DNA of 64,000 bases from NCBI GenBank assembly GCA_963695165.1, contig CAVOGF010000004.1:304326-368325 (forward strand), given 5' to 3'. Of the stretch, positions 1 through 64,000 are shown piece by piece; position 1 is the first letter of the stretch, and each line of letters opens with the position of its first letter. The position numbers were made by a program, and so were the translations under genes. Source of the stretch: an uncultured Chitinophagaceae bacterium. Its GTDB lineage: Bacteria; Bacteroidota; Bacteroidia; Chitinophagales; Chitinophagaceae. Under the pieces are notes generated by a model, which saw nothing but the letters and a program-made list of their open reading frames with translations, had not been told where the DNA came from and searched no databases.

Positions 1-550
1 AAAAGTAAAAGGAGCGGAAGTTTTTAAGCCCGGAACCAATTACATCATTGTTTGTAATCACAACAGCCTGATGGATGTCCCCGTTACAACTCCTTTCATG
101 CCCAATGCCAATAAAACCATTGCCAAAAAGGGATTTGCTTCCATCCCTGTTTTCGGATGGATCTATAGCCTCGGAAGCGTGCTCGTTGATAGAAAAGATG
201 ATACAAGCCGTAAAAAAAGTTATGATGCAATGAAAAAAGTATTGGCCATAGGACTGGATATGGTTTTATATCCCGAAGGCACCCGCAACAGAACGGATCA
301 ACCCCTGAAAGCCTTTTACGACGGCGCTTTTAAACTGGCTACAGACACCAAAAAAGAGATTATCCCGGCTTTGATCTTCAATACAAAAAAAGTGATGCCC
401 GCTAGTAAAACTTTTTTCTTAATGCCTTCCCGGCTGGAACTTCATTTTCTTTCTCCTGTTTCACCGGATGCCCTTTCTTCCAAAGCGCTTAAAGAAACCA
501 TCTATACGCTTATGTGGAATTATTATGAAAAAAATGATCCCGGTAGTTGA
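1..550 (+). CDS. plsC: 1-acyl-sn-glycerol-3-phosphate acyltransferase family protein, 5' end outside window
   Basis: The frame is open from base 2 and translates ...IIVCNHNSLMD (HX4D acyltransferase block) upstream of the listed ORF 71-550. That ORF contains the YPEGTRNR block. Confidence 0.8.
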   Translation, partial: KVKGAEVFKPGTNYIIVCNHNSLMDVPVTTPFMPNANKTIAKKGFASIPVFGWIYSLGSVLVDRKDDTSRKKSYDAMKKVLAIGLDMVLYPEGTRNRTDQPLKAFYDGAFKLATDTKKEIIPALIFNTKKVMPASKTFFLMPSRLELHFLSPVSPDALSSKALKETIYTLMWNYYEKNDPGS

Positions 551-662
551 AAGGTCAAAAGTGAAAGGTGAAACTGTGAAAGTGAAAGGTGAGAAGTAAA
601 AAGTGAAAAGTGAAAAAGTTGAAACATGAAAGCTGGGAAAGCAAAAGGTGAAAAGTGAAAAG
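549..662. repeat. short-period imperfect tandem repeat (GTGAAAG / GTGAAAA words)
   Basis: Directly visible: gtgaaaggtgaaactgtgaaagtgaaaggtgagaag...gtgaaaagtgaaaag. The same word family recurs at 768-809 and, reverse-complemented, at 34861-34893. Confidence 0.85.
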
Positions 663-767
663 CCCTGAAAGGGCGACCTTATCCGAGCATCGGGCAACGC
701 CCGATTAAATGACAAACAATATGTTATCCGCCAGCCCTGAAAGGGCGAAATAAAACCAGGTATAAGA

Positions 768-809
768 GTAAGTGAAAAGTGAAAGATGAAAGGTGAAAGA
801 TGAAAGGTG
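768..809. repeat. short-period repeat, GTGAAAG family
   Basis: gtaagtgaaaagtgaaagatgaaaggtgaaagatgaaaggtg. Confidence 0.85.
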
Positions 810-825
810 CGCAAAGCATTCGCAT

Positions 826-892
826 CAACAATGTAACCATTCAAAAGTGCAACCATTTAACAATGCAACCATTCATCAATGTAACCATTCGG
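826..892. repeat. about four tandem copies of a ~16-nt unit (TGYAACCATTYANCAA)
   Basis: caatgtaaccattcaaaagtgcaaccatttaacaatgcaaccattcatcaatgtaaccattcgg. Confidence 0.8.
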
Positions 893-993
893 TAAGGAAA
901 GAGAAATATCCATTTTCCGCTTTTTTGCATCTTCTCATAATTAAAAATCCACGTTAATTTTTTCATAAGGCCAAAAATTTTTTTAAATCTTAA

Positions 994-1009
994 TTAAACG
1001 TTTGTTTAA
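994..1009. promoter_or_regulatory. inverted repeat TTAAAC-N4-GTTTAA, possible TetR operator
   Basis: A perfect 6-bp inverted repeat lies ~25 nt upstream of the tetR ATG at 1033. A function is inferred from position only. Confidence 0.25.
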
Positions 1010-1032
1010 CTTTGACGCCTCAAAAATTAAAA

Positions 1033-1662
1033 ATGAGCTATAATGAGAAGCAACTGCAGATCATAAACAGCGCCGAGCAATTATTTTCAGCCAAAGGTTT
1101 TGATGCAAGTTCCGTACGCGATATAGCTGAAAATGCAGGCGTAAATATTGCAATGATCTCCTATTATTTTGGTTCCAAAGAAAAATTAATGGAAGCGCTA
1201 TTTCAACAACGAACCGGGTTTTTCAATTTGCGTTTGGAAACACTTTTGCAGGATGAAAAGAAGACAACCTGGCAAAAGCTGGAAATTTTAATTGATGAGC
1301 ATATCGAAAGGGTTATGCACAATCAATTGTTTCATAAAATAATGATTTGTGAACAAATCATCAATAAAAATCCGGTCATCATTGGAGTTGTCAACCAGTT
1401 AAAAAAAAGAAATACGGAATTATTCGGCGAATTAATCAAAGAAGGACAAAAGACAGGAATCTTTAAAAAGAAAATTGACCTGGTATTAATTTTCAATACC
1501 ATTCTTGGGACGGTTACCCAAATGATGGTTACCCAACATTATTACCGGGATTTTAATAACCTGAACTCCCTTCCTGATGAGGAATTCCATTTATTGCTCA
1601 AGGAGCGAACCGGAAATCATTTAAAAACATTAGTTAAAGCATTATTGCAGTATGAAGCATAA
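1033..1662 (+). CDS. TetR/AcrR family transcriptional regulator
   Basis: N-terminal HTH region AEQLFSAKGFDASSVRDIAENAGVNIAMISYYFGSKEKL is typical of TetR. It is the first gene of an efflux operon. The ATG at 1033 is preferred over the TTG at 1012. Confidence 0.85.
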   Translation: MSYNEKQLQIINSAEQLFSAKGFDASSVRDIAENAGVNIAMISYYFGSKEKLMEALFQQRTGFFNLRLETLLQDEKKTTWQKLEILIDEHIERVMHNQLFHKIMICEQIINKNPVIIGVVNQLKKRNTELFGELIKEGQKTGIFKKKIDLVLIFNTILGTVTQMMVTQHYYRDFNNLNSLPDEEFHLLLKERTGNHLKTLVKALLQYEA

Positions 1663-2995
1663 CAGATTATTCATCCTTTTTAGCATCATCGCTCTTTTCC
1701 ATTTTGAGCTGTTAAAAGCCCAGCAAAAAACACTTACACTCACCGAAGCCATTGATCTGAGTATTGCAAACAGCAAACAACTTAAAACTAATAAAGCTGC
1801 AATAGAAGAGGCCAGCGGAGCATTAAAAGAAGCCGAAGATCACCGGCTGCCTGATTTTAAAATAAGCGGTTCTTATTTGCGAATGAATAACCCCAATGTG
1901 GATTTAAAAATAAAAACCGGCAATGCCGACGGTGGCAATCCTGGCGGCAATGCTGCTGCTACTCCAAAAATATCACAGGCCACTTATGGCATTGCCAATC
2001 TCTCCCTTCCCATTTATTCCGGCCAGCGCATCAAATATGGAATTGAATCTGCACATTATCTTTTGGAAGCTTCAAAACTGGATGCAGACAATGAAAAAGA
2101 AGCAGTAATATTAAATACCATTGATGCATTCAGCAATTTATATAAATCGAAAGCGGCAGTAAATCTCGTGAAAGAAAATTTGCAGCAATCGCGCCAGCGC
2201 GATACGGATTTTTCCAATCTTGAAAAAAACGGGCTGCTTGCCAGGAATGACCTGCTTAAATCTGAATTACAAACTTCCCAGGTGGAATTGAGCTTACTGG
2301 AAGCAGAAAACAATTGGAAACAGGCAAATGTAAACATGAACCTCATGTTGGGTTTGCCTTCCAAAACACAGTTATTACCCGATTCATCCGGCATGAACTA
2401 CAGTTTTTCATTAAAAAATGAAGAGGAATATGAACAGCTAGCCCTTCAAAACCGGAAAGATGCTGAAGCCTTGATTTTCAGAAAAAAAGCGGCTGGCAGC
2501 GCCATCAAATCGGTAAAAGGCGAGCTCTATCCCGGAATCGCGTTTACAGGAGGTTATATAGCCGCGTATGTTCCCAATCTGCTTACTGTTACCAATGCTG
2601 TAAATGTTGGAATTGGCCTGAACTACAGCCTTTCATCTTTATGGAAAACAAAAGCCCGGATACAGCAGGCTGAGGCCAGGCAAAAACAGTTGGAGGCCCA
2701 GGAGGGCATGCTCCAGGATAAAATTCAGTTGCAGATTAACCAGGCTTACAATAATTATTTATTAAGCCAAAAGAAAATTGAAGTCTATAATAAAGCAATT
2801 GCACAGGCATTGGAAAATTATAAGATCACGAAAAATAAATATGACAACAGCCTGGTTACAACAACCGAATTACTGGATGCGGATGTGGCACAATTGCAGG
2901 CAAAACTGAATGCCGCTTTTGGAAAAATAGACGCCTTGGTAGCTTATAACAAACTGTTGCAGGCAGCAGGACTTTTAGGAGAATCATTAAAATAA
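1652..2995 (+). CDS. TolC family outer membrane efflux protein
   Basis: Signal peptide and a 447-aa coiled-coil-rich protein with two OEP-like halves. It overlaps the tetR stop and precedes HlyD and MFS genes. Confidence 0.8.
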   Translation: MKHNRLFILFSIIALFHFELLKAQQKTLTLTEAIDLSIANSKQLKTNKAAIEEASGALKEAEDHRLPDFKISGSYLRMNNPNVDLKIKTGNADGGNPGGNAAATPKISQATYGIANLSLPIYSGQRIKYGIESAHYLLEASKLDADNEKEAVILNTIDAFSNLYKSKAAVNLVKENLQQSRQRDTDFSNLEKNGLLARNDLLKSELQTSQVELSLLEAENNWKQANVNMNLMLGLPSKTQLLPDSSGMNYSFSLKNEEEYEQLALQNRKDAEALIFRKKAAGSAIKSVKGELYPGIAFTGGYIAAYVPNLLTVTNAVNVGIGLNYSLSSLWKTKARIQQAEARQKQLEAQEGMLQDKIQLQINQAYNNYLLSQKKIEVYNKAIAQALENYKITKNKYDNSLVTTTELLDADVAQLQAKLNAAFGKIDALVAYNKLLQAAGLLGESLK

Positions 2996-3017
2996 TTACC
3001 GGTTAATAATAACAATT

Positions 3018-4143
3018 ATGTCAGTTATACCACTTGAAAAAAAAGAAAAACAACAACTAAACAAATCGCCGGAAGTAAAAAAGAAAAACAGGTTTTTTCT
3101 TGTAATCTTACTCTTGCTGGTAGTATCAGGCGCCTGGTTTGGCATAAGCAAATATATGTATGCGCAGCATCATACGGAAACGGATGATGCGCAGGTAGAA
3201 GCCAACATCAGCCCTGTAATACCACGCATTTCAGGTTATGTAACGGAGGTAAGGGTAAAGGACAATCAAAAAGTAAAAAAGGGCGATACCTTAATTGTAC
3301 TTGACAACAGGCAGTTATTAATAAAGCTGGAACAGGCTGAAGCCGCATTGGCAACAGCTAAAACTAATTTGGGTGTAGCAGAAGCTTCCACTCATGCAGC
3401 CCATGCCAATATAGCGAGCGCTCAGGCTGGCGTATCCACCATTGATGCACAAATAGAAGCCGCACGCGTAACTGTATGGCGGGCCACACAGGATTACAAC
3501 CGCTATGCCAATCTTATTAAGGATCATTCCATTACCCAACAACAATTTGAACAGGCTGAAGCAGCTAAACAAACCGCTGAACGTCAGCTCCAGGTATTGG
3601 TTGAACAAAAGAACCAGGCTACTCAGCAGACCAGCTGCAGTAAGCTCTCAAAGTAATGCAAGCTCCCGGCAAATACCCGTTGCCAGTTCAATGATCAAAC
3701 AGCGCCAGGTGGATGTGGATGACGCAAAACTGAATCTTTCCTATTCAGTCATAACAGCCCCTGAAGCAGGCGAGGTATCCAAAGTAAATGTGCAGGAAGG
3801 CCAGTATGTACAAACCGGGCAGGCGCTTTTTAGTATTGTTTTAAACCAGAATGTATGGGTGGTGGCCAACTTTAAAGAAACGCAGTTAGGAAAGATGAGG
3901 GTGGGACAAAAAGTAATAATTGAAGTAGATGCTTTTTCACATCACGAATTTGAAGGGCAGGTAGCTTCTTTTTCACCGGCTACCGGCGCACGTTTTGCAC
4001 TGCTTCCACCGGATAATGCAAGTGGCAACTTCGTAAAAGTGGTTCAAAGACTTCCGGTAAAAATTGAGTTTAATCCCGGTGATTCGTTAGTCAAATGGTT
4101 GAGACCAGGAATGAATGTTAATGTAAATGTGCATCTCGATTAA
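3018..4143 (+). pseudogene. HlyD/EmrA family membrane fusion protein, frameshifted
   Basis: ORFs 3018-3656 and 3505-4143 are the N- and C-halves of one adaptor in different frames, and the switch must lie near 3625-3655. The N-half has a TM segment and a lipoyl-like motif (KVKKGDTLIVLD). The C-half has AKLNLSYSVITAPEAGEV. Confidence 0.8.
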
Positions 4144-4187
4144 GAGGATTTGAAAAAGCGGATAAAGATTAATTCCGCAAACTTTGT

Positions 4188-5766
4188 ATGCAACAGGAAT
4201 CATTAGTAGAATATGGCAGCCGCAGGGTTATTATTACCATTACAGCTATCATCTGCGCGTTACTGGAAATAGTTGATTCAACCATTGTAAATGTGGCGAT
4301 CAATGATATGCGGGGCAACCTGGGCGCCACTTTTACTGAAATCGGCTGGGTGATCACCGCTTATGCTATAGGCAATGTAATTGTGGTTCCCATGACCAGC
4401 TGGCTCTCACAGCAATTTGGAAGGCGCAATTATTTTGCAGCCTCTATTATGTTGTTCACGGTCTGTTCCTTTTTATGCGGCAATGCCACCGGCATTTGGG
4501 AACTGGTACTTTTTCGTTTTATGCAGGGATTGGGCGGGGGCGCCTTGCTGGTAACTTCTCAAACAATTATTACCGAAGTTTATCCACAGGAAAAACGGGG
4601 TATGGCTCAGGCAATTTATGGATTGGGTGTTATCATCGGCCCAACACTTGGCCCGCCGCTTGGTGGTTATATTGTAGATCATTATTCCTGGCCCTATATT
4701 TTTTACATCAATATTCCTATTGGTATTATTGCCACTTTAATGACACTTCAGTTTGTACGCAGCCCAAAATATGGTGAAAAAAGTAAAACAAGAGATGTGG
4801 ACTGGTTGGGTATAGCATTGCTTGCCATTTCTGTAGGATCACTTCAATATGTTCTGGAACGCGGGCATGATGATGATTGGTTTTCAAGTAATACGATTAC
4901 CATTCTTGCCATTACCGCTTTTTTCGGATTATTCTTTTTTATCTGGCGGGAACTTACTTTCCGCAACCCTATTGTAGAACTTCGCGTTCTTAAAAACGGA
5001 AACCTTCGTATAGGAACCATTTTATCTTTTATACTTGGCTTTGGATTATATGGATCTACTTTCATCATTCCTGTATATACACAATCCACGCTGGGATGGA
5101 CGGCAGAACAGGCGGGGATGCTTATGATTCCTTCTGCATTAACTACCGCTTTTATGATGCCCATCATCGGACAGATGTTGCAAAAAGGAGTTCCACAGAA
5201 ATATCTTGTGGCACTGGGGATGCTGCTGTTTTTCGGATATAGTTTTTGGGCATATTCCATTTTAACACCTGATACGGCTGCGGATAATTTTTTCTGGCTC
5301 CTGATTGTAAGAGGAATGGGTATGGGAATGCTTTTTATTCCTATTACAACTTTATCGCTTTCCACACTTAACAGGAAAGCAAATAGGCCAGGGCGCTTCT
5401 TTTACCGGTATGATGCGCCAGTTGGGTGGTTCTTTTGGCATTGCCAGCATCACTACTTTTATGGCCCGGCAAAACATGGTTTACCGAAGTGACCTGGTAA
5501 GTAAATTAGACATCAACGATCCTACGGTTCAGCAGCATGTGCAGGCGCTGCAGCAGGGATTTATCGCCAAAGGTTTGCCGCCTAATATCGCGCTTCAAAG
5601 CAGTTACCAGGCTCTTGACTATTCAGTTATGAAACAGGCGGCGGTTTTGTCTTACATGGATGTGTTTTTGTATATAGGAGTAATGTTTCTTATCTGTATT
5701 CCTTTTATGCTGATGGTGAAGGGTAATAAGGGTAAAAAAATTGAGCTTTCCGAAGCCATGCATTAA
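4188..5766 (+). pseudogene. MFS transporter, DHA2 (EmrB/QacA) family, frameshifted
   Basis: ORFs 4188-5492 and 5410-5766 lie in different frames. Around 5365-5410 the second frame reads GKQIGQGASFTGMMRQLGGSFGIA, the expected continuation of a 14-TM DHA2 pump. Confidence 0.8.
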
Positions 5767-6040
5767 AATAACAGTCATTTCCATGAATCCGGCTCAAGCA
5801 CAAGCTTTTATACTTCGGTTTTACAAAAAACACCAGTTTAAATCATGATCGGTTTTTCAGATTTTTCAGGTCATTTATAATAATAAAAATTGCAAATGAT
5901 TGATACCTATTTCATTGAAAATAAAACTTCATGAATCAGGAGATGGTTCGTTTTCCATTAGTAAAATGGGTACGATTTCTGATATTATAAAAAGGAATTC
6001 CAGTCGGTTTTATTTATTCAATAATTTTAAATCAATCCAC

Positions 6041-6394
6041 ATGAAAAAGATTATTTTATTAGTGGCGGTAAGCGCTTTTTCTCTTTGCCTCTACGCCCAG
6101 GACAGAAGTGCAGATACCACAACCCGTCATCATATGGGAAAAATGGATAAAATGAATAAAATGAAAGATTGTGTAGTAATGGAAAATGGCAATATGATGG
6201 TGATGAAAAACGGTGAAACAACCCCAATGTCCCAGGATATGACTATGACTAATGGCACAGTTGTAATGACTAACGGATCAGTAAAAATGAAAGATGGCAA
6301 AACCATGCAATTGAAAAATGATGAATGCGTGTATATGGATGGCCATATGGGTCATGTTAAACACCCAACATGGCGAAAAGTTCAGGCAAGATGA
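6041..6394 (+). CDS. secreted Met-rich repeat protein (hypothetical)
   Basis: The ATG at 6041 gives signal peptide MKKIILLVAVSAFSLCLYAQ. The mature part is Met-rich with repeated MENGNMMVMKNG / MTNGTVVMTNGSVKMKDGKTM motifs. A hairpin plus T-run follows at ~6423-6447. Confidence 0.6.
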   Translation: MKKIILLVAVSAFSLCLYAQDRSADTTTRHHMGKMDKMNKMKDCVVMENGNMMVMKNGETTPMSQDMTMTNGTVVMTNGSVKMKDGKTMQLKNDECVYMDGHMGHVKHPTWRKVQAR

Positions 6395-6868
6395 AATAAT
6401 ACGACTGCTGATTAGTAGTTAAAAAGGCTGTCTAAAGAACAGTCTTTTTTGTTTGAGGTTCACAGCTTTGAACTACCAGTCCCTGTTCAGGTTCCTAACT
6501 TTTTAATTTTTAATTCTTCATTTCTAATTCTTCTTTCTTTCCCGAAAAAAGTTGACAGTTTTTATTTAATTATTCGTTTTTAATTTGATGATTTGAGTCA
6601 TCGATATTAATTGCTTTTAAAAATGACTTGAAGTCCCAATTCTTATTATTTTGCCCTACAAGCCAAGAATTCCACCAGGCATTTTATTCTACCAAAATGT
6701 TGCCCCTACAGGGCATTTCCAATCCCTCATTGCATGCTGACAGCTGATAGCTCAATGCCTCATCTCATACCTCACACCTCATTTCTAATTTTCATTTCAC
6801 ATTCCTTCCCGCTCTTCCTACCTTTACAACTCAAATTAATTATTCAAACAAAATAAATTGATCGCTTT

Positions 6869-7798
6869 ATGAAAGTAACAGTAGTGGGTGCAGGCGCCGT
6901 GGGTGCAACCTGTGCCGATAACATTGCAAGGAAAGAGCTTTGTGAAGAATTGGTATTATTAGATATTAAAGAAGGCGTTGCCGAAGGTAAGGCGCAGGAT
7001 ATGATGCAAACAGCCGCTCTCTTGGGTTTTGACACAAAAATCACAGGCAGCACCAATGATTACAGCAAAACCGCAGATTCCAATGTTGTTGTAATTACTT
7101 CAGGCTTACCACGCAAACCAGGAATGACCCGCGAAGAACTGATTGGTGTAAATGCAGGAATTGTAAAAACTGTTACTGAAAATATTTTAAAACATTCTCC
7201 CAATGCCATTATCATTGTTATCTCCAATCCCATGGATACAATGACCTATCTCGCATTGCAAAGCACCGGATTGCCCAAACACCGCATTATTGGTATGGGC
7301 GGCGCATTGGATAGCGCACGTTTTAAATACCAACTGAGCCAGCATTTAGGCGCAAGTCAGGCTGACTTAAATGCAGTTGTAATTGGCGGTCACGGCGATA
7401 CAACCATGATTCCCTTGATCAATCATGCAACCTGGAATAGCATTCCTGTCACCAAATTTTTAAGTACGGAACAACAAAAACAAATTGTTGCCGATACAAT
7501 GGTTGGTGGCGCCACTTTAACCAAATTAATCGGCACCTCAGCATGGTATGCTCCGGGCGCTGCCGGCGCATCCTTAGTGGAAAGCATTGTACGCGATGAG
7601 AAAAAATTAATTACCTGTTGCGTTGCATTGGAAGGTGAATACGGACAAAAAGATATTTGTCTGGGCGTCCCGGTAGTAATAGGAAAAAATGGCTGGGAAA
7701 AAATTATTGAAGTAGAATTAAGCGCTGAAGACCAGGCTGCATTCAACAAAAGCGCCGATGCGGTAAGAGCGATGAATGATGTGTTGAAAACATTATAA
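6869..7798 (+). CDS. mdh: malate dehydrogenase (LDH-like type)
   Basis: MKVTVVGAGAVGATCA Rossmann start, PRKPGMTREELI, the GGHGDTM region, and a 309-aa length typical of LDH-like MDH. Confidence 0.93.
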   Translation: MKVTVVGAGAVGATCADNIARKELCEELVLLDIKEGVAEGKAQDMMQTAALLGFDTKITGSTNDYSKTADSNVVVITSGLPRKPGMTREELIGVNAGIVKTVTENILKHSPNAIIIVISNPMDTMTYLALQSTGLPKHRIIGMGGALDSARFKYQLSQHLGASQADLNAVVIGGHGDTTMIPLINHATWNSIPVTKFLSTEQQKQIVADTMVGGATLTKLIGTSAWYAPGAAGASLVESIVRDEKKLITCCVALEGEYGQKDICLGVPVVIGKNGWEKIIEVELSAEDQAAFNKSADAVRAMNDVLKTL

Positions 7799-7820
7799 CC
7801 CACGCTTAAAGGAATTATAA

Positions 7821-7856
7821 AAGGCCTCAATAAGATTGCAATCTTGTTGAGGCCTT
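7821..7856 (+). terminator. long hairpin downstream of mdh
   Basis: aaggcctcaa pairs with ttgaggcctt, and the inner aagatt pairs with aatctt. The hairpin starts 23 nt after the mdh stop. The T-tract is weak (ctttagt). Confidence 0.5.
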
Positions 7857-8152
7857 TAGTATGAAGGCCTACTATTAAAAAACTTTCCAAGAAGGAAAAA
7901 TATGAAAAAAGATTATTTAGAATACTAGATGAAATTTTTTTTGGCAAAATAGAAGGTACAACAGATCTTGTTTCCTTTGAAGATAAAATGGTAAAAGAAC
8001 TTAAAAAAGCTTTTACAAACTCGGTTACCGAATACATTGCGTTATGTAAGGAAATAATAAACCTGTTATTAAATCCTTGAAAAAGGAATCATGCGAACAA
8101 GCGGAAATTCTGAAAGTAAATGATTAATTTCATACAGGTAAAAAAGGTTTAT

Positions 8153-8374
8153 ATGGAAACTGTAACAGTTGAATTAATCAATAAAAAGGCCCTAAAATTA
8201 TTAGAGGAGCTTGAAGAACTTGCTATAATCAAGCTCCATAAAGCAGAAGAAAAAAAGGTTGTAAATGATAAAGCATCGAAATACAGGGGCTTTATGTCGA
8301 CAGACACAGCTGATGCTTTTTTAAAAACCACTGGGGAAAGCAGGAATGAATGGGAACAAAGATTTCCTGTTTAG
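8153..8374 (+). CDS. small hypothetical protein
   Basis: The ORF starts at internal ATG 8153 (METVTVELINKKALKLLEELEELAIIKL...). It is convergent with mcrC. No recognisable catalytic motif. Confidence 0.45.
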   Translation: METVTVELINKKALKLLEELEELAIIKLHKAEEKKVVNDKASKYRGFMSTDTADAFLKTTGESRNEWEQRFPV

Positions 8375-9402
8375 ATAATTCCTTTCAAACGGGATGAAAT
8401 ATTTTCCCAGTTATCGTTTAAATTCACTGTCCTTATTTGAATATTATGTTGCATATATTGAAAATCTAAATTGTATTCGGTTTCAATAGTCGGATAAAGT
8501 AATATACCAGAGGTATTTTGTGTTTTCGGATGCTCGCCTTTTTGATTTATCAGATAACTGAATAACTGATAAAGATTAGCCGATTTTATTTTTTCCTTGT
8601 TATAATTTAATGTCATTGTTTCGCGGTAAAACTTTGCATCTATAATGATCTTTTCTGTGTCATTCTCTAATGTAATATCAGTTTCCATTTGAGGTAAATA
8701 TGGGAAGCTTTTATAGTCGATATTGTTAAACTGCCATTTGATTGTTTCCTTTTTCACCATAGTAAATTTCTTCTGTTCTATTTTATAGAAGTTTCTAACG
8801 AATGATTCAAAGAGGATATTCATTTTATGGTCATCCCTGGTAAAGTCTGCAAATTTGTATTTTCCCGGTTTTTCTGAAGGCAATATATTTTCATGAATTA
8901 TTTGACAAACGTTCATTATAAAACCGTAAATACGGTTATTCCGGTTTAGTTTTATTTTACTAAAAAGCGATGATGCAATCTTTATTTGTTGAATGTGTAT
9001 TAACATTCCTTGTAAGGAAATTAATTCATTTTTTAATTGTTTATCAACCTCTTCAATTCTTGATAGCCAGTAAATGGTTGTGACTAAAATTCTGTTTGAT
9101 AAAATGTTTGAAGAGAATTCATCATAAGTGCAAATGGTTCTTTGATAAAAAAGCAAATTACTTTTCAGGGTTTGGCTTATCTGCACTTTTCCCTTTATGC
9201 CTGTTAATTCTTCGGTATGATCAATATAGTTTTTGTCAATACCTCTTTTTAAAATTATTTTGGTTGCACGGATTAAAACTTTTGCAAAAAGATTAAGCAA
9301 ATCCGTTTTATCATCTATCGAAACATTTACCTGGTCTTTTTCATCAAGCTTGTTCCAGGCATAGCAAAGCAGGAAGTAAATATTTTCAATTGGAATTTTC
9401 AT
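8371..9402 (-). CDS. mcrC: McrC-like subunit of a McrBC type IV restriction system
   Basis: It overlaps the mcrB stop by 17 nt. The C-terminal part has a PD-(D/E)xK-like IIIDAKFY motif, and the N-terminus MKIPIENIYFLLCYAW is McrC-like. Confidence 0.8.
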   Translation of the reverse strand: MKIPIENIYFLLCYAWNKLDEKDQVNVSIDDKTDLLNLFAKVLIRATKIILKRGIDKNYIDHTEELTGIKGKVQISQTLKSNLLFYQRTICTYDEFSSNILSNRILVTTIYWLSRIEEVDKQLKNELISLQGMLIHIQQIKIASSLFSKIKLNRNNRIYGFIMNVCQIIHENILPSEKPGKYKFADFTRDDHKMNILFESFVRNFYKIEQKKFTMVKKETIKWQFNNIDYKSFPYLPQMETDITLENDTEKIIIDAKFYRETMTLNYNKEKIKSANLYQLFSYLINQKGEHPKTQNTSGILLYPTIETEYNLDFQYMQHNIQIRTVNLNDNWENISSRLKGII

Positions 9403-12343
9403 GACTTATTCTTGAAAGCTGTTCAGTCATTTCAGACGCTTTATTTGTATCATCAAACCAGATTTCCTCAAGTAAAGGTTTAAGCTCAAAATTCAAAACA
9501 TCATTCCACCATGTTATTTCATCTTCGCCTGAATTATAGGTGCAGAAATAGCTATAACCAATTTGAAATCCTTCACCAAGATCCATTTTTATTTTTCGGT
9601 TCATTTCTGTAACGGAGAAACAAATGTGTTCAATCATGCGATTTGAAACTCCTTTAAACTCAAGAAAAGAACGAAAAGCAATCCCATAATCCGGTTTTAG
9701 TGTAATAAATGCAAATCGTCTTCTTAGTGCATAATCAATTATTGCCAATGAACGATCGGAGGTATTCATGGTACCAATGATATGCAGATTTTCAGGAACA
9801 TAAAAACGGTCCTCTTCATCTTCGGCATAAGTTAATTTCAGCGCATATTTTTCATCTCTTTTATCCGATTCGATTAACATCATTAATTCCCCAAAAATTT
9901 TACTCAGGTTTCCCCGGTTTATTTCGTCAATGATGAAAAAGAATTTTTTCCCAGGTTGATTGATTGCTCTTTGACAAAAAGTATAAAAAATTCCATTTCT
10001 CAATTCAAATCCACTTTTTGCTGTAGGCCGTAACCCCTGGATAAAATCCTCATAACTATAGGATTGATGAAATTGTACCATTTCAATCTGCGAATTATTA
10101 ATTTCACCCATTATTTCATAAGCTAACTTTCGGGCAATAAAAGTTTTTCCAACTCCCGGTGCACCTTGTAGTATGATGTTCTTTTTACGTTTCAATAGGG
10201 ATACAGCCTGTAAAAAATTGGCTTGACTAATAAAAGGTTTGTCCACATCATTTTGAAAATCATACTTTTGAATGCCATCACTTATAGAAATCCCTTTTAC
10301 AAAATCGTTTCTTTCATCAATTACACTTCTGATTAAATTGTATTCCGCTTCTGAAAGTTTAAATAAACTTCCCTGATTATTTTTAAAAACCTCACAATTT
10401 TCAAGTCCTTGTAAATCTTTTAACTCACTCCAATAAACAGGATAAGAAAGCTTTTTTATCAGTTCAAATTCAATTTCTTCTTTATTGTTCGATTGAAAAA
10501 CACCTCTGGTTCCTTCGTAAATTGCCTTTATTGCCTTTGAAGGAGAACTTTCGTATCCTAATACAATATCACCTTCTTTGAAAGCTTCAAAGTATTTATA
10601 AATTCTTCTTTTATTTCCATCGTCGTTATGCGTGGTATAAGTTTGTAATTCTCCCTCAGAATGGCTGCCAATCTTCCAGATTTTCGGGTTTGCGTTAAGC
10701 CACCAAAAATTGACTTCTTTTTCAAGGACACTTTCTTCTACTATATTTTCCTCATAAAAATTCAAATCAGATAGAAATGCGTTTACTCCTTTTTCGGTCA
10801 ATTTCCAAAGTCCTCTCGTTTCTGCACTAATAAAACCTAAATCCTTAAGGCTGTTGCGGGCCCAATCAATTTGATTGAAAATTCTAGACGTTCCCGACTT
10901 CAGCTTTATATTAATTTCAGATTCATTAATACCTAGCTTTTTGGCTACTAAAGGCCTTACTTGTGTTGGGGTTCCTGAACCGCCTAATTCCTGCAGAACT
11001 TGTAATAATGGTTTCCAAAATCTTACAAATTGAGATCCTGAATTTTTAAATTCCTCCTTTTCAATATCCCCCTCTTGTGGGTGCAAAACAATTAAGCTTT
11101 CAAAAGGAAGTTGATATTCGTTAAATAACGATATTAATTCAGGATATATTCTGACATATTCACTCAAAAGAAAGCGCCAAACTTTTGTCGGACTAAATGT
11201 ATCCGGCCGGAAAAGATTTTTAATTTCTTTTAATTCACTTTTGTATTGATAAACCTTATCGGTTATCCATTTTATTTTTCGCCGATGATTGTAACTTCCT
11301 GCATCTTCATAATAATATTCTCCCTCAATAATGCCTATTCCAATACAGGTATTTACACCTTTGTTAGCAAATACAACATCTCCAATATTGGCGGTTTTTA
11401 ACAGCCATAAATTCCATGTCTGATTGGATACACTTTCCGGAGTAAAACCTACTGCTTCATTTATTTCAGCTCTGGTATTGTATTGTGAAAGATCGCCTAA
11501 ATCTGCACTACTAAAATTAATTGCAACTATATTTTGTGAATAAAAATCATTCCATTCAGATGCCTGACTGCCTGGTGCAAATTTGAAATAATTCCTGCTT
11601 TCTTTATTTAATTTTAAAATCTCCGGTTTAAGTTCTTTTAAATAATCTAATGCATCTTTAAAGGATAATACGGTTTTAATCTTGTCTTGCACTGGATTTT
11701 TTAATGAATGTCCCGCAACCATTCCTGCCTGGGCAGGCGAACCCAGATTTAAAAAAAATTGATAAGCATCTTTATGAGATTGACGGGTTGCAGGAAACAA
11801 AGCAATCCAGCACCTGATATCTCCAAAATTTGCAGCGCCAAAAAAATCAACAGGCTTATCTTTGGATTTATAATCTTCAAGATCCAATTCCTTTAATAAT
11901 TGTTCAGAAATCTGGTTTAAATAAAGACGCGTGGTTTCTTTATCCTTACCTCTATAGAAATAAACAAAAAAGATTCTCCATGGAATATTCCAGGCTGTAA
12001 AATAGTCGCCCTTCTGGTTTATTTCTTTATAATTTTTTAAACTATCCAGGTACTCTTTTGAATAAGCAGAAAAATAATTCATATCGCGCTCCCTGATCTT
12101 CTCCTTTACAGTTTCTATTAATTCCAGGCTTACCTTTTCCCCTTCTAACAACTGCCTTGCTATTTCGGCGCGCAATAAATTTACGGGCTGAAAGCCAACA
12201 TCAGTGCCGCCATATTCCTTAAAAATATCTTCAACAACCTTTTGAGGTAATTCGTTAATAGCTTTATATAAAGTTTCGGTATCTTCTGATAACTGCCTGT
12301 AACATTTCGCCAGATCAGTTATAAATTGAAATTGCATCTGCAT
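9386..12343 (-). CDS. mcrB: McrB-like AAA+ GTPase with extended multi-domain N-terminus
   Basis: Walker A LQGAPGVGKTF, McrB signature IIDEINRGNLSKIFGELMMLIE, and GTMNTSDRS. The N-terminal ~690 aa include an Mrr_N-like wHTH (FWKPLLQVLQELGGSG...GLWKLTEKG) and an EVE/PUA-like module (FWWLNANPKIW...EGDIVLGYESSPSKAIKAIYE). Confidence 0.88.
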   Translation of the reverse strand: MQMQFQFITDLAKCYRQLSEDTETLYKAINELPQKVVEDIFKEYGGTDVGFQPVNLLRAEIARQLLEGEKVSLELIETVKEKIRERDMNYFSAYSKEYLDSLKNYKEINQKGDYFTAWNIPWRIFFVYFYRGKDKETTRLYLNQISEQLLKELDLEDYKSKDKPVDFFGAANFGDIRCWIALFPATRQSHKDAYQFFLNLGSPAQAGMVAGHSLKNPVQDKIKTVLSFKDALDYLKELKPEILKLNKESRNYFKFAPGSQASEWNDFYSQNIVAINFSSADLGDLSQYNTRAEINEAVGFTPESVSNQTWNLWLLKTANIGDVVFANKGVNTCIGIGIIEGEYYYEDAGSYNHRRKIKWITDKVYQYKSELKEIKNLFRPDTFSPTKVWRFLLSEYVRIYPELISLFNEYQLPFESLIVLHPQEGDIEKEEFKNSGSQFVRFWKPLLQVLQELGGSGTPTQVRPLVAKKLGINESEINIKLKSGTSRIFNQIDWARNSLKDLGFISAETRGLWKLTEKGVNAFLSDLNFYEENIVEESVLEKEVNFWWLNANPKIWKIGSHSEGELQTYTTHNDDGNKRRIYKYFEAFKEGDIVLGYESSPSKAIKAIYEGTRGVFQSNNKEEIEFELIKKLSYPVYWSELKDLQGLENCEVFKNNQGSLFKLSEAEYNLIRSVIDERNDFVKGISISDGIQKYDFQNDVDKPFISQANFLQAVSLLKRKKNIILQGAPGVGKTFIARKLAYEIMGEINNSQIEMVQFHQSYSYEDFIQGLRPTAKSGFELRNGIFYTFCQRAINQPGKKFFFIIDEINRGNLSKIFGELMMLIESDKRDEKYALKLTYAEDEEDRFYVPENLHIIGTMNTSDRSLAIIDYALRRRFAFITLKPDYGIAFRSFLEFKGVSNRMIEHICFSVTEMNRKIKMDLGEGFQIGYSYFCTYNSGEDEITWWNDVLNFELKPLLEEIWFDDTNKASEMTEQLSRISHENSN

Positions 12344-12395
12344 CAGGTAGGGCGTAATTTTAAATCAAGATAGTAAATTTTACAGATGCTGCAAC

Positions 12396-13388
12396 CTATT
12401 TCTTCAACCACTCCTCCGTTTGCAACACCATAGCATCTACATCCTGCAATTCCATACATTTAAAATGGCCTTTAGGGCATTTCTTATACCCGATTTTACT
12501 GCAAGGACGGCAGGATAGATTTTTTATTTCAAATCGCAGATCCTTGTTTTCTGTTTTGCCATAATAAGCAGTCATCCCAAACTCTGGCATGGTATTTCCC
12601 CAAACAGAAATAACCGGCTTTTTAAATGCGGCTGCAATATGCATTAAACCGGTATCATGCGTGACAATCAATCTGGCTTTCCGTACTAAATCAGCGCTTT
12701 CATTCAGGTTAAATTTGCCACAGGCATTATAGATCTTAACCGGATCAATAGCGGCTATCTGCTCTCCTTCTTCCTTATCTTCCGGTCCACCCAACAAAAT
12801 GATGGGATGCTGAATTTTCTTACACAAATCTGTCAGCTTATGCAGGGGAAGTTTTTTAGTATTTAATGCCGCCCCGATAACAATTCCAATAAAACCAGCA
12901 TGATGGCTCATAGGCAAATCCATAACAGGCACTTCATCTTTTTCAGGTATAAAATAATCCAATCCTTTACCATCATTTTTTACTCCGAAAGACTGAACTG
13001 TTTGTAGATAGCGGTCAACAATATGAATATCCGGAAGCCGGTTGATCTTTAATGCAGTTAACAGCCATTTTTCTATATTCAACTTATTAAAAGAAAAGCT
13101 TTGCGCCGATTTTAAAGCACGCTTTATTCTCAACGTCCGCAGGTTGTGATGCAGGTCTATGATGCAATCAAATTGCTCCTTCTTCAACTCCACAATCATT
13201 TTATTCCAATCATCCTGCATTACATGAATCTTATCAACAAAAGGGTTGGATTCAATAATACCGGCAAAACTTTTCTTGGTTAAATAATGCACTTCCGCAT
13301 CCTCAACCTGCTGTTTTAAACAACGGATCACCGGCGTGGTTAATACAATATCGCCAATAGAAGAAAAGCGTATAATAAGAAATTTCAT
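12396..13388 (-). CDS. glycosyltransferase family 9 protein (heptosyltransferase-like)
   Basis: MKFLIIRFSSIGDIVLTTPVIRCLK N-terminus and the C-terminal THDTGLMHIAAA block are typical of GT9. Confidence 0.85.
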   Translation of the reverse strand: MKFLIIRFSSIGDIVLTTPVIRCLKQQVEDAEVHYLTKKSFAGIIESNPFVDKIHVMQDDWNKMIVELKKEQFDCIIDLHHNLRTLRIKRALKSAQSFSFNKLNIEKWLLTALKINRLPDIHIVDRYLQTVQSFGVKNDGKGLDYFIPEKDEVPVMDLPMSHHAGFIGIVIGAALNTKKLPLHKLTDLCKKIQHPIILLGGPEDKEEGEQIAAIDPVKIYNACGKFNLNESADLVRKARLIVTHDTGLMHIAAAFKKPVISVWGNTMPEFGMTAYYGKTENKDLRFEIKNLSCRPCSKIGYKKCPKGHFKCMELQDVDAMVLQTEEWLKK

Positions 13389-13466
13389 ATCAGGTATGAG
13401 GTTTGAGGTATCAGGTATGAGCTGTGGGCTTTGAGCTTTAAGCTTTAAGCTGTGAGCTTTAGCTTG
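13389..13466. repeat. short-period repeats (GGTATGAGG and GAGCTTTAAGCT words)
   Basis: atcaggtatgaggtttgaggtatcaggtatgagctgtgggctttgagctttaagctttaagctgtgagctttagc. The first part is the reverse complement of the CATACCTCA family at 27969-28066. Confidence 0.85.
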
Positions 13467-13520
13467 ATACCGGAATTCTTTTTTACTGTGTTTGCTTGAA
13501 TAAAAACAATTTTCTATTTA

Positions 13521-13568
13521 GCATTAAACAATATAACAATTAAACAATGTAACAATTAAACAATTAAC
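13521..13568. repeat. short-period repeat (AACAATT words)
   Basis: cattaaacaatataacaattaaacaatgtaacaattaaacaattaacc lies directly after the stop of the MFS gene. The same family occurs at 23571-23620. Confidence 0.8.
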
Positions 13569-13569
13569 C

Positions 13570-14790
13570 CTATTCCTCCACAAAATTCAAATCCTTGCCA
13601 AAAGTTTCTTTAATGTTTATAATGGCAAAGATACCAATGGCCATGACAATGATACCGGTAATCCATGCACCGGTGATATAGCTGGTATGGGAACGTAGTT
13701 GCTGAAATAAAATTAAAATCAAAGGCAGCATTCCTCTTACCATATTAGGTATGGTTGTGGCCGCCGTTGCACGAATATTGGTGCCAAACTGTTCTGCGCC
13801 CATGGTTACAAATATTGCCCAGAAACCGGTTCCAAAACCAAGCCCGGCACAGATCAGATACATTCCGTTTGCAGAGCCGTTGTATTGCGCAGTAAAAAAC
13901 AAGATAATAAAAATGGAAGTAATCCCGTAAAATAAATACAATGCCTGCTTCCTGCTTTTAAACCATTGACTAACCAAACCAACCGCTATATCTCCAATGG
14001 AAATAGCCACATAAGCATACATAATTGATTTTCCCGAATCAATGGGCTCCTGAATATTCATTGCTTTTCCGAATTCATTGGAAAAAGTAACGAGTACGCC
14101 AATAATATACCATGTTGGCAATCCAATTAAAATACTGAGCAGGTATCTCTTAAGCCTTTCTTTTTTGGCAAACAGCATAAAAAAATTACCGCGTACTACC
14201 GTCATCTTTTTTATCTCATGAAACATGTGCGATTCAAAAACGGAAACCCGAAGGATCAGCAACAAAAAGCCCAATCCGCCGCCAATAAAAAAGCAGGTGC
14301 GCCAATGAAAATGCTCTTTAATAAAAAAAGCGAATACAGCTCCGGTTAATCCCAATCCGGCTACCAGTGAAGTGGCAATACCTCTTTTTTCTTTTGATAT
14401 CAATTCTGAAACCAGGGTAATGCCCGCGCCCAATTCGCCAGCCAATCCCAAACCTGCAACAAAGCGGACCCATCCATATTGATGCACCGTTGTTACAAAA
14501 CCATTTGCAATGTTCGCAATTGAATACAGTAAGATGGAACCGAATAATACGCTTAATCTTCCTTTTTTATCGCCGATGATTCCCCAGATAATGCCACCCA
14601 ACAGCAATCCAACCATTTGCATACTCAGGATCCATTCGCCATCATCTCTTATTTGTATATCCGTAAGTCCTATCTCCCTTAAACTTGGTACACGGATTAT
14701 TGCAAACAATAAAAGATCGTAAATATCCACGAAATACCCAAGCGCCGCTACCAATACCGGTATGGATAAAATTTTTTGTTGTTGAGTCAT
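13570..14790 (-). CDS. MFS transporter
   Basis: 406 aa with ~12 predicted hydrophobic segments and a GDKKGR loop motif between TM2 and TM3. Confidence 0.8.
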   Translation of the reverse strand: MTQQQKILSIPVLVAALGYFVDIYDLLLFAIIRVPSLREIGLTDIQIRDDGEWILSMQMVGLLLGGIIWGIIGDKKGRLSVLFGSILLYSIANIANGFVTTVHQYGWVRFVAGLGLAGELGAGITLVSELISKEKRGIATSLVAGLGLTGAVFAFFIKEHFHWRTCFFIGGGLGFLLLILRVSVFESHMFHEIKKMTVVRGNFFMLFAKKERLKRYLLSILIGLPTWYIIGVLVTFSNEFGKAMNIQEPIDSGKSIMYAYVAISIGDIAVGLVSQWFKSRKQALYLFYGITSIFIILFFTAQYNGSANGMYLICAGLGFGTGFWAIFVTMGAEQFGTNIRATAATTIPNMVRGMLPLILILFQQLRSHTSYITGAWITGIIVMAIGIFAIINIKETFGKDLNFVEE

Positions 14791-14893
14791 ATGAAATGGT
14801 TGCTAAAAAGTTTTTTAATAGAGGTTTTTATTAAGAAAAGGGGTTGAATTCAGACAGCAGTTTTTATGAATCATAAAATATAAAACCATATCA

Positions 14894-15676
14894 TCATAAC
14901 TCAACTGATTTCGGTTTTTTCTTATTTCCGGAAATTAAAGATAAGGTCACATAGAGAATAAAAGCCACCGGCACGGCAAGCCAATGAAATATAAACGCAG
15001 CAACAAGGATAAGGATCAGCAATAAAAATATCGCCCAGTTATCCTGCAGGTTAAAATTTTTAAATTTCAATGACAGCATGGGTAAGGAACAAACCATCAG
15101 GTAACTCACAGCAATAACAACTGCATACCAAAACCAGGGATTGAGCAGCCATTGAAGCGTCCACCCATAATTTGAATACCAATAAATTAAAGGAAAAGAA
15201 GCGATCAGCAATCCCGCAGCAGGAATGGGCACACCTTTAAATCCATATTGTTGCGTTGTATCCAGATTAAAGCGGGCGAGCCGATAAGCGCCGGCGCAGG
15301 GAATGATAAAAGCCGGCAATAAGAACAATGCATTTGTATTTAAACCATCCGGTTGTTGCGCATAACTCATCATTAAAAACTGGTAAACGATCATTCCGGG
15401 CGCCACTCCAAAACTTACCACATCGGCAAGTGAATCCAATTGTTTGCCCATTTCTGACGGTACTTTTAAAAGCCGTGCAAGAAAGCCATCAAAGAAATCA
15501 ATCACCGCGGCACATCCGATGAATATGGAAGCCCAATAGATTTTTTCAGGTAAAAAAAATAAATTCTGCCCGGTTTCATCCGAAGAAATTGACAGGCCGG
15601 TTTGCAATACACTTACAATGGCCAGGCAACCAAATACCAGGTTCAGTAAAGTAAAAATATTCGGAAGTTGTTTCAT
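14894..15676 (-). CDS. pssA: CDP-alcohol phosphatidyltransferase (phosphatidylserine synthase-like)
   Basis: The signature DFFDGFLARLLKVPSEMGKQLDSLADVVSFG matches D-x2-DG-x2-AR-x8-G-x3-D-x3-D. It is a polytopic membrane protein. Confidence 0.8.
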   Translation of the reverse strand: MKQLPNIFTLLNLVFGCLAIVSVLQTGLSISSDETGQNLFFLPEKIYWASIFIGCAAVIDFFDGFLARLLKVPSEMGKQLDSLADVVSFGVAPGMIVYQFLMMSYAQQPDGLNTNALFLLPAFIIPCAGAYRLARFNLDTTQQYGFKGVPIPAAGLLIASFPLIYWYSNYGWTLQWLLNPWFWYAVVIAVSYLMVCSLPMLSLKFKNFNLQDNWAIFLLLILILVAAFIFHWLAVPVAFILYVTLSLISGNKKKPKSVEL

Positions 15677-15726
15677 GCCACTAATCCCTGAGTTGTTAAA
15701 TGAAGAAATAAATTTAAAATAGTACT

Positions 15727-17031
15727 TTAAGCCAACTCAGGATGTTTCATCAATTCCTCAATCTCTTCCACTGTAATTGGAATATTTTTCATCAGGTCGG
15801 TATTACCGGTTTTAGTGATCCAAACATTGTTTTCAATGCGAATCCCCATTTGCTCTTCTTCAATATAAATACCGGGTTCCACTGTTAGCAACATACCAGG
15901 TTGAATCGGTTCAGTTCTGGTACCAAGATCATGCACATCAATACCTAAATGATGTGAAATGCCATGATACAAATATTTTTTATAGGCAGGATTTTCCTTG
16001 TCTTCATTTTTAATATCGGATTTTTTAAGCAGCCCGATCTTTTGAAAAATCTTTGTTGCTTCGTCGCCTACCTTTTCGGTATAATGCACCAGGGTAATAC
16101 CAGGCTTTAATAAGCTTTTGGCATATTCATGCAAATGCAGGCATGCATTGTACACTTCCTTCTGGCGCTTGGTAAACTTTCCGTTTACCGGAACGGTGCG
16201 GGTAAGATCTGCCGCATAACCGCCATATAACGCGCCAAAATCCATGAGTACCAATTCTCCGGATTTACATTCTTCATTGTTAAAAACATAATGCAAAGTT
16301 CTTGCCCGGTCGCCACTTGCAACGATGCTTGCATAAGCTTCACCACTGGCGCGGTTGCGTAAAAACTCATGGAATATCTCGGCTTCAATTTCATATTCCA
16401 TCACACCGGGCTGTATAAATTGCAAGAGCCGCCTAAAGGTTTTTTCCGTAATGTCAATTGCTTGTTGGGTTACTTCAATTTCATATTTGGTTTTGATCGA
16501 ACGCAACCGTTTCATGATGGTTGCAGCCCGCTCATAATGATGGAGCGGATACCGTTGTTTCATCTGCTGAACAAAGCGGTAATCGCGGGTTTCCACCAAT
16601 GGAGCATCTTTACGGTCATTTTCATTTGTATTCAGATAGATTTTATCAGCCAAATGGATCCAGGATTGCAAAAGCGCATCCAGCGCATCGAGCCATACTA
16701 TTGTTTCAATGCCTGAAATTTCAGTCGCTTCTTTTGCACGCAATCTTCTGCCATTCCATTTTTCTTTTAATTCATTCGGGCGCATCAATACCAATACTTC
16801 GCGGTATTTATGATCAGGATTGTCGGGGAATAAAACTACCATCGTATCCTCTTGTTCAATACCGCAAAGCCAGTACAGATCACTGTTTTGTTTAAATTTA
16901 TATAAAGCATCCCCATTCGCAGGCACTTCATCATTGCTATTAAAGATGGCTATACTGCCGGGTTTCATTTCTTTCCTGAACCGCTTCCTGTTTTCAGAAA
17001 ACAGTGTTGGATTAATGGGTAAATGTTTCAT
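15727..17031 (-). CDS. Xaa-Pro aminopeptidase (M24B family)
   Basis: C-terminal M24 fold motifs DFGALYGGYAADLTRT, HGISHHLGIDVHD and VEPGIY. The start is placed at the ATG at 17031 (MKHLPINPTLF). The longer listed ORF runs through a perfect hairpin. Confidence 0.85.
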   Translation of the reverse strand: MKHLPINPTLFSENRKRFRKEMKPGSIAIFNSNDEVPANGDALYKFKQNSDLYWLCGIEQEDTMVVLFPDNPDHKYREVLVLMRPNELKEKWNGRRLRAKEATEISGIETIVWLDALDALLQSWIHLADKIYLNTNENDRKDAPLVETRDYRFVQQMKQRYPLHHYERAATIMKRLRSIKTKYEIEVTQQAIDITEKTFRRLLQFIQPGVMEYEIEAEIFHEFLRNRASGEAYASIVASGDRARTLHYVFNNEECKSGELVLMDFGALYGGYAADLTRTVPVNGKFTKRQKEVYNACLHLHEYAKSLLKPGITLVHYTEKVGDEATKIFQKIGLLKKSDIKNEDKENPAYKKYLYHGISHHLGIDVHDLGTRTEPIQPGMLLTVEPGIYIEEEQMGIRIENNVWITKTGNTDLMKNIPITVEEIEELMKHPELA

Positions 17032-17094
17032 AGAAATAATTGAGATTGCAAGATACAGGAATAATCCTTTTTTGAGGAAGTGCGTTTGGAATAA

Positions 17095-17128
17095 AAACCA
17101 GGAAGGTTTTTTGAAACCTTCCTGGTTT
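17095..17128. terminator. perfect 15-bp hairpin at the left edge of the cassette array
   Basis: aaaccaggaaggttt-tttg-aaaccttcctggttt. It lies downstream (minus sense) of the cassette array and upstream of the aminopeptidase gene. Its right half plus flank is repeated at 17195-17228. Confidence 0.5.
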
Positions 17129-17431
17129 ATCAAATATTAAAATGCGGGGGCGTTTCCAATTTTTAGACAAAACATTCAACAATGGAATAAAATAAGGTTT
17201 TTGAAACCTTCCTGGTTTACCAAATACTGTACTTTATGCAGCGATATGCCTTAGTAAAATAAATTCCAGTTGTTGGGCTGTGATGGAAGCATCATTTTTA
17301 ACTTTATAGTGAGCATTTCAAAAGTTTATTTCTCCAGTCTTTTATATTAAAGCGGAAAGCCAGCGTCTTTGCACAAAAGCAGTTTTATCTGGTTGTTTTT
17401 TTTAATTGAGGGGTAACGATGCTTATGTCCT

Positions 17432-17613
17432 AAAAGAAACACAGGCTGAAACGCCTGCCGCCAAAAGGTTTCAGCCGCTATGAAAAAAAAAGGCGCCCCG
17501 CCTGCTTCAAAATCCTACAACCGCTTTACGACAAATCCATAAGTACCTGCTTTTCCCGGTTTCGTTCAACAAGGGTTTCATTTCTTGTTCGTTGGGCAAA
17601 ACGAAATCTTTAG
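17432..17613 (-). repeat. cassette-associated composite repeat, copy A (partial: part of middle module plus core)
   Basis: Aligns with 22120-22300. Core at 17558-17608. Ends 14 nt from the higA stop. Confidence 0.85.
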
Positions 17614-17626
17614 TGATTGCCTGCCG

Positions 17627-17926
17627 TTAAGCAACTTTTGTGCTGATTGATTTTATTGTATTGAGCATTGCGCTTTTAGCGGACATCTCTTCTTCAATGT
17701 CAAAATCGTCTTGCAAACCAAGCCAAAATTTAGCGCTATTGCCAAAGTATTTACTAAATCTAATGGCTGTGTCAGCCGTAATTCGTCTATTGCCTTTTAC
17801 TATTTGGGAAACTCTGGTCTGTGGAATTTCTATGTCTTTTGCAAGCTTATACGCTGATATATTAAGAGGTTTTAGAAATTCTTCAATGAGTACTTCGCCA
17901 GGGTGAATATTTTTGAGCTTTGCCAT
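17627..17926 (-). CDS. higA: HigA family antitoxin (XRE-type HTH)
   Basis: MAKLKNIHPGEVLIEEFLKPLNISAYKLAKDIEIPQTRVSQIVKGNRRITADTAIRFSKYFG is a classic HigA/VapI sequence. It lies 11 nt downstream of higB. Confidence 0.9.
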   Translation of the reverse strand: MAKLKNIHPGEVLIEEFLKPLNISAYKLAKDIEIPQTRVSQIVKGNRRITADTAIRFSKYFGNSAKFWLGLQDDFDIEEEMSAKSAMLNTIKSISTKVA

Positions 17927-17937
17927 ATTTGAAAAAA

Positions 17938-18218
17938 TTAATGATAATCGATTATTTTAACTTCGGAAACATTGCCCGAATTCCATTTGAAAACAATCCT
18001 CCATTGATCATTTATCCTAATGCTGTAAAAGTCTTTGGAGTTTCCTGATAGCTTTTCAAGTCTATTGGAAGGGGGAATTCTAAGTCAGCCAGGTCAACAG
18101 AGTTATTTAGCATTCTTAACTTCCGTCTTCCGATATTTTGAATTTCATTTGGTAATTTCTTGACTCTATCGCCATTCCATACTTTTTCTGTTTCTGAATT
18201 TCCAAATGATACTATCAT
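17938..18218 (-). pseudogene. higB: HigB (RelE-fold 'killer') toxin, frameshifted in a homopolymer
   Basis: Listed ORF 18012-18218 gives MIVSFGNSETEKVWNG...DLEFP. After the G5/C5 run at 18071-18075 another frame reads NRLEKLSGNSKDFYSIRINDQWRIVFKWNSGNVSEVKIIDYH*, a typical HigB C-terminus ending at 17938. Confidence 0.8.
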
Positions 18219-18710
18219 TGCTACTGTCTAAAGTTACTAACGTCAAAAGTAAGCAAATGATTTGAGTATGCAAAATCTCAAAATAAAGGAAAGCTGATGG
18301 CTCGCAACTGTTTCGGGCTTGGCGATCGGGCGTACTTAGAAGCACTAAACTGTCAACCAGCAAGAAACCACGAAGGCCATACGCTTGTCCAATGAGGCAA
18401 GCGGGCAAAGGATCTTGTGCACCGGCTTCACCCCAAGACGCCAGCTAAAACCCTTGACGGGATGCGGTTTCAGCATCTCGTTTCAAAAGAAGGCTCCCTG
18501 CCTGCTCCGGGGCTTTGCGTTGGGCGGCGGATAACCTGCACCAAAGTTTAGCCCAGCGCTAAAATAATAGAAAGCAGGAAAGTTCATGTTTGTACTTCAG
18601 CCCGCCTGATGCAGTACCCCCTGTTGAACTAAACCTACGGTAGCCTTCCGCAACTATCCGTAAATTTAGCGGTTACTAAAACAATTTTATTATGACAACG
18701 AAAAAAAAAT

Positions 18711-18853
18711 CGACGGAAGAACTGAGGCACAACAAATATCTCAATATCCTACAACCATTTTACGACAAATCCATAAGTACCAGCTATTCCCAGGTTTCGT
18801 TCAACAAGGATTTCATATCTTGCCCGTTGGGCAAAACGAAACCTTAGTAATTA
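18711..18853 (-). repeat. cassette-associated composite repeat, copy B (lacks middle module)
   Basis: cgacggaagaactgaggcacaacaaatatctcaa is joined directly to tatcctacaacc...gggcaaaacgaaaccttagtaattag. Core at 18793-18843. Ends 6 nt from the hepT stop. Confidence 0.85.
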
Positions 18854-18859
18854 GTAGTT

Positions 18860-19198
18860 TCAGTTTTCCTTAAGTACACCTTGTATTTGGTCATAAAGCT
18901 CAGGAATTTTGTTTTTGAACACGTCCCAAACAATTGAGTAATTCACTCCCATATAGTCATGAATTAGCCGGTCTCTCATTCCGCCTATGTTTTTCCATTG
19001 AATTGTGTTCCATTTGACCTTAAATTCCGCCGGAATTTTCTTTGTCGCTTCACCAATAATTTCCAAACTTCGCACAACAGCCCGCTTCAAAGTCTCGTTA
19101 TCAAGAAAATCTTCTTTTGATAACCCCTTATTGACCGAAAGCAAATATTCGCATTCGTCCGATATATGCTTCAGAAATTCGACTGGCTTCTTAGACAT
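18860..19198 (-). CDS. hepT: HepT-like (DUF86/HEPN) toxin
   Basis: HEPN R-x4-H motif in GGMRDRLIHDYMGVNY. It overlaps the upstream nucleotidyltransferase gene by 8 nt. Confidence 0.85.
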   Translation of the reverse strand: MSKKPVEFLKHISDECEYLLSVNKGLSKEDFLDNETLKRAVVRSLEIIGEATKKIPAEFKVKWNTIQWKNIGGMRDRLIHDYMGVNYSIVWDVFKNKIPELYDQIQGVLKEN

Positions 19199-19493
19199 AC
19201 AGAACGCTCTTTAGTATCTTAGGACCGATATGTGGGCTTAAACCATTTTTAGTAACGATTTCAACTTTCTCATTTTTAAAAAGGTTCTCAAATATATCGT
19301 AAACAGCCATGTAGTTGTCAAAATTTTCTTTGTCAGGTTCAAAATCAATCAGTAAGTCAATGTCACTGCCTATTAATTGCTCGTCACGTAAATAAGAGCC
19401 AAATAAACCAATATTAGATACGCCATATTTTGACAAGTCAGACTTGTGAGTTTTCAGAACAGAAATAATATTTTCTTCGTTGTCATGCAACAA
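19191..19493 (-). CDS. mntA: MNT-type nucleotidyltransferase antitoxin
   Basis: GLFGSYLRDEQLIGSDIDLLIDF matches the minimal nucleotidyltransferase GS-x-R...D-x-D motif. Confidence 0.85.
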   Translation of the reverse strand: MLHDNEENIISVLKTHKSDLSKYGVSNIGLFGSYLRDEQLIGSDIDLLIDFEPDKENFDNYMAVYDIFENLFKNEKVEIVTKNGLSPHIGPKILKSVLYV

Positions 19494-19675
19494 AGATAAA
19501 ATTACTTCGGCGATTTGATACTGTGCAGAAAAATTACTGCCAACGCCTCCGGTTTGCTGTCTGTAGCGGCATTCAGCGGTTCGTCAGCCCCAATATAGTG
19601 ATCATGTTTATTGATTTTCTGTTGCTGAATGACTTACGTCCGCCGCTAATGGCAGCAAACCGCATTTTTTAACTA

Positions 19676-19901
19676 AAAAAATCGCCGGAAGAATAAGGTA
19701 CAACAAATACCTCAACCGTGCCTGTCGTGAAGTTAATGGATTTGCCGAAATTTTTCAACGTTTTGAACATAAAGATACACGGGATAAAACGCCCGCCGCC
19801 AAAGGGTTTCAGCCGATATGAAACTACGACATAAGTACCTGCTATTGCCCAGTTTCTTTCAACCAAGGTTTCATTTCTTGCCTTTTGGAAAAACGAAACC
19901 C
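19676..19901 (-). repeat. cassette-associated composite repeat, copy C (internal ~45-bp deletion, degenerate core)
   Basis: Aligns with 22030-22165 and 22215-22294. Core at 19851-19900 reads agtttctttcaaccaaggtttcatttcttgccttttggaaaaacgaaacc. Confidence 0.8.
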
Positions 19902-19991
19902 ATTTGTAGCGATTTCCTCGTCCGTGTAAATACTACGTCTCCACCTCTTAATGTCGTCAACATAAAATGCAAGTGTGGCTTTGGTTGTCAT
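19842..19991 (-). CDS. 49-codon ORF (hypothetical) whose 3' third is encoded by repeat copy C
   Basis: The ATG at 19991 gives MTTKATLAFYVDDIKRWRRSIYTDEEIATNGFRFSKRQEMKPWLKETGQ*. It is the only ORF in the 19902-20118 cassette. No homology is recognised, so it may be fortuitous. Confidence 0.25.
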   Translation of the reverse strand: MTTKATLAFYVDDIKRWRRSIYTDEEIATNGFRFSKRQEMKPWLKETGQ

Positions 19992-20118
19992 AAAATTCTA
20001 AAAAACGTCAAATTTATATAGTGGTTTCCCAAATTAGTATGCGATAAATATATGGATTATTTGCCGCAAATAAGCGGTGAATGATTTGATTTTCACCGCA
20101 GGAAAAGGCAGAGAATGG

Positions 20119-20187
20119 CTCGGTTTCGTTCAACAAGAGGTTCATTTCTTGCCTGTTGAGCAAAACGAAACCTTAGTTATTAGCGTT
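20119..20187 (-). repeat. cassette-associated repeat, copy D (core only)
   Basis: ctcggtttcgttcaacaagaggttcatttcttgcctgttgagcaaaacgaaaccttagttattagcg. The stop codon of the DHFR-like gene (20173-20175) lies inside its TTAGTTATTAG tail. Confidence 0.85.
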
Positions 20188-20745
20188 CGTTGTTTTTTCT
20201 GATATCGGTTCATAATAAAATACTGTTGCACCGGAATGTAGGGATTTTGTCTTAGCGAGTTTGAAAACAATCCTGTCCTTTATTTGGTCAAACAATGGCA
20301 GCCCTTTTCCTTCTACGACAGGATGAATACAAATTTGAAATTCGTCAATAAGATTACTATTTAACAGTTGAATGATCAAACTCCGGCTTCCAACCAAAAT
20401 GTCCTTTCCTGGTTGTTGTTTGAGTTCCAAAACTTCTTCGTCAAGAGGTCTGTTTGCAAGTTTTGCACTCTCCCAGCCTGTGTCTTTTAGTGTGTTGGAG
20501 AAAACAAGTTTTTGAATTTTGTCTATTGAAATTGCAAAGTCGTCCATTGATTTTTCACCAGAAGGATTTTTCAATAATGATTGCCAAAATTGCATGAGTT
20601 GGTAGGTTGTCCGACCATATAAAATAATTCCTGCATTATCTATAAGTTCAGAATAATGTTGATGTAGTTCCTCATCAGCAACTCCGGCCGTATGGTCGCA
20701 AAATCCGTCGAGTGTCATATTGATTGCAGCAATTAGTTTTCTCAT
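20173..20745 (-). CDS. dihydrofolate reductase family protein (RibD C-terminal domain-like)
   Basis: MRKLIAAINMTLDGF...ILYGRTTYQLM...DILVGSRSLIIQLLNSNLIDEFQICIHPVVEGKGLPLF is the typical pattern of this family. Confidence 0.8.
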   Translation of the reverse strand: MRKLIAAINMTLDGFCDHTAGVADEELHQHYSELIDNAGIILYGRTTYQLMQFWQSLLKNPSGEKSMDDFAISIDKIQKLVFSNTLKDTGWESAKLANRPLDEEVLELKQQPGKDILVGSRSLIIQLLNSNLIDEFQICIHPVVEGKGLPLFDQIKDRIVFKLAKTKSLHSGATVFYYEPISEKTTNANN

Positions 20746-20794
20746 ATTCTAATTTTTAGTCGTCTGTATTACACGGGGGCGTCCGTTCACCCTA

Positions 20795-21015
20795 CCGTGA
20801 AGTTAATGGATTTGCAGAACTGCTGCAACGTTTTGAACGTAAAGAATACAGGGCTAAAACGCCCGCGGCCAAAGCTTTAGCCGCTACGAAAAAAACAGGC
20901 GCCTGACTGCTTCAATATCCTACAACCGCTTTATGAAAAATCCATAGGTACCTGCTATTGCCCGGTTTCGTTTCATTTCTTGCCCATTGGGCAAAAGGAA
21001 ACCTTAGTTATTATT
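20795..21015 (-). repeat. cassette-associated composite repeat, copy E (lacks first module; 11-nt deletion in core)
   Basis: ccgtgaagttaatggatttgcagaactgctgcaacg...cccggtttcgtttcatttcttgcccattgggcaaaaggaaaccttagttatt. Ends 10 nt from the mazF stop. Confidence 0.85.
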
Positions 21016-21025
21016 GGTGGTAGTT

Positions 21026-21352
21026 TTAGGCCACAAATGTTTCTTGAATTACGTTTTTCACTTTCTCAATTTCCTTGTCGGTCAATGATTCAAAACGTTT
21101 AACAATTCTTCTTCTGTCAATTGTTCTAATTTGGTCCACCGCAATCCAACCTTTAGTAGCTTTATGTTTAACTTCAACTCTTGTCGGGTACGGTTTTGAG
21201 CTACTTGTCATTGGTGCAACTACGACTGTCTGCAAATACTTGTTCATTTCGTCTGGCGACAGCACCACACAAGGTCTTGTTTTTTTCATTTCGCTTCCAA
21301 TCGTTGGATCAAGGTTAACCAATACGATTTCATATTGATTTATTTGCTCCAT
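21026..21352 (-). CDS. mazF: MazF/PemK family type II toxin endoribonuclease
   Basis: YEIVLVNLDPTIGSEMKKTRPCVVLSP...VVVAPMTS is a typical MazF/PemK sequence. It overlaps mazE by 13 nt. Confidence 0.9.
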   Translation of the reverse strand: MEQINQYEIVLVNLDPTIGSEMKKTRPCVVLSPDEMNKYLQTVVVAPMTSSSKPYPTRVEVKHKATKGWIAVDQIRTIDRRRIVKRFESLTDKEIEKVKNVIQETFVA

Positions 21353-21588
21353 TCTTCAAAGTTTTCATCTTCAAAAACATCGTCCATCAAAAGATGGTCA
21401 TCACCGTTTTCATGCATCTTTTTAAACGCTTTCTCCCAATTTTTTCGTGGTTCTGGTTTTGGCTTTAAAATGATATAATCTTTTTCAAGAATTAATTCAA
21501 CTTTGTCACCGATACTGTATTTTTCAAGAATGGTCTTGGAAAGCCTAATTCCTTTTGAGTTTCCAATGTTGATGATTGAAAGTTCCAT
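21340..21588 (-). CDS. mazE: AbrB/MazE/SpoVT family antitoxin
   Basis: MELSIINIGNSKGIRLSKTILEKYSIGDKVELILEKDYIILKP is a swapped-hairpin AbrB-type fold, followed by an acidic C-terminal tail. Confidence 0.85.
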   Translation of the reverse strand: MELSIINIGNSKGIRLSKTILEKYSIGDKVELILEKDYIILKPKPEPRKNWEKAFKKMHENGDDHLLMDDVFEDENFEEWSK

Positions 21589-22029
21589 AATTTCCAGTTT
21601 TGTTATTACAAAGTAATTACAATTTTCTCAGCCTTCCAAATTATCAAAATAGATTTTCGTTTCGCAAATAGTGTCCGGAAAAATTACCGCTAAGATGGGT
21701 AAGGGAACTCATAGGCAAAACGAAAAAGAAATCAGCCATTTAATACTTCAAAGCATGGCTAATCCTGGGTTACAACCCTCACTCAACAACGGAAAGCTCT
21801 AATCCTACACGGGAACTCAGCTCATTTACTTGTCAGTCAAAAATAACTCGAAAGCTCCCACAAATCTACTATGTTAAATGCGGGGGCTTTTAGTGGGGGC
21901 TTTCGGCTATTGTTCTTAATGTTGAATTAGCTAGCAGCTTTTCTTTGCAACTACGATTTATGTTAGCTTGTTTACACCTCTTTAAAATGTAAGATAACTC
22001 TATCATAAATCGTCGACGATGGTAAGACT

Positions 22030-22313
22030 GCCGGAAGAACTGAGGTACAACAAATACCTCAACCGTGCTTGCCGTGAAGTTAATGGATTTGCCGAACTGC
22101 TGCAACGTTTTTAACGCAAAGAAACACAGGCTAAAACGCCCGCCACCAAAAGGTTTCAGCCGCTACGAAAAAAAACAGGCGCCCTGCCTGCTTCAATATC
22201 CTACAACCGCTTTACGACAAATCCATAAGTACCTGCTATTCCCGGTTTCGTTCAACAAGGGTTTCATTTCTTGCCCGTTGGGCAAAACGAAACCTTAGTT
22301 ATTAGCGGCAGCC
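22030..22313 (-). repeat. cassette-associated composite repeat, copy F (most complete, ~285 bp)
   Basis: It contains all three modules: 22030-22062, 22063-22196 and 22197-22313. Core palindrome at 22244-22294. Confidence 0.85.
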
Positions 22314-23217
22314 CTGTTCTTTGTTGCCCGAAACCTGCTTAGTTATAATTAGCCCCTTTGCATTTTCTCAAGCAATAAGCATGTTCAAACTAATTTCATT
22401 CTCTGTCCACAGAAGGCTATTTAGAATAATTAAAAGTAATGGAAATTCTTTGTAAAGATATCCAAACGATAAAGCCGCTTTTTATAAATGTTGTTCAGCT
22501 TCTTCAGCATTTCAACACACTATTTTAGCGGCTGATACAGATGGCTCTTAATAGAAATAATTTTTATAAATAAAGTAATTACAGCACCTACAACTCCACT
22601 CCAAAAAATCAAAAACTTATAATATACATATCGGGAATTATATTTAATACTTTTCGGATCCAAGTCCTCGTCTACACGTCTTTTTAGGAAGTCATTAAAT
22701 CTTTCTTAGGAATTAATAACATGAAAATTATTGTTGACACGTACACAATAATAAATATGACTAACAAGCTATTCATGGTAAGCGATTTATTTCATTTCGT
22801 TATTTTCTTACAACATTACTAAAGACTTCTTTTATTCTAAATATTTACTTAAATATAGTAGTTTCTCCAACAGTTTTATATTCAAGTTATACCGGAAATA
22901 AGAACAGTTTTTTTTCCTCAACTGTCAGCTAACGTTTATCAATTACCCACTTCGGGTCTTTCAAAAAGGGTTGCCCATAACTCAAATATATGCGAAACTT
23001 TTTACCACTCTTGCTTTTTTTAACAAAAATATTATTGATTTCCAAATGGTTAAACCGGTTTTGCGAAAGACATATTTAAAATTTATAGCTTTCGTAAAGC
23101 CAACTTGTATTTTTCAATCCTCCTCCAATATCTTTCCAAATTTCTGCCCTTAAATTTCAAATGCGTTTTATCCGGCACAACAACCAGCTAAAACGCATTT
23201 GAAGGATGTTTTTGAAT

Positions 23218-23300
23218 CATGCTGAATAGAATTCCCAACAGTACAAGAGTGCGACGCAACGAAGACCCACAAAGGTTTGCAGCCGGGTACAAAAAAACCA
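23218..23300 (-). repeat. ~100-nt intergenic element, copy 3 (inverted, more diverged)
   Basis: The reverse complement tttttttgtacccggc...ggtcttcgttgcgtcgcac...gttggga...ttcagc aligns with 25048-25152 and 51386-51494. Confidence 0.55.
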
Positions 23301-23533
23301 ATCTCTGGAATTTAGGGATGAATAATATTAGGCAAACGACATTCTTAATTTTTAATAAAATATTCAACCACTTTGTGGTTGTTTCTCGCATCTATTTTAT
23401 ACCCCGGATTTCATCCGGGGCTACTCACATTTTAATCCCTTCGGGATTAAGAACGCCCCAAATAAAATCTGATGGGCGCGGCTGGAAAAATGCCGCCGTT
23501 TCCCCTTCGGGATTAAGAATACCCCACAAAAAT

Positions 23534-23553
23534 GCCCCGCTTTTGTGCGGGGC
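23534..23553 (-). terminator. GC-rich hairpin downstream of the MacA-like gene
   Basis: gccccgc-ttttgt-gcggggc forms a 7-bp GC stem. On the minus strand it is followed by ATTTTTG. It lies 68 nt past the stop at 23621. Confidence 0.5.
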
Positions 23554-23570
23554 GATTCCAATTATTTAAA

Positions 23571-23620
23571 CGAAACATTCAACAATTCAGCAATTAAACA
23601 ATTAATCAATTCAACAATTA
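23571..23620. repeat. short-period repeat (CAACAATT words)
   Basis: cgaaacattcaacaattcagcaattaaacaattaatcaattcaacaatta. Confidence 0.8.
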
Positions 23621-24990
23621 TCAACTTTTCTTAAACTGCTGAATGAGCTGCTCCTTAGGCACCACTTTTACCTTTGTACTATCCTGCAATTGTTTGCTCA
23701 CCACATCATAAGGGCCTGTTACTACTTCATCACCGGCTTTTAAACCGTGTGTAATTTCTATATAATTAATATCCTGGATATCTGTTTTAACGGGCACCTT
23801 TCGAACGATACCATCTTTCTGAACCACAAAAACAACTTCCTCCATATCATCATCAGAAGATACGCTTGCAACCTGGCTGACATTGTTGTTATCATGTCCT
23901 TTTTTTCCATGTCCGGAGATTTATTGTTCTTCTTATCGCGGGTTGTAACGGCATTTAAAGGCACCGTAAGCGCATTGGTATGCGTCTTGGTTTGAATATC
24001 CGCGTTTGCGGTCATATTAGGACGGAATGGAAAAGGTTTTCCTTTACCCAACAGATCTTTATAACTATCCGATAAAAGCCGCACATGCACCTGGTAGTTG
24101 GTAACAGTGGTGGAAGAAGATCCGCCTGAAGACTGTAAAGCAATCAACGGGTTAGCGATCTTATATACAACTCCTTTGAATTTGCGGTTACTATACGCAT
24201 CCACTTCCACAATGGCGCTATCGCCGATGCGCACTTTAGGAATATCATTTTCACCCACATCCACCTGCACTTCAATGCTGCCCAGGTCCGCGATACGCAT
24301 CATTTCGGTACCGGCCATTTGCGCTGTACCCACTACCCTTTCGCCTTTTTTCACCGCCAGTAAACTTACAACGCCATCCATAGGCGCCGTGATGGTTGCA
24401 CGGTTCACATCTTTACTCGCGCGGTTCAGGCTTGCCATTGAACTTTGTACCAAAGCCTGGTTGGCTTTAATGGCATCCGATGCGGCCTGATAATTGGCCC
24501 GTGCCGATAAATATGCCTGTTGCGCCTGCTCAAATTCCGATTGTGAAATCACTTTTTGATCCAGTAAGGTTTTTTGCCGGTTATATGCCGCCTGTGTCTG
24601 ATCTAATGTCGCTTTTAATGCTTCCAGCTGCGATTGAGAATTAGACACCTGCGCTTCCGATTGGGAAACAAGCGCTGCGGCCTGGTCGCGCTGGGATGCA
24701 TAAATATCAGCATAAATTTTAGCAAGCACCTGCCCTTTTCTTACCGTATCGCCTTCAGCTACGGTAAGCTCCACAATTTCGCCGGAGATATCCGGGCTTA
24801 CCTTTACTTCCACTTCAGGATAAATCTTACCACTGGCGCTCACGGTTTCAATGATGGTACGATCGGCCGCTTTTTCCGATGAAACTTTTGTGCCTTCGTC
24901 TTTTCCAAAAACGCCCGCCTTACTCAATGCAACCATCGCTATTACCAGCACGATAAGAATGCCGATGATCCATTTTAATTTTTTACTCAT
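23621..24990 (-). pseudogene. efflux periplasmic adaptor (MacA/HlyD_D23-like), frameshifted in a T7 run
   Basis: The 410-aa ORF 23758-24990 loses similarity after ...SPDMEKK. Across the T7/A7 run at 23900-23906 the other frame reads EKKGHDNNNVSQVASVSSDDDMEEVVFVVQKDGIVRKVPVKT... and continues as ORF 23621-23845, the normal C-terminal beta-domain. Confidence 0.8.
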
Positions 24991-25047
24991 ATTTTTATTT
25001 TCAGTGGTTGTGGTACAATATTAATTTTAAAACCGTTTCCCGAGCTG

Positions 25048-25152
25048 CAAATCATTTTTTTGATACCGGCATTTGTTTTTTATGGCATCTTCGTTGCGTC
25101 GCATTCCGTTCATCTGTATATCGTTGGGCAGCTTCAGTCTGCATTTCAAACT
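25048..25152 (+). repeat. ~100-nt intergenic element, copy 1
   Basis: tttttttgataccggcatttgttttttatggcatcttcgttgcgtcgcattccgttcatctgtatatcgttgggcagcttcagtctgcatttcaaac. By eye it is roughly 85 percent identical to 51386-51494. Confidence 0.75.
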
Positions 25153-25265
25153 ACCTTCCAAATTTTTTAAAGAACGTTACTGATTAAAAGAATTCTATTC
25201 AAATTTCCAACATTTAAATCAATTATATTTCATCAAAAAATTCGTACAAAGCGGTGAAGGATTTC

Positions 25266-26723
25266 TTATAATTTCAATCCCTGCCCTTTATAAAACTCAA
25301 GCAATTTCAAACGAAAAATATAATCAAGCTGGTTGGCGACCTGCTGAATTTTTGCGGTCAGTAATTTATTTTGATTGGTCAGCAAATCAATGGTACTGAG
25401 CAATCCCACATCATAACGCTTTGTTGCAAAATCAAATGCTTTTTGAGCGGACTGTACGCTTTTTATGCCCACGAAATATTTCTGCATCGAACTTTGCGCA
25501 TTTACATAAGCGGAATAAATATCCTGCTTCAATTGCAGATCGCCCTGCGTTTTTTGCAATTCATAATTTTTAATATCCAGTTTCGACTTTTCATAATTCA
25601 GCCGGTAACTGCCATTATTAAATATGGGAATACTGATATTGAATCCAAAACTCTGCCCGAAATTATTATTCACCTGGTCGCTCCATCCTTCCCAAAGCTG
25701 TGAAAAATTGCGGTTGTTTTGAGAAACCTTTATATTAGGACTCTGCACATAATAATTTGTTCCGCCAATATTTACAACCGGCTCCAATCCCGATATGGGA
25801 TTGTAGCCTGTGAAATTATACCCCGATAATTTTTTGAATGTATTTGAAAAATTGGTGGAAAGATTATATCCAAAGGTAATATCGGGATACATCAATGATT
25901 TCAGCGCCCTGCTGTTTGATTGCGCGGCCTGTATTCTGTATTGATTTGCTTTTTGTAAAGGAAAAAATTGAACCGCAGTTTGAAAAACATATTCGGGTTG
26001 CAAATCGGCCAGGTTTTCCAAAGGAATCTGATCCAAAGAAGGCGTTTCAACTTCAAAAGGAGCAGCAGCATCCAGGCTTAAAAGCCCTTTCAAAGACAAT
26101 ACATTCTGTTCATAACTTGCCTGCGCCGTAATAAGGTTCGTACTGTCCACGGCAAGCTGTGCTTCCAGTTCGGCCAGGTTTAGCTCGGGTAGCGAGCCGG
26201 CTAGTACTTTACTTTTAGTGTTTTCATATTGCGCTTTTGTAAGACTTATCTGGAGGGTATCAATATCAATTTGCTGTTTGGAGGCCAGTACCTGGAGATA
26301 ATAGGTAGCCACATTTAAAGCTATATCATTTCCTGTTTTTTCCATATCGGCGAGTGCGGCCTGCGCAAATAATTTGGATGCAGAAAGATTGTGCTTCAGC
26401 CTGCCCCAGTTGAATACTTCTATTCCGCCGCTTACGCCAAAATTCTGATAAAGAAACTGGGTAGTGGAAAACTGGTTGGTAGTAGGATCAATAGAACGCC
26501 CGAACCGCAGACCGGTGCCTGTGGAAAAACCGGCATTGGGATATTGATTCAGCTTCGCCTGCTGCACCTGCAATGCGGCAATACGGGCCTGTACATCCGC
26601 CTGCTTTACAGAGATATTGTTTTTAAGGGCATATTCCACGCATTGGCGCAGATCCCATTTCTCCTGTGCAAAAACTAAAACAGGGATAGTGCAAAGAAGC
26701 ACTATCAATAAACGTTTTATCAT
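25266..26723 (-). CDS. TolC family outer membrane efflux protein
   Basis: Signal peptide MIKRLLIVLLCTIPVLVFAQ followed by two OEP repeats. It lies upstream of the MacA-like adaptor gene. Confidence 0.85.
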   Translation of the reverse strand: MIKRLLIVLLCTIPVLVFAQEKWDLRQCVEYALKNNISVKQADVQARIAALQVQQAKLNQYPNAGFSTGTGLRFGRSIDPTTNQFSTTQFLYQNFGVSGGIEVFNWGRLKHNLSASKLFAQAALADMEKTGNDIALNVATYYLQVLASKQQIDIDTLQISLTKAQYENTKSKVLAGSLPELNLAELEAQLAVDSTNLITAQASYEQNVLSLKGLLSLDAAAPFEVETPSLDQIPLENLADLQPEYVFQTAVQFFPLQKANQYRIQAAQSNSRALKSLMYPDITFGYNLSTNFSNTFKKLSGYNFTGYNPISGLEPVVNIGGTNYYVQSPNIKVSQNNRNFSQLWEGWSDQVNNNFGQSFGFNISIPIFNNGSYRLNYEKSKLDIKNYELQKTQGDLQLKQDIYSAYVNAQSSMQKYFVGIKSVQSAQKAFDFATKRYDVGLLSTIDLLTNQNKLLTAKIQQVANQLDYIFRLKLLEFYKGQGLKL

Positions 26724-27022
26724 ATAACAAATATATTGGAAAGTTTGCTTTCAGGAAAAATTTTAGATGAACGGAAATAATTGTAGCTAACTGGTAACGC
26801 AAGCTGGCGGTGGTACCATAAAAAAGCAGTTCCAAATCATCAAACCATTGTCATCTGTCCTATTTATCACACATATAAACGAAACATGCAGTTAAGCAAA
26901 AACCCTACACTGTTTCTCCAGCGAAGCATCCGTTAATCCTTCAAGGTTTGCACATTGAAAAGCAAAACTGCTGGTTTCCACTTTTTTGACAAATAATGGC
27001 CGGCCAATAAAAATTATAATTA

Positions 27023-27829
27023 TTAAAACACCAATGAATACCCCCCGCCTTTTCTTTTTTGTTGCTGCATTTCGGTAAATTTAGTCATTTCCAACTGCAG
27101 TAATGTTGCATATTGTTTGTACATAAAATTCCTGAAGATGCTGATATTTTCTTCTTTGCGGGCGGCTTGCAAGGCTTCAAAATAATCAGCTTTGTCTTCT
27201 TTAAAAACAATTGCCATTGGCAGATTAAATAATTGCTGGATATAATTCATCAGCAACCTGGATGTTCTACCATTGCCATCATAAAATGGATGAATGCTGA
27301 CCAAATCAAAATGAGCATCAAAAGCCAGATCCAATTGTTCCGTTACAGTTTTTTTTTCAGACAGTTTTAAATTTATGGTACTGCACAGACGACTTACAAG
27401 ATTTTCCACTTTATCATAATTTACAAAGTAAGCGTTGCCCGCACTAACATTGCCCTTCCTAAACACTCCTTTTGATGCATCCAGTTCTCCAAAAACGGTT
27501 TGATAAACTGAACCGGTCTGCTTCATTACCTGCGCATTAATGGATTGAATAAATGCAGGTGTAATAATTTGCTTTTGCTTTGCAGCATTGATGATAAAAA
27601 TCAACGCATTAAAATGGTCCTGCACCATCAGGCTATGTAATAATGGTTTTCCCTTTGGGGTAATGCCTTCATCCAGCAACAACCGGGTTTCAACTTCAGT
27701 CAGCGTACTACCTTCAATAGTAACAGAATGATGAACAATTGAATACTGGTTGAACTTATCGAAATCTATATTTTGCGATAAATCCATTGCTTTGTATTGC
27801 TGTATCAGAAATTCAATACTGTCCACCAT
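27023..27829 (-). CDS. Fic family protein (class II, N-terminal inhibitory motif)
   Basis: Fic motif HPFYDGNGRTSRLL, and SVTIEGS matching the [ST]xxxE[GN] inhibitory-helix motif near the N-terminus. Confidence 0.88.
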   Translation of the reverse strand: MVDSIEFLIQQYKAMDLSQNIDFDKFNQYSIVHHSVTIEGSTLTEVETRLLLDEGITPKGKPLLHSLMVQDHFNALIFIINAAKQKQIITPAFIQSINAQVMKQTGSVYQTVFGELDASKGVFRKGNVSAGNAYFVNYDKVENLVSRLCSTINLKLSEKKTVTEQLDLAFDAHFDLVSIHPFYDGNGRTSRLLMNYIQQLFNLPMAIVFKEDKADYFEALQAARKEENISIFRNFMYKQYATLLQLEMTKFTEMQQQKRKGGGYSLVF

Positions 27830-27910
27830 TCAACATTGTGAGGTTTTGTTTTTCAAAGATAATACATTCACAAAGCCTGTAAGAAACATCATTTACAGGA
27901 AATACCTCTG

Positions 27911-28066
27911 ATGGTTGGTGGTTGATGGTTGATGGTTGGTGGTTGGTGGTTGATGTCTAACAACTTATACTCATACCTCATACCTCATACCTGACCTCAT
28001 ACCTCATACCTCATACCTCATACCTCATACCTCATACCTGATACCTCATACCTCATACCTCACACC
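27911..28066. repeat. two adjacent short-period repeat tracts (GGTTGGTGGTTGATG, then CATACCTCA x ~10)
   Basis: atggttggtggttgatggttgatggttggtggttggtggttgatg ... catacctcatacctcatacctgacctcatacctcatacctca... Confidence 0.9.
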
Positions 28067-28413
28067 TAAGTCCCCGCTATCAACCCCAAATGATTTCCAA
28101 ACGGATCTTCTACTATAGCCACTTCAATGGTACCACCCACATTTCGTACAGGTGATATTAATTTCGCCCCCTTAGCAATGCTTTCGTTTACCGTTTTCTG
28201 AATATCATCCACCGCCCAATATGCAATTACATGATTCCCTTTTTCAACACCTGACATATCCGGATCAAGCCCCAATTCGTATCCGTTAATATCAAAACCC
28301 ACATAAAAAGGTTCATCAAAATAAGGCGTTATGCCGGTTAATTGCTGATACCAGTCTTTTGCCTTTGCAATATCATTTACATGATAAATAACTGTGCGTA
28401 ATTTCTTGAACAT
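28066..28413 (-). CDS. VOC (glyoxalase/bleomycin-resistance) family protein
   Basis: The 115-aa protein has the pattern ...VIYHVNDIAKAKDWY...GYELGLDP...GTIEVAIVEDPFGNHLGLI, typical of single-domain VOC proteins. Confidence 0.75.
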   Translation of the reverse strand: MFKKLRTVIYHVNDIAKAKDWYQQLTGITPYFDEPFYVGFDINGYELGLDPDMSGVEKGNHVIAYWAVDDIQKTVNESIAKGAKLISPVRNVGGTIEVAIVEDPFGNHLGLIAGT

Positions 28414-28676
28414 ATTTATTGTTTTTTGCTTGTTAAAAATAGGCTGTCAGCTTTGAGCCATGAGCTATCAGCTTAAGAAACATATCCATAGAATTATCAA
28501 TCGGCGCCTCCTGTTCCATCACTCACTAACCAAGGCTAAATTTACAGATAAAGTCATTGTTATTCTATAACTAAAGCGTTATTCGTCGACTGAAACTGAT
28601 ACCAGAAAAATTTTAACCACCCGGTTCCTACAATATGATATTCCTTCGGAAGCACTACCTGCCCTATGAAATCATA

Positions 28677-30200
28677 TCAGTCACCGGAAGTTTTTCCTGC
28701 TTTCAATTCCTTTTCTATTCTTTCATTAATATTGATTTTGGCATCGATAAAACAAAAAATCGTTGTTCCATATTCTCTTGCATATTTATTAGTAATCGAG
28801 TCTGCTATAATTGAATGTCGAAAATAAGGCGAAGTTTCTTTCATCTCCGTTTCTCTTTCCCAGGCATTTTTAACCCGGATTAAGTTATAATACTTTGTGT
28901 CTAAATCAAACCAGTTGATATAATCTGCATTGAATGATACAGCACGAATACCGTGCTTAGAATAATAGTTGATTGCTCCTGCTTGTCCATAGTTATCGCA
29001 CAATACCAAAGTATGTTGCGGATTCGGAATTTTCAGATAAATACTATCCACTTTTCCGGCTAACTCTTTCCAGCCCAACATGTCTGCAAAATCCTGCGGT
29101 AATGGATGCTCTTTTCCGTCCTCCCAGGTCAGCATTCCAAACTTCCTGTATTTCTCCGGATGATTTACAAAATATTGCGGGCTTTTGTTGGGGAAAGCAA
29201 TATTGTAAACAGGAATAAAAAAAACAACAGGTAAGATGATTAGTATAGGTTTTATAATTCTTCCAGTCTTGTTTTCCAATAATGTCGAAATATAAACAGC
29301 ACCAAAAGCAAAATATACCGGATAGAGACCGATTGTATAATAATCTTTAGCTTTTAACAGCAGGAAAACTCCTATGGTGATAAAGAATAACCAAAAGAAT
29401 AACCGGTATTGCTTAAACGCTTGATGTTTTAATAAAGCATAAAGTCCAAGAATTAAAACAAGAAAAGTTCCCGGAAAAAACAGGAATTGAGAACGAATGA
29501 AATGCCACCTATTTACATTTACAAGTTGGGTTTCTGACAGTTCATTAAGATGATGGATTACGGGGAAATTATTGTTGAATTGCCAAATTAAATTCGGAAG
29601 GATCAGTAATAATGCCAATGCAATTCCATAATATAATTTTCTGTGTGTAAATATTTTTCTTTCACGTGTTAAAAGTATTGCGGGAATAATTCCTAAAACC
29701 AGGAAAGCGATGTTGTACTTGTTCAGGAAGCCCAATGCAAATGTTATTGCAATAGCATATATCCATTTTGTTTCGTTGGTATTTAAATATCTTATGAAGA
29801 AATAACAAAACGAAGTCCAGCAAAGCACATCCAATGAATTGGGTTGGTACAAGGCATTTAACCGAAATAGAATGGAGAAAGTAATACAACTTGCTCCAAA
29901 GATTAAAGCAAAAAGGTTTCCTTTCAATTCTTCGATCGTTTTCCATACAACGAGAATGGTTAATGCTCCAAAAAATGACGGAAAGAATTTAATCCAAAAT
30001 ATAGAATTGCCTAACATTTTAATGATATATGAAATCCAGGAAGTGACTGGCGGAACAGATAAATATCCCCAGGCCAAATGGTTTGCCTGATCCAGGTGTA
30101 AAAATTCATCTCTTTGCAATTCGTATTCAGGACTGATCAGCGAATATTGGATTAAAAATTTAAGAATGATAAAGCAGATAAGAATGATTGATTTTTTCAT
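28677..30200 (-). CDS. ArnT/PMT-like glycosyltransferase (GT39/GT83-type, membrane)
   Basis: 507 aa with many TM segments. The N-terminal loop RDEFLHLDQANHLAWGY is typical of dolichyl/undecaprenyl-phosphate-sugar-dependent transferases. Confidence 0.75.
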   Translation of the reverse strand: MKKSIILICFIILKFLIQYSLISPEYELQRDEFLHLDQANHLAWGYLSVPPVTSWISYIIKMLGNSIFWIKFFPSFFGALTILVVWKTIEELKGNLFALIFGASCITFSILFRLNALYQPNSLDVLCWTSFCYFFIRYLNTNETKWIYAIAITFALGFLNKYNIAFLVLGIIPAILLTRERKIFTHRKLYYGIALALLLILPNLIWQFNNNFPVIHHLNELSETQLVNVNRWHFIRSQFLFFPGTFLVLILGLYALLKHQAFKQYRLFFWLFFITIGVFLLLKAKDYYTIGLYPVYFAFGAVYISTLLENKTGRIIKPILIILPVVFFIPVYNIAFPNKSPQYFVNHPEKYRKFGMLTWEDGKEHPLPQDFADMLGWKELAGKVDSIYLKIPNPQHTLVLCDNYGQAGAINYYSKHGIRAVSFNADYINWFDLDTKYYNLIRVKNAWERETEMKETSPYFRHSIIADSITNKYAREYGTTIFCFIDAKININERIEKELKAGKTSGD

Positions 30201-30459
30201 ATGTTTTTTCTAAAGAAGACTGGTTTAAAACCATTTTGTTACATTTTACAAAATTTACTTTTCGGTAACAGTTCTGGGTGGCAGTGATGTGGCACTCCAT
30301 AAAAAAATCCGTAAGCCGAATGTAATACAAAAGTAATTCAAGACCTATAAACGGTTTTATAATATCAACTCTTTTTACAAGGGCTATCAAAACCTTATAG
30401 AATTGTTTTCTTTAAAATAAAATTTTTATCCATCTTATCAACCATTATTTTTGCATCGA

Positions 30460-30640
30460 ATTTGGTTTCTCCGCCTCAGGCGAAGAATTAAAAGGGAAGA
30501 CCGGTGTAAGTCCGGCACTATCCCCGTAGCTGTAAATGATACCTTTTAAAAAAAGGAACATCTTAAAAAAAATAGTCACTGTCTGTAAAGGATGGGAAGG
30601 CTTTAAGATGCATCATAAGTCAGAAGACCTGCCCGGTTCC
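30460..30640 (+). promoter_or_regulatory. cobalamin (B12) riboswitch
   Basis: Conserved core TTAAAAGGGAAGACCGGTGTAAGTCCGGCAC (~30488-30518), CCCCGTAGCTGTAA, and a B12-box-like AGTCAGAAGACCTGCC (30618-30633). It lies directly upstream of a TonB-dependent receptor gene. Confidence 0.85.
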
Positions 30641-30766
30641 ATTATTTAATCGCTGAGCTTTCGGGTGAAAAGCCGGAGATGTAATTTGTCTTACTGCAGA
30701 AGGCTTATTTCATTTCTACTATTTTCATTGGAAGCTCACTCCTACAATCACATTTTAAACCGGAAG

Positions 30767-32651
30767 ATGAGCATGAAGAAAATTATTTACAGTTTATTAG
30801 CCCTCAGTTTTTCATACGCAGTATCAGCGCAGGATTCCACACAAAACAATTATCTCGAACAGGTAGTGGTAACAGCCACAAAATACCCTGTAAAACTGCG
30901 GCAAACTGCCAGGCTCGTAACCATTATTACGCAGGAACAAATAGAAAAAAGCGGCGGCAAAGATTTAGCCCAACTGTTGAACGAGCAGGCCGGAATTGTT
31001 GTCAGTGGCGCCAACAGCAATTCTGGAAAAGACAAGGCCGTTTACATCCGCGGCGCTAAAAATGATTATACATTAATACTGATTGATGGCGTTCCCGTGG
31101 CGGATCCTTCCGGTGTTGGCGGCGCTTTCGACATCAGGCTTCTGCCATTAGAAGGCATTGAAAGAATTGAAATACTTAAAGGAAGTCAATCTACTTTATA
31201 TGGTTCTGATGCGGTGGCAGGGGTGATTAATATCATCACCAAAACAAGCGGCAATAAAAAGATCGCATTGGCCGGCGGAGCATCGTATGGAAGTTATAAT
31301 TCCTTCAATGGAAATGCAGGTATCAACGGTCATACTTCCATTGTAGATTACAACTTTAATTACAATTATGCAGCAACAGATGGTATTTCAGAAGCAACCG
31401 ATACCACGGGTAAGGGAAATTTTGATAAAGACGGTTTTATCAAACAATCTTTCAATGGATCCTTGTCATTTAAAGCCGGGGAAAAATTAAAGATCTCACC
31501 TTATTACCGTTATTCTTATTATAAAGGCGATTTTGATGCGGATGCTTTTACCGATGGCAATAACAAGTTTGATTACCTGCTCAACAATACCGGCGCCATT
31601 GCAACTTATCAATTACCCAAAGGAAGCATTACAGCCAATTACGGTTATTCTTTTGCAAAAAGAAACTACACCGACGATTATGGCAGCTATGGATTCAGGG
31701 GACGCTTTCAAACAGGTGATTTATACATGAATCAAAAGCTGAATGACCAGGTGCAATTATTAGCCGGCGTCAATCTGCAAAGCTATCGTTTGCTGGATAC
31801 TACCTTGGAGAAAAAAAATCCTGAAACATCCATTGTCAGCCCTTATGTATCTTTTTTAATCAATAGTGGCAATGGCGTAATGATGGAAATCGGAAGCCGG
31901 TACAACCATCATTCCCGCTTTGGAAGTTATTTTACTTATGATGTCAACAGCGCATACCAGCTCAATGAAAAGATCAGGTTCTTTGCGCATGTTTCCACAG
32001 GATTTAAAGCGCCTTCGGTAAGCCAGTTATTCGGCTCTTACGGGGCCAATCCCGATCTGAAACCGGAAAAATCAACCAGCCTGGAAGCCGGAGTACAAAC
32101 AAACTTCCCGGACAATAAATTAACATCTGACGGCTACGGCATTCAACCGCGAAATCAAAGACCTGATCGCTTATATCGGCAATTACCTGGTAAATGTGGA
32201 TTTCCAGCAGGATAAAGGCATAGAACTGGAAGCCATTTTTAAACCCAACAGCAAATGGAATTTTAATGGCTCCTACACTTATTTAACCGGCGTTATTCAA
32301 CAAACAAGAAATGGAAAAGACACCAGCTATTTCAACCTGATCCGCCGTCCTAAAAATGCAATAACAGCTATGGTAGGTTACCAGGTTACCAATAAATTTT
32401 ATATCAGCGCCACATTCCAGAGCTTTGGCAACCGAACCGACCTGTTTTTTGCGCCTCCTACTTATAAATCAACAGAGGTGGATTTAAAAGCTTATGCTTT
32501 ACTGAATGTTTATGCAGAATATAAACTATGCAAAAACAGGATCAATTTATTCGCGGATGTGAAAAACCTTACTAACAGTTCGTACACCGAAGTGTATGGT
32601 TTTAATACACTGGGAACTAATATAAACGCAGGTATCCGTTTCAAACTATAA
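30767..32651 (+). pseudogene. TonB-dependent receptor (BtuB-like), frameshifted
   Basis: The ATG at 30767 gives MSMKKIIYSLLALSFSYAVSAQ, followed by a plug domain (VVVTATK...). ORFs 30665-32215 and 32196-32651 lie in different frames. Near 32120-32130 the second frame reads LTATAFNREIKDLIAYIGNYLVNVDFQQDKGIELEA. The C-terminus ends ...GIRFKL. Confidence 0.82.
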
Positions 32652-32786
32652 ACTGGTCAATTATATCATTTTAGTTATTGAGCACTTAAGTTATTCATAG
32701 GCCTTAGTATTAATTATTTAAAAGCTATTATAACCTGAACAATACCCCAATGACTAAATTGACTATGAATGCCGCTGCGATTTTAT

Positions 32787-32834
32787 AACCAATTTATCTG
32801 AAGCTTTTTTGAAAAAAATTCAGATAAATTGGTT
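32787..32834 (+). terminator. 16-bp perfect hairpin downstream of the receptor gene
   Basis: aaccaatttatctgaa ... ttcagataaattggtt, followed by gttttt. Confidence 0.55.
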
Positions 32835-32910
32835 GTTTTTAAATAGAATAGAAGGTATTAACAAAACAATACTTTCAAAAATGAAGCTATGGATCAAATG
32901 ATATTTAGTT

Positions 32911-33354
32911 TTGCGCCCAGTGAAAAAAAGATCAAAAAATATAATTGGTTATTTGGGTAAATTTTTCTCTAACGGAAAAGTTCTGCCTCTTTTTTTGATC
33001 TTTGCTTTTTTAGTAACAAGTTCTTGCCCGGTTAAAAAATTAATCCAGGGATTATCAGACATCCCCGCAACTCAAAATTCCGGAGGAAAATTAAAAGAAA
33101 AAAACACTTCCAATGTACATTACGCATCAATGCCATGTACAATTAATAAATCCCGGGAGGATGTTATTGTTTCCGGATCTTTTAATAATCAAAACCATCA
33201 AATACAGGATGATTTTTTAATCATCACCGGTAGTTCAATCCCATATTATCTGAGTTTCATTAAAGATGATGTGACTGCATTATCAGTTACTGAACCCGGT
33301 TTTGCTGCGCAGCAATTACCTTTATTTCTTGCCCATAGAAAGCTGCTTATTTAA
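32911..33354 (+). CDS. hypothetical membrane-anchored protein
   Basis: The ORF has only a non-ATG start. It has one hydrophobic segment (VLPLFLIFAFLVTSS) and lies upstream of the OMF-RND-MFP operon. No motif is recognised. Confidence 0.3.
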   Translation: MRPVKKRSKNIIGYLGKFFSNGKVLPLFLIFAFLVTSSCPVKKLIQGLSDIPATQNSGGKLKEKNTSNVHYASMPCTINKSREDVIVSGSFNNQNHQIQDDFLIITGSSIPYYLSFIKDDVTALSVTEPGFAAQQLPLFLAHRKLLI

Positions 33355-33469
33355 TACCATCTCTCCTGATCCGCGAATCTTTTAGCGGAATTATCTCATT
33401 CTAACCTCAATTTTTTCAGCTAAACGTACATAACGTCTAAGCCGCAATCTATTCATTTAATTCTATCGA

Positions 33470-34858
33470 ATGAAGAAGCAATTATTATTTGTCGCAGGTA
33501 TATTATGCCTGATGCAAACTTATTCCCTTCGGGCGCAGCCAACACAATTATCACTGGAACAAGTATGGCAGAAAGTATGGAACAATTATCCATCACTTTC
33601 TTCAAAAAAATCTTTAGTGGAAGAAAAATATCATCAGAAAGAATTGGTTAAGAGAACTCAATTCCCTGATGTGCAGGTACAGGCGCAAAAGAGTTATGGC
33701 AGTTACCAGGGTATTTCAGGAGCATTTTTTCCGCAGCCCGGAAGTTTTAACGTAAATGGAAATAATAAGACTTCTGCTCAACAACCGTCTTCTGTATTTA
33801 ATGTTTATGGTTCGGCAGTGTTTGATTGGAAATTTATTCAATTTGGCAAAATAAAAAATCAAATTGCTGCAGCAGATCATCAGCTTTTACAGGCGAATGC
33901 ATCTTATGATTATGAGAAAGTAATACTGCAGGCGAAAAGCACTGAACAGTATTTTGATATCCTGTTTTATCAGGCTTATCTATCATTAAAAAAGAAAGAT
34001 ATTGAACGGTTGAAAGAACTTTTTTTACTGTCCAAAAACCAGGCGGATGCAGGCTTGCATCCGGGCGCTGATTCCTTATTATCCAAATCGGCTTACCTGC
34101 ATGCCAAAGGAGAAATGAATGACCAGGAAGCCCGGTTAAAAACTGCAGTTATTGAACTCGCTTCATTGATGGGATTGGATACATCAAAAATTATTTTGGA
34201 AGAAGCTAATTATCGCATGGATCAGTCGGAAATCCTGTTCATACCGATAGCATTTTTACCCACCCTTATCTTCAATATTTACAACAGGAAACAAACTACA
34301 ATAAATCTATGCTTGAAGTGGCCAAACGTGAACCACTTCCATCTATTAGCTTACTTGCCGGTGTGGGTACTACGCGGATCGGGAATCAGCGGTGAAGGAT
34401 TGGTAAACAAAATCAAGATAAATGCACCCTGGCAAAACAATGTTGGCAGCTACCTTGCTGGCATAGGCCTTACCTGGAATCTTTCATCTTTATACAACAA
34501 TAAATCCAGGCAACAAAAGATAGCAAGTAAGGTTGCGTCGGCAGAAGCAGATTTGCAAACAGCAAAATTACAATTACAGGCTGGTTATCAGTCGGCAATT
34601 ACAAGCTTATACCATCAACAGTTGAAACTAAATGAAGAAAAGCAATCCTATGCAGCCGTTCTGGAAGCCTATGATCTTTACCTGGAAAGGTATAAGAGTG
34701 GTTTGACTAATATGGTGGAGATCTTACAATTACAAAAGGAAATACAGGCTTCCGAAAGATCTGTTATTATGGCTACCAGTCAATATTGGAATGAGCTGAT
34801 CCAGCAAAGTATCGCGGTTGGTGATTTCAGGATTTTACAACAACAATTTTCAAATTAA
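33470..34858 (+). CDS. TolC-like outer membrane efflux protein (open ORF but with an apparently out-of-frame internal segment)
   Basis: Signal peptide and OEP-like halves. Between ~34200 and ~34385 a different frame reads ...THPYLQYLQQETNYNKSMLEVAKREPLPSISLLAGVGTT, which looks far more TolC-like than the in-frame text. Confidence 0.7.
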   Translation: MKKQLLFVAGILCLMQTYSLRAQPTQLSLEQVWQKVWNNYPSLSSKKSLVEEKYHQKELVKRTQFPDVQVQAQKSYGSYQGISGAFFPQPGSFNVNGNNKTSAQQPSSVFNVYGSAVFDWKFIQFGKIKNQIAAADHQLLQANASYDYEKVILQAKSTEQYFDILFYQAYLSLKKKDIERLKELFLLSKNQADAGLHPGADSLLSKSAYLHAKGEMNDQEARLKTAVIELASLMGLDTSKIILEEANYRMDQSEILFIPIAFLPTLIFNIYNRKQTTINLCLKWPNVNHFHLLAYLPVWVLRGSGISGEGLVNKIKINAPWQNNVGSYLAGIGLTWNLSSLYNNKSRQQKIASKVASAEADLQTAKLQLQAGYQSAITSLYHQQLKLNEEKQSYAAVLEAYDLYLERYKSGLTNMVEILQLQKEIQASERSVIMATSQYWNELIQQSIAVGDFRILQQQFSN

Positions 34859-34860
34859 GA

Positions 34861-34893
34861 TTTCACCTTTCATCTTTCACTTTTCACTTTCCC
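34861..34893. repeat. short-period repeat (reverse complement of GTGAAAG family)
   Basis: tttcacctttcatctttcacttttcactttccc lies between the OMF and RND genes. Confidence 0.8.
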
Positions 34894-34897
34894 ACTT

Positions 34898-37800
34898 ATG
34901 AATATGATCCGCTTTGCGCTCCGTCGTCCCATCGCCATCATGGTAGCAGTGATTGCAATAGGGTATTTTTCCTTTACTGTCATTAAAAAAATCAATGTTG
35001 ATATTTTTCCAAAAATAGAATCACCAGCCATTTACATCGCTATGCCTTATGGAGGTTTAACGCCTTCCTATATGGATGGATTTATGGCCAATGAATTTCA
35101 AAAAGTACTCATTTTTGTTAGTGGAATTCAAAATATTGAATTTAAAAGTATCCAGGGTTTTACCCTCATGAAACTGAGTTTTTTTCCCGGTACTGATATG
35201 GCTCAAAGTGCCGCTGAAACTGCAACACAGGTTTCAAGGGCAATGGGATTTTTGCCACCCGGCGCCGTACCGCCCCAGGTGGTTCGTTTTGATGGAAGCG
35301 CTTTACCCATCGGCCAGTTGGTTTTTAATAGTGCCACCCGCTCGATCAGTGAAATACAAAACCTCGTGCAAACAAAAATCCGACCAATGTTTGTAACCAT
35401 TCCGGGCATAACCGCGCCGGCGCCTTTTGGGGGAAATGTCCGTTCTATCGTCATACGCGCTAACCCGGACCTGATGCAGTCTTACGGATTTTCAGCAGAA
35501 GATATTATGGCTGCCATAGCAAGGAATAATTTGCCTTCTCCTGCGGGGAATATCCGTATTGGTGATGAAAACCTGATGAGCCCTGTAAACTCTATGGTTA
35601 GAGATACAGAGGAATTTCTAAATATCCCCGTGCAAACCGGTACAGGTCCGGCGGTTTTTATCAGAGACATTGCAACTGTGGAGGATGCCTCAGATATAAC
35701 CGTAGGCCATGCTCTTGTTAATGGCAAACGAACGGTGTATTTACCCGTCATAAAAAAAGCGGACGCTTCCACACTAGCGGTTGTAAAAAGCCTCAAAGCA
35801 TCGCTGCCCATGCTAAAAGAAACTCTGCCGGAAGATGTGGAAATAAATTATGTTTTTGATCAATCCGATTATATAAAAAGCGCCATACACAATCTTGTGA
35901 CAGAAGGATTGCTTGGCGCCATTTTAACCGGACTGATGGTACTGCTTTTCCTGCGGGATAAGCGCGGATCACTTATCGTAATACTTACCATACCAATCTC
36001 TATTTTAATTGCGGTAATGCTTTTGTATGCCTTTGGACAAACCATCAATATTATGACTTTAAGCGGCCTCGCACTTGCTATTGGCGTGCTGGTAGATGAA
36101 TCAACCGTAACCATCGAAAACATACACCAGCATTTTGAAAAAGGAAAGCCAAAAGCAAGGGCCATACTCGATGCCGTAAGGGAGATTTCCATTCCTAAAC
36201 TTTTGATCCTGCTTTGCATTTTAGCAGTATTAATACCATCTTTTATGATGACGGGAATCCCCCGGGACATGTTTTTACCATTATCCATGGCAGTGGGATT
36301 TGCCATGATCGCTTCGTTTATTTCTTCCCAAACTTTTGTTCCCGTATTGGCTAACTGGATCATGAAAAATAAACATCATGCAATGCCGGTTGTAAAAGGC
36401 AAATCCAAAGCATCCGCATTTGTAAGATTCAAAAGACGTTTTCTCATCCTAAGCCGTCATTTACAAAAAAGGACACGTTGGGTTTTAGGTATTTATATAA
36501 TTGGAGCAGTTTTAATGATTGCAATTGGTTTCAAATTGATCGGTACGGATATCATGCCTGCCAGTGGCGGTGGCGATATACAATTGCGCATTGTGGCCCC
36601 TGAAGGATCACGTATTGAAAAAACAGAACAATACCTGCACCAGGTTTTGGATATCATCACCAAAGAAACAGGTGAAAATGGTTTGAATATCAGCTCTGCT
36701 TATGTAGGCACCCAACCTTCGGGTACCGCCATCAATCCGATATTTCTTTTTACCAGTGGTTCGCATGAAGCGGTATTGCAGCTATCGGTAAATAAAAACA
36801 AATATCCTTATCCGGTAGATCAGTTAAAAGAAAATATCAGGAACACAATGAAAGAACAATTACCTGATCTTTCAATTTCTTTTGAACCCATTGAACTGGT
36901 AGAAAAAATAATGAGCCAGGGAGCCAATACTCCTGTACAAATACGCGTTGCTGCACCTCGTTTGCCACAGGCAGAAAATTACGCAAAAAAAATTCAAAAA
37001 GAATTGCAGGCATTTCCCTTTCTGAGGGATATAAGAATTGAAGAACCGCTTCATTATCCTTCTTTAAAAATTGAAGTGGACCGGGTTCGCGCCGCACAAT
37101 TCGGACTTACCATGCAGGATGTTACAAGAGCCCTTACTATGGCAACATCCTCTACCCGCTTTACCAATAAAAACCAATGGCTTGATCCGGTTTCAGGACT
37201 TATTTTCCAGGTACAGCTTCAGGTACCGGAAGCCGACATTCAATCGCTGGACAACCTGAAATCATTGCCTTTAAAATCCGGCCATACCAGACCTGTTTTG
37301 GAAGATGTAGCCGCGCTTTCCTTTAGCCATGAACCAGCCCAGATGAACAGGCAGGGCGCCAACCGGTTTGTGACAGTAGCGGCTAATTTGCATGGTACAG
37401 ATTTGGGATCGGCATGCAAAAGCTGTGCAAACAGCAATAAAGAAAGCAGGTGAAAAACCAAGAGGAACCATTGTATCTGTTCCGGGGCAATTGCAATTGT
37501 TGTCCGACACCTTATCAGGTTTACAAACCGGGCTTCTAGTAGCCATCGTTGTCATCTTTTTAATGCTGGCCGCATACTATCAATCCTTTGCTGTTTCAGG
37601 TATGATACTCGCCGTAGTACCTGCAGTTGCCGGAGGCAGCTTGCTCATGTTGCTTTTATGTGGCAGCACATTAAACCTTCAATCTTATATGGGCATAATA
37701 ATGTCCGTTGGTGTTTCCGTAGCCAATGCGGTTTTAATGATTGACCTGGCTGAAAAAAACAGGTTTGAAAATAAGTTGAATGCAACTACAGCCTCTATTC

Positions 37801-38045
37801 TTGCTGTTTCATCACGCCTGAGGCCGATTATCATGACCACACTTGCAATGATTGCGGGAATGCTACCAATTGCATCAGGACTCGGTGAAGGTGGCTCTCA
37901 GGTAGCGCCACTTGGACAGGCTGTAATAGGAGGATTGATATTATCCACTTTTACAACATTACTGGTATTGCCCAATTTATTTATACTGGTAAGAAAAAAT
38001 GCCGGATTTAAGGGCGTATCTCTTGATCCGGATGATCCTGAATAG
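34898..38045 (+). pseudogene. RND efflux permease (AcrB/CzcA superfamily), frameshifted
   Basis: ORFs 34898-37453 and 37392-38045 lie in different frames. The frames join near 37410-37420 (...ANLHGTDLGS / AKAVQTAIKKAGEKPRGT...). The combined length of ~1048 aa is typical of RND pumps. Confidence 0.85.
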
Positions 38046-38108
38046 CCGGTTTTCACATGAACAAAAACTTCATTCCTAAACATACAGAACTTCAATAAAC
38101 AACATGGT

Positions 38109-39186
38109 ATGAAAAATTATTTATTGCTTTTCCTGGTTGCATTTCTGTTAAATGCATGTTCGGATAAAAACGAACAAAAAACTGCTGAACCCGTTCAAAC
38201 GGTTAAATCAATAGAGCTGAGCCAGGTTCTAAAAGACAGACCGGAATATACCATCTCGCTTACCCGGAGAATTAAAACCTTATGAACAGGTAAAAATTTA
38301 TCCAAAAATAAAAGGTTTTATAAAGAACATATATGCAGACAGAGGTAGCAAAGTAAGCAAAGGTCAAATCCTTGCTACATTGGATGCACCTGAAATAACA
38401 CAGCAATACCTGGGGAAAAAGGCTTTGGAAAAAGATGCTTTTGAGAAATACCAATATAGTAAACAATCCTATACAAGATTAATATCTGCAGCTCAAAAAA
38501 ATGGCGCGGTTGCGCCCATCGAATTAGACAGGGCTTATGCTAAAATGCTTGGAGACAGTGCCGCTTATCAAAACGCTCAGGCGGAGGTAACGGAAGCCGG
38601 ACAAGCTATTCAATATTTGAAAATCATTGCTCCTTTTGATGGCATTGTTACCGCAAGAAATGTATCTGCAGGCGCTTTGGCAGGTGATAATGGAGCCGCA
38701 AAAGAACCTTTATTTGAATTAGGCCAGCAGCATAAATTACGGCTCACCATAGCGATTCCCGAAAAACAAATCCATAGTTTGCCTGCGGGCACAAAAGCTT
38801 CTTTTTCAGTCATTGACCGGCCGGGAAAGATTTTCACCGCCGACCTTTCAAGAAGTAGCGGGCTGCTGGATCAGTCATTAAGATCTGTGATGGCCGAGTT
38901 TGATGTGGACAATTCAAATGAAGCGCTACGCGGCGGGCAATATGCCAAAGTGGACATTACTTTAATAAGACCTGATTCCTCTTTATGGGTTCCGTCTTCC
39001 AGCGTTGTACAATCACAGTCCGGTATCTTTGTGTTGCGCGTTGAAGATAAAAAGGTAAAACGCATCCCGGTTTCTACCGGCATTATTAAAGATGGTAAAA
39101 CGGAAATTTTTGGCGATATTCAGGCTGAAGATAAGATCGTATTAAAGGGTAGTGAAGAAATTAAAGAAGGAACGATCATTCCCTGA
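38109..39186 (+). pseudogene. RND periplasmic adaptor (MFP) lipoprotein, frameshifted
   Basis: The ATG at 38109 gives lipoprotein signal MKNYLLLFLVAFLLNAC. That frame stops at ~38283. From ~38259-38267 (cttacccgg) another frame reads LPGELKPYEQVKIYPKIKGFIKNIYADRGSKVSKGQILATLDAPE, which continues into ORF 38380-39186. Confidence 0.8.
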
Positions 39187-39296
39187 TAAAAATATTGTAT
39201 CTGAAAATCTGTTCATTTTTTAGCTCTGATTAATCAGGCTAAAGCAAACTAAAATATGTTTTATAGTTCCCCGTTAAGGGAGGCTCAAAATAAAAG

Positions 39297-39878
39297 ATGA
39301 TGAAAAAAACAACTCAATTATTCCGAAAAAATGGCGGTACCATTATTTTAATATTGTTCATATTGTTGTTCGCATTTAATCCGGATGCAAAAGCATGGGT
39401 ATTGGATAAACTGATCCATACAGGCCTTTTTAAAATGGACACTAAAAATGAAAACATCATTTCACAATCTTCAACAGCGAATCTTTTGTTGAAAAAAGAC
39501 GATGGTTCCCTTCTTAATACTACTGATTTAAAAGGCAAGGTAGTATTTATCAATTTCTGGGCTACCTGGTGTCCGCCATGCAGGGCTGAAATGCCTTCCA
39601 TACAAGGCTTGTATAATAAATTAAAAAATGATGATCGTTTTGTTTTTATCATGGTTGATGCGGATGGGGACATCAAAAAATCGAAACAGTTTTTAAATAA
39701 AAACAAATATGATATGCCACTCTACATTGCCGTTGAAGAAATTCCCACCCAATTTTTGAGAGGCAGTATTCCCACCACCGTCATTCTTGACGCAAAAGGG
39801 AATATGGTACAAAGGCATGAAGGGATGGCAAATTACGACACACCGGAAATGATGGATTATTTAAAAAGATTTTTATAG
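39297..39878 (+). CDS. TlpA-family thiol:disulfide oxidoreductase (thioredoxin fold)
   Basis: FINFWATWCPPCRAEMP active-site CxxC motif and an N-terminal membrane anchor. Confidence 0.85.
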   Translation: MMKKTTQLFRKNGGTIILILFILLFAFNPDAKAWVLDKLIHTGLFKMDTKNENIISQSSTANLLLKKDDGSLLNTTDLKGKVVFINFWATWCPPCRAEMPSIQGLYNKLKNDDRFVFIMVDADGDIKKSKQFLNKNKYDMPLYIAVEEIPTQFLRGSIPTTVILDAKGNMVQRHEGMANYDTPEMMDYLKRFL

Positions 39879-39957
39879 AAAGAATTTCCTGCAAAAAACA
39901 CGGTTAAACGCTGAGAAAAAATATCAACGCTAATGACTTGAAATATTTTCAGTACGT

Positions 39958-40968
39958 TTGAAATTTAGTAAGCGAATATCCATGCGATCATACATCAGGG
40001 CTATTATTCACGTGTACCGGGAAATAAAAATTCAAAAACAATACAATAAAGAATTTTTAATTCCCTATCTCAAAGAACTGGAAGACAAATACAATGGAAA
40101 TTTTTCCGCGGCACAGACGGAAAAAATCCTGAAATATTATGGCCTTTTTATCACTTCATTTTTATGCAGCAGCTATAAAAGGCTACAGGGAAAAAACCTG
40201 AATGAAGCCGAAAGAAAAAGAGCTACGTTATTTGGGATCCTTACGCCGGTAGGCGATGACCTGTTTGACATTGACAAATTAAACATCGAAAACATCCGGA
40301 CGATTACCTATAATCCGGATGTTTTTATTGCGAATAGTTTCTCCGCTCATGTAGCCAAAGAAATACAATCTTACCTGTTGAAGCATGTTCCGGATCAGCA
40401 GGAATATTTACAAGCTTCAAAAAACGTTTTGGAAATACAGGTAGAAACCATTCAACAAACCCATCCATCCATTTCCAAAGAAACACTGGAAGCCATTACC
40501 TACTCAAAAGGCGCTTATTCCGTCATCATTTATCACCAGGCATTGGATACCATTGCGGATGCGCAAATGAAGGAAGTATTGTACCTGATCGGGAGTTTAT
40601 TTCAATTGGGCAATGATATTTTTGACCTGTATAAAGATGTAAAAGACAACATTTATACACTGGTAAATACCTGCGATGATTTTAGTTTATTCAGCATAGA
40701 TTTTAAAGAAAGGATCCGAAGTATGAACAAGGCTATTTATGCATTGCCTTACAGTGCAAAAGATAAAAAAGAATTCTCCATAATCATGAATACGATCAAT
40801 GCGAGAAGCATGGTAGCTTTGGAACAGTTTGAGCGCCTTCAGAAAAAAACAGGAAACAAAATTGAATGGTGGAACCGTTCAAGAAAAGATATGATCTGCG
40901 ATATGGAAAAACCCGCCAACGTACTGCGTTGGTTTTATTATATATGTACTTTACCAGGATTGAAATAA
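39958..40968 (+). CDS. class 1 isoprenoid-biosynthesis-enzyme-like protein (terpene/phytoene synthase superfamily, tentative)
   Basis: Asp-rich motif PVGDDLFDID (DDxxD) and a second metal-binding-like motif QLGNDIFDLYKDVKDN. The text is helix-rich. The start may be the ATG at 39982. Confidence 0.5.
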   Translation: MKFSKRISMRSYIRAIIHVYREIKIQKQYNKEFLIPYLKELEDKYNGNFSAAQTEKILKYYGLFITSFLCSSYKRLQGKNLNEAERKRATLFGILTPVGDDLFDIDKLNIENIRTITYNPDVFIANSFSAHVAKEIQSYLLKHVPDQQEYLQASKNVLEIQVETIQQTHPSISKETLEAITYSKGAYSVIIYHQALDTIADAQMKEVLYLIGSLFQLGNDIFDLYKDVKDNIYTLVNTCDDFSLFSIDFKERIRSMNKAIYALPYSAKDKKEFSIIMNTINARSMVALEQFERLQKKTGNKIEWWNRSRKDMICDMEKPANVLRWFYYICTLPGLK

Positions 40969-40978
40969 AATCTGCAAC

Positions 40979-42178
40979 ATGAATTTGTTTTTTTTCACAA
41001 TTTTTAAAATATCACGAATTCTTTGCATTGCTTTAATGATTGTGTCGTTTTCCCGGCAACCGGTAATCGCACAACAAAATGATTCCGCCCTCATTAAAGG
41101 GTTGATAAAAAGCATCGCCGAAGATCAGGTAAAGACTGATGGGGAATTCTATGCCGGCATGTATCCGTCCTTTCGAGAAACTGCCGGATCGCCGCATAAT
41201 TATCAGCCGGATAACAATATTTTTTTTACAGCAGTGGCAACATTTGCATTAAAAAACATGCTTCCTGGCTTAACAGGAGAAAACAAAGCCATTGCAGCAA
41301 ACCTGATAAACAATTCAATAAAAACTTATCCCTATTATCAAAATAAAAATGGCGAACCTTATTACGGATTCTGGCCAACTTATGGTGTCATCATGCCGAA
41401 TTCTTATTATTTTAAATATCTGAAAGGTGTTTTTGGACAAGGCGAAGATGCAGATGATAGCGTGATGATTTTGATGACGATGGATAACAATGATAGCATC
41501 TGTAAAGTACTGAAAAACAGAATGATACTTGCCAGCAACCTTGAAAAGAAGAAAAGGAAGATCATTTCTACCTATAAAAAGTATAGAAACATTCCGGCCT
41601 ATTCCACTTATCTGGGACTGCGCATGACCCCTGATTTCGATTTCGCTGTCCATTGCAATATTCTATATTTCATGCTCGACAAAAAGCTCCCGATGGTAAA
41701 GCAGGACAGCGCCACCATTTATCTTTTACAGCAAATGATAAAGAACAGGGAGTATAAAAAAACGCCGGTTTTTCTTTCGCCCTATTATGTGCATTCCTCC
41801 ATTTTATTGTATCATGTTGCACGGCTGATGGGAAAATTTTCCATCCCCGAACTGGAGCTGTATAAACCACAGCTTATTACCGATATCCATGAAGCATTGA
41901 CAAAGAGTTCCAACATCATGGATAAAATTATTCTCAGTACTTCATTATTACGGTTAGGCGCTGATGCACCTGCTCTACCAATACACAACCTTAATGATTT
42001 TGAAAACAGCAATCAAAACCGATTTGTTTTTTTCCAGGCCCGCGCTGCTTTTTCATATCCGGTATTATTGAAACAAATATTCCTGCACTGGAGTTATATC
42101 AATTATTATTTTTATTGCCCGGCATACAATAAGGTTTTATTGCTGGAATATCTTATTGAAAAAAAGAAGAATAATTGA
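40979..42178 (+). CDS. hypothetical protein with DxDD-type motif (possible class II terpene cyclase / prenyltransferase-like alpha-alpha fold)
   Basis: N-terminal hydrophobic leader. EDQVKTDGEFY and NGEPYYGFWP...GEDADDSVMILM resemble the DxDD(T/S)A context of class II cyclases. It starts 11 nt after the preceding gene. Confidence 0.35.
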   Translation: MNLFFFTIFKISRILCIALMIVSFSRQPVIAQQNDSALIKGLIKSIAEDQVKTDGEFYAGMYPSFRETAGSPHNYQPDNNIFFTAVATFALKNMLPGLTGENKAIAANLINNSIKTYPYYQNKNGEPYYGFWPTYGVIMPNSYYFKYLKGVFGQGEDADDSVMILMTMDNNDSICKVLKNRMILASNLEKKKRKIISTYKKYRNIPAYSTYLGLRMTPDFDFAVHCNILYFMLDKKLPMVKQDSATIYLLQQMIKNREYKKTPVFLSPYYVHSSILLYHVARLMGKFSIPELELYKPQLITDIHEALTKSSNIMDKIILSTSLLRLGADAPALPIHNLNDFENSNQNRFVFFQARAAFSYPVLLKQIFLHWSYINYYFYCPAYNKVLLLEYLIEKKKNN

Positions 42179-42202
42179 TTAAACTTTCGCTTTCAAGTTT
42201 TA

Positions 42203-43210
42203 CTAAGGAAATTTTCTAAACACAGTTAGCCGCAATACCATTTCCAATAAAATCAATAATAAACCCGTTATAAGCCAGGGAAGATATTCTTCCGTAAAGC
42301 GATGATAGGTAGTAATTTCTATTTTTGATTTTTCGAGCTGATTGATGCTGGTATAAATTTTTTGTAACGCATCGTTATCGGTTGCATGAAAATATTGCCC
42401 ATTGGTTGATTGAGCCAGGTCCTTCAATAACCCTTCATTAAATTCCAGTTTTTTTCGTTCTGTCATCGGTCCAAAAGGAGAGTTCACCACTTCATTCATT
42501 TCCGTATCACTTCCTATGCCAATAGTATAAATTTTAATGCCATACAATTTTGCCATATCCCTGGCAATATCAGGCGATATAGCGCCGCCAAAATCAACGC
42601 CATCTGTGAGCAGTATAATAATCTTTGTTTTAGATTTACTGTGGCGAAGCCGGTCCACACTCGTTGCAATTCCCGAGCCTATAGCAGTTCCTTCCTCCTG
42701 CAAATAACCGCTTTGAATATTGCTGATCTGCGCCAGTACACTATTGAGATCAGTAGTAACAGGACAGAGTGTAAAACTCAGGTTACTGAATATCACAATC
42801 CCAATGCGGTCGCCCTGTCGCTGGCGGACAAATTCAGTGGCTACTTCTTTTGAAGCTTCGAGCCGGTTGGGCTGAAAGTCTTTCGCAGTCATACTTCCAC
42901 TGATATCAAAGCACAACACAATATCAATTCCTTCACCGGTAGTATGCTCTTCATTAAACTTTATCTGTGGCCTTGCAAGCGCTACGATCAGGCATACTAA
43001 AGCGATACAGCGTAAAATAAATGGCAGATGATGCAGCATCGTTCTGATGCTTTTAATACCCGTTAAAAAATTTGTGGTAGAAATGTCCATAGAAGCTTCC
43101 ATCCGCTTAAAACGGCGGATGTATTCATATACCATTATGGGAATAAGGAGGAGTAATCCCAATATCCAGCCATATGCAAATTCAGTATGTTTAAGCCATT
43201 CAGTAAGCAT
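42203..43210 (-). CDS. batA: VWA domain-containing protein, BatA-like
   Basis: N-terminal TM segments followed by a VWA MIDAS motif, IVLCFDISGSM. It is the last gene of the MoxR-DUF58 operon. Confidence 0.85.
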   Translation of the reverse strand: MLTEWLKHTEFAYGWILGLLLLIPIMVYEYIRRFKRMEASMDISTTNFLTGIKSIRTMLHHLPFILRCIALVCLIVALARPQIKFNEEHTTGEGIDIVLCFDISGSMTAKDFQPNRLEASKEVATEFVRQRQGDRIGIVIFSNLSFTLCPVTTDLNSVLAQISNIQSGYLQEEGTAIGSGIATSVDRLRHSKSKTKIIILLTDGVDFGGAISPDIARDMAKLYGIKIYTIGIGSDTEMNEVVNSPFGPMTERKKLEFNEGLLKDLAQSTNGQYFHATDNDALQKIYTSINQLEKSKIEITTYHRFTEEYLPWLITGLLLILLEMVLRLTVFRKFP

Positions 43211-44213
43211 TATTATATTTCATCTGTTGTGACAATTGATCCGTATGTTGAATGATGATCTTAACGATTTTCACCGCGTCTTCATTTTGTGTTTTATCCG
43301 GAAAATATTTGGCAAATTTCACCGCGTCTGCAAGACGAATCAACTGATAAAACCGGGTGCGTAAATCTTCCTGTTGCAAATATATCTTTAACTTAACCAT
43401 CATTTCATCACTGGTAAACCGGAGGGAAGAAATCCGCAACTGTTCTTCAAAATAGCTGCGATAAATTTCATCCAGCCGCGTATAAAATAGTTTAGTTTGA
43501 TTTTTTGAGGGCAAATCTTCTTCTTCCAAAATCCGGATCTGCTCCATCGCCCATTCAAGTGGCGAACCTTTAATCACTGCTTTTGGGGGAGGAATAACAA
43601 CTTTTTTATTCTTTATCAGAAACTTCCAGAGGAAAAATAAAGACAGCAGGGTAATGATAATAAGTGACACGATAAGCCAGGGATTATTTTTAACAACAAC
43701 CTCCTCAATATCTTTCATTTCATGATAGGTCTTCAAATTACTTACATCAACGGGTAAAACCTGTAATGAAAGCGCATTCGTTTTAAGCGTTACAGTTTTT
43801 CCTTCTGCGAATGGATGAAAATACACGGATAAAGGTGGTATCTGCCATTGACCGGAATCAAAGGAAGTGAGCGTTATTTTTTGAAAATAAGTTGTAAGTC
43901 CGTTTATAACAAGCGTATCAATAACATCTCTTTTTATCACTTCAATATGATCAATCGAATCAGGCAGGTTGAACCAGGCATTCAGGAAAGCAGTGCGTGT
44001 ATTGAAATCTTCGATTTTTAATTGCAGAACTACCTGCTCACCCAGCAAAATTTTATCCCGGTCAAGTGATGCGGATACGGATTGCGCTTGTATCGGGTTA
44101 AAAGCATTCATCCATAATACAATCGCAATAAAAAAAACAAACAATTGAATGCTCCGCTCCTGCTTACGGGATAATTTTTTTTTTGGTGGTGTAATAATAT
44201 ACGCGTTCATCAT
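43200..44213 (-). CDS. hypothetical membrane protein of the MoxR/Bat operon (BatD/DUF4381-like)
   Basis: Signal/anchor, SASLDRDKILLGEQVVLQLKIE (BatD-like N-terminal beta-region), and a central TM segment. Start and stop overlap the neighbouring genes. Confidence 0.5.
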   Translation of the reverse strand: MMNAYIITPPKKKLSRKQERSIQLFVFFIAIVLWMNAFNPIQAQSVSASLDRDKILLGEQVVLQLKIEDFNTRTAFLNAWFNLPDSIDHIEVIKRDVIDTLVINGLTTYFQKITLTSFDSGQWQIPPLSVYFHPFAEGKTVTLKTNALSLQVLPVDVSNLKTYHEMKDIEEVVVKNNPWLIVSLIIITLLSLFFLWKFLIKNKKVVIPPPKAVIKGSPLEWAMEQIRILEEEDLPSKNQTKLFYTRLDEIYRSYFEEQLRISSLRFTSDEMMVKLKIYLQQEDLRTRFYQLIRLADAVKFAKYFPDKTQNEDAVKIVKIIIQHTDQLSQQMKYNNAY

Positions 44214-45076
44214 GCCCTCTTAATAAAAAATTGCTGTAAAGCTTTTACATAATCCTGTCCGGTAGATAATTGAATCAGATCAGCGCCTGCCCGTCGAAAA
44301 TAAAGCTTTGCATCTTCTATGATCTTTAAAAATTGCTGATTGTATTGAAAGCGCGTAATGGTATCATTGGTATCCAACAAGACAGTCTTACCTGTTTCCG
44401 AATCTTTTACCTGCAACAATCCGATCTTGGGGAGTTGTTCATCCCTTTTATCATAAACCTGCACTCCAATAACATCATGCCGTTTTGCAGCTATACGCAG
44501 TACATCTTTATATCCAGCATCTGCAAAATCACTTAACACGAATACAATACTTTTTTGGCGGGTTGCATTGTTTAAAAAACTCAAAGCTTTTACGATATCC
44601 GTATTGGCAGAACGCGGTTGAAAAGACAATAACTCCCGTACCATATACAGCACATGGTCCCTTCCCTTTTTGGCGGGAATAAATTTTTCAACCTTATCAC
44701 TAAAAAATATAAGTCCCGTTTTATCATTATTGCTTGCGGCAGAAAAGGCAAGGACGGCGCATATTTCTGTAATCAGATCTTTCTTAGTCTGGCGGAATGT
44801 ACCAAATAAACTACTTGCACTCACATCCACCAGTAAGTATACGCTTAATTCCCTTTCTTCTTCAAACAGTTTACTGTAAGTATGTCCCATCCGGGCTGAA
44901 ACATTCCATTCAATAAAGCGTACATCATCCCCGGGCTGATATTCGCGCACTTCTTTAAAGATCATTCCACGTCCTTTAAACGCTGTATGATATTCACCGG
45001 TAAATATATGATTCGTAAGTCTTTTGCTGATGATCTCCAGCTCGCGGACTTTTTTTAATATTTCTGATGTTGTCAT
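44210..45076 (-). CDS. DUF58 domain-containing protein
   Basis: FKGRGMIFKEVREYQPGDDVRFIEWNVSARM is the DUF58 hallmark. The start is set at the ATG at 45076 (MTTSEILKK), because the listed extension MVANHQPQTINHQPPTI translates the flanking repeat. Confidence 0.85.
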   Translation of the reverse strand: MTTSEILKKVRELEIISKRLTNHIFTGEYHTAFKGRGMIFKEVREYQPGDDVRFIEWNVSARMGHTYSKLFEEERELSVYLLVDVSASSLFGTFRQTKKDLITEICAVLAFSAASNNDKTGLIFFSDKVEKFIPAKKGRDHVLYMVRELLSFQPRSANTDIVKALSFLNNATRQKSIVFVLSDFADAGYKDVLRIAAKRHDVIGVQVYDKRDEQLPKIGLLQVKDSETGKTVLLDTNDTITRFQYNQQFLKIIEDAKLYFRRAGADLIQLSTGQDYVKALQQFFIKRA

Positions 45077-45152
45077 GATGGTTGGTGGTTGGTGGTTGAT
45101 AGTTTGTGGTTGGTGGTTTGCAACCAACCATCAACTATCAACCACCAACTAT
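45077..45152. repeat. GGTTGGTGG-family repeat forming an imperfect hairpin; left flank of the four-helix-bundle gene
   Basis: gatggttggtggttggtggttgatagtttgtggttggtggtttg / caaccaaccatcaactatcaaccaccaactat. Confidence 0.85.
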
Positions 45153-45517
45153 TTTAATTCAGGCCTTTGCTCAATTGATCTGATTAAGCCATTAAGTGTT
45201 TTTAATGAGTTTTCTATTGAAGGCTGAATATGATCAAAATCTGATTGTTGAATAATTTCTGTCATTACTGCCACCAATAACTCAGTTTCCAATTCATACA
45301 ATGAACCTCTTGCTATAAAAAGGAATTGCAAAGTATCTTTCCTGTATTGTCTTCCTAATCCTTCAGCAATATTTGCCGGTACAGAAACAGCAGCTCTTTT
45401 AGTTTGAGAAGTCAAACCAAACATCTCATCTTTAGGATATTTTTTTGTTAGCATGTATACTTCTTTTACAAGCTCCATGGAAAATTTCCAAACATCCAAT
45501 GTTTTATAATTAGCCAT
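45149..45517 (-). CDS. four-helix bundle protein (23S rRNA intervening-sequence protein family)
   Basis: MANYKTLDVWKFSMELVKEVYMLTKKYPKDEMFGLTSQTKRAAVSVPANIAEGLGRQ...ARGSLYELETEL is the family's characteristic sequence. Confidence 0.9.
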   Translation of the reverse strand: MANYKTLDVWKFSMELVKEVYMLTKKYPKDEMFGLTSQTKRAAVSVPANIAEGLGRQYRKDTLQFLFIARGSLYELETELLVAVMTEIIQQSDFDHIQPSIENSLKTLNGLIRSIEQRPELK

Positions 45518-45540
45518 ATAATTTTAACCTATATTTTTAT

Positions 45541-45595
45541 GCCACCACAAACAACTATCAACTATCAACTATCAACTACTAACCATCAACTACAG
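45541..45595. repeat. CAACTATCAAC repeat (inverse of the GGTTGATAGTTG family); right flank of the four-helix-bundle gene
   Basis: gccaccacaaacaactatcaactatcaactatcaactactaaccatcaactacag. Confidence 0.85.
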
Positions 45596-46594
45596 TCACG
45601 GCACTTGCACTGTTTTTAGAATATCCTCAATCATTTGTTCGGAATTAATGTTCTCTGCTTCCGCTTCATAGGTTAGACCAATGCGATGCCGCATTACATC
45701 TTTACAAATAGCTTTAATATCATCCGGAATTACAAATCCGCGTCTTTCCATAAAAGCATGCGCTTTTGCGGCTAATGCGAGGTTGATGCTTGCCCGGGGT
45801 GAGCCCCCATAACTGATCATGCTTTTCAGTCTTCCCAAACCATACTGATCGGGATAGCGGGTGGCGAAAACAATATCTACAATATAACGTTCAATTTTTT
45901 CATCCATATAAACCTGCCTGGTAAATTCCCTTCCCATTAATATTTCATGTGTACTTACCACAGGATTTATTGAAGGCAACTCCAATCCCTGCACCTGTTG
46001 GCGGATAATAAATTGTTCTTCCTTTTTATCAGGATAACCCACAATTACCTTAAACATAAAACGATCTACCTGGGCTTCCGGTAAAGGATAAGTACCTTCC
46101 TGCTCCAGCGGATTTTGCGTGGCCAGTACCAGAAACGGTTCTTCCAAAGGATATGTTTGTTCACCAATGGTTACCTGTCTTTCCTGCATGGCTTCCAGTA
46201 AGGCGCTCTGCACTTTTGCGGGAGCACGGTTAATTTCATCGGCTAAAATAAAGTTGGAAAAAATAGGTCCTTTTCTAACCATAAACTCATTCCGCGACTG
46301 ATTATAGATCATGGTACCCACCACATCTGCAGGCAGGAGATCTGGTGTAAACTGAATCCGGCTAAACTTCGCATGAATGGCTTGCGCAAGGGATTTAATG
46401 GTCAATGTCTTGGCCAGCCCGGGCACCCCTTCCAATAACACATGTCCATTGCTGAGCAACCCGATCAGTAAACGGTCTACCATCAGGTGCTGACCAATAA
46501 GCACTTTCTTAAGCTCCGTACGCAGTTTGTCCACAAAAACCGCATGATGCTGAATCTTTTCATTAAGCAGACGAATATCCTCTCCTGTTTGCAT
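45596..46594 (-). CDS. MoxR family AAA+ ATPase
   Basis: LLEGVPGLAKT Walker A, ILADEINRAPAKVQSALLEAMQE, and a 332-aa length typical of MoxR. Confidence 0.92.
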   Translation of the reverse strand: MQTGEDIRLLNEKIQHHAVFVDKLRTELKKVLIGQHLMVDRLLIGLLSNGHVLLEGVPGLAKTLTIKSLAQAIHAKFSRIQFTPDLLPADVVGTMIYNQSRNEFMVRKGPIFSNFILADEINRAPAKVQSALLEAMQERQVTIGEQTYPLEEPFLVLATQNPLEQEGTYPLPEAQVDRFMFKVIVGYPDKKEEQFIIRQQVQGLELPSINPVVSTHEILMGREFTRQVYMDEKIERYIVDIVFATRYPDQYGLGRLKSMISYGGSPRASINLALAAKAHAFMERRGFVIPDDIKAICKDVMRHRIGLTYEAEAENINSEQMIEDILKTVQVP

Positions 46595-46710
46595 ACTGTG
46601 AAATTGATTTTATCCGTGAAAGTACAAAGTAAGCAGGCTATTGCATTAAAAAACAACCGTCCTTTGTAATTTTCGAAACATTAACCAACAATTATGCCGT
46701 ATGAAGCTCT

Positions 46711-46798
46711 GAAGCCCCCGCCCTAAAGGGAGCTTGTTAAGAGTGCTGAGATTTTAGACATGTTTTTAGTTGTGTGGAAGCCCCCGCCCTAAAGGGAG
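46711..46798. repeat. 22-nt perfect direct repeat GAAGCCCCCGCCCTAAAGGGAG x2 (46711-46732, 46777-46798)
   Basis: Read directly from the sequence. Each copy contains a CCC-TAAA-GGG mini-hairpin. The pair lies in the divergent spacer between moxR and the ECF sigma gene. Confidence 0.85.
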
Positions 46799-46927
46799 AT
46801 TTACATCAGCAATTCATATTTCCCAACAGGGGAACCAAAAAATATTCAACTTTGCTGTAACATTTAATTCTAAAAAGCGTACAATAATCAGAAAACGAAA
46901 CAATCTGATTTATTTACGAGCTGTTTT

Positions 46928-47413
46928 ATGACCGAAAGAGAATATAATGAATGTGTAAACCTGCATGCAGATGGCGTGTTTCGTTTTATTGTAAAAAATT
47001 TACGGCACGAAGAAGATGCTCGAGATATTGTACAAACCGCATTTGAAAAATTATGGCGTAACAGGGAAATGGTTGATAATGAAAAAAGTAAATCCTATTT
47101 ATTTACCGTTGCTTACAATCAGATGATTGATACGATCAGGAAAAATAAACGGGTTCAGAATAAGCCGGACTTACATTCTGAAAATCAGGTACAGCATCAA
47201 CCGGGGTTCCAGGCAAAAAAAATTTTACAGGAAGCGCTTAACAGGTTGAATGAAACACAACGAAGCCTGGTAATGCTGAAAGATTATGAAGGATACAGCT
47301 ATGAAGAAATCGGGCAGATCATGAACCTAAATGCAAGCCAGGTAAAAGTGTATCTGCACCGTGCAAGGCTGACATTGAGAAATTATCTTGTAAGTCCTGA
47401 AAACGTGATTTAA
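46928..47413 (+). CDS. ECF-type RNA polymerase sigma-70 family factor
   Basis: Region 2 (DARDIVQTAFEKLW...YLFTVAYNQMIDTIR) and region 4 (LNETQRSLVMLKDYEGYSYEEIGQIMNLNASQVKVYLHRAR). Confidence 0.88.
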   Translation: MTEREYNECVNLHADGVFRFIVKNLRHEEDARDIVQTAFEKLWRNREMVDNEKSKSYLFTVAYNQMIDTIRKNKRVQNKPDLHSENQVQHQPGFQAKKILQEALNRLNETQRSLVMLKDYEGYSYEEIGQIMNLNASQVKVYLHRARLTLRNYLVSPENVI

Positions 47414-47436
47414 ATGATTACTGACAAATTTTAAAA

Positions 47437-48576
47437 ATGGCTATTAACAGATATAATTATGAAGAATATTTTCTGCTTTATGTGGATGATGAATTAAGTC
47501 CGCAGGAACAGCAGGAAGTAAAAGACTTTATAGCACAGCAGGCCGATCTTGCAGAAGAACTTCTTATGCTGCAACAAACAAAATTATTTTCAGAACCACA
47601 TATCAGATTCAACCATAAAGAAAGATTATTTAAAAATGTTCAACGCGCCATTACACCGGATAATTATGAAGAATATTTCCTTTTGTATATAGATGCGGAA
47701 TTGAATGAAAGGGATAAAAAAGAAGTCGAAGATTTTCTTGCGCAAAATCCTCAGATGAAGGCGGCTTTTGATGTATTGCGTCAAACAAAACTTCAACCCG
47801 AAAATATCAGCTGCCCCAACAAAGAACTTTTATATAAAAAAGCAGAAACTGATACGCCTGTGCGGCCAATGATCTGGAAAAAAATTGCCATTGCCGCCAC
47901 ACTTACAGGATTAATAGCTCTACTGTGGTGGCTGGTCCCCGCTGAAAAACAAAGTCAACTGGCCTTACAAACGCCTGTTGAAATAAATAAAGCGCCAAAA
48001 AATGAAGCTCCTGATGCGGCAATTGAAAATCCTGTCATTGCTGAAAAAGCGCCGCAAGCGGAACAAAAAACTATTGTAAAACACAACGAAAACAAATCGT
48101 CCGAATCACATAAAAATGCGATTGCAACCGTTAAAAAACCGGTTACAACAAAAGCGGAACTGGCAAAAATTATAATGCCGGCAGAAAAACAAATCAATAA
48201 AATTAAAGAAGCAGAAATAAAAGCTCCGGCTTTAGTGCGGGAAATTAATAATGAAGATAAGTTGACGGCTATACCCAAAAAATTAATACCACTTGAAGAA
48301 ATAACATCCGAAAAAACAAAAACAACGGAAGCCAGCTATGCAGCAGCTACCAATAAAAATACGATAACCCAACCTGCAGTTTACAAAGAACTTAATACAA
48401 ACGAGGATGATGATAAAACCCTTTATGTAGGATCCCTGCAATTAAACAAGGAAAAAGTAAAAGGTTTTCTTAAGAAAACTTCCCGCCTGTTAGGCGCCAA
48501 AGCAAGGGAAACAGGCGCAGATGATGGCCAGCTTGAAGTAGCAAACCTTCGCTTTGACACCAATAAACTGAAATAA
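47437..48576 (+). CDS. putative anti-sigma factor with duplicated N-terminal domain
   Basis: It lies directly after the ECF sigma gene. It has two ~45-aa repeats (NYEEYFLLYVDDELSPQEQQEVKDFIAQ... and NYEEYFLLYIDAELNERDKKEVEDFLAQ...), one TM segment (IAIAATLTGLIALLWWLV), and a low-complexity K/A/E-rich C-terminal part. Confidence 0.6.
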   Translation: MAINRYNYEEYFLLYVDDELSPQEQQEVKDFIAQQADLAEELLMLQQTKLFSEPHIRFNHKERLFKNVQRAITPDNYEEYFLLYIDAELNERDKKEVEDFLAQNPQMKAAFDVLRQTKLQPENISCPNKELLYKKAETDTPVRPMIWKKIAIAATLTGLIALLWWLVPAEKQSQLALQTPVEINKAPKNEAPDAAIENPVIAEKAPQAEQKTIVKHNENKSSESHKNAIATVKKPVTTKAELAKIIMPAEKQINKIKEAEIKAPALVREINNEDKLTAIPKKLIPLEEITSEKTKTTEASYAAATNKNTITQPAVYKELNTNEDDDKTLYVGSLQLNKEKVKGFLKKTSRLLGAKARETGADDGQLEVANLRFDTNKLK

Positions 48577-48593
48577 TTTTCAAACCATAATTT

Positions 48594-49439
48594 ATGAACA
48601 GAACAGTAATTGTGCTGGCGGCAATGTTGCTTGCTTCAGCCGGATATGCTCAAACAGACAGCACGCAGAATAACGAACCCGATACCATTCGTGTGGGCAA
48701 TTTTGTGATAGTAAAAAAGAATAAACACGGCGCTACCAGTGAAGAAAATCATTCTTTCAATATCCGTATTGGCTCCAATAAAAAGAACCGCTCTAATGTA
48801 AATACCAACTGGTTTATCTTCGACCTGGGCTTTGCAAACTGGAGGGATGAAACCAATTATGGATCCGGGGAAACCAACAGCTACTTAAAAACACTTCCGG
48901 GTCAAGAGCCTTTTACAAAGGATGATTTTAAATTAAAAACGGTGAAATCATCCAACGTAAATATCTGGCTTTTCATGCAAAAGTTGAATGTCACTAAAAA
49001 TGTTTTGAACCTTAAATATGGACTGGGTTTGGAAATGTATAATTTCCGCTACGAAAACAATATCAGTTATCATAAATCGCCAGCATACATTTTTAGGGAT
49101 TCAGTTGATTTTTCCAAAGACAAATTATATGTGGGTTATTTAACCGTTCCATTTATGATAAATGTAAATACCACTCCTTCAAAACGCAATGGTTTTAGTT
49201 TCAGCACTGGAGTTAGCGCCGGCTACCGTATTGGAAGCCGTAACAAACAAATAAGCTCTGAAAGAGGAAAACAAAAATTAAACGGCGACTTTAATCTTGA
49301 AAAATGGCGGCTCGCATATATTGCTGAAGCAGGATTAGGGCCGGTTCGCCTGTATGGTTCTTATAGCATCAACCCCCTGCATGAAGACGGATTAAAACAA
49401 TATCCTTTTGCAGTAGGCATACGTTTCAGTAATTGGTAA
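48594..49439 (+). CDS. outer membrane beta-barrel protein (porin-like)
   Basis: Signal peptide MNRTVIVLAAMLLASAGYAQ, alternating beta-strand pattern, and the terminal motif ...AVGIRFSNW (aromatic C-terminus). Confidence 0.65.
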   Translation: MNRTVIVLAAMLLASAGYAQTDSTQNNEPDTIRVGNFVIVKKNKHGATSEENHSFNIRIGSNKKNRSNVNTNWFIFDLGFANWRDETNYGSGETNSYLKTLPGQEPFTKDDFKLKTVKSSNVNIWLFMQKLNVTKNVLNLKYGLGLEMYNFRYENNISYHKSPAYIFRDSVDFSKDKLYVGYLTVPFMINVNTTPSKRNGFSFSTGVSAGYRIGSRNKQISSERGKQKLNGDFNLEKWRLAYIAEAGLGPVRLYGSYSINPLHEDGLKQYPFAVGIRFSNW

Positions 49440-49458
49440 AAATATTTTAAACAGTAAA

Positions 49459-49499
49459 ATGAGGAATTATAAAATATTAAAACTTTTATAATTCCTCAT
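49459..49499 (+). terminator. intrinsic terminator after the OM beta-barrel gene
   Basis: atgaggaattataaaa ... ttttataattcctcat forms a 16-bp stem, followed by a T-run to ~49506. Confidence 0.7.
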
Positions 49500-49627
49500 T
49501 TTTTTTGTTCTAAATTTATCGGGATTGATTATCAAATGTTTTTTGGAAATTTTTTATGCGATAAAAAATTTCCGCCGCTTCAAATAATGCGAATGAAATT
49601 TTTACGTTCTATTCCCAAACGGATTTT

Positions 49628-50146
49628 ATGAAAAACTGTTTGATGGCCGGATTAGTAGTGACATTGTTTTTCCTTAACACTTCTTTTAATCATCCGGATT
49701 CAAATGCTTCTTATTATGTTGTAATTGATAAAAGTTCGTATGAATTAATCGTGTACGATGCCAAAGGCTGGCTGGTTAAATATCCCGTTGTTTTTGGGAA
49801 CAATGATCTTGGAGATAAATTGTATGAAGGCGACCGCAAAACACCTGAAGGAACATTTACAATCGTGAGCAAACGCGTGCACAGCAAATGGAACCGCTTT
49901 ATGCTGCTCGACTATCCTACACAGGAAGATTATGAAAAATTCAATCTTCGCAAAGCCAGGGGAATTATTCCTGCCAATGCAAAGATTGGCGGTGGTATTG
50001 GCATTCATGGTACCTGGCCTCATGAGGATTATGCGGTGGATCGCTATGATAACTGGACCGAAGGATGCATCAGTCTCAAAAATAAGGACATACAGGAACT
50101 GTTTAATTATTTACCCATAGGAACCCGCGTAACAATTAAACGATAG
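49628..50146 (+). CDS. L,D-transpeptidase (YkuD domain)
   Basis: GGIGIHGT...NWTEGCISLKNKDIQELF contains the YkuD H-G...C catalytic motif. N-terminal signal/anchor. Confidence 0.85.
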   Translation: MKNCLMAGLVVTLFFLNTSFNHPDSNASYYVVIDKSSYELIVYDAKGWLVKYPVVFGNNDLGDKLYEGDRKTPEGTFTIVSKRVHSKWNRFMLLDYPTQEDYEKFNLRKARGIIPANAKIGGGIGIHGTWPHEDYAVDRYDNWTEGCISLKNKDIQELFNYLPIGTRVTIKR

Positions 50147-50147
50147 C

Positions 50148-51261
50148 TTACAGTTTTCCAATTTTTTCATACATGGTTTTAAAAGTTTGCCAGGGTGTAT
50201 TATCGCCGCCTTTGTCGTCTTTTTTATTGCTATAAAATCCGTCCATAAAGGAACCGGCATCCGACCATACGGTTTGCATCATTCCTTTAAGATTGGCTTT
50301 CATTTCCGGGGTGGTTTGTTTTCTGAAATTCAGCATATCATCTGTTTGCATTACCGCTATTGAAGGATTTCTCCAGGGACAGGTTATTACATTCAAGTCC
50401 CTTCATTGCAAAATATATGGCTGTTTTATCCGGTCTTTCATAATGCCAGTCGCAGATCATTACATCTTTTGGAATCATATCAATGGCGCGATGCGTATTG
50501 TTATAACTTGCTTCCCACATGCCCAGGCCGGTTGTTTTTCCATCCAGCAACCGATCGCCCCAAATCCATAACCGGCGGTTCTTTAACCTCAGGTGATCAC
50601 TGATCTTACGCACTTCATTTGCAAATAATTCTGCTTTATCTCTGCCGCCACATCTCGGACATTTGTCGTCGCCGATATAAAACACTTCATCCATACCGGC
50701 ATGAAAAGCATCGGTTTCAAAAGCATCACAGATTTCATCCATCAGTTTAAAAACAATTCCATGTACATCGGGATGCAGCGGACAATAGCTTTTACAATAC
50801 AATCCATCCGCATTGGGCCATACATATTTTTCAGGCATTTTTACATGCGGCGTTTCATCAAACTGCGGATACACGCTTAACAATTTACCGGTACTGGAAG
50901 CCCAGGATTGATGCCCCAATAAATTGATTTGCGGAATGAGCCGGATATTATTTTTTTTACAGGCTTCCACCAGTTTTTTCACATCTGCTTTGGAAAGCGG
51001 ATTGGCATCCCTCAATTCAGGATGCGTTTCAAATTCATAATTATAATCCACTCTTAAGATGAGCGTATTTACTTTTCGCGGAGCAAGTTCTTCATTAATA
51101 AATTTCACAAACTTTGTTACATTGGCCGGCGATGGCGCGGCAATACAAAATCCTCTTACCGGTAAAAGACTATCCAGTTTGTTTTGAGCAACAGATTGAA
51201 AACCTAAAATGGAATTGACAACAAGCACTAATAAAAGCAGGTAATTTTTCATAAACGGCAA
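50148..51261 (-). pseudogene. glycoside hydrolase family 20-like protein, frameshifted
   Basis: ORF 50338-51261 has a signal peptide, LIPQINLLGHQSW and DAFHAGMDEV (GH20 H-x-G-x-DE-type motif). Its C-terminal continuation NVITCPWRN...MMQTVWSD is in ORF 50148-50396 in another frame, with the junction at ~50385-50400. Confidence 0.7.
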
Positions 51262-51385
51262 TCAGTTTGATGTTCTTCAATTAGTGAATATAAGATAGAA
51301 AATCTAAGATAGTTTTTTAAAGTTATTATTAAAAAAACAACCATCCGTTTCAGTAAGAAATCAGAGTTTTTCTACCAGGTTCATC

Positions 51386-51494
51386 AATGCAATTTTTTTT
51401 ATGATACCGGCATTAGTTTTTTATGGCATCGTTCCTTGCGTCGCATTACGTTCATCTCCATATCATTGTGCAGCTTCAGTCTTCATTTCAAAAC
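51386..51494 (+). repeat. ~100-nt intergenic element, copy 2
   Basis: ttttttatgataccggcattagttttttatggcatcgttccttgcgtcgcattacgttcatctccatatcattgtgcagcttcagtcttcatttcaaaac. Confidence 0.75.
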
Positions 51495-51548
51495 AGCCTG
51501 ATTAAACTAAAAAATGATCCTATAAAAAAGACTACTATCTCATTGCCA

Positions 51549-52227
51549 TTAAACTTTTGAAACAAGTTGAGGCCGCACCACAGCAGTTCTGTTATAATCA
51601 ATCCAATACCCCCAGCCAATTAAAATCCATTGGGATAATGCGCCTTTAGCAATCGAATCCACCGATGTTGGAAGCGGGCCAAATATATTCATAAAATAGA
51701 TCGCGACTAAAAATACAATCAATATCCATACTGAAATCCTGCCTGTTTTATTCCTTGCTTTGGTTGATCTAAAATATAAAAATACTCCGCCAATGAACAA
51801 AATTAATTCTACAAAAATGGTTGCCAATTTATGATTCCAAAGCCCAAGACCAGTTGTAAATATCGGAGAAGGGCGATAGTGGCAAATCGGGCCGGTGCGT
51901 AATCCAGTCGAGCACCCAATGGCTCAATACAAGTGCGCCTATAAGCAAAGCAGCTTTTCCGTTTTTCTTAAAAATATAATAAACAAGACCGAATAAAACG
52001 GACCAGCATAAAGCAAACAATAAACTGTGTGAAACAGGATAATGTACAAAATTAAGTGGTGTAAAATCTGTGTTTCCCGGCTCAATTGTTACGGATTCAT
52101 AACCCATCAGTAGCAATAATGGCCATAAAAGATCAAGCCATTGCGCGGCAAGAAACAGCGTTCCCAATGAAGGTTTCGGGTTTACTTTTTTAGCAGCAAA
52201 AGCAACTGCATAATGACCTAAAAACAT
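51549..52227 (-). pseudogene. membrane protein, putative metal-dependent hydrolase-like (DUF457-like), frameshifted
   Basis: ORFs 51829-52227 (MFLGHYAVAFAAKK...HRPDLPLSP) and 51549-51827 are adjacent. Across ~51860-51885 a third frame reads LGLWNHKLATIFVELILF, which joins the two halves as in single-protein homologues known to me. Confidence 0.55.
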
Positions 52228-52247
52228 GGTTTAATTATTTATTTTAT

Positions 52248-52703
52248 TTATGATAATAATTTTGAGTAAAGTATTCTTAGATAGTAAATTCCTATTGGGG
52301 GAACCAGTAAGCAAAAAAATATAATAATTATTTTTCCGGTTGGAATGGGCTGCCCGCTTCTTTTGAGAAATAAATTTGATAAGCAAATAGCGAGATCAAT
52401 AAAAATCACGAAGTAAGCTATTGAAAAAATAGATTTAAAACCAGCACTAAGCGTAACATTTTTGCCAATATAAATCCAAATAGTACCAATAGCATACAAA
52501 ATAAGCAACAGAACACATTCTATCTTATTTCTTAATCTCACATACCCTGTTTCTTCATTATCCCTTTTTAATAAAAATGAGGTGTATGCAAGAAAAAAAA
52601 GAAAATATAGAGCAGAAGGCACAGCTGGTTGCTCAGAAAAAAATAAACATGGAAGAGTAAATAAGAATAATAACAACCAAGGATTTATTTTAAATATATT
52701 CAT
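52248..52703 (-). CDS. hypothetical integral membrane protein
   Basis: 151 aa with 4-5 hydrophobic segments and no recognisable motif. Confidence 0.45.
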   Translation of the reverse strand: MNIFKINPWLLLFLFTLPCLFFSEQPAVPSALYFLFFLAYTSFLLKRDNEETGYVRLRNKIECVLLLILYAIGTIWIYIGKNVTLSAGFKSIFSIAYFVIFIDLAICLSNLFLKRSGQPIPTGKIIIIFFCLLVPPIGIYYLRILYSKLLS

Positions 52704-52781
52704 ATGAAAAATTTTTTCATTAAATATGTAGCAATTGTAGACTGCCTCATAAACAACGATTATTTGCCTTCGTCTCCAATT

Positions 52782-53543
52782 TTATTTTCCCAGCCAGTCC
52801 TTAAACTCAACTACTTTATCCATACTTACAAAAACCTCATCCTTCATAGCCGGGGCCAGCTCCAGTTTTATTTTTCCTTTTGAATAGACATGCATATTAA
52901 TAATAGCACCCAATTTCACCATCATCTGCCTGTTGACCCGGTAATACATTTTGGGATCTAAAACAAATGAAAGTTTATCCAGACTATAGTCAACAGGAAA
53001 ACGTTGATTGTCTTTGGTAACCAAAAAAGTTATTTTATCGGCGCTATAAAAATAGCGGATATCTTCGGCCTCAATGGTTTTTAATCGTGAACCGATTGAT
53101 ACAAGAAACCGTTGTTTGTATTCCGGCTCTTTTTTATGCAATGATTGCAGCAGTTCTTCAAAACCGGAATTCTCTTTTTTGTTTTGCTGGTATAAACTTT
53201 TATACTTTTCTATCGCCTGTGCAAGTTCTTCATAATTGAGTGGTTTCATCAGATAATCCACACTGTTTACCTTAAAAGCTTTGATCATATACTCATCATA
53301 AGCGGTGGTAAATACAACAGGTGTGGTTAAATTGATGGTTTCAAATATGCTAAAGCACTGCCCGTCTTCCAGGTGAATGTCCATAAAGACCAGATCCGGA
53401 TCGGGATTGGATTTGAACCAGTCAACAGATTCAGATACGGAAGGCAATACCGCATCAATCTGCATAGTGGCATCATATTTATGCAACATATTTTCTAACC
53501 GCTGAGCCGTAAGCTGCTCATCTTCTATAATAACTACCCGCAT
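52782..53543 (-). CDS. LytR/AlgR (LytTR) family response regulator
   Basis: Receiver domain MRVVIIEDE...DLVFMDIHLEDG and a C-terminal LytTR DNA-binding domain (...YRVNRQMMVKL...). Confidence 0.9.
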   Translation of the reverse strand: MRVVIIEDEQLTAQRLENMLHKYDATMQIDAVLPSVSESVDWFKSNPDPDLVFMDIHLEDGQCFSIFETINLTTPVVFTTAYDEYMIKAFKVNSVDYLMKPLNYEELAQAIEKYKSLYQQNKKENSGFEELLQSLHKKEPEYKQRFLVSIGSRLKTIEAEDIRYFYSADKITFLVTKDNQRFPVDYSLDKLSFVLDPKMYYRVNRQMMVKLGAIINMHVYSKGKIKLELAPAMKDEVFVSMDKVVEFKDWLGK

Positions 53544-53550
53544 AATTTCT

Positions 53551-54603
53551 CTAATTTAATAATGGTATGGTAACGGTAAATGATTGATTATTTTGTTGAA
53601 TATCCGGCTTTTTATCCGTGATCAGTTCGTAGCGTTTAATAATATTTTGCAACCCTATTCCCGTAGATTTTTCGTACTGCTCTCTTAAATTGATATTGTT
53701 CTCAACTACCAGTAAATTATCTTTTTGGGTAACGCTGATTTGCAGAGGTTCGGCATTGGACATTTTATTATGTTTCAATGCATTTTCCACCAGCATTTGC
53801 AAAGTAAGCGGTGGAAGTTTTAAAACTTCCGTATTGTCATTTATATGCTTGTGCAACTGTATTTTTTTCTCAAACCTTATCTGCATGAGAAAGAAATAAG
53901 CATCCAAAAAATCAAGCTCCTCCTTCAGGGTTACAAGGGCCGTTTCCTTTTGGTCCAGTATATACCTGTAAGCTTTGGAAAGCTGAATTATAAAACGCTC
54001 AGAGGTTTCCGCGCTTACATGCACCAAAGAAGAAAGCACGCTTAAACTATTAAATAAAAAATGCGGATTAACCTGGCTTTTCAACGCCTGCAAAAACAGT
54101 TGGGCGTATTCCTTTTGCAACCTTGCAGTTTGTGCAGCTTTTTCCTGTAATAAGCGATATAAATTCAATGAGGTAACAAACAGGTAAATAAAAGAACATC
54201 CTATCAGGTTTACTACGATGTATAAGCGGAATTGCCATCCCACATTCAATAAATAAGATGCGTAATTGCTATTACCGGTCATCAGCACAAAATAAAAATA
54301 AAGATGCCAGAAGGAAACATATAAGATAACCGGGTATTCGATCAGATACCTGTACCAACGGTGTTTTTTATTTCCCATCATTAAATTAAAAACGAGGGTA
54401 ACCAGGTAAATAATGACAACGGATAAAATATTCAATAAAGCAGTCATTCCGACATCAATGATAAAACGCCGCGGAACAAAATTGGCCGTAATTATAGAAA
54501 ACAAAAATGGAAAAGCCACACTCAACACCAGTAATAAAATGATACTAAACCGGAGAACATGAATTTTTTCAAACCCCTCTACTGATTTATTTTTCATTCG
54601 CAT
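53551..54603 (-). CDS. sensor histidine kinase (LytS/YehU-type, His_kinase domain)
   Basis: TM-rich N-terminus, LKSQVNPHFLFNSLSVLSSLV (His_kinase H-box region), and N-box LQMLVENALKHN. Confidence 0.88.
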   Translation of the reverse strand: MRMKNKSVEGFEKIHVLRFSIILLLVLSVAFPFLFSIITANFVPRRFIIDVGMTALLNILSVVIIYLVTLVFNLMMGNKKHRWYRYLIEYPVILYVSFWHLYFYFVLMTGNSNYASYLLNVGWQFRLYIVVNLIGCSFIYLFVTSLNLYRLLQEKAAQTARLQKEYAQLFLQALKSQVNPHFLFNSLSVLSSLVHVSAETSERFIIQLSKAYRYILDQKETALVTLKEELDFLDAYFFLMQIRFEKKIQLHKHINDNTEVLKLPPLTLQMLVENALKHNKMSNAEPLQISVTQKDNLLVVENNINLREQYEKSTGIGLQNIIKRYELITDKKPDIQQNNQSFTVTIPLLN

Positions 54604-55673
54604 GCAATAAAGGGATTTTAATGGTTTTTAACTGGGTGAGCTCATCAGTAGTTTCTTCAATATTTTTTCTAAGTTCAGAATAATGATTTTTAAGGCTAAT
54701 GAACTGATCATATAAATGCATGGTCTGAAGCGCTTTGGGTTGCATGGAATAGCGTAATAATAGTACATGTCCGCCCGCTACCACATCAATCCACAAGGGC
54801 TTTTTCAGAGACATGCTATTACTGCCAATGATGTATTCAAAAATTATCAGCAAGGTATGCGGAAGCAAAAACAATTTTTGTGCATCACACTGAATATTTT
54901 CCGTGATCAGTAATTTATCGCCGTAGCGCTGAAATGTCAAAAATTTAAAGTTGTTTAAAAAATCCAGTTCAAGCGATAGTTGCACCGCTTCCTTTTCCCT
55001 TTGATCCAAAAGATAGCGATATGTTTTAGAAAGCTTTTCTATAAATAGTCTCAGCTTTATTTTCATCTGCATATACCAGCGATGTAAGTACACTCAGACT
55101 GTTAAATAAAAAATGCGGATTCAACTGATTCTTTAAAGCTTCGAATTGTTTTTCAGCAAATTCTTTTTGCCATTGCAAAAGTTCAAGCTGCTTTTGCTGA
55201 AGGTTTTTATAAATACGGAAACCGATGAGCAACCCATACATCAGCAGCAACATGGTTTGTGAAACCTCCTGCATATTTACCAGGCGCTGTTGCAGCAGTT
55301 GCATATTTTCTTCCGGGGCTACAACGAATTTTACAAAAAGATGGTGAAAGAATACATTAATACCGAAGCCGGCTACAATCACAAACAATAATTCATAAAT
55401 ATAGTAGCGCAATACAAATTCCTTTCCCGAAAAACGTTTATCAAAAAACCGCATGGAAAAATAAAGAAAATACATGGCGCTGATAAGCTGTACCAGGATA
55501 AGCAATCCTTCTCTGAATATATCTGTCCAATTAAAATTTAAAAAAACAGACCCATAATTTACATACAGCAATAATAAAGTCAATAAAAAAAACAACAGCA
55601 AACCGCTTAGTGGCAGCCAAAAATGAACACTTTTTGAGATTTTTTTTATTTGCATACTAATTATTGTAACCAA
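54587..55673 (-). pseudogene. second LytS-type histidine kinase paralogue, frameshifted and with degenerate ATPase N-box
   Basis: ORF 55026-55673 ends ...LKNQLNPHFLFNSLSVLTSLVYADENKAE. The continuation FIEKLSKTYRYLLDQRE... is in ORF 54587-55093 in another frame, with the junction at ~55030-55065. Where the N-box should be it reads LLPHTLLIIFEYIIGSN. Confidence 0.7.
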
Positions 55674-56205
55674 CTGTAAAATTCATTTTTTACTTCAATT
55701 TTCCTGTCTTCTTTCCGATGAATGACGAATATAAATGGATGAACGCCTTTGCAAACTGCTTTTAGATAAAATTTAAAGCATACTGCATCAAGAAAATATA
55801 GGTGCCGGGCTTTAGAAGTTTTTAGCATAATATGAATTTGCACTGCAAAAATTGAATAGAACATTCATTTAAATAAGAAAAAGTTTCCGGATGCCGGATA
55901 AGTGCATCTGGACTAAGGAAAAACCCGGATCAGGCGATTCCGTTTAAATGAAATTATATTTAAAATACACTTTCAAATTTGAATAAAAATACTTTCTGCA
56001 AATGAGCGCATGTTTTGAACAAAAATGCATTAAAAACAGTGTTCATCAGAAGCCATTACAAGTAATAGTATGGAATAAAATTTGTTATTTATAACCGGTA
56101 GATAATAAAAAAGGGGAGCAAGAATTGTTCTTGTCCGACTAATGATACCGGATGTAAAGTTTTGATTTGAGTTTTTAAATAACCAACGGGATTAATCCTC
56201 TCATT

Positions 56206-57384
56206 ATGAGCATTTACCCTATAAAAATAATAACGTGTTTATTGTTGTTCTTTACATCTTTATTTGTGTTTTCTTCTTGTGGCAGTAAAAATCAAAAAAC
56301 CGGTACAGCCCAAACCAACCAGGTAAAAGATTACCCGACACTTACCATTATTCCACATACTACAACCATATACACCGATTATCCGGCCACAATTGAAGGG
56401 CAGGAAAATGTGGAAATACGTCCAAAGATTGATGGTTATCTTGAGAAAATGTATATAGATGAAGGCGCCACCGTAAAAAAGGGCGAGCCGCTTTTTCAGA
56501 TTAGCGCCCCACAATATGAGCAGGAAGTAAGAACCGCCCTGGCAAATATTAAAATTGCCCAGGCCGATGTAAATGCCGCCCTGATGAATGTTAACAAGGT
56601 TAGTCCGCTAGTACAGAAGAATATTATCAGTAAATATGAATTAGAATCAGCAGAATATACCTTAGAGGCAAAGCAAGCGGCACTTGCCCAGGCAAATGCC
56701 GCCCTTGCCAATGCAAAAACCAACCTTGGATATACTTTAGTTTCAAGCCCTGTAAATGGCGTAGTCGGTTCCATCCCTTATAAGCTGGGAAGTTTGGTCA
56801 GCAGCAATACCACGCAACCGCTTACAACAGTCTCTAATATTGGAAATGTCTATGCTTATTTTTCAGTTAACGAGAAGCAGGCACTTGCATTTTCAAAAAA
56901 TACAAAAGGTGCTACCACAGCGGCCAGGCTGGCCTCTCTTCCACCTGTATCATTAATACTTTCAGATGGCACAGAATTTCCGAGGAAAGGCCGTATTCAA
57001 ACGGCAAGTGGATTAATCAATACTCAAACAGGTTCTCTTAGTGTAAGAGCTGTCTTTCCGAATCCGGGCAACATTATACGTAGCGGTAGCAGCGGGGCAG
57101 TGCGCATACCATCCACGGTTGATTCTGCCATCCTGGTACCTCAGAAATCCACTTTCGAAATACAAGGAAAAACATTTTTGTACCTGGTATCGGATTCAGG
57201 AACGGTTAAAAGTTCGCAGATAGAAATATTGAGTAACAGTGGAGGGCAATATTTTGTAGTGACCAAAGGATTGAAACCCGGTGATAAAATTGTAGTGGAA
57301 GGTGTGGCCACGCTTCGTGAGGGAGCCCAGATAAAACCCAGGGAAATAAATGCAGATAGTATGTACCAGCAAATGAAGCAATAG
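56206..57384 (+). CDS. RND efflux periplasmic adaptor (AcrA-like lipoprotein)
   Basis: Lipobox LFVFSSCGS, a lipoyl motif (DGYLEKMYIDEGATVKKGEPLFQI), a coiled-coil hairpin, and beta-barrel/MP domains. Confidence 0.9.
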   Translation: MSIYPIKIITCLLLFFTSLFVFSSCGSKNQKTGTAQTNQVKDYPTLTIIPHTTTIYTDYPATIEGQENVEIRPKIDGYLEKMYIDEGATVKKGEPLFQISAPQYEQEVRTALANIKIAQADVNAALMNVNKVSPLVQKNIISKYELESAEYTLEAKQAALAQANAALANAKTNLGYTLVSSPVNGVVGSIPYKLGSLVSSNTTQPLTTVSNIGNVYAYFSVNEKQALAFSKNTKGATTAARLASLPPVSLILSDGTEFPRKGRIQTASGLINTQTGSLSVRAVFPNPGNIIRSGSSGAVRIPSTVDSAILVPQKSTFEIQGKTFLYLVSDSGTVKSSQIEILSNSGGQYFVVTKGLKPGDKIVVEGVATLREGAQIKPREINADSMYQQMKQ

Positions 57385-57512
57385 CTAGGATTTAGGATTT
57401 ACCACTAATAACCAACAACCGTCAATTGTAGAAATCAGGATTTGGGATTAAGGATTTAGAACATAATAAATTTCTACGAAAACCACCAACCGCCAAACTT
57501 GCGATTATTTAA
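57385..57512. repeat. short-period word repeats inside the acrA-like/acrB-like spacer (AGGATTTAGG and CAACC/CCACCAAC words)
   Basis: ctaggatttaggatttaccactaataaccaacaaccgtcaattgtagaaatcaggatttgggattaaggatttag...aaaaccaccaaccgccaaac. Confidence 0.75.
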
Positions 57513-57521
57513 ACAAAATTT

Positions 57522-60500
57522 ATGTTTAACCGCTTTATAGAACGCCCCGTATTATCAACCGTGATTTCCATCCTTATAGTAATGCTTGGTGTGCTCGGAC
57601 TCCTCTCTTTACCCGTTTCTCAATACCCCGAAATAGCTCCACCTACGATTATAGTTTCTGCTTCTTATCAGGGTGCTAATGCTGATGTGGTTTTGACCAG
57701 CGTTGTAGTTCCTTTGGAAGAACAGATTAATGGAGTGGAAGGAATGACCTATATGACTTCTACCGCTGCTAATGATGGAACCGCTAGAATTATTATAACC
57801 TTTAAGCTGGGCATCAATCCGGATATAGCCTCGGTAAACGTACAGAACCGGGTAGCACTTGCTACGCCATTATTACCTCAGGAAGTAGTACGGTCAGGAG
57901 TTATAACCAGGAAAACACAAAGCAGTAACCTGTTAATTTTTGCCCTTTACAGTGACAATCCTATCTATGACCAGTCATTTGTTCAAAATTATGCAGACAT
58001 CAACTTAGTTCCGGTAATAAAACGGGTTCCGGGAGTGGGCGATGCTACTGCTTTTGGGCAAATGACCTATTCCATGCGTATCTGGCTGAAGCCGGATGTA
58101 ATGGCTACTTATGGCCTTGTACCAAATGATATCAGCGCGGCCCTTGCCGAACAAAATATAGAGGCGGCTCCGGGTCAATTTGGCGAACGTGGGGCGCAAT
58201 CATTTCAATATGTGATAAAATATAAAGGCCGTTTAAAAAATACAGAAGAATTTGGCGACATCCTTATCCGTTCAACCGCTAATGGCCAGATCCTGAGATT
58301 AAAAGATATTGCGAGGATTGAATTAGGAGCCTTAAGCTATGCCAGCAATTCCACTACAAATGGCAAACCTTCTGTAGGTGTGGCGATAAGCCAAACCGCA
58401 GGATCCAATGCGCAGGATGTAATCAAAGGGAGCTTACAGGTATTAAGCAACGCATCCAAAACTTTTCCCAGGGGAATTCATTATGTAAATCTTGTAAATG
58501 TAAATGACTTCCTCTCTGCTTCCATTAGCAAAGTAGTTCATACTTTAATTGAAGCATTTATCCTGGTTTTTATTGTGGTCTTTTTATTTCTACAAGACTT
58601 TCGCTCTACCCTTATTCCTGCTATTGCCGTGCCGGTAGCTATTATGGGTACATTTTTCTTTCTTTTATTATTTGGTTTCACTATTAACCTCCTTACTTTG
58701 TTTGCTTTGTTACTAGCCATTGGTATAGTAGTAGATGATGCCATTGTAGTAGTGGAAGCTGTTCACGCAAAACTAGACCAGGGTTATACTTCCGCACTTA
58801 AAGCCAGTAAAGACGCCATGGCTGAAATTTCCGGCGCTATTATTTCCATTACGCTGGTAATGGCCGCAGTATTTGTTCCGGTAACTTTTATTGCAGGGTC
58901 CGCCGGAGTATTCTATAAACAGTTTGGGCTTACACTTGCTATTGCTATTCTTCTTTCTGCAGTGAATGCTTTAACCCTTAGCCCGGCGCTTGCCGCCTTA
59001 TTTTTAACGTCCCATAAAGAAGATGGAAAGAAAAAGAAAAATCTTTTGCAAAGATTTCATACTGCTTTTAATACGGGTTTTAATGCTTCCAAAAAGAAAT
59101 ATGAGAAGTCGGTTACTTTCCTTTCTCATCACAAATGGATAGCCTTTGCTTTAATAATCATATTCTCCGGCATATTTTATTATTTAATAAAAATCACGCC
59201 TACAGCTTTTGTTCCGGATGAAGATATGGGAGCTATAATGGCTGATGTTTCTTTACCTCCCGCCGCATCTGCAGAGCGCACAATGGAAATAACAAATGAA
59301 ATAGAAAGAATTGCCAAAACCATTCCGGAAATAACTACGGTTTTAAAGGTAACCGGCACAAGCCTGCTCAGTGGGGCAGGTAGCAACTATGGATTGATCA
59401 TTATGAAACTTAAACCCTGGGATGAACGAAAGGGTAAGGGCCAGGATGTAAAATCATTGGTAGGCCAGATGTTTGCAAAAACATCCGGCATCCGGGATGC
59501 AAGAGTTATCTTCTTTGCTCCCCCTACCCTGCAAGGTTTTGGCGTTTCAGGGGGTTTCTCTTTTCAGCTACAGGATAAAACGGGTGGCGATATCGCCAAA
59601 TTTTATAAAGTGAGTACAGATTTCCTGTCAGCATTAAACCAACGCCCTGAAATTCAGTACGCTACTACGGCTTTTAGTCCAAATTTTCCTCAATATGAAA
59701 TTGATGTAAATGTGGCTAAGGTAAAACTAGCCGGGTTAACAGTAAACAGTATTTTGGATGCAATGCAAGGGTATTATGGCGGTGTATATGCTTCAAATTT
59801 TAACGAGTTTGGAAAGCAATACAGGGTAATGTACCAGGCCGATACTGCTTACCGGGCCAATCCTGAAGGCCTGAATAATATTTATGTAAGAAATAATACA
59901 GGAGCTATGGCGCCCATCACCAGCTTTATTACACTTAAAAAAGTATATGGGCCTCAATCCATTGCAAGGTTCAATCTTTTTACTTCTATAGCAGTAAACG
60001 GCGCTCCCAATGCAGGATACAGTTCAGGCGACGCCATTAAAGCCATAGAAGAAGTAGCGGCACAGGCACTTCCCGCAGGTTATGGGTACGAATTTTCGGG
60101 AATGACAAGAGAAGAGCTTTCAGCCGGAGGGCAAACTACTTTCATTTTCCTGTTGGTTATATTGTTTGTTTACTTTTTGTTGAGCGCCCAATATGAAAGT
60201 TATATATTACCTTTTTCCATACTGCTTTCCTTGCCAATAGGATTGGCAGGCGCTTTTATTTTCGCCCGGATCTTTAATGTAACCAACAATATTTATTTAC
60301 AGATTACTTTGATTATGCTTGTAGGCCTTTTGGCGAAAAATGCCATTCTTATTGTTGAATTCGCATTGGACCGGAGACGGCAGGGGATGCCAGTTATTCA
60401 GTCGGCCATACAAGGCGCCGAAGCCAGGTTGCGCCCCATTCTAATGACTTCATTTGCTTTTATTTTCGGCTTGCTTCCCCTTATGCTTGCTACCGGCGCC

Positions 60501-60692
60501 GGCGCTACCGGCAACCGCTCAATTGGTACAGGAGCAATTGGCGGAATGCTGATAGGAACATTAATTGGCATTTTCGTGATACCAACATTATTTATTGTGT
60601 TCCAAACTTTACAGGAAAAGATAAGCAGTTCATCAAAACAGTCAAAAGAAAAGGATAAGAATCAGCCATCGGAAATAGTGCAGGCATCCTGA
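57522..60692 (+). CDS. RND multidrug efflux permease (AcrB/HAE1-like)
   Basis: 1056 aa. MFNRFIERPVLSTVISILIVMLGVLGLLSLPVSQYPEIAPP is an AcrB-type N-terminus, with the 12-TM/two-large-loop organisation. Confidence 0.93.
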   Translation: MFNRFIERPVLSTVISILIVMLGVLGLLSLPVSQYPEIAPPTIIVSASYQGANADVVLTSVVVPLEEQINGVEGMTYMTSTAANDGTARIIITFKLGINPDIASVNVQNRVALATPLLPQEVVRSGVITRKTQSSNLLIFALYSDNPIYDQSFVQNYADINLVPVIKRVPGVGDATAFGQMTYSMRIWLKPDVMATYGLVPNDISAALAEQNIEAAPGQFGERGAQSFQYVIKYKGRLKNTEEFGDILIRSTANGQILRLKDIARIELGALSYASNSTTNGKPSVGVAISQTAGSNAQDVIKGSLQVLSNASKTFPRGIHYVNLVNVNDFLSASISKVVHTLIEAFILVFIVVFLFLQDFRSTLIPAIAVPVAIMGTFFFLLLFGFTINLLTLFALLLAIGIVVDDAIVVVEAVHAKLDQGYTSALKASKDAMAEISGAIISITLVMAAVFVPVTFIAGSAGVFYKQFGLTLAIAILLSAVNALTLSPALAALFLTSHKEDGKKKKNLLQRFHTAFNTGFNASKKKYEKSVTFLSHHKWIAFALIIIFSGIFYYLIKITPTAFVPDEDMGAIMADVSLPPAASAERTMEITNEIERIAKTIPEITTVLKVTGTSLLSGAGSNYGLIIMKLKPWDERKGKGQDVKSLVGQMFAKTSGIRDARVIFFAPPTLQGFGVSGGFSFQLQDKTGGDIAKFYKVSTDFLSALNQRPEIQYATTAFSPNFPQYEIDVNVAKVKLAGLTVNSILDAMQGYYGGVYASNFNEFGKQYRVMYQADTAYRANPEGLNNIYVRNNTGAMAPITSFITLKKVYGPQSIARFNLFTSIAVNGAPNAGYSSGDAIKAIEEVAAQALPAGYGYEFSGMTREELSAGGQTTFIFLLVILFVYFLLSAQYESYILPFSILLSLPIGLAGAFIFARIFNVTNNIYLQITLIMLVGLLAKNAILIVEFALDRRRQGMPVIQSAIQGAEARLRPILMTSFAFIFGLLPLMLATGAGATGNRSIGTGAIGGMLIGTLIGIFVIPTLFIVFQTLQEKISSSSKQSKEKDKNQPSEIVQAS

Positions 60693-60727
60693 GAATATTC
60701 TAAGGATGCTAAAATAAAAGAGAGCAT

Positions 60728-62117
60728 ATGATCAAAAATGTTTCCAAATATATTGTTTTCATTATTCTGGCAAGCCTTGTTTTGTCGTCCTGTAAAGTAA
60801 CCCAAAAGTACCAGCCACCTCTTGTGCATACTGATAGCCTTTACCGCGATCTGTCAACAACCGATACCAATACGATTGCCACTCTACACTGGACGGAGAT
60901 ATTTACAGATACCAACTTACAAAAATTAATAGCTGAGGGTATTGCCAACAACCTTAATTTGCAAATTGCCTACACCCATATTCAGCAATCACAGGCATTT
61001 TATCTGCAAAGCCGCGCTGCTTTTCTGCCTGCATTGAATGCAAACGCCGGAGTTACAGAATCTAAATTTTCTAAAACGCAGGCTCTCGGCCTGAATAGTG
61101 CTACGCAATACCAGATTGGTATTTCCACCTCATGGATAGCGGATATTTGGGGTCAGTTGAGCAGCAGTAAAAGGGCCAATCTTGCCAGCTTACTACAATC
61201 AGAAGCAGCGGCAAGGGCCGTTCAAACAAATCTTGTTGCTTCAATTGCCAACTTTTATTACTCATTGCTTGCCCTGGATCAGCAATTGGCCATTACCGAA
61301 CAAACTGTTAAGAAACTGGGACTCTACTGTACAGATCATGCGGGCATTGAAAGAGGCATCAACAGTTACTGAAGCTGCTGTGGTTCAGAGTGAAGCGCAG
61401 CGATATGGAGCCGAAGTAACCATCCCGGACCTGAGGCAAAGTATCAGAGAAACAGAAAATGCACTCAGTATCTTAATAGGTTCGGCTCCCAGAGCTATTG
61501 ACCGCGGAACCATAGCAAACCAGCAACCTATCCGGTTATTACAAACAGGAGTACCGGCTCAACTCCTGGCCAACAGACCTGATGTGCAACAGGCTGAACT
61601 GAATTTCAGGGATTTTTTCGAATTGACAAACCTGGCGCGAACGTTTTTCTATCCATCACTGAACATTACCGGTTCCGCAGGTTTAAACAGCTTTTCCTTT
61701 AGTGATCTTTTTAAAACGGGCGCGCTTGCTGCCAGTATTGGCGCCGGTTTAATTCAACCCATCTTTAATCAAAGGGCAAACAAAACGCGCCTGGAAGTAG
61801 CAAAGGCACAGCAACAGGAAGCATTATTGAACTTTCAAAATACATTGTTGACGGCAGGACAAGAAGTATCCAACGCGATGTCTTTATACAATACAGCCAT
61901 TAATAAAATGGATATTCGTATCAACCAGATGTCAGCGTTACAAAAATCTGTTGAGTATACACAAGAACTTTTACAGTATGGCTTTGCTAACTATACGGAA
62001 ATTATAACAGCCCGTCAGAGTTTGTTGCAGGCTCAGCTAGGAAGCGTGAATGATCGCCTGCAACAACTTCAGGCCATCGTAAATCTTTACAGTTCATTGG
62101 GCGGAGGCTGGAAGTAA
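60728..62117 (+). pseudogene. RND efflux outer membrane lipoprotein (NodT family), frameshifted
   Basis: Lipobox LVLSSCKV. ORFs 60728-61372 and 61182-62117 lie in different frames. At 61310-61318 (aagaaactgg) the reading changes from ...AITEQTVK to NWDSTVQIMRALKEASTVTEAAV.... The C-terminus ...LGGGWK is typical of the family. Confidence 0.85.
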
Positions 62118-62253
62118 AATTGGTATTTGAAATTGCAATAAAACTTTGCATCACACGCCACCCAAAATAAAAGACTTCCATTTACCCGGTTAAAAAATTG
62201 AGAGGCATTGCTTAACAACCACGTTATAGGCGTTTCAGTTCATTTGGATACCC

Positions 62254-64000
62254 CTAATTTCCTGATGTCATAAATTTCCAGCTTATATTTCCAACAGTAT
62301 TTGGTTTTCCTTTTACCGGAGCAGATATGGTTCCATTCAATTTTCCATTCTTATCCTTTTCCACTTTTATTTCTCTCCAGCTAAAAGCACCCTTTTTCAT
62401 AATTAAAAGTTTCGCCATCATCATCATACAACAAATAATGACCTGGTTTTTCACCGTAATATCTTATCTCAAGATTCACCTTTTCATCCGCTTTTGGCGA
62501 TTGCAATAATGGCGGCATCATAGGAATGACACCACCGTCTTTCACATACACCGGAATGATATCAAGCCCCGGAGTAATGGTAATTACTTCACCATCACCG
62601 GCATATTTCCCGGTATAGAAATCGTACCATTTACCTTTTGGAAGCACCACTTTCCGCGTAATTTGCCCCGTAAACATGGGCGCCACTAAAAGATATTCGC
62701 CAGCCATATACTGATCTTTAATCTCCTTTGTAGTTGCTTCTGCATAAGGGTTTTCTTCCAGGTTTACAACAGCGGATCTTTCAGCTTTTATGTCCTGCCT
62801 GAAACCATCTTCGAGGTTCATCGCCCGGAATGGCGGGGTGCCTTCAAAATGATATTTTGCAAATTCAGAGTACCAATATGGCATCATTTTCATGCGAAGC
62901 AAAGCATACTCCTTTACCTGCTTTTCCACATCAGGATAAGTCCAGGGTTTGGTGCCGCTCGACCATGCATTGATCATCGCCATTGGAGAAAAAACATTGG
63001 TCTGAAATCTTCTCAGCCACTCCTCTCCTGTTTTGGATGCGCGTACTTCCGGCGTCCATAAAACACCCGCAAAGCCGCTGTTGATTAAAGCCGTAATAAA
63101 ATCCTGGTGATTGTAATAATCATTGTAGATGACATAAGGAAAAGAAGTACCGCCACCATTGGAACCGCGAACCAGTCCATAAGTGCGCTTATTTTGTTTT
63201 TTAAACATTTCCGCCGAATAGCGCTGCATCAGTAATCCATAAGTTTGCCGCATTTGCTCGGCGCTCAAACCCGAAGGAAACAAGGCAACATCCGGCCATA
63301 GGTAGTAATCATACCCATCCACTTCATCTATCTTATAACCACTTACGCCAATATCCACCTGGTCTTTTTGCAATTGAGAAAAGAATATATCTCTCGCCTG
63401 AGGCAGGGTAAAATCCGGAATCAATCCCAACCAAACAGTATGAGATGCAGTGTAAGGACGGATTTCTTTATACATTGAAGCATCAGGAGAAACATAAGGA
63501 TTGATCCAGAGGTTCATTCGGATACCTTTTTTCAGCATATCCTTTACAAATTTCCCAGGTTCCGGAAAGCGATTCTTGTCCCATTCAAAGGTTCCGGGAT
63601 ATGATTTGCTTTGCCAGCCCGGTTCAAGTCCTACAAAATCCAGCGGGTATCCTTTTTCAGCAAAATCATTGATTTCTTTTTCTACTTCAATGGCGGTAAA
63701 ACTTGTCCTGACACGTTGCGTGAATCCCAGTCCCCAACGCGGCGGAAGATAACCGCCACCATTAAACAGGTTGTATCTTTTTACAACATCCAAAGGCTTG
63801 GGTCCGCCGAAAATATACACTTCCACGCCTTCCGCCGGAACCAGCATTTCCACAGCATCCGAATACGGTCTTGCACTCCAGTTTTTATCGGTATTTCTAT
63901 CCTGGGGAACTGGAAAATCCTCACTGTCCTTCCTCACACCTGTACCCGCCCAAACATTGATATAACGTGCAGAATTTACAAATACTCCATAACCACTTGA
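62254..64000 (-). pseudogene. glycoside hydrolase family 31 protein, 5' end outside window, frameshifted near the 3' end
   Basis: The frame is open to the window edge (SSGYGVFVNSARYINVWAGTGV...). GH31-like WINPYV, GYKIDEVDG and WTPEVR blocks. The C-terminal ...FNYEKG continues as AFSWREIKVEKDKNG... in ORF 62254-62454 after a shift at ~62385-62400. Confidence 0.8.

Follow-up and report, generated by a model that had tools for sequence, protein, structure and literature searches.

Canonical attC sites are imperfect palindromes of 57-141 nt, variable in sequence, which carry an R''(RYYYAAC)/R'(GTTRRRY) pair and L''/L' boxes; at least two sites recognised by the attC model, with no integrase within 4 kb, make up a CALIN. 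Insertion sequences of the IS1111-attC group and group IIC-attC introns insert into attC in a site- and orientation-specific manner, and ISCR1, which lies in the 3' conserved segment of complex class 1 integrons, is thought to bring in non-cassette genes. Some IS91-family members carry an upstream tyrosine-recombinase ORF (ISfinder/TnPedia descriptions). Sedentary chromosomal integrons and CALINs are described by Cury et al. 2016 (PMC4889954) and Neron et al. 2022 (PMC9024848), and group II introns associated with attC have been reported as well (PMC7923331). For IS801, right-end truncated or mini derivatives are documented in Pseudomonas syringae, where they measure 229-679 nt, have a common right end and variable internal stop points, act mainly as recombination substrates and are dispersed on plasmids beside virulence genes (PMC3189936). 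Transposition in trans has been reported for a mini-IS91 that combines 89 bp of terIS with 82 bp of oriIS (PMC13181058).

The locus studied here lies within a 64-kb stretch of DNA, the whole of which was analysed and is referred to as the window (Table 1). A sequence-only reading had found in it six co-oriented copies (A-F) of one repeat family, and our search reproduced them at essentially the same coordinates, with copy B extending further left, to 18623. A 35-nt core pattern matched four times in the window (0.00 expected) and a 14-mer of the repeat seven times (0.75 expected), and no further copy was found outside the array across the remainder of the 64 kb. Each copy is a mosaic that derives from a single sequence by truncation or deletion. 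Every gene between them is on the minus strand, and Pfam supports most of these genes. The same reading had each gene or gene pair ending in or near a repeat; the genes do lie directly upstream of the copies, with 6-12 nt between stop codon and repeat for higA, hepT and mazF. The higB gene is frameshifted. The RibD_C frame enters the repeat by 10 nt, its final two codons together with the stop codon (AAT AAC TAA) being contributed by copy D, and its homologues, which are 80-96% identical and occur across Bacteroidota, usually end in ...TTNR*. The view of the region as an array of toxin-antitoxin (TA) and small orphan-gene cassettes without an integrase also held up; neither a tyrosine recombinase nor an IS91 transposase was found in the window by tblastn or by Pfam on 44 large ORFs. 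Because the window contains no Y2 HUH transposase match, the copies within it are non-autonomous.

Table 1. Genes, repeat copies and attC-like sequences of the cassette array, in window coordinates.
Feature	Position	Strand	Remarks
attC-like 5' arm remnant (TTTTGTGCAAAGACGCTGGC)	17353..17387	-	downstream of copy A; by eye only; weakest part
copy A, oriIS-side fragment, 186 nt	17433..17618	-	left-truncated; terminator-like hairpin; directly 3' of higA
higA, HigA-type HTH	17627-17926	-	Pfam; cassette with higB, 17627..18218
higB, frameshifted	about 17930-18218	-	
lone attC-like 3' arm with R' (…CGCCAAGCCCGAAACAGTTGCGAG)	18296..18326	-	upstream of higB; E 0.33, by eye
seventh fragment, degenerate	~18440..18500	-	internal terminator and second-hairpin segment, no core; partly by eye
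partial attC-like site	18500..18622	-	right after copy B terIS; fold not significant
copy B	18623..18854	-	sole copy with both ends (oriIS side and terIS)
hepT (HepT)	18860-19198	-	Pfam; TA cassette with mnt
mnt, MNT nucleotidyltransferase	19191-19493	-	Pfam; TA cassette with hepT, 18860..19493
attC-like site (T site)	19525..19668	-	after copy C, before mnt-hepT; fold z -3.8
copy C	19672..19900	-	without first 9-12 nt of core, terminator segment and terIS end
49-codon ORF (orf49)	19842..19991	-	no family match; 3' end inside copy C
copy D, oriIS core only, 65 nt	20121..20185	-	
RibD_C / DHFR-like cassette gene	20173..20745	-	Pfam
copy E, oriIS-side fragment	20795..21013	-	11-nt core deletion; left-truncated beside GAAC; directly 3' of mazF
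mazF (MazF)	21026-21352	-	Pfam; with mazE-like ORF forms cassette 21026..21588
mazE-like ORF, 82 aa	21340-21588	-	MazE position; no family match
copy F	22030..22305	-	left-truncated; without terIS end

The repeat had been proposed to be either an attC-like site or a novel accretion device. It turned out instead to be the end of an IS91-family element, of which the window has only truncated or internally deleted copies. Though free of target-site duplications, such a non-autonomous mobile element comes nearer to the alternative by which that reading would have been refuted. Searching with the core pattern returned 53 genome and 72 metagenome loci (125 in all), nearly all from Chitinophagaceae or their relatives. 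A tblastn screen of the 53 genome loci placed the core, in about 20 of them, 150-220 nt past the 3' end of a convergent transposase ORF with Y2_Tnp and Zn_Tnp_IS91 domains (E 1e-56). This ORF scores 422 bits against the IS91-family transposase model NF033538 (cutoff 125), and upstream of it lies a Phage_integrase/SAM_4 ORF coding for an Xer/IntI-like tyrosine recombinase. The full element is ~2.3 kb long and reads, on the transposase strand, terIS end, tyrosine-recombinase gene, Y2 HUH transposase gene and ~200 nt of oriIS-side end; the ~60-nt core, downstream of the transposase gene, belongs to the latter. Copies from Niastella do not differ from one another along more than 2 kb, and they have sharp, differing boundaries (AATAAC... 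and ...GTTCAAC). The oriIS side forms two subterminal hairpins in which compensatory changes occur (27 sequences have GC and 26 have CG at pair 11-43), the alternative pairing showing no covariation, and the terIS end carries the short palindrome CTACCGTAG plus GTTC. In its Y2 HUH transposase, scoring above the NCBIfam cutoff, its two unlike ends with subterminal palindromes, the GTTC at terIS, the lack of target duplication and the many oriIS-truncated, right-end and mini derivatives, the element resembles IS91, IS801 and IS1294, although the transposase is present in the full-length relatives and not in the window.

As judged by their sequence, these comparisons show repeats A-F to be non-autonomous remnants of this element. 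A length of ~285 bp, and conservation to either side of what had been taken for the crossover, are unsurprising in IS sequence. In copies B, C and F the left part is 5' coding sequence of the tyrosine-recombinase gene of the element, in antisense. Copy B, a potentially mobilisable mini-element, combines ~114 nt from the oriIS side with recombinase codons 1-17 (MTTKKKSTEELRHNKYLN), the 5' leader and a terIS end that reads ...GGCTACCGTAGGTTTAGTTCAAC. Copy F comprises the core, the terminator-like hairpin and a second hairpin, joined to antisense recombinase codons ~7-37. Like the IS801 mini derivatives, these are right-end fragments with variable internal stops; unlike them, the stubs line up one per cassette in an array.

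The target of the element could be read from its intact copies. One semi-conserved 27-nt motif comes directly after each of the 25 distinct intact terIS ends, and the same motif is found unoccupied ~30 times, right after genes (...CWRC NNMY AAC|A NNNG TTTGGCAAAAGCGGGGCTGAC). Every unoccupied motif has a complementary arm 92-187 nt downstream that ends in ...CGTTRRRY. The resulting palindrome of 120-190 nt is less conserved than the repeat and lies at or above the usual attC length range. Folded as a consensus, 17 sites share a long stem, a spacer and an R box of the form (Y)AAC/GTT(R), and 14 of the 19 pairs have compensatory double changes. The palindromes thus display the AAC/GTT R box, unpaired spacer, long L stem and one-per-cassette occurrence of attC sites, the label 'attC-like' resting on the alignment made in this analysis. 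Occupied and empty paralogous sites are present within the same genomes (L024; L031 versus L039). Empty sites read NNMY-AAC-A and occupied ones NNMY-AATAAC...GTTCAAC-A, with the exact crossover ambiguous within Y^A^A^C, and no occupied/empty comparison revealed a target-site duplication.

Read from these junctions, the comparisons show that insertion of the intact element is site-specific, has a single orientation and leaves no duplication. It takes place at the R''-type '(Y)AAC' box on the 5' side of an attC-like palindrome, a target more extended than the canonical IS91 tetranucleotide. Only a few nucleotides separate this box from the stop codon of the cassette, so that the oriIS-side end always abuts the 3' end of the gene in convergent orientation. 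The expectation that other copies of the repeat lie at gene 3' ends was borne out: 101 of 128 copies (79%) do so, as against 15.7% of random positions, most commonly 6-15 nt past the stop, and the genes upstream are diverse accessory ones (SacI, RloB, PIN, Fic, SIR2, GNAT, DinB). Orientation-specific insertion in cassette sites, and with it the position at cassette-gene ends, is shared with IS1111-attC elements and group IIC-attC introns, but these use a DEDD transposase or a retroelement, whereas the present element has an HUH Y2 transposase and a tyrosine recombinase and inserts at the R'' side. ISCR1 is likewise an IS91-like rolling-circle element physically tied to an integron; the element described here, in contrast, targets the cassette sites themselves. 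No attC-targeting IS91-type element appears to be described in the literature that we searched.

In related loci, the attC-like palindromes follow cassette genes in co-oriented arrays, and in three of these loci the array is divergent from a neighbouring, conserved tyrosine recombinase. L131 has a tyrosine recombinase and, divergent from it, an array of at least ten co-oriented genes with eight attC-like sites, one site per gene. L002 and L060 have the order recombinase, cassette(s), IS, and a Chryseobacterium locus (L133) repeats the recombinase-array layout with GCTAAC...GTTAGC palindromes, so that the adjacency is observed in four loci only. In these comparisons the palindromes are shown to terminate the cassettes of an integron-like array system that occurs in Chitinophagales as well as other Bacteroidota. 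Chromosomal integrons and CALINs are similar in their co-oriented, promoter-poor cassettes with TA, defence and orphan genes, in the single imperfect AAC...GTT palindrome per cassette, in cassette turnover between relatives and, for integrons, in the divergent tyrosine recombinase at one end of the array. They differ in that the sites here are 120-190 nt long and the recombinase lacks the IntI-specific insert and falls below the integron-integrase cutoffs: the L002 protein scores 185 bits against TIGR02249 (cutoff 265) and lacks any equivalent of residues about 201-248 in VchIntIA. No IntI-type integrase with the integron-specific domain was found in the window, which has site remnants and no recombinase. 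The array-side recombinase is very conserved phylum-wide and could have a housekeeping role.

The window itself retains attC-like palindromes that the sequence-only reading had not flagged and that are distinct from the repeat. Profiles of the attC-like arms scored weakly there (E 0.3-0.6), giving one good and two partial sites. The T site has 21-nt imperfect inverted arms and R' = GCGTTGGCAG, its R'' AAC box being gone along with the IS left end. The partial site next to copy B has the 5' arm AGGGGGTACTGCATCAGGCGGGCTGAAG with a matching arm ~100 nt further on, and the segment 18285-18640 folds no better than shuffles. Beside copies A, D, E and F (four of the six) no attC-like site was found. 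Taken together with the related loci, it is probable that the repeats are dead fragments of an IS91-family element that homes to the recombination sites of an integron-like cassette array. Each fragment lies directly behind a small TA or orphan gene because the element targets these sites. We infer that the region is a decayed, integrase-less, integron-like cassette array whose sites were invaded by the IS.

It is unlikely, though conceivable, that the IS itself built the array, by one-ended or ori-to-ori rolling-circle capture of genes and re-insertion beside an earlier copy, with no integron-like system involved. IS91-family elements mobilise flanking DNA in 1-14% of events and IS801 forms right-end mini derivatives (PMC13181058, PMC3189936), the copies are all co-oriented, and IS-gene-IS arrays are also present in Niastella (L004, L017). 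However, the L131 array has the same attC-like sites and not a single IS copy. Furthermore, read-through mobilises DNA past terIS, whereas it is at the oriIS end that the gene is tightly joined. The short distance to the stop codon is accounted for by where the R'' box lies, and the intact terIS ends all adjoin an attC-like site, never a captured gene.

The idea that the repeats are unusually long attC sites of a CALIN, on which an integron integrase from another locus would act, is largely refuted, and we regard it as very improbable. It would suit the gene-then-repeat layout and the cargo typical of cassettes; moreover, the core contains GTTGAAC (= GTTRRRY) and hairpins, and the circle junction of the parent element folds as an attC-like hairpin. 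Yet the repeat continues into the transposase and recombinase genes in the ~20 loci described above, recombinase codons are found inside B, C and F, and the once-per-cassette sites of IS-free arrays are separate, covarying AAC...GTT palindromes. Copies A-F were rejected as attC, being highly conserved IS sequence up to 285 nt in which the AATAAC and GTTGAAC of a linear copy pair over AAC/GTT only, a 3-bp R box.

A functional 3'-UTR RNA, terminator or sRNA module common to these genes is even harder to credit. The repeat is always downstream of a gene and in the same orientation, its hairpins covary, and copies A and F have a terminator-like hairpin with a T-run on the gene strand; against this, the repeat is an IS end without a match in Rfam, copies B, C and D have no terminator segment, and there is no strand preference (G:T versus A:C = 17 versus 15). 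Least probable of all is a MITE of the classical type, bounded by terminal inverted repeats, flanked by target-site duplications and spread by a DDE transposase. The copies are short, non-coding and multi-copy, and many contig ends lie in them, but their ends are asymmetric, their parent codes for an HUH Y2 transposase, and the junctions, which have no target-site duplication, refute the idea.

Under the preferred reading, that of an invaded cassette array, the window would have contained an array of mazEF, RibD_C, orf49, mnt-hepT and higBA, with no integrase, and most or all of the sites of this array would have been invaded, insertion being carried out by either the HUH transposase or the IS-borne IntI/Xer-like recombinase. 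Later deletions would have stripped away both genes of the element, in most cases its terIS end as well and in many cases even the attC-like site, leaving oriIS-side stubs of 65-285 nt. At present the stubs may serve, at most, as terminators or as stretches through which cassettes recombine homologously, and copy B, with both ends, could be a mini-IS mobilised in trans. Because copies A, D, E and F have no adjoining site, the step in which every site was invaded and then deleted draws on L057 and other loci. L057, a close relative, differs from the window cassette by cassette, which is the variation among relatives that a cassette array had led one to expect: it shares mazEF, copy E, RibD_C, copy D, the orf and copy C at 97% identity, its flanking cassettes are different, and it has kept attC-like sites behind its three terIS-retaining copies. 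The L057 counterpart of orf49 has 62 codons. The RibD_C cassette recurs in another array, L058, where homology begins 18 nt past the R' box.

Between positions 17433 and 22305 the window contains six co-oriented copies (A-F) of one mosaic repeat family, and the recognisable genes between them are on the minus strand throughout. The sequence-only reading had described this arrangement accurately, as coordinates, pattern counts and Pfam all agree with it. Its repeat boundaries are essentially correct as well, except that copy B reaches further left, to 18623, and we add a degenerate seventh fragment to its six copies. A 35-nt core pattern has 4 matches in the 64-kb window against 0.00 expected, and a 14-mer of the repeat has 7 against 0.75; the pattern search found no further copies outside the array elsewhere in the 64 kb. 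The cassette genes confirmed by Pfam encode a HigA-type HTH protein, HepT, an MNT-type nucleotidyltransferase, a RibD_C/DHFR-like protein and MazF. The stop codons of higA, hepT and mazF lie 6-12 nt ahead of a repeat, whereas the RibD_C reading frame extends into it. Neither a tyrosine recombinase nor a transposase was detected across the window, which bears out the earlier statement that the 64 kb carry no such recombinase.

Coordinates of the repeat copies, attC-like sites and other features in the window and in related loci (L-numbers)
Feature	Sequence	Position	Strand	Remark
Copy A	window	17433-17618
Copy B	window	18623-18854		both element ends kept
Copy C	window	19672-19900
Copy D	window	20121-20185
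Copy E	window	20795-21013
Copy F	window	22030-22305
Seventh repeat fragment	window	near 18440-18500		degenerate
attC-like site behind copy C	window	19525-19668		21-nt arms
Composite segment	window	18285-18640
higB	window	17930-18218	-	one-base frameshift near 18080
HlyD/MacA-type gene	window	23621-24990	-	frameshift near 23870
380-nt segment	window	21650-22030		copy F to mazE promoter region
Terminator-like hairpin	window	21881-21905	+	inside 380-nt segment
29-nt direct repeat	window	near 17108-17226		around perfect hairpin 17090-17130
41-nt motif	window	17143-17183; 23546-23586
30-nt tandem pair	window	23437-23532
Cobalamin riboswitch RF00174	window	30446-30650	+	ORF 30665-32215 directly downstream
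Recombinase and array	L131	105-11119
Recombinase and array	L133	72-11086
Recombinase, cassette(s), IS-occupied site	L002	1217-5467
Footprint-like junctions	L075	1068; 2065
Footprint-like junctions	L119	1569; 2566
Reverse transcriptase ORF	L010	2426-3679	-	group II intron-type
DDE transposase gene	L017	281-1492	-	IS1182/IS5-like

A degenerate core pattern retrieved the family from 53 loci in one-genome-per-species contigs and 72 loci in metagenomes, nearly all of Chitinophagaceae and their relatives and many at contig ends; this general pattern was used instead of a subfamily-specific 26-nt pattern, which had zero matches in the metagenomes. On the strand of the upstream gene, conservation sets in abruptly at (Y)AATAACTAAGG; two hairpins and a conserved TATGGAGTTGTCG follow, and then a terminator-like hairpin. 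Among the copies within one Niastella genome, identity persists for more than 2 kb past this hairpin, and the opposite strand of the extension encodes a protein with Y2_Tnp and Zn_Tnp_IS91 domains. The transposase of the extended copies scores 422 bits on the NCBIfam IS91-family transposase model (cutoff 125) and its gene is preceded in the element by a tyrosine recombinase gene. A tblastn screen found the transposase arrangement, or partial versions of it, at about 20 of the 53 genome loci. In copies B, C and F, the left module consists of the first codons of this IS-borne recombinase gene in antisense. Together with the continuity into the transposase, these codons identify the repeat, which is the oriIS-side end of a 2.3-kb IS91-family element, that is, the end downstream of the transposase gene. 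In some copies, this end is fused by an internal deletion to the opposite end on the recombinase-gene side (terIS), the true terminus of which is ...GGCTACCGTAGGTTTAGTTCAAC.

The motif GGCACACAAATTCCCCTACCC near the transposase stop codon resembles what we take to be the ISCR/IS91 oriIS consensus; the identification of the element does not draw on this likeness. Both oriIS-side hairpins show covariation: at one pair, 27 distinct sequences have GC and 26 have CG. An alternative pairing shows none; a G:T versus A:C comparison in the core hairpins (17 vs 15) gave no strand signal. Like the published IS91 family, the element has two distinct ends, subterminal palindromes, GTTC at terIS and no target duplication, and mini-elements mobile in trans and frequent right-end fragments are traits of that family (PMC13181058; PMC3189936). 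Copy F was at one point considered a complete two-ended mini-element. This was rejected, as recombinase coding sequence makes up the left part of the copy and the element's true terIS end comes about 90 nt beyond it.

A co-oriented ORF of at least 60 codons ends -60 to +15 nt from the element start in 79% of the 128 copies with enough upstream sequence, compared with 15.7% of random positions drawn from the same loci, and the element most often starts 6-15 nt past the stop codon. The upstream genes are unrelated accessory genes (SacI endonuclease, RloB, PIN, Fic, SIR2, GNAT, DinB). Ahead of the element, 8 semi-conserved nucleotides (C W R C N N M Y) differ among otherwise identical copies, and the same 27-nt semi-conserved motif follows all 25 distinct intact far ends. 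A profile of the motif led to about 30 unoccupied sites, ...CWRC NNMY AAC|A NNNG TTTGGCAAAAGCGGGGCTGAC, directly after genes, some of them in the same genome as occupied paralogues. Comparison of empty (NNMY-AAC-A) and occupied (NNMY-AATAAC...GTTCAAC-A) sites places the insertion at the AAC triplet with zero duplication, the crossover position being ambiguous within Y^A^A^C. Hence, the element stands behind genes because its flanks are a target motif that is itself located just past genes. The 8 upstream nucleotides had also been considered as encoding a shared C-terminal peptide (…AANN*), which was rejected: they are positions of the target's R'' (5' AAC) box and only two ORFs read into them.

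Each target site is completed 92-115 or 158-187 nt downstream by a complementary arm with ...CGTTRRRY at its end. In the consensus fold of 17 unoccupied sites, (Y)AAC pairs with GTT(R) as a short R box, followed by a spacer without pairing and then a long stem; 14 of the 19 pairs show compensatory double changes. These palindromes share their architecture with the attC sites of integrons but are somewhat longer, and such attC-like sites occur one per gene in co-oriented arrays. At locus L131, a tyrosine recombinase gene with housekeeping genes on the side opposite the array adjoins a divergent array of at least ten co-oriented genes, GmrSD- and Eco57I-type among them, with eight sites and no IS copy. 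The complete genome of Chryseobacterium gotjawalense (L133) has the same recombinase and a divergent 11-gene array with GCTAAC...GTTAGC palindromes, and at L002 and L060 the recombinase is followed by one or more cassettes and an IS-occupied site. Complete integron-like units are found in Chitinophagales and in C. gotjawalense. The conserved 361-418-aa XerA/IntI-clade recombinase of the L131, L133 and L002 units adjoins housekeeping genes, and their cargo is mostly unknown or defence-related (GmrSD, Eco57I, a cytosine methyltransferase with SacI), with an AAC...GTT palindrome after each gene.

The array-side recombinase family is widespread in Bacteroidota. Its best alignment is to archaeal XerA, it scores under the integron-integrase cutoffs, and with Vibrio IntIA it aligns in two pieces, the integron-specific segment having no counterpart. 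For these reasons we term the system integron-like and not an integron. The IS-borne recombinase is 37-44% identical to the array-side one and has the same split match to the integron-integrase models. At L075 and L119, the IS end is reduced to its first ~16 nt (AATAACTAAGCTTTCG), which directly join an attC-like 5' arm (TTTTGCGCAAGCGGGGC...), and these footprint-like junctions suggest deletion via recombination between the IS core and similar sequence in the site. In a Chitinophagaceae MAG (L010), a reverse transcriptase ORF lies between two IS91-type elements, and at L017 a DDE transposase gene directly follows an attC-like site trailing an IS91-type element; the arrays appear to collect several kinds of IS.

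In the window, a clear attC-like site stands behind copy C (its fold beats all 200 shuffles), a partial one behind the intact end of copy B, the only window copy to keep both ends, and an isolated 3' arm further on. Folding 18285-18640 as a single site gave no significant signal; we read this segment as the partial site, an IS fragment and the isolated 3' arm. The metagenomic relative L057, with seven repeat copies, has the block mazE-mazF / E / RibD_C / D / small ORF / C in common with the window at 97% identity, but its upstream side carries three other genes, and where the window has mnt-hepT and higBA it has a different gene. A full attC-like site follows each of the three L057 copies that retain the far end. 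Homologues of RibD_C are found phylum-wide at 80-96% identity and normally end in ...TTNR*, and the RibD_C cassette recurs in another array (L058), where homology begins 18 nt past an R' (3' GTT) box. These findings support the reading that the IS invaded the sites of a cassette array devoid of an integrase. After such an invasion, deletions starting inside the IS and running leftwards would have removed the IS genes and, in most units, the attC-like site; we infer this loss at copies A, D, E and F. The segment between copy F and the mazE promoter region, which carries a plus-strand terminator-like hairpin, is absent from the otherwise 97%-identical L057. The closest aminopeptidase relative (L054, 84% at the amino-acid level) has neighbour genes unlike those of the window and so yields no empty site to compare with the aminopeptidase-macA interval.

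The array could instead have been assembled through gene capture by IS91-type elements. Stubs may still recombine or undergo ori-to-ori events with one another and so shuffle units, but capture is needless for explaining the array, read-through moves DNA past terIS and not at the tight oriIS junction, and each intact terIS end adjoins a site and not a gene, so that we consider this origin improbable. A functional 3'-UTR RNA, an idea abandoned after the transposase was discovered, is unsupported: the terminator-like hairpin was possibly exapted, but no Rfam family matched the array region at the gathering threshold, and at E<=1 the matches on 17000-23700 were at chance level. Across the whole window, the gathering threshold returned only a cobalamin riboswitch (104.7 bits), outside the array. 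The earlier proposal that the repeat itself is the attC-like site fails, as its sequence is continuous with the IS genes and the one-per-cassette role is held by other sequences in IS-free arrays. A classical MITE with target-site duplications, also entertained earlier, is excluded by the junction sequences, which contain no duplication.

On the transposase strand, the invading element starts with TTGAAC (= TTRRRY) and has GTTCAAC (= RYYYAAC) 50 nt from its end, and with these boxes it resembles a cassette that is inverted and inserted at the mirror image of the usual cassette position. The predicted circle junction (...GTTCAA|TAAC...core...GTTGAAC), which includes ...GTTCAATAAC..., folds into a hairpin (z -4.6) modelled as a 6-bp GTTCAA/TTGAAC box, a spacer, a GGTTTC/GAAACC stem and an inner hairpin. 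The insertion may be performed by either of two enzymes, the HUH transposase or the IS-borne recombinase. Taken jointly, the full proposal is tentative, and we rate it at somewhat less than an even chance. It would comprise a Bacteroidota-wide integron-like platform (Chitinophagales to Flavobacteriales) with a XerA/IntI-clade recombinase devoid of the integron-specific domain and 120-190-nt attC-like sites, and a dedicated IS91-family parasite with a paralogous recombinase (37-44% identical). The circle junction of the parasite would mimic attC (R box GTTCAA/TTGAAC, spacer, L box, inner hairpin), and the element would insert like a cassette in inverted orientation at the top-strand R'' AA^C, a step possibly catalysed by the recombinase as single-strand recombination and not by HUH strand transfer.

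If true, the parasite would be a hybrid of a rolling-circle transposon and an integron cassette. Two classes of cassette-site parasite, IS1111-attC elements and group IIC introns, would be joined by a third in an IS91-family element strictly specific for attC-like hairpins, and such an element offers a testable role for the enigmatic tyrosine recombinase of some IS91 members. The literature searched covers IS91 biology, the association of ISCR1 with integrons and group II introns located in attC sites; in it we found neither an IS91-type element described as targeting attC-like sites nor any report on these Bacteroidota or Chitinophagaceae integron-like arrays. Reviews report integrons in Bacteroidota, with complete ones rare there. 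The arrays marked by the element suggest that Bacteroidota, in which canonical integrons are reportedly rare, have an integron-like system; its array-side recombinase is without the domain thought to define integron integrases, which bears on the recognition of single-stranded hairpin sites and on the origin of integrons from Xer-type recombinases. The window itself is a decayed example, and its interest is in what it points to. In annotation, conspicuous co-oriented repeats behind small genes of Chitinophagaceae should be treated as IS91-type stubs at former cassette recombination sites, and not called attC sites or regulatory RNAs.

The N-terminal part of higB (68 codons) is in one frame and its C-terminal ...NRLEKLSGNSKDFYSIRINDQWRIVFKWNSGNVSEVKIIDYH in another, so that the split gene is either a pseudogene or the product of an assembly indel. 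The last 74 codons of the HlyD/MacA-type gene (MEEVVFVVQKDG...KKS) are likewise in another frame, and these two frameshifts inside 6 kb may be assembly indel errors. Small repeats bracket the island (17108-17226 and 23437-23587), and we only raise the question of whether they represent an island boundary or a promoter/terminator family. They include a 29-nt direct repeat (TTTTTGAAACCTTCCTGGTTTAYCAAATA) with copies 90 nt apart, a 30-nt tandem pair, and a 41-nt motif (TGCGGGG.G.TTCCAAT..TTTA.AC.AAACATTCAACAAT) whose two occurrences, 6.4 kb apart, flank the whole array.

Follow-up and report, generated by a model that had tools for sequence, protein, structure and literature searches.

Repeat Copies and Cassette Genes of the Window

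The window, i.e., the whole 64-kb stretch of DNA that was analysed, contains a run of small open reading frames (ORFs) on the minus strand interspersed with copies of a repeat. The repeat search revealed six copies, all located at 17.4–22.3 kb, with cores at 17558, 18793, 19851, 20122, about 20963 and 22244. The copies are co-oriented and lie within 5 kb, with none elsewhere in the 64 kb. The full repeat comprises 62 to 282 nt per copy, far exceeding the 51-nt palindrome described in an earlier note on this DNA. The coordinates are collected in Table 1.

All six copies are internally deleted, non-autonomous derivatives of an insertion sequence (IS) of the IS91 family. Only copy B possesses both ends of the element and represents a 227-nt mini-element; the other five, which span the whole range of lengths given above, are fragments anchored at the ori end. 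In copy F, positions 22188–22305 align with the sequence that borders the transposase gene of locus L016 on its 3′ side, and positions 22030–22119 align with the left part of full-length L059, L057, L089 and L093. The TAA of AATAACTAA in copy D serves as the stop codon of the RibD_C ORF. The attC-like remnant fused to copy C was identified by comparison with the attC-like sites of related arrays. A possible R′-type CGTT is found beside copy A at 17415–17418. A GC hairpin followed by T8 is located at 22168–22191, about 70 nt further downstream of the 35-nt hairpin of copy F in the cassette sense.

A tblastn search of the 64-kb window with the transposase and the recombinase of the parent element yielded nothing significant, the sole trace being a remnant of the recombinase N-terminus (E = 0.1–0.9). 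The window contains no transposase or recombinase gene, so its copies could be active only if the genome harboured a further copy outside this stretch. Five of the six copies have no ter end, and most of the attC remainders are eroded; the window array may be a fossil. Exact-protein look-ups of the pepP and RibD_C products of the window returned no record.

Table 1. Repeat copies, attC-like remainders and cassette ORFs of the window.
Feature	Position	Strand	Description
Copy A	17433..17618	+	Ori end kept; hairpin 17574-17608 with two inner-stem mismatches; ter end absent
Cassette ORFs	17627..21588	-	Each ends 0-22 nt before an ori end
HTH gene	17627-17926	-	Cassette ORF
Two small ORFs	18012-18408	-	Cassette ORFs
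Remainder of attC-like site	18409..18625	-	Interrupted by copy B; starts AAC-A-GGGGGTACTGC; 3′ end degenerate
Copy B	18626..18852	+	Complete miniature, 227 nt; ori hairpin 18809-18843
Ter hairpin of copy B	18626-18669		CTAAATTTACGG...CCGTAGGTTTAG and GTTC
HepT and MNT	18860-19493	-	Cassette ORFs
attC-like remnant	19537..19674	-	Downstream of copy C and fused to it; arms TGCGGTTTGCTGCC...GCAGCAAACCGGAGG, then CGTT-GGCAG
Copy C	19675..19905	+	Degenerate; internal deletion; start of recombinase gene kept
Copy D	20120..20181	+	Ori-end fragment only; hairpin 20138-20172
RibD_C	20173-20745	-	Cassette ORF
Copy E	20746..21012	+	Ori end with 11-nt deletion; hairpin kept, 20970-21003; no ter end
MazF and upstream partner ORF	21026-21588	-	Cassette ORFs
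Copy F	22022..22303	+	Ori end and first ~30 recombinase codons kept; transposase gene deleted; ter end absent
51-nt core of copy F	22244..22294	+	Inverted-repeat copy GGTTTCGTTCAAC, 3 variable nt and 35-nt hairpin
Conserved subterminal hairpin of copy F	22260..22294	-	35 nt; from folding and covariation
Target flank of copy F	22304..22311	-	CTGC-CGCT (cassette sense), directly outside the ori end; GC-NNNN half of attC-like 5′ box

Statistics and Distribution of the Palindrome

The sequence GGTTTCGTTCAACAAGGGTTTCATTTCTTGCCCGTTGGGCAAAACGAAACC is the exact reading of the core of copy F, and both the sequence and the coordinates of the earlier note were confirmed. Two further occurrences of the 51-mer, each with no more than three mismatches, begin at 17558 and 18793, where shuffled sequences lead one to expect none. 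The note had regarded it as a folded recombination site of the attC type bounded by RYYYAAC and GTTRRRY boxes. Copies A, B, D and F do carry both 7-mers (GTTGAGC in copy D), copies C and E are degenerate, and 11 nt are missing from copy E, all as described. The caveat that the two 7-mers are not mutually complementary is also justified, with only CAAC and GTTG being able to pair. The motif matches are no commoner than chance, a result that the note had named as telling against its reading: 127 RYYYAAC and GTTRRRY 7-mers are present in the window versus 129 expected, which is the chance frequency. Ordered pairs of the 7-mers within 51 nt occur 16 times (about 5 per 64 kb by chance), and the excess is due entirely to this repeat, of which four copies are scored once per strand.

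About 79 related copies were found in genomes and metagenomes of Chitinophagales. The initial collection pattern was loose, with approximately 60% of the 112 loci being chance matches, and the true copies were sorted out by their context. The 51-nt palindrome is almost invariant, and the core is about 90% identical across genera. In short copies, the GTTGAAC box is missing and the hairpin is retained. No Rfam family was found for the repeat, either in the whole window at the gathering threshold or in the 17.0–23.8 kb region at E-values up to 5.

Conserved Hairpin

The three helices of 9, 4 and 3 bp proposed earlier are all possible in the sequence. The minimum free energy DNA fold of the core retains only the 9-bp outer stem, and the inner helices differ from those proposed: TTGCCC pairs with GGGCAA, leaving GTT as the loop. 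The fold is nevertheless better than those of shuffled sequences, with z of about −3.4 to −4. Nor are the helices proposed earlier conserved among the related copies. They are 77% paired, their covariation does not rise above that of shuffles, and the G16-C33 pair is present in 8 of 39 sequences.

The unit that is conserved is a 35-nt hairpin. This hairpin is paired at 97.3% and features six covarying pairs (14 cells), a result reached by none of the 500 shuffles. Both of its arms have changed together in L139 and L140, and the distal arm of the 9-bp outer stem is unchanged there; the outer stem is thus broken by these compensated changes. The calculated fold energy is −10.5 kcal/mol for the minus strand compared to −8.6 kcal/mol for the plus strand, and a G.T wobble at pair 7-29, found in 14 of 15 sequences, occurs on the minus strand only. 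The minus strand carries the cassette sense and, for the IS, represents the bottom strand. A sister IS with 55% identity has the same architecture with a different sequence.

Anatomy of the Parent Element

The core lies about 160–215 nt 3′ of a transposase gene, always in the same orientation, at 11 loci with a complete or truncated gene. The linked transposase belongs to the IS91 family (NCBIfam NF033538, 423.6 bits with a cut-off of 125) and contains the Pfam domains Y2_Tnp (5.7e-58) and Zn_Tnp_IS91 (6e-31). More than 8000 relatives of this transposase were found below E = 1e-20, and an IS91-type family with this end is widespread in Chitinophagales. A gene for an Xer/IntI-like tyrosine recombinase is located upstream of the transposase gene and is conserved in all full-length copies. 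Its product matches the integron-integrase model TIGR02249 with 160 bits, below the cut-off of 265. The match falls into two stretches, which is consistent with an IS-borne recombinase without the IntI-specific insertion.

The full element, about 2.3 kb long, is present with both ends in L059, L139, L140, L145, L146 and L148. In the cassette sense, it starts with AATAACTAAGG, the 35-nt hairpin, three variable nucleotides and GTTGAACGAAACC. These are followed by a spacer of about 160–215 nt, the transposase gene and the recombinase gene, both antisense, and finally the ter hairpin and GGTTTAGTTC. The motif GGTTT(C/A)GTTCAAC is found at both ends in inverted orientation; the GTTCAAC within the core is the inverted-repeat copy of the other end of the element. 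The ter end, which lies upstream of the transposase gene, is an imperfect palindrome adjoining GTTC, and the ori end contains subterminal palindromes. The ter sequence CTAAATTTACGG...CCGTAGGTTTAG-TTC was found at 17 loci and in copy B of the window, and the change from TACGG/CCGTA to TTCGG/CCGAA in its hairpin is compensatory. In L057, the transposase gene is essentially complete and the recombinase gene is mostly lost, with both ends kept. Mini-elements with both ends are represented by copy B and by L012, L044, L112 and L095.

Placing the left end of the element in the region of the recombinase start codon, or at TAGTTCAAC plus a “long stem-loop module”, was also considered and abandoned; the module is the interrupted attC-like site.

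Insertion Position and attC-like Sites

Each element occupies one position, between GC-NNNN and AAC-A. In related arrays, every cassette ORF is followed by a long imperfect palindrome, and the position falls within the 5′ (R″-like) box of these palindromes. A stop codon of an ORF is situated no more than about 30 nt upstream of nearly every copy, and the flank C(T/G/A)(G/T/A)C-NNNN was found in 57 distinct copies. At IS-free sites of the same arrays, GC-NNNN-AAC-A is contiguous. These sites are non-orthologous, and their contiguous NNNN-AAC-A, set beside the NNNN and AAC-A flanks of the inserted IS, implies that there is no target duplication. The four nucleotides beside the ori end vary and resemble RYYY only loosely. 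The GTTC of the element at the ter end abuts the AAC of the target, and an RYYYAAC-type box (GTTC + AAC) is thereby rebuilt for the interrupted site. The exact cleavage positions are ambiguous by 0–2 nt because of shared AA. In the full-length element of L146, a divergently oriented gene lies beside the ori end, and the GC-NNNN flank and the ter-side attC-like arm are still present. The three variable core nucleotides show no visible relation to the 4-nt flank; an IS608-type guide-sequence model was rejected, as core/flank covariation was not seen. The MazF cassette of L145 was dismissed as an empty-site control, being no orthologue of the window MazF (28% identity).

The long imperfect palindromes hosting the element, and not the 51-mer, behave like attC sites. 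They are about 117–191 nt long, begin with NNNNAAC and finish with GTTNNNN, with an extra conserved GC outside each 4-mer, and they are located directly after the cassette ORFs. Their arms covary: among 19 sites, the complementarity of a site's own arms is 26.1 compared to 12.7 ± 3.5 with the arms of other sites, and the own arm is the best partner in 15 of the 19. Consecutive sites are also complementary to each other. In L139, GTT-NNNN-GC of one site is the reverse complement of GC-NNNN-AAC of the next in four of six consecutive pairs, including the pair that spans the IS. The same holds for one or two of three pairs in L140; it does not hold in L145. Such complementarity is the signature expected of circularisable cassettes. 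The cassettes of Chitinophagaceae arrays include toxin–antitoxin pairs, Arr, a beta-lactamase and an Hfx_Cass5 protein. The only integrase observed near the attC-like sites is the IS-borne one; a canonical IntI was not seen beside them. A scan of the window for AAC...GTT palindromes detected no intact attC-like site; the scanner is unspecific, with about 10 matches per 64 kb in shuffled sequence.

Proposed Mechanism and Alternative Explanations

We consider it likely, with good confidence, that the 51-nt palindrome forms the ori-side terminus of a rolling-circle IS of the IS91 family that is inserted at a fixed position in attC-like sites. The sequence comparisons show what the element is, how it is built, its conserved hairpin, where it inserts and that its target is attC-like, whereas strand cleavage, the circle and the division of labour between the enzymes are inferred. 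By analogy with IS91, the Y2 HUH transposase, acting in trans, would recognise the bottom-strand hairpin, nick the element boundary and displace the strand up to the GTTC of the ter end. The displaced strand would form a single-strand circle, which would then insert without target duplication. The better folding of the bottom strand and the G.T wobbles restricted to it lend indirect support to such bottom-strand rolling-circle transposition. Two other candidates, a gene 3′ end duplicated when islands integrate in tandem and a tmRNA-like tag (suggested by GCNNNNAATAACTAA), were rejected on account of the link to the IS.

Taken by itself, the palindrome invites the reading of the earlier note as an unusually short attC on which an integron integrase would act. 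It follows cassette ORFs directly, matches RYYYAAC and GTTRRRY on both strands and folds significantly better than shuffles. This reading is nonetheless hardly credible. The core is near-invariant across genera, whereas in attC sites the sequence varies and the structure is kept. The proposed helices show no conservation, the 7-mers do not complement one another, and chance would produce such pairs. Known attC sites are 57–141 nt long, and the note was right that the 51-nt core is shorter; the conserved unit is only 35 nt. The core is physically linked to an IS91 transposase gene, genuine attC-like palindromes adjoin it and are interrupted by the element, and an integron integrase was not found in the window. 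What stands of the recombination-site reading is that the palindrome is placed in a cassette array right after ORFs and very probably serves recombination or transposition as folded single-strand DNA; it is not an attC. Action of the hairpin as RNA, as a 3′-UTR stabiliser or terminator of the upstream cassette gene, is very improbable. The sense-strand position 0–30 nt past stop codons, the G.U-compatible wobble on the sense strand and the GC hairpin with T8 further downstream would suit such a role, but a T-run directly after the hairpin and an Rfam family match are both absent, and the hairpin is an integral part of a transposon at a fixed distance. Bottom-strand DNA folding of the IS91 type predicts the strand bias equally well.

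The ends of the element might instead, or in addition, be substrates of its own Xer/IntI-like recombinase rather than of the HUH transposase, which we regard as unlikely. The circle junction GTTC(AA)/(AA)TAAC (a slash marks the junction or cut) would then mimic attI/attC and recombine with AA/C of the attC-like box, and the element would enter and leave cassette arrays by site-specific recombination. IntI cleaves the R box at NNNNAA/C, and the insertion position can be written in the same way. The retention of the recombinase gene together with the transposase gene in all full-length copies, the Xer/IntI-like nature of the enzyme and the rebuilt RYYYAAC box at the ter end argue in the same direction, as does a preprint that puts the recombinases of IS91 elements in an integron-like subgroup. 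On the other hand, the asymmetric ori and ter ends follow the IS91 design, with GTTC at ter; L057 has kept both ends and a near-complete transposase gene without most of the recombinase gene; the 160-bit score stays below the integron-integrase cut-off, its two-stretch match fitting the lack of the IntI-specific insertion; and the junction has no evident core site with dyad symmetry. It is also quite improbable that the ori fragments are both products and drivers of one-ended rolling-circle transposition, with the transposase rather than cassette recombination having built the array and with an ori fragment and its downstream ORF(s) mobilised together as a unit. Copies A, C, D, E and F share the precise ori end and differ in their internal stops, like products of one-ended or prematurely terminated IS91 events, and the clustering of all six co-oriented copies within 5 kb would agree with this. 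Nevertheless, the identical ORF-stop/GC-NNNN junction also borders full-length elements and occurs at attC-like sites free of the IS, so the ORF upstream of the ori end belongs to the target cassette and is not cargo. Moreover, the attC remnant joined to copy C is still recognisable, as fits a later internal deletion, and the truncated ends have no consistent terminal tetranucleotide.

Significance

Integrons are reported to be almost absent from Bacteroidetes, with In0 elements only and one complete integron, in Salinibacter (PMC9024848). Cassette arrays bearing attC-like sites are seen here in genomes of Chitinophagaceae, and a very abundant element of the IS91 family has colonised them. The best reading of the palindrome is the end of an attC-targeting single-strand transposon. 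In the searchable literature, no description was found of attC-targeting by IS91-family elements or of integrons in Chitinophagaceae. A third, mechanistically different class of attC-targeting mobile elements is added, in which a single-strand HUH transposase is linked to folded cassette sites. An IntI-like recombinase that apparently has no IntI insertion is placed inside cassette arrays, so that the evolutionary link of integron integrases to Xer-like recombinases becomes directly testable. In practical terms, the mini-elements cause breaks in assemblies and could be taken for attC sites in repeat-based scans.

It is possible, albeit rather doubtful, that the ~2.3-kb element is more than an array parasite and represents the mobile integrase module of an integron-like system of Bacteroidota. 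If so, the recombinase would excise and integrate cassettes at GC-NNNN-AAC...GTT-NNNN-GC sites, and the HUH transposase would carry the module between attC-like sites. The hairpin end and the rebuilt GTTCAAC box would then form part of an attI-like junction. Arrays without a resident integrase (CALIN-like) would be explained, and the system would provide a living model of how an IntI-type recombinase met folded single-strand sites.

Comparison with Known Systems

The element that we propose to end in the palindrome resembles the IS91 family (IS91, IS801, IS1294) in its Y2 HUH transposase with an N-terminal zinc-binding domain and in its functionally distinct ends, with ori 3′ of the transposase gene and ter upstream. 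The apparent folding of the bottom strand is a further point of likeness, and a probable one is the absence of target duplication, which IS-free sites of the same arrays suggest. Classical targets of the family are CTTG or GTTC, and its ter palindrome adjoins a cleavage tetranucleotide, GTTC or CTCG. The element differs in using a fixed GC-NNNN/AAC-A position in attC-like palindromes instead of bare CTTG or GTTC, so that insertions come to lie right after cassette ORFs. It also differs in encoding an Xer/IntI-like recombinase, upstream of the transposase, and in the abundance of its both-ended miniature derivatives. IS801 and IS1294 have a ter imperfect palindrome by GTTC and subterminal palindromes at ori, and both ends described here match this pattern (PMC13181058).

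ISCR elements are likewise IS91-like HUH elements tied to integron structures, with oriIS 3′ of the transposase gene and truncated copies retaining only ori. ISCR1 resides in the 3′ conserved segment rather than within attC sites and is not known to carry a recombinase gene. Unlike ISCR, the present element targets the cassette recombination sites themselves, and does so in Bacteroidota.

Insertion at a defined attC position and in a fixed orientation is characteristic of the IS1111-attC group of IS and of group IIC-attC introns, which therefore accumulate within cassette arrays. The present element shares both the defined position in attC-type sites and the fixed orientation; the enzymology is different, with a DEDD transposase or a retro-element in those groups versus HUH Y2 and a tyrosine recombinase here. 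Group II introns and integrons have been discussed (PMC7923331).

The host palindromes resemble integron attC sites in their place after ORFs, NNNNAAC and GTTNNNN bounds, covarying arms and complementarity between neighbours. They are unlike them in their length (~117–191 nt), in the extra GC outside each 4-mer and in that no canonical IntI was seen beside them. The 51-nt core has none of the structural features of attC.

MITEs and palindrome-associated elements derived from HUH elements of the IS200/IS605 family are short, non-autonomous, retain only the hairpin ends and are mobilised in trans. The short non-autonomous derivatives described here, with their hairpin-bearing ends, are similar in kind; they differ in stemming from an IS91-family element and in being confined to cassette recombination sites.

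Repeat copies in the window

The 51-nt palindrome core that the earlier note proposed as an attC-like folded recombination site is present at 22244–22294 exactly as described (copy F; window coordinates are used throughout) and recurs with three or fewer mismatches at 17558 and 18793, where shuffled sequences predict no occurrence. A repeat search returned six copies in all, A to F, with C and E degenerate and E lacking 11 nt. The repeat far exceeds 51 nt, with common blocks of 62–282 nt. Five copies are fragments anchored at the ori end (the transposon end downstream of the transposase gene), and their internal cut points differ. All six lie between pepP and an HlyD-family gene, and a profile search found none elsewhere in the 64 kb. 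The copies alternate with small minus-strand genes: an HTH protein, two small ORFs, HepT and MNT, RibD_C, and MazF with a partner ORF. None of the flanking ORFs scanned was recognised as an integrase or transposase gene, tblastn detected no copy of the element's transposase and recombinase genes in the whole 64 kb, and no Rfam family matched the repeat.

On the cassette-sense (window minus) strand, the IS-derived repeat of copy F contains a terminator-like hairpin, GCAGGCAGGGCGCCTG followed by T8, and copies A and E have one at the corresponding position. Next comes a second hairpin, GGCTGAAAC...GTTTTAGCC; together the two could stop read-through from the upstream cassette.

Positions of the repeat copies and other features in the window
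Feature	Position (strand)	Core start	Remarks
McrBC-type restriction pair	8371–12343 (−)
A/T-rich tandem motif	13514–13582; 23560–23628
pepP	15727–17133
41-nt direct repeat	17143–17183; 23546–23586
Possible CGTT	17415–17418
Copy A	17433–17618	17558	ori-anchored fragment
Site remnant	18409–18625		lies before B in coordinates, after it in cassette sense
Copy B	18626–18852	18793	complete mini-element, 227 nt, both ends; compare L012, L044, L112, L095
Site remnant	19537–19674		likewise, after copy C
Copy C	19675–~19905	19851	ori-anchored fragment
Copy D	~20120–20181	20122	ori-anchored fragment
Copy E	20746–21012	~20963	ori-anchored fragment
Copy F	22022–22303	22244	ori-anchored fragment
Terminator-like hairpin	22168–22191 (−)
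AT-rich stretch	22308–23660		1.35 kb
30-nt direct repeat	23437–23466; 23503–23532
HlyD-family gene	23621–24990 (−)		ORFs 23758–24990, 23621–23845
Cobalamin riboswitch	30446–30650 (+)		ORF 30665–32215 downstream

Identity of the element

When one genome per species was scanned with a sequence pattern, about 45 true copies emerged, every one of them in Chitinophagales (Ferruginibacter, Segetibacter, Ginsengibacter, Hanamia, Saprospiraceae-type MAGs and others); 26 further loci came from a metagenome scan, and a profile search counted 79 copies in total among the collected loci (L-numbers). In cassette sense the consensus reads AATAACTAA-GGTTTCGTTTTGCCCAACGGGCAAGAAATGAAACC-nnn-GTTGAAC-GAAACC, its first 45 nt being near-invariant between genera. 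At 11 loci a complete or truncated ORF lies about 160–215 nt upstream of the core in constant orientation. It encodes an IS91-family transposase, which scores 423.6 bits with NCBIfam NF033538 (cut-off 125) and matches Pfam Y2_Tnp and Zn_Tnp_IS91. The core is the end of a known kind of element, the IS91 family. The transposase family is very large (>8000 proteins at E < 1e-20); contigs carrying relatives are typically 2.2–2.8 kb, the size expected of a repeat assembling on its own.

A gene for a tyrosine recombinase lies directly upstream of the transposase gene. Among proteins of solved structure, a XerC-like protein and the integron integrase IntI4 are closest to this recombinase. Its match to the integron-integrase model TIGR02249 falls in two stretches and scores 160 bits, under the cut-off of 265. 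Recombinases of IS91 elements have been placed in an 'integron-like' subgroup without the IntI-specific insertion (preprint 10.1101/542381).

The conserved hairpin

The 51-mer has a good predicted fold as single-stranded DNA (z about −3.4 to −4), in which the 9-bp outer stem of the earlier note is present and a TTGCCC/GGGCAA hairpin takes the place of the inner helices. Across 39 distinct cores, the 51-nt structure of that note pairs in 77% of cells, with covariation not above shuffles and G16–C33 formed in 8 of 39. The 3'-terminal 35-nt hairpin pairs in 97.3% of cells in the same cores, with three double changes, all from one sequence. The proportion is again 97.3% in 15 sequences that include diverged full-length elements (L139, L140, L145, L146, L148 and L081), and here compensatory changes occur in 6 pairs and 14 cells, equalled by none of 500 shuffles. 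In a sister IS with a 55% identical transposase, the layout (inverted repeat, 3 nt, hairpin) is kept, and the hairpin sequence differs.

The distal arm required by the outer stem of the earlier note does not track the compensatory changes: in the hairpin, Flavisolibacter sp. BT320 (L139) has GGCTTC...GAAGCC but a distal arm GGAACC, and L140 has GCTTTC...GAAAGC but GAAACC. The outer stem is therefore not the pairing under selection. Of the two strands, the cassette-sense one gives the more stable hairpin (−10.5 vs −8.6 kcal/mol), and on it pair 7–29 is a near-invariant G.T. It is the IS bottom strand that is favoured here; in IS91 the bottom strand is the active one (PMC13181058).

The two ends of the element

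Window positions 22030–22119 correspond by alignment to left-hand sequence of full-length elements and take in the first recombinase codons. The true left (ter) end, seen at 17 loci and in copy B, is a conserved imperfect palindrome, CTAAATTTACGG...CCGTAGGTTTAG, followed by TTC, with a compensatory variant TACGG/CCGTA to TTCGG/CCGAA. GGTTT(C/A)GTTCAAC occurs at both element ends in inverted orientation.

Insertion position and target sites

Nearly every copy has, on the same strand, an ORF whose stop lies no more than about 30 nt before the ori end. The ori-side flank is C(T/G/A)(G/T/A)C-NNNN directly before AATAAC in 57 distinct copies, and the ter side invariably shows AAC-A and then a long imperfect palindrome ending in ...CGTT. 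IS-free intergenic regions of the L139, L140 and L145 arrays read [stop]...GC-NNNN-AAC-A, 5' arm, loop, 3' arm, C-GTT-NNNN-GC. Since NNNN-AAC is contiguous there, the element interrupts the 5' box between NNNN and AAC, as read from IS-free sites of related arrays, no orthologous empty site having been found; the points of cleavage are uncertain by up to 2 nt. The GTTC end of the element restores GTTC+AAC at the interrupted site.

In these three arrays the element lies within runs of co-oriented small accessory genes, including Arr, beta-lactamase, NADAR, Hfx_Cass5, GNAT, HigBA and PemK. Arm complementarity at 19 distinct sites is 26.1 for a site's own arms vs 12.7 ± 3.5 for arms of different sites, and the own arm is the best partner in 15. 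Judged from these sequences, the target palindromes appear to behave like attC sites. In L139, GTT-NNNN-GC of one site reverse-complements GC-NNNN-AAC of the next in four of six consecutive pairs, including one that spans the IS (GTT-AGCG-GC, then GC-CGCT|IS|AAC), the signature of once-circular cassettes. In the window such sites survive as remnants only (after copies B and C, with a possible CGTT at 17415–17418), a crude palindrome scanner found no intact one, and the array looks partly decayed.

Homologous lipoprotein-like ORFs in a Segetibacter MAG (L023) and Hanamia caeni (L056) end 7 nt before the core. Both loci have the junction ATGCCCAGC-ACCT|AATAAC, and their IS subfamilies diverge beyond the core (nnn = GGT vs ATA), which suggests independent hits on one site or exchange within the core. 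In L139, the region 4004–4159 (minus strand) past the DUF8412/OmdA gene contains TAGTAAACTAAGGCTGTTTTT, which resembles a decayed ori end (AATAACTAAGGTTTCGTTTT), so older insertions may be common in such arrays. In a Chitinophagaceae MAG (L016), a gene for a group II intron reverse transcriptase/maturase (2426–3679, minus strand) is situated some 1 kb away from the IS91-type element; group II introns are another element class known to associate with cassette arrays.

Other features of the window

The whole 6.4-kb cassette array lies between two copies of a 41-nt direct repeat (78% identical). One closely follows the HlyD-family gene and precedes a terminator hairpin; the other sits just before the pepP start codon. 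The repeat resembles a duplicated intergenic target of the entire island. An A/T-rich tandem motif of 8-nt period (CAATTAAA-like) occurs twice beside gene ends. The HlyD-family gene is apparently split into overlapping ORFs, suggesting a frameshift or sequencing error. The AT-rich stretch between its end and copy F lacks a convincing ORF and holds a 30-nt direct repeat and several GC hairpins. The cobalamin riboswitch reaches 104.7 bits against a gathering threshold of 31.5. The McrBC-type pair is made up of a McrC-like ORF and a fusion protein of 985 aa (Mrr_N, EVE, AAA_5).

Proposed mechanism and comparison with known elements

By analogy with IS91 (PMC13181058), the Y2 transposase would bind the bottom-strand ori hairpin, nick the boundary, displace the strand up to GTTC, circularise it and insert the circle into target DNA that is single-stranded. 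Whether folded or unwound, attC-like sites would be natural single-strand targets. Such targeting would explain both the strict orientation and position of the insertions and the confinement of all six window copies to the array.

IS801 and IS1294 have subterminal palindromes at the ori end and a single palindrome beside GTTC at the ter end (PMC13181058), and the anatomy of the present element matches theirs. Almost no integrons were reported in Bacteroidetes with IntegronFinder 2 (PMC9024848). In the literature searched, we found no description of integron-type arrays in Chitinophagaceae and no IS91-family element targeting attC. The IS1111-attC group and group IIC-attC introns are already known to target attC; for an IS91-family element, targeting of attC-like sites appears to be a new behaviour.
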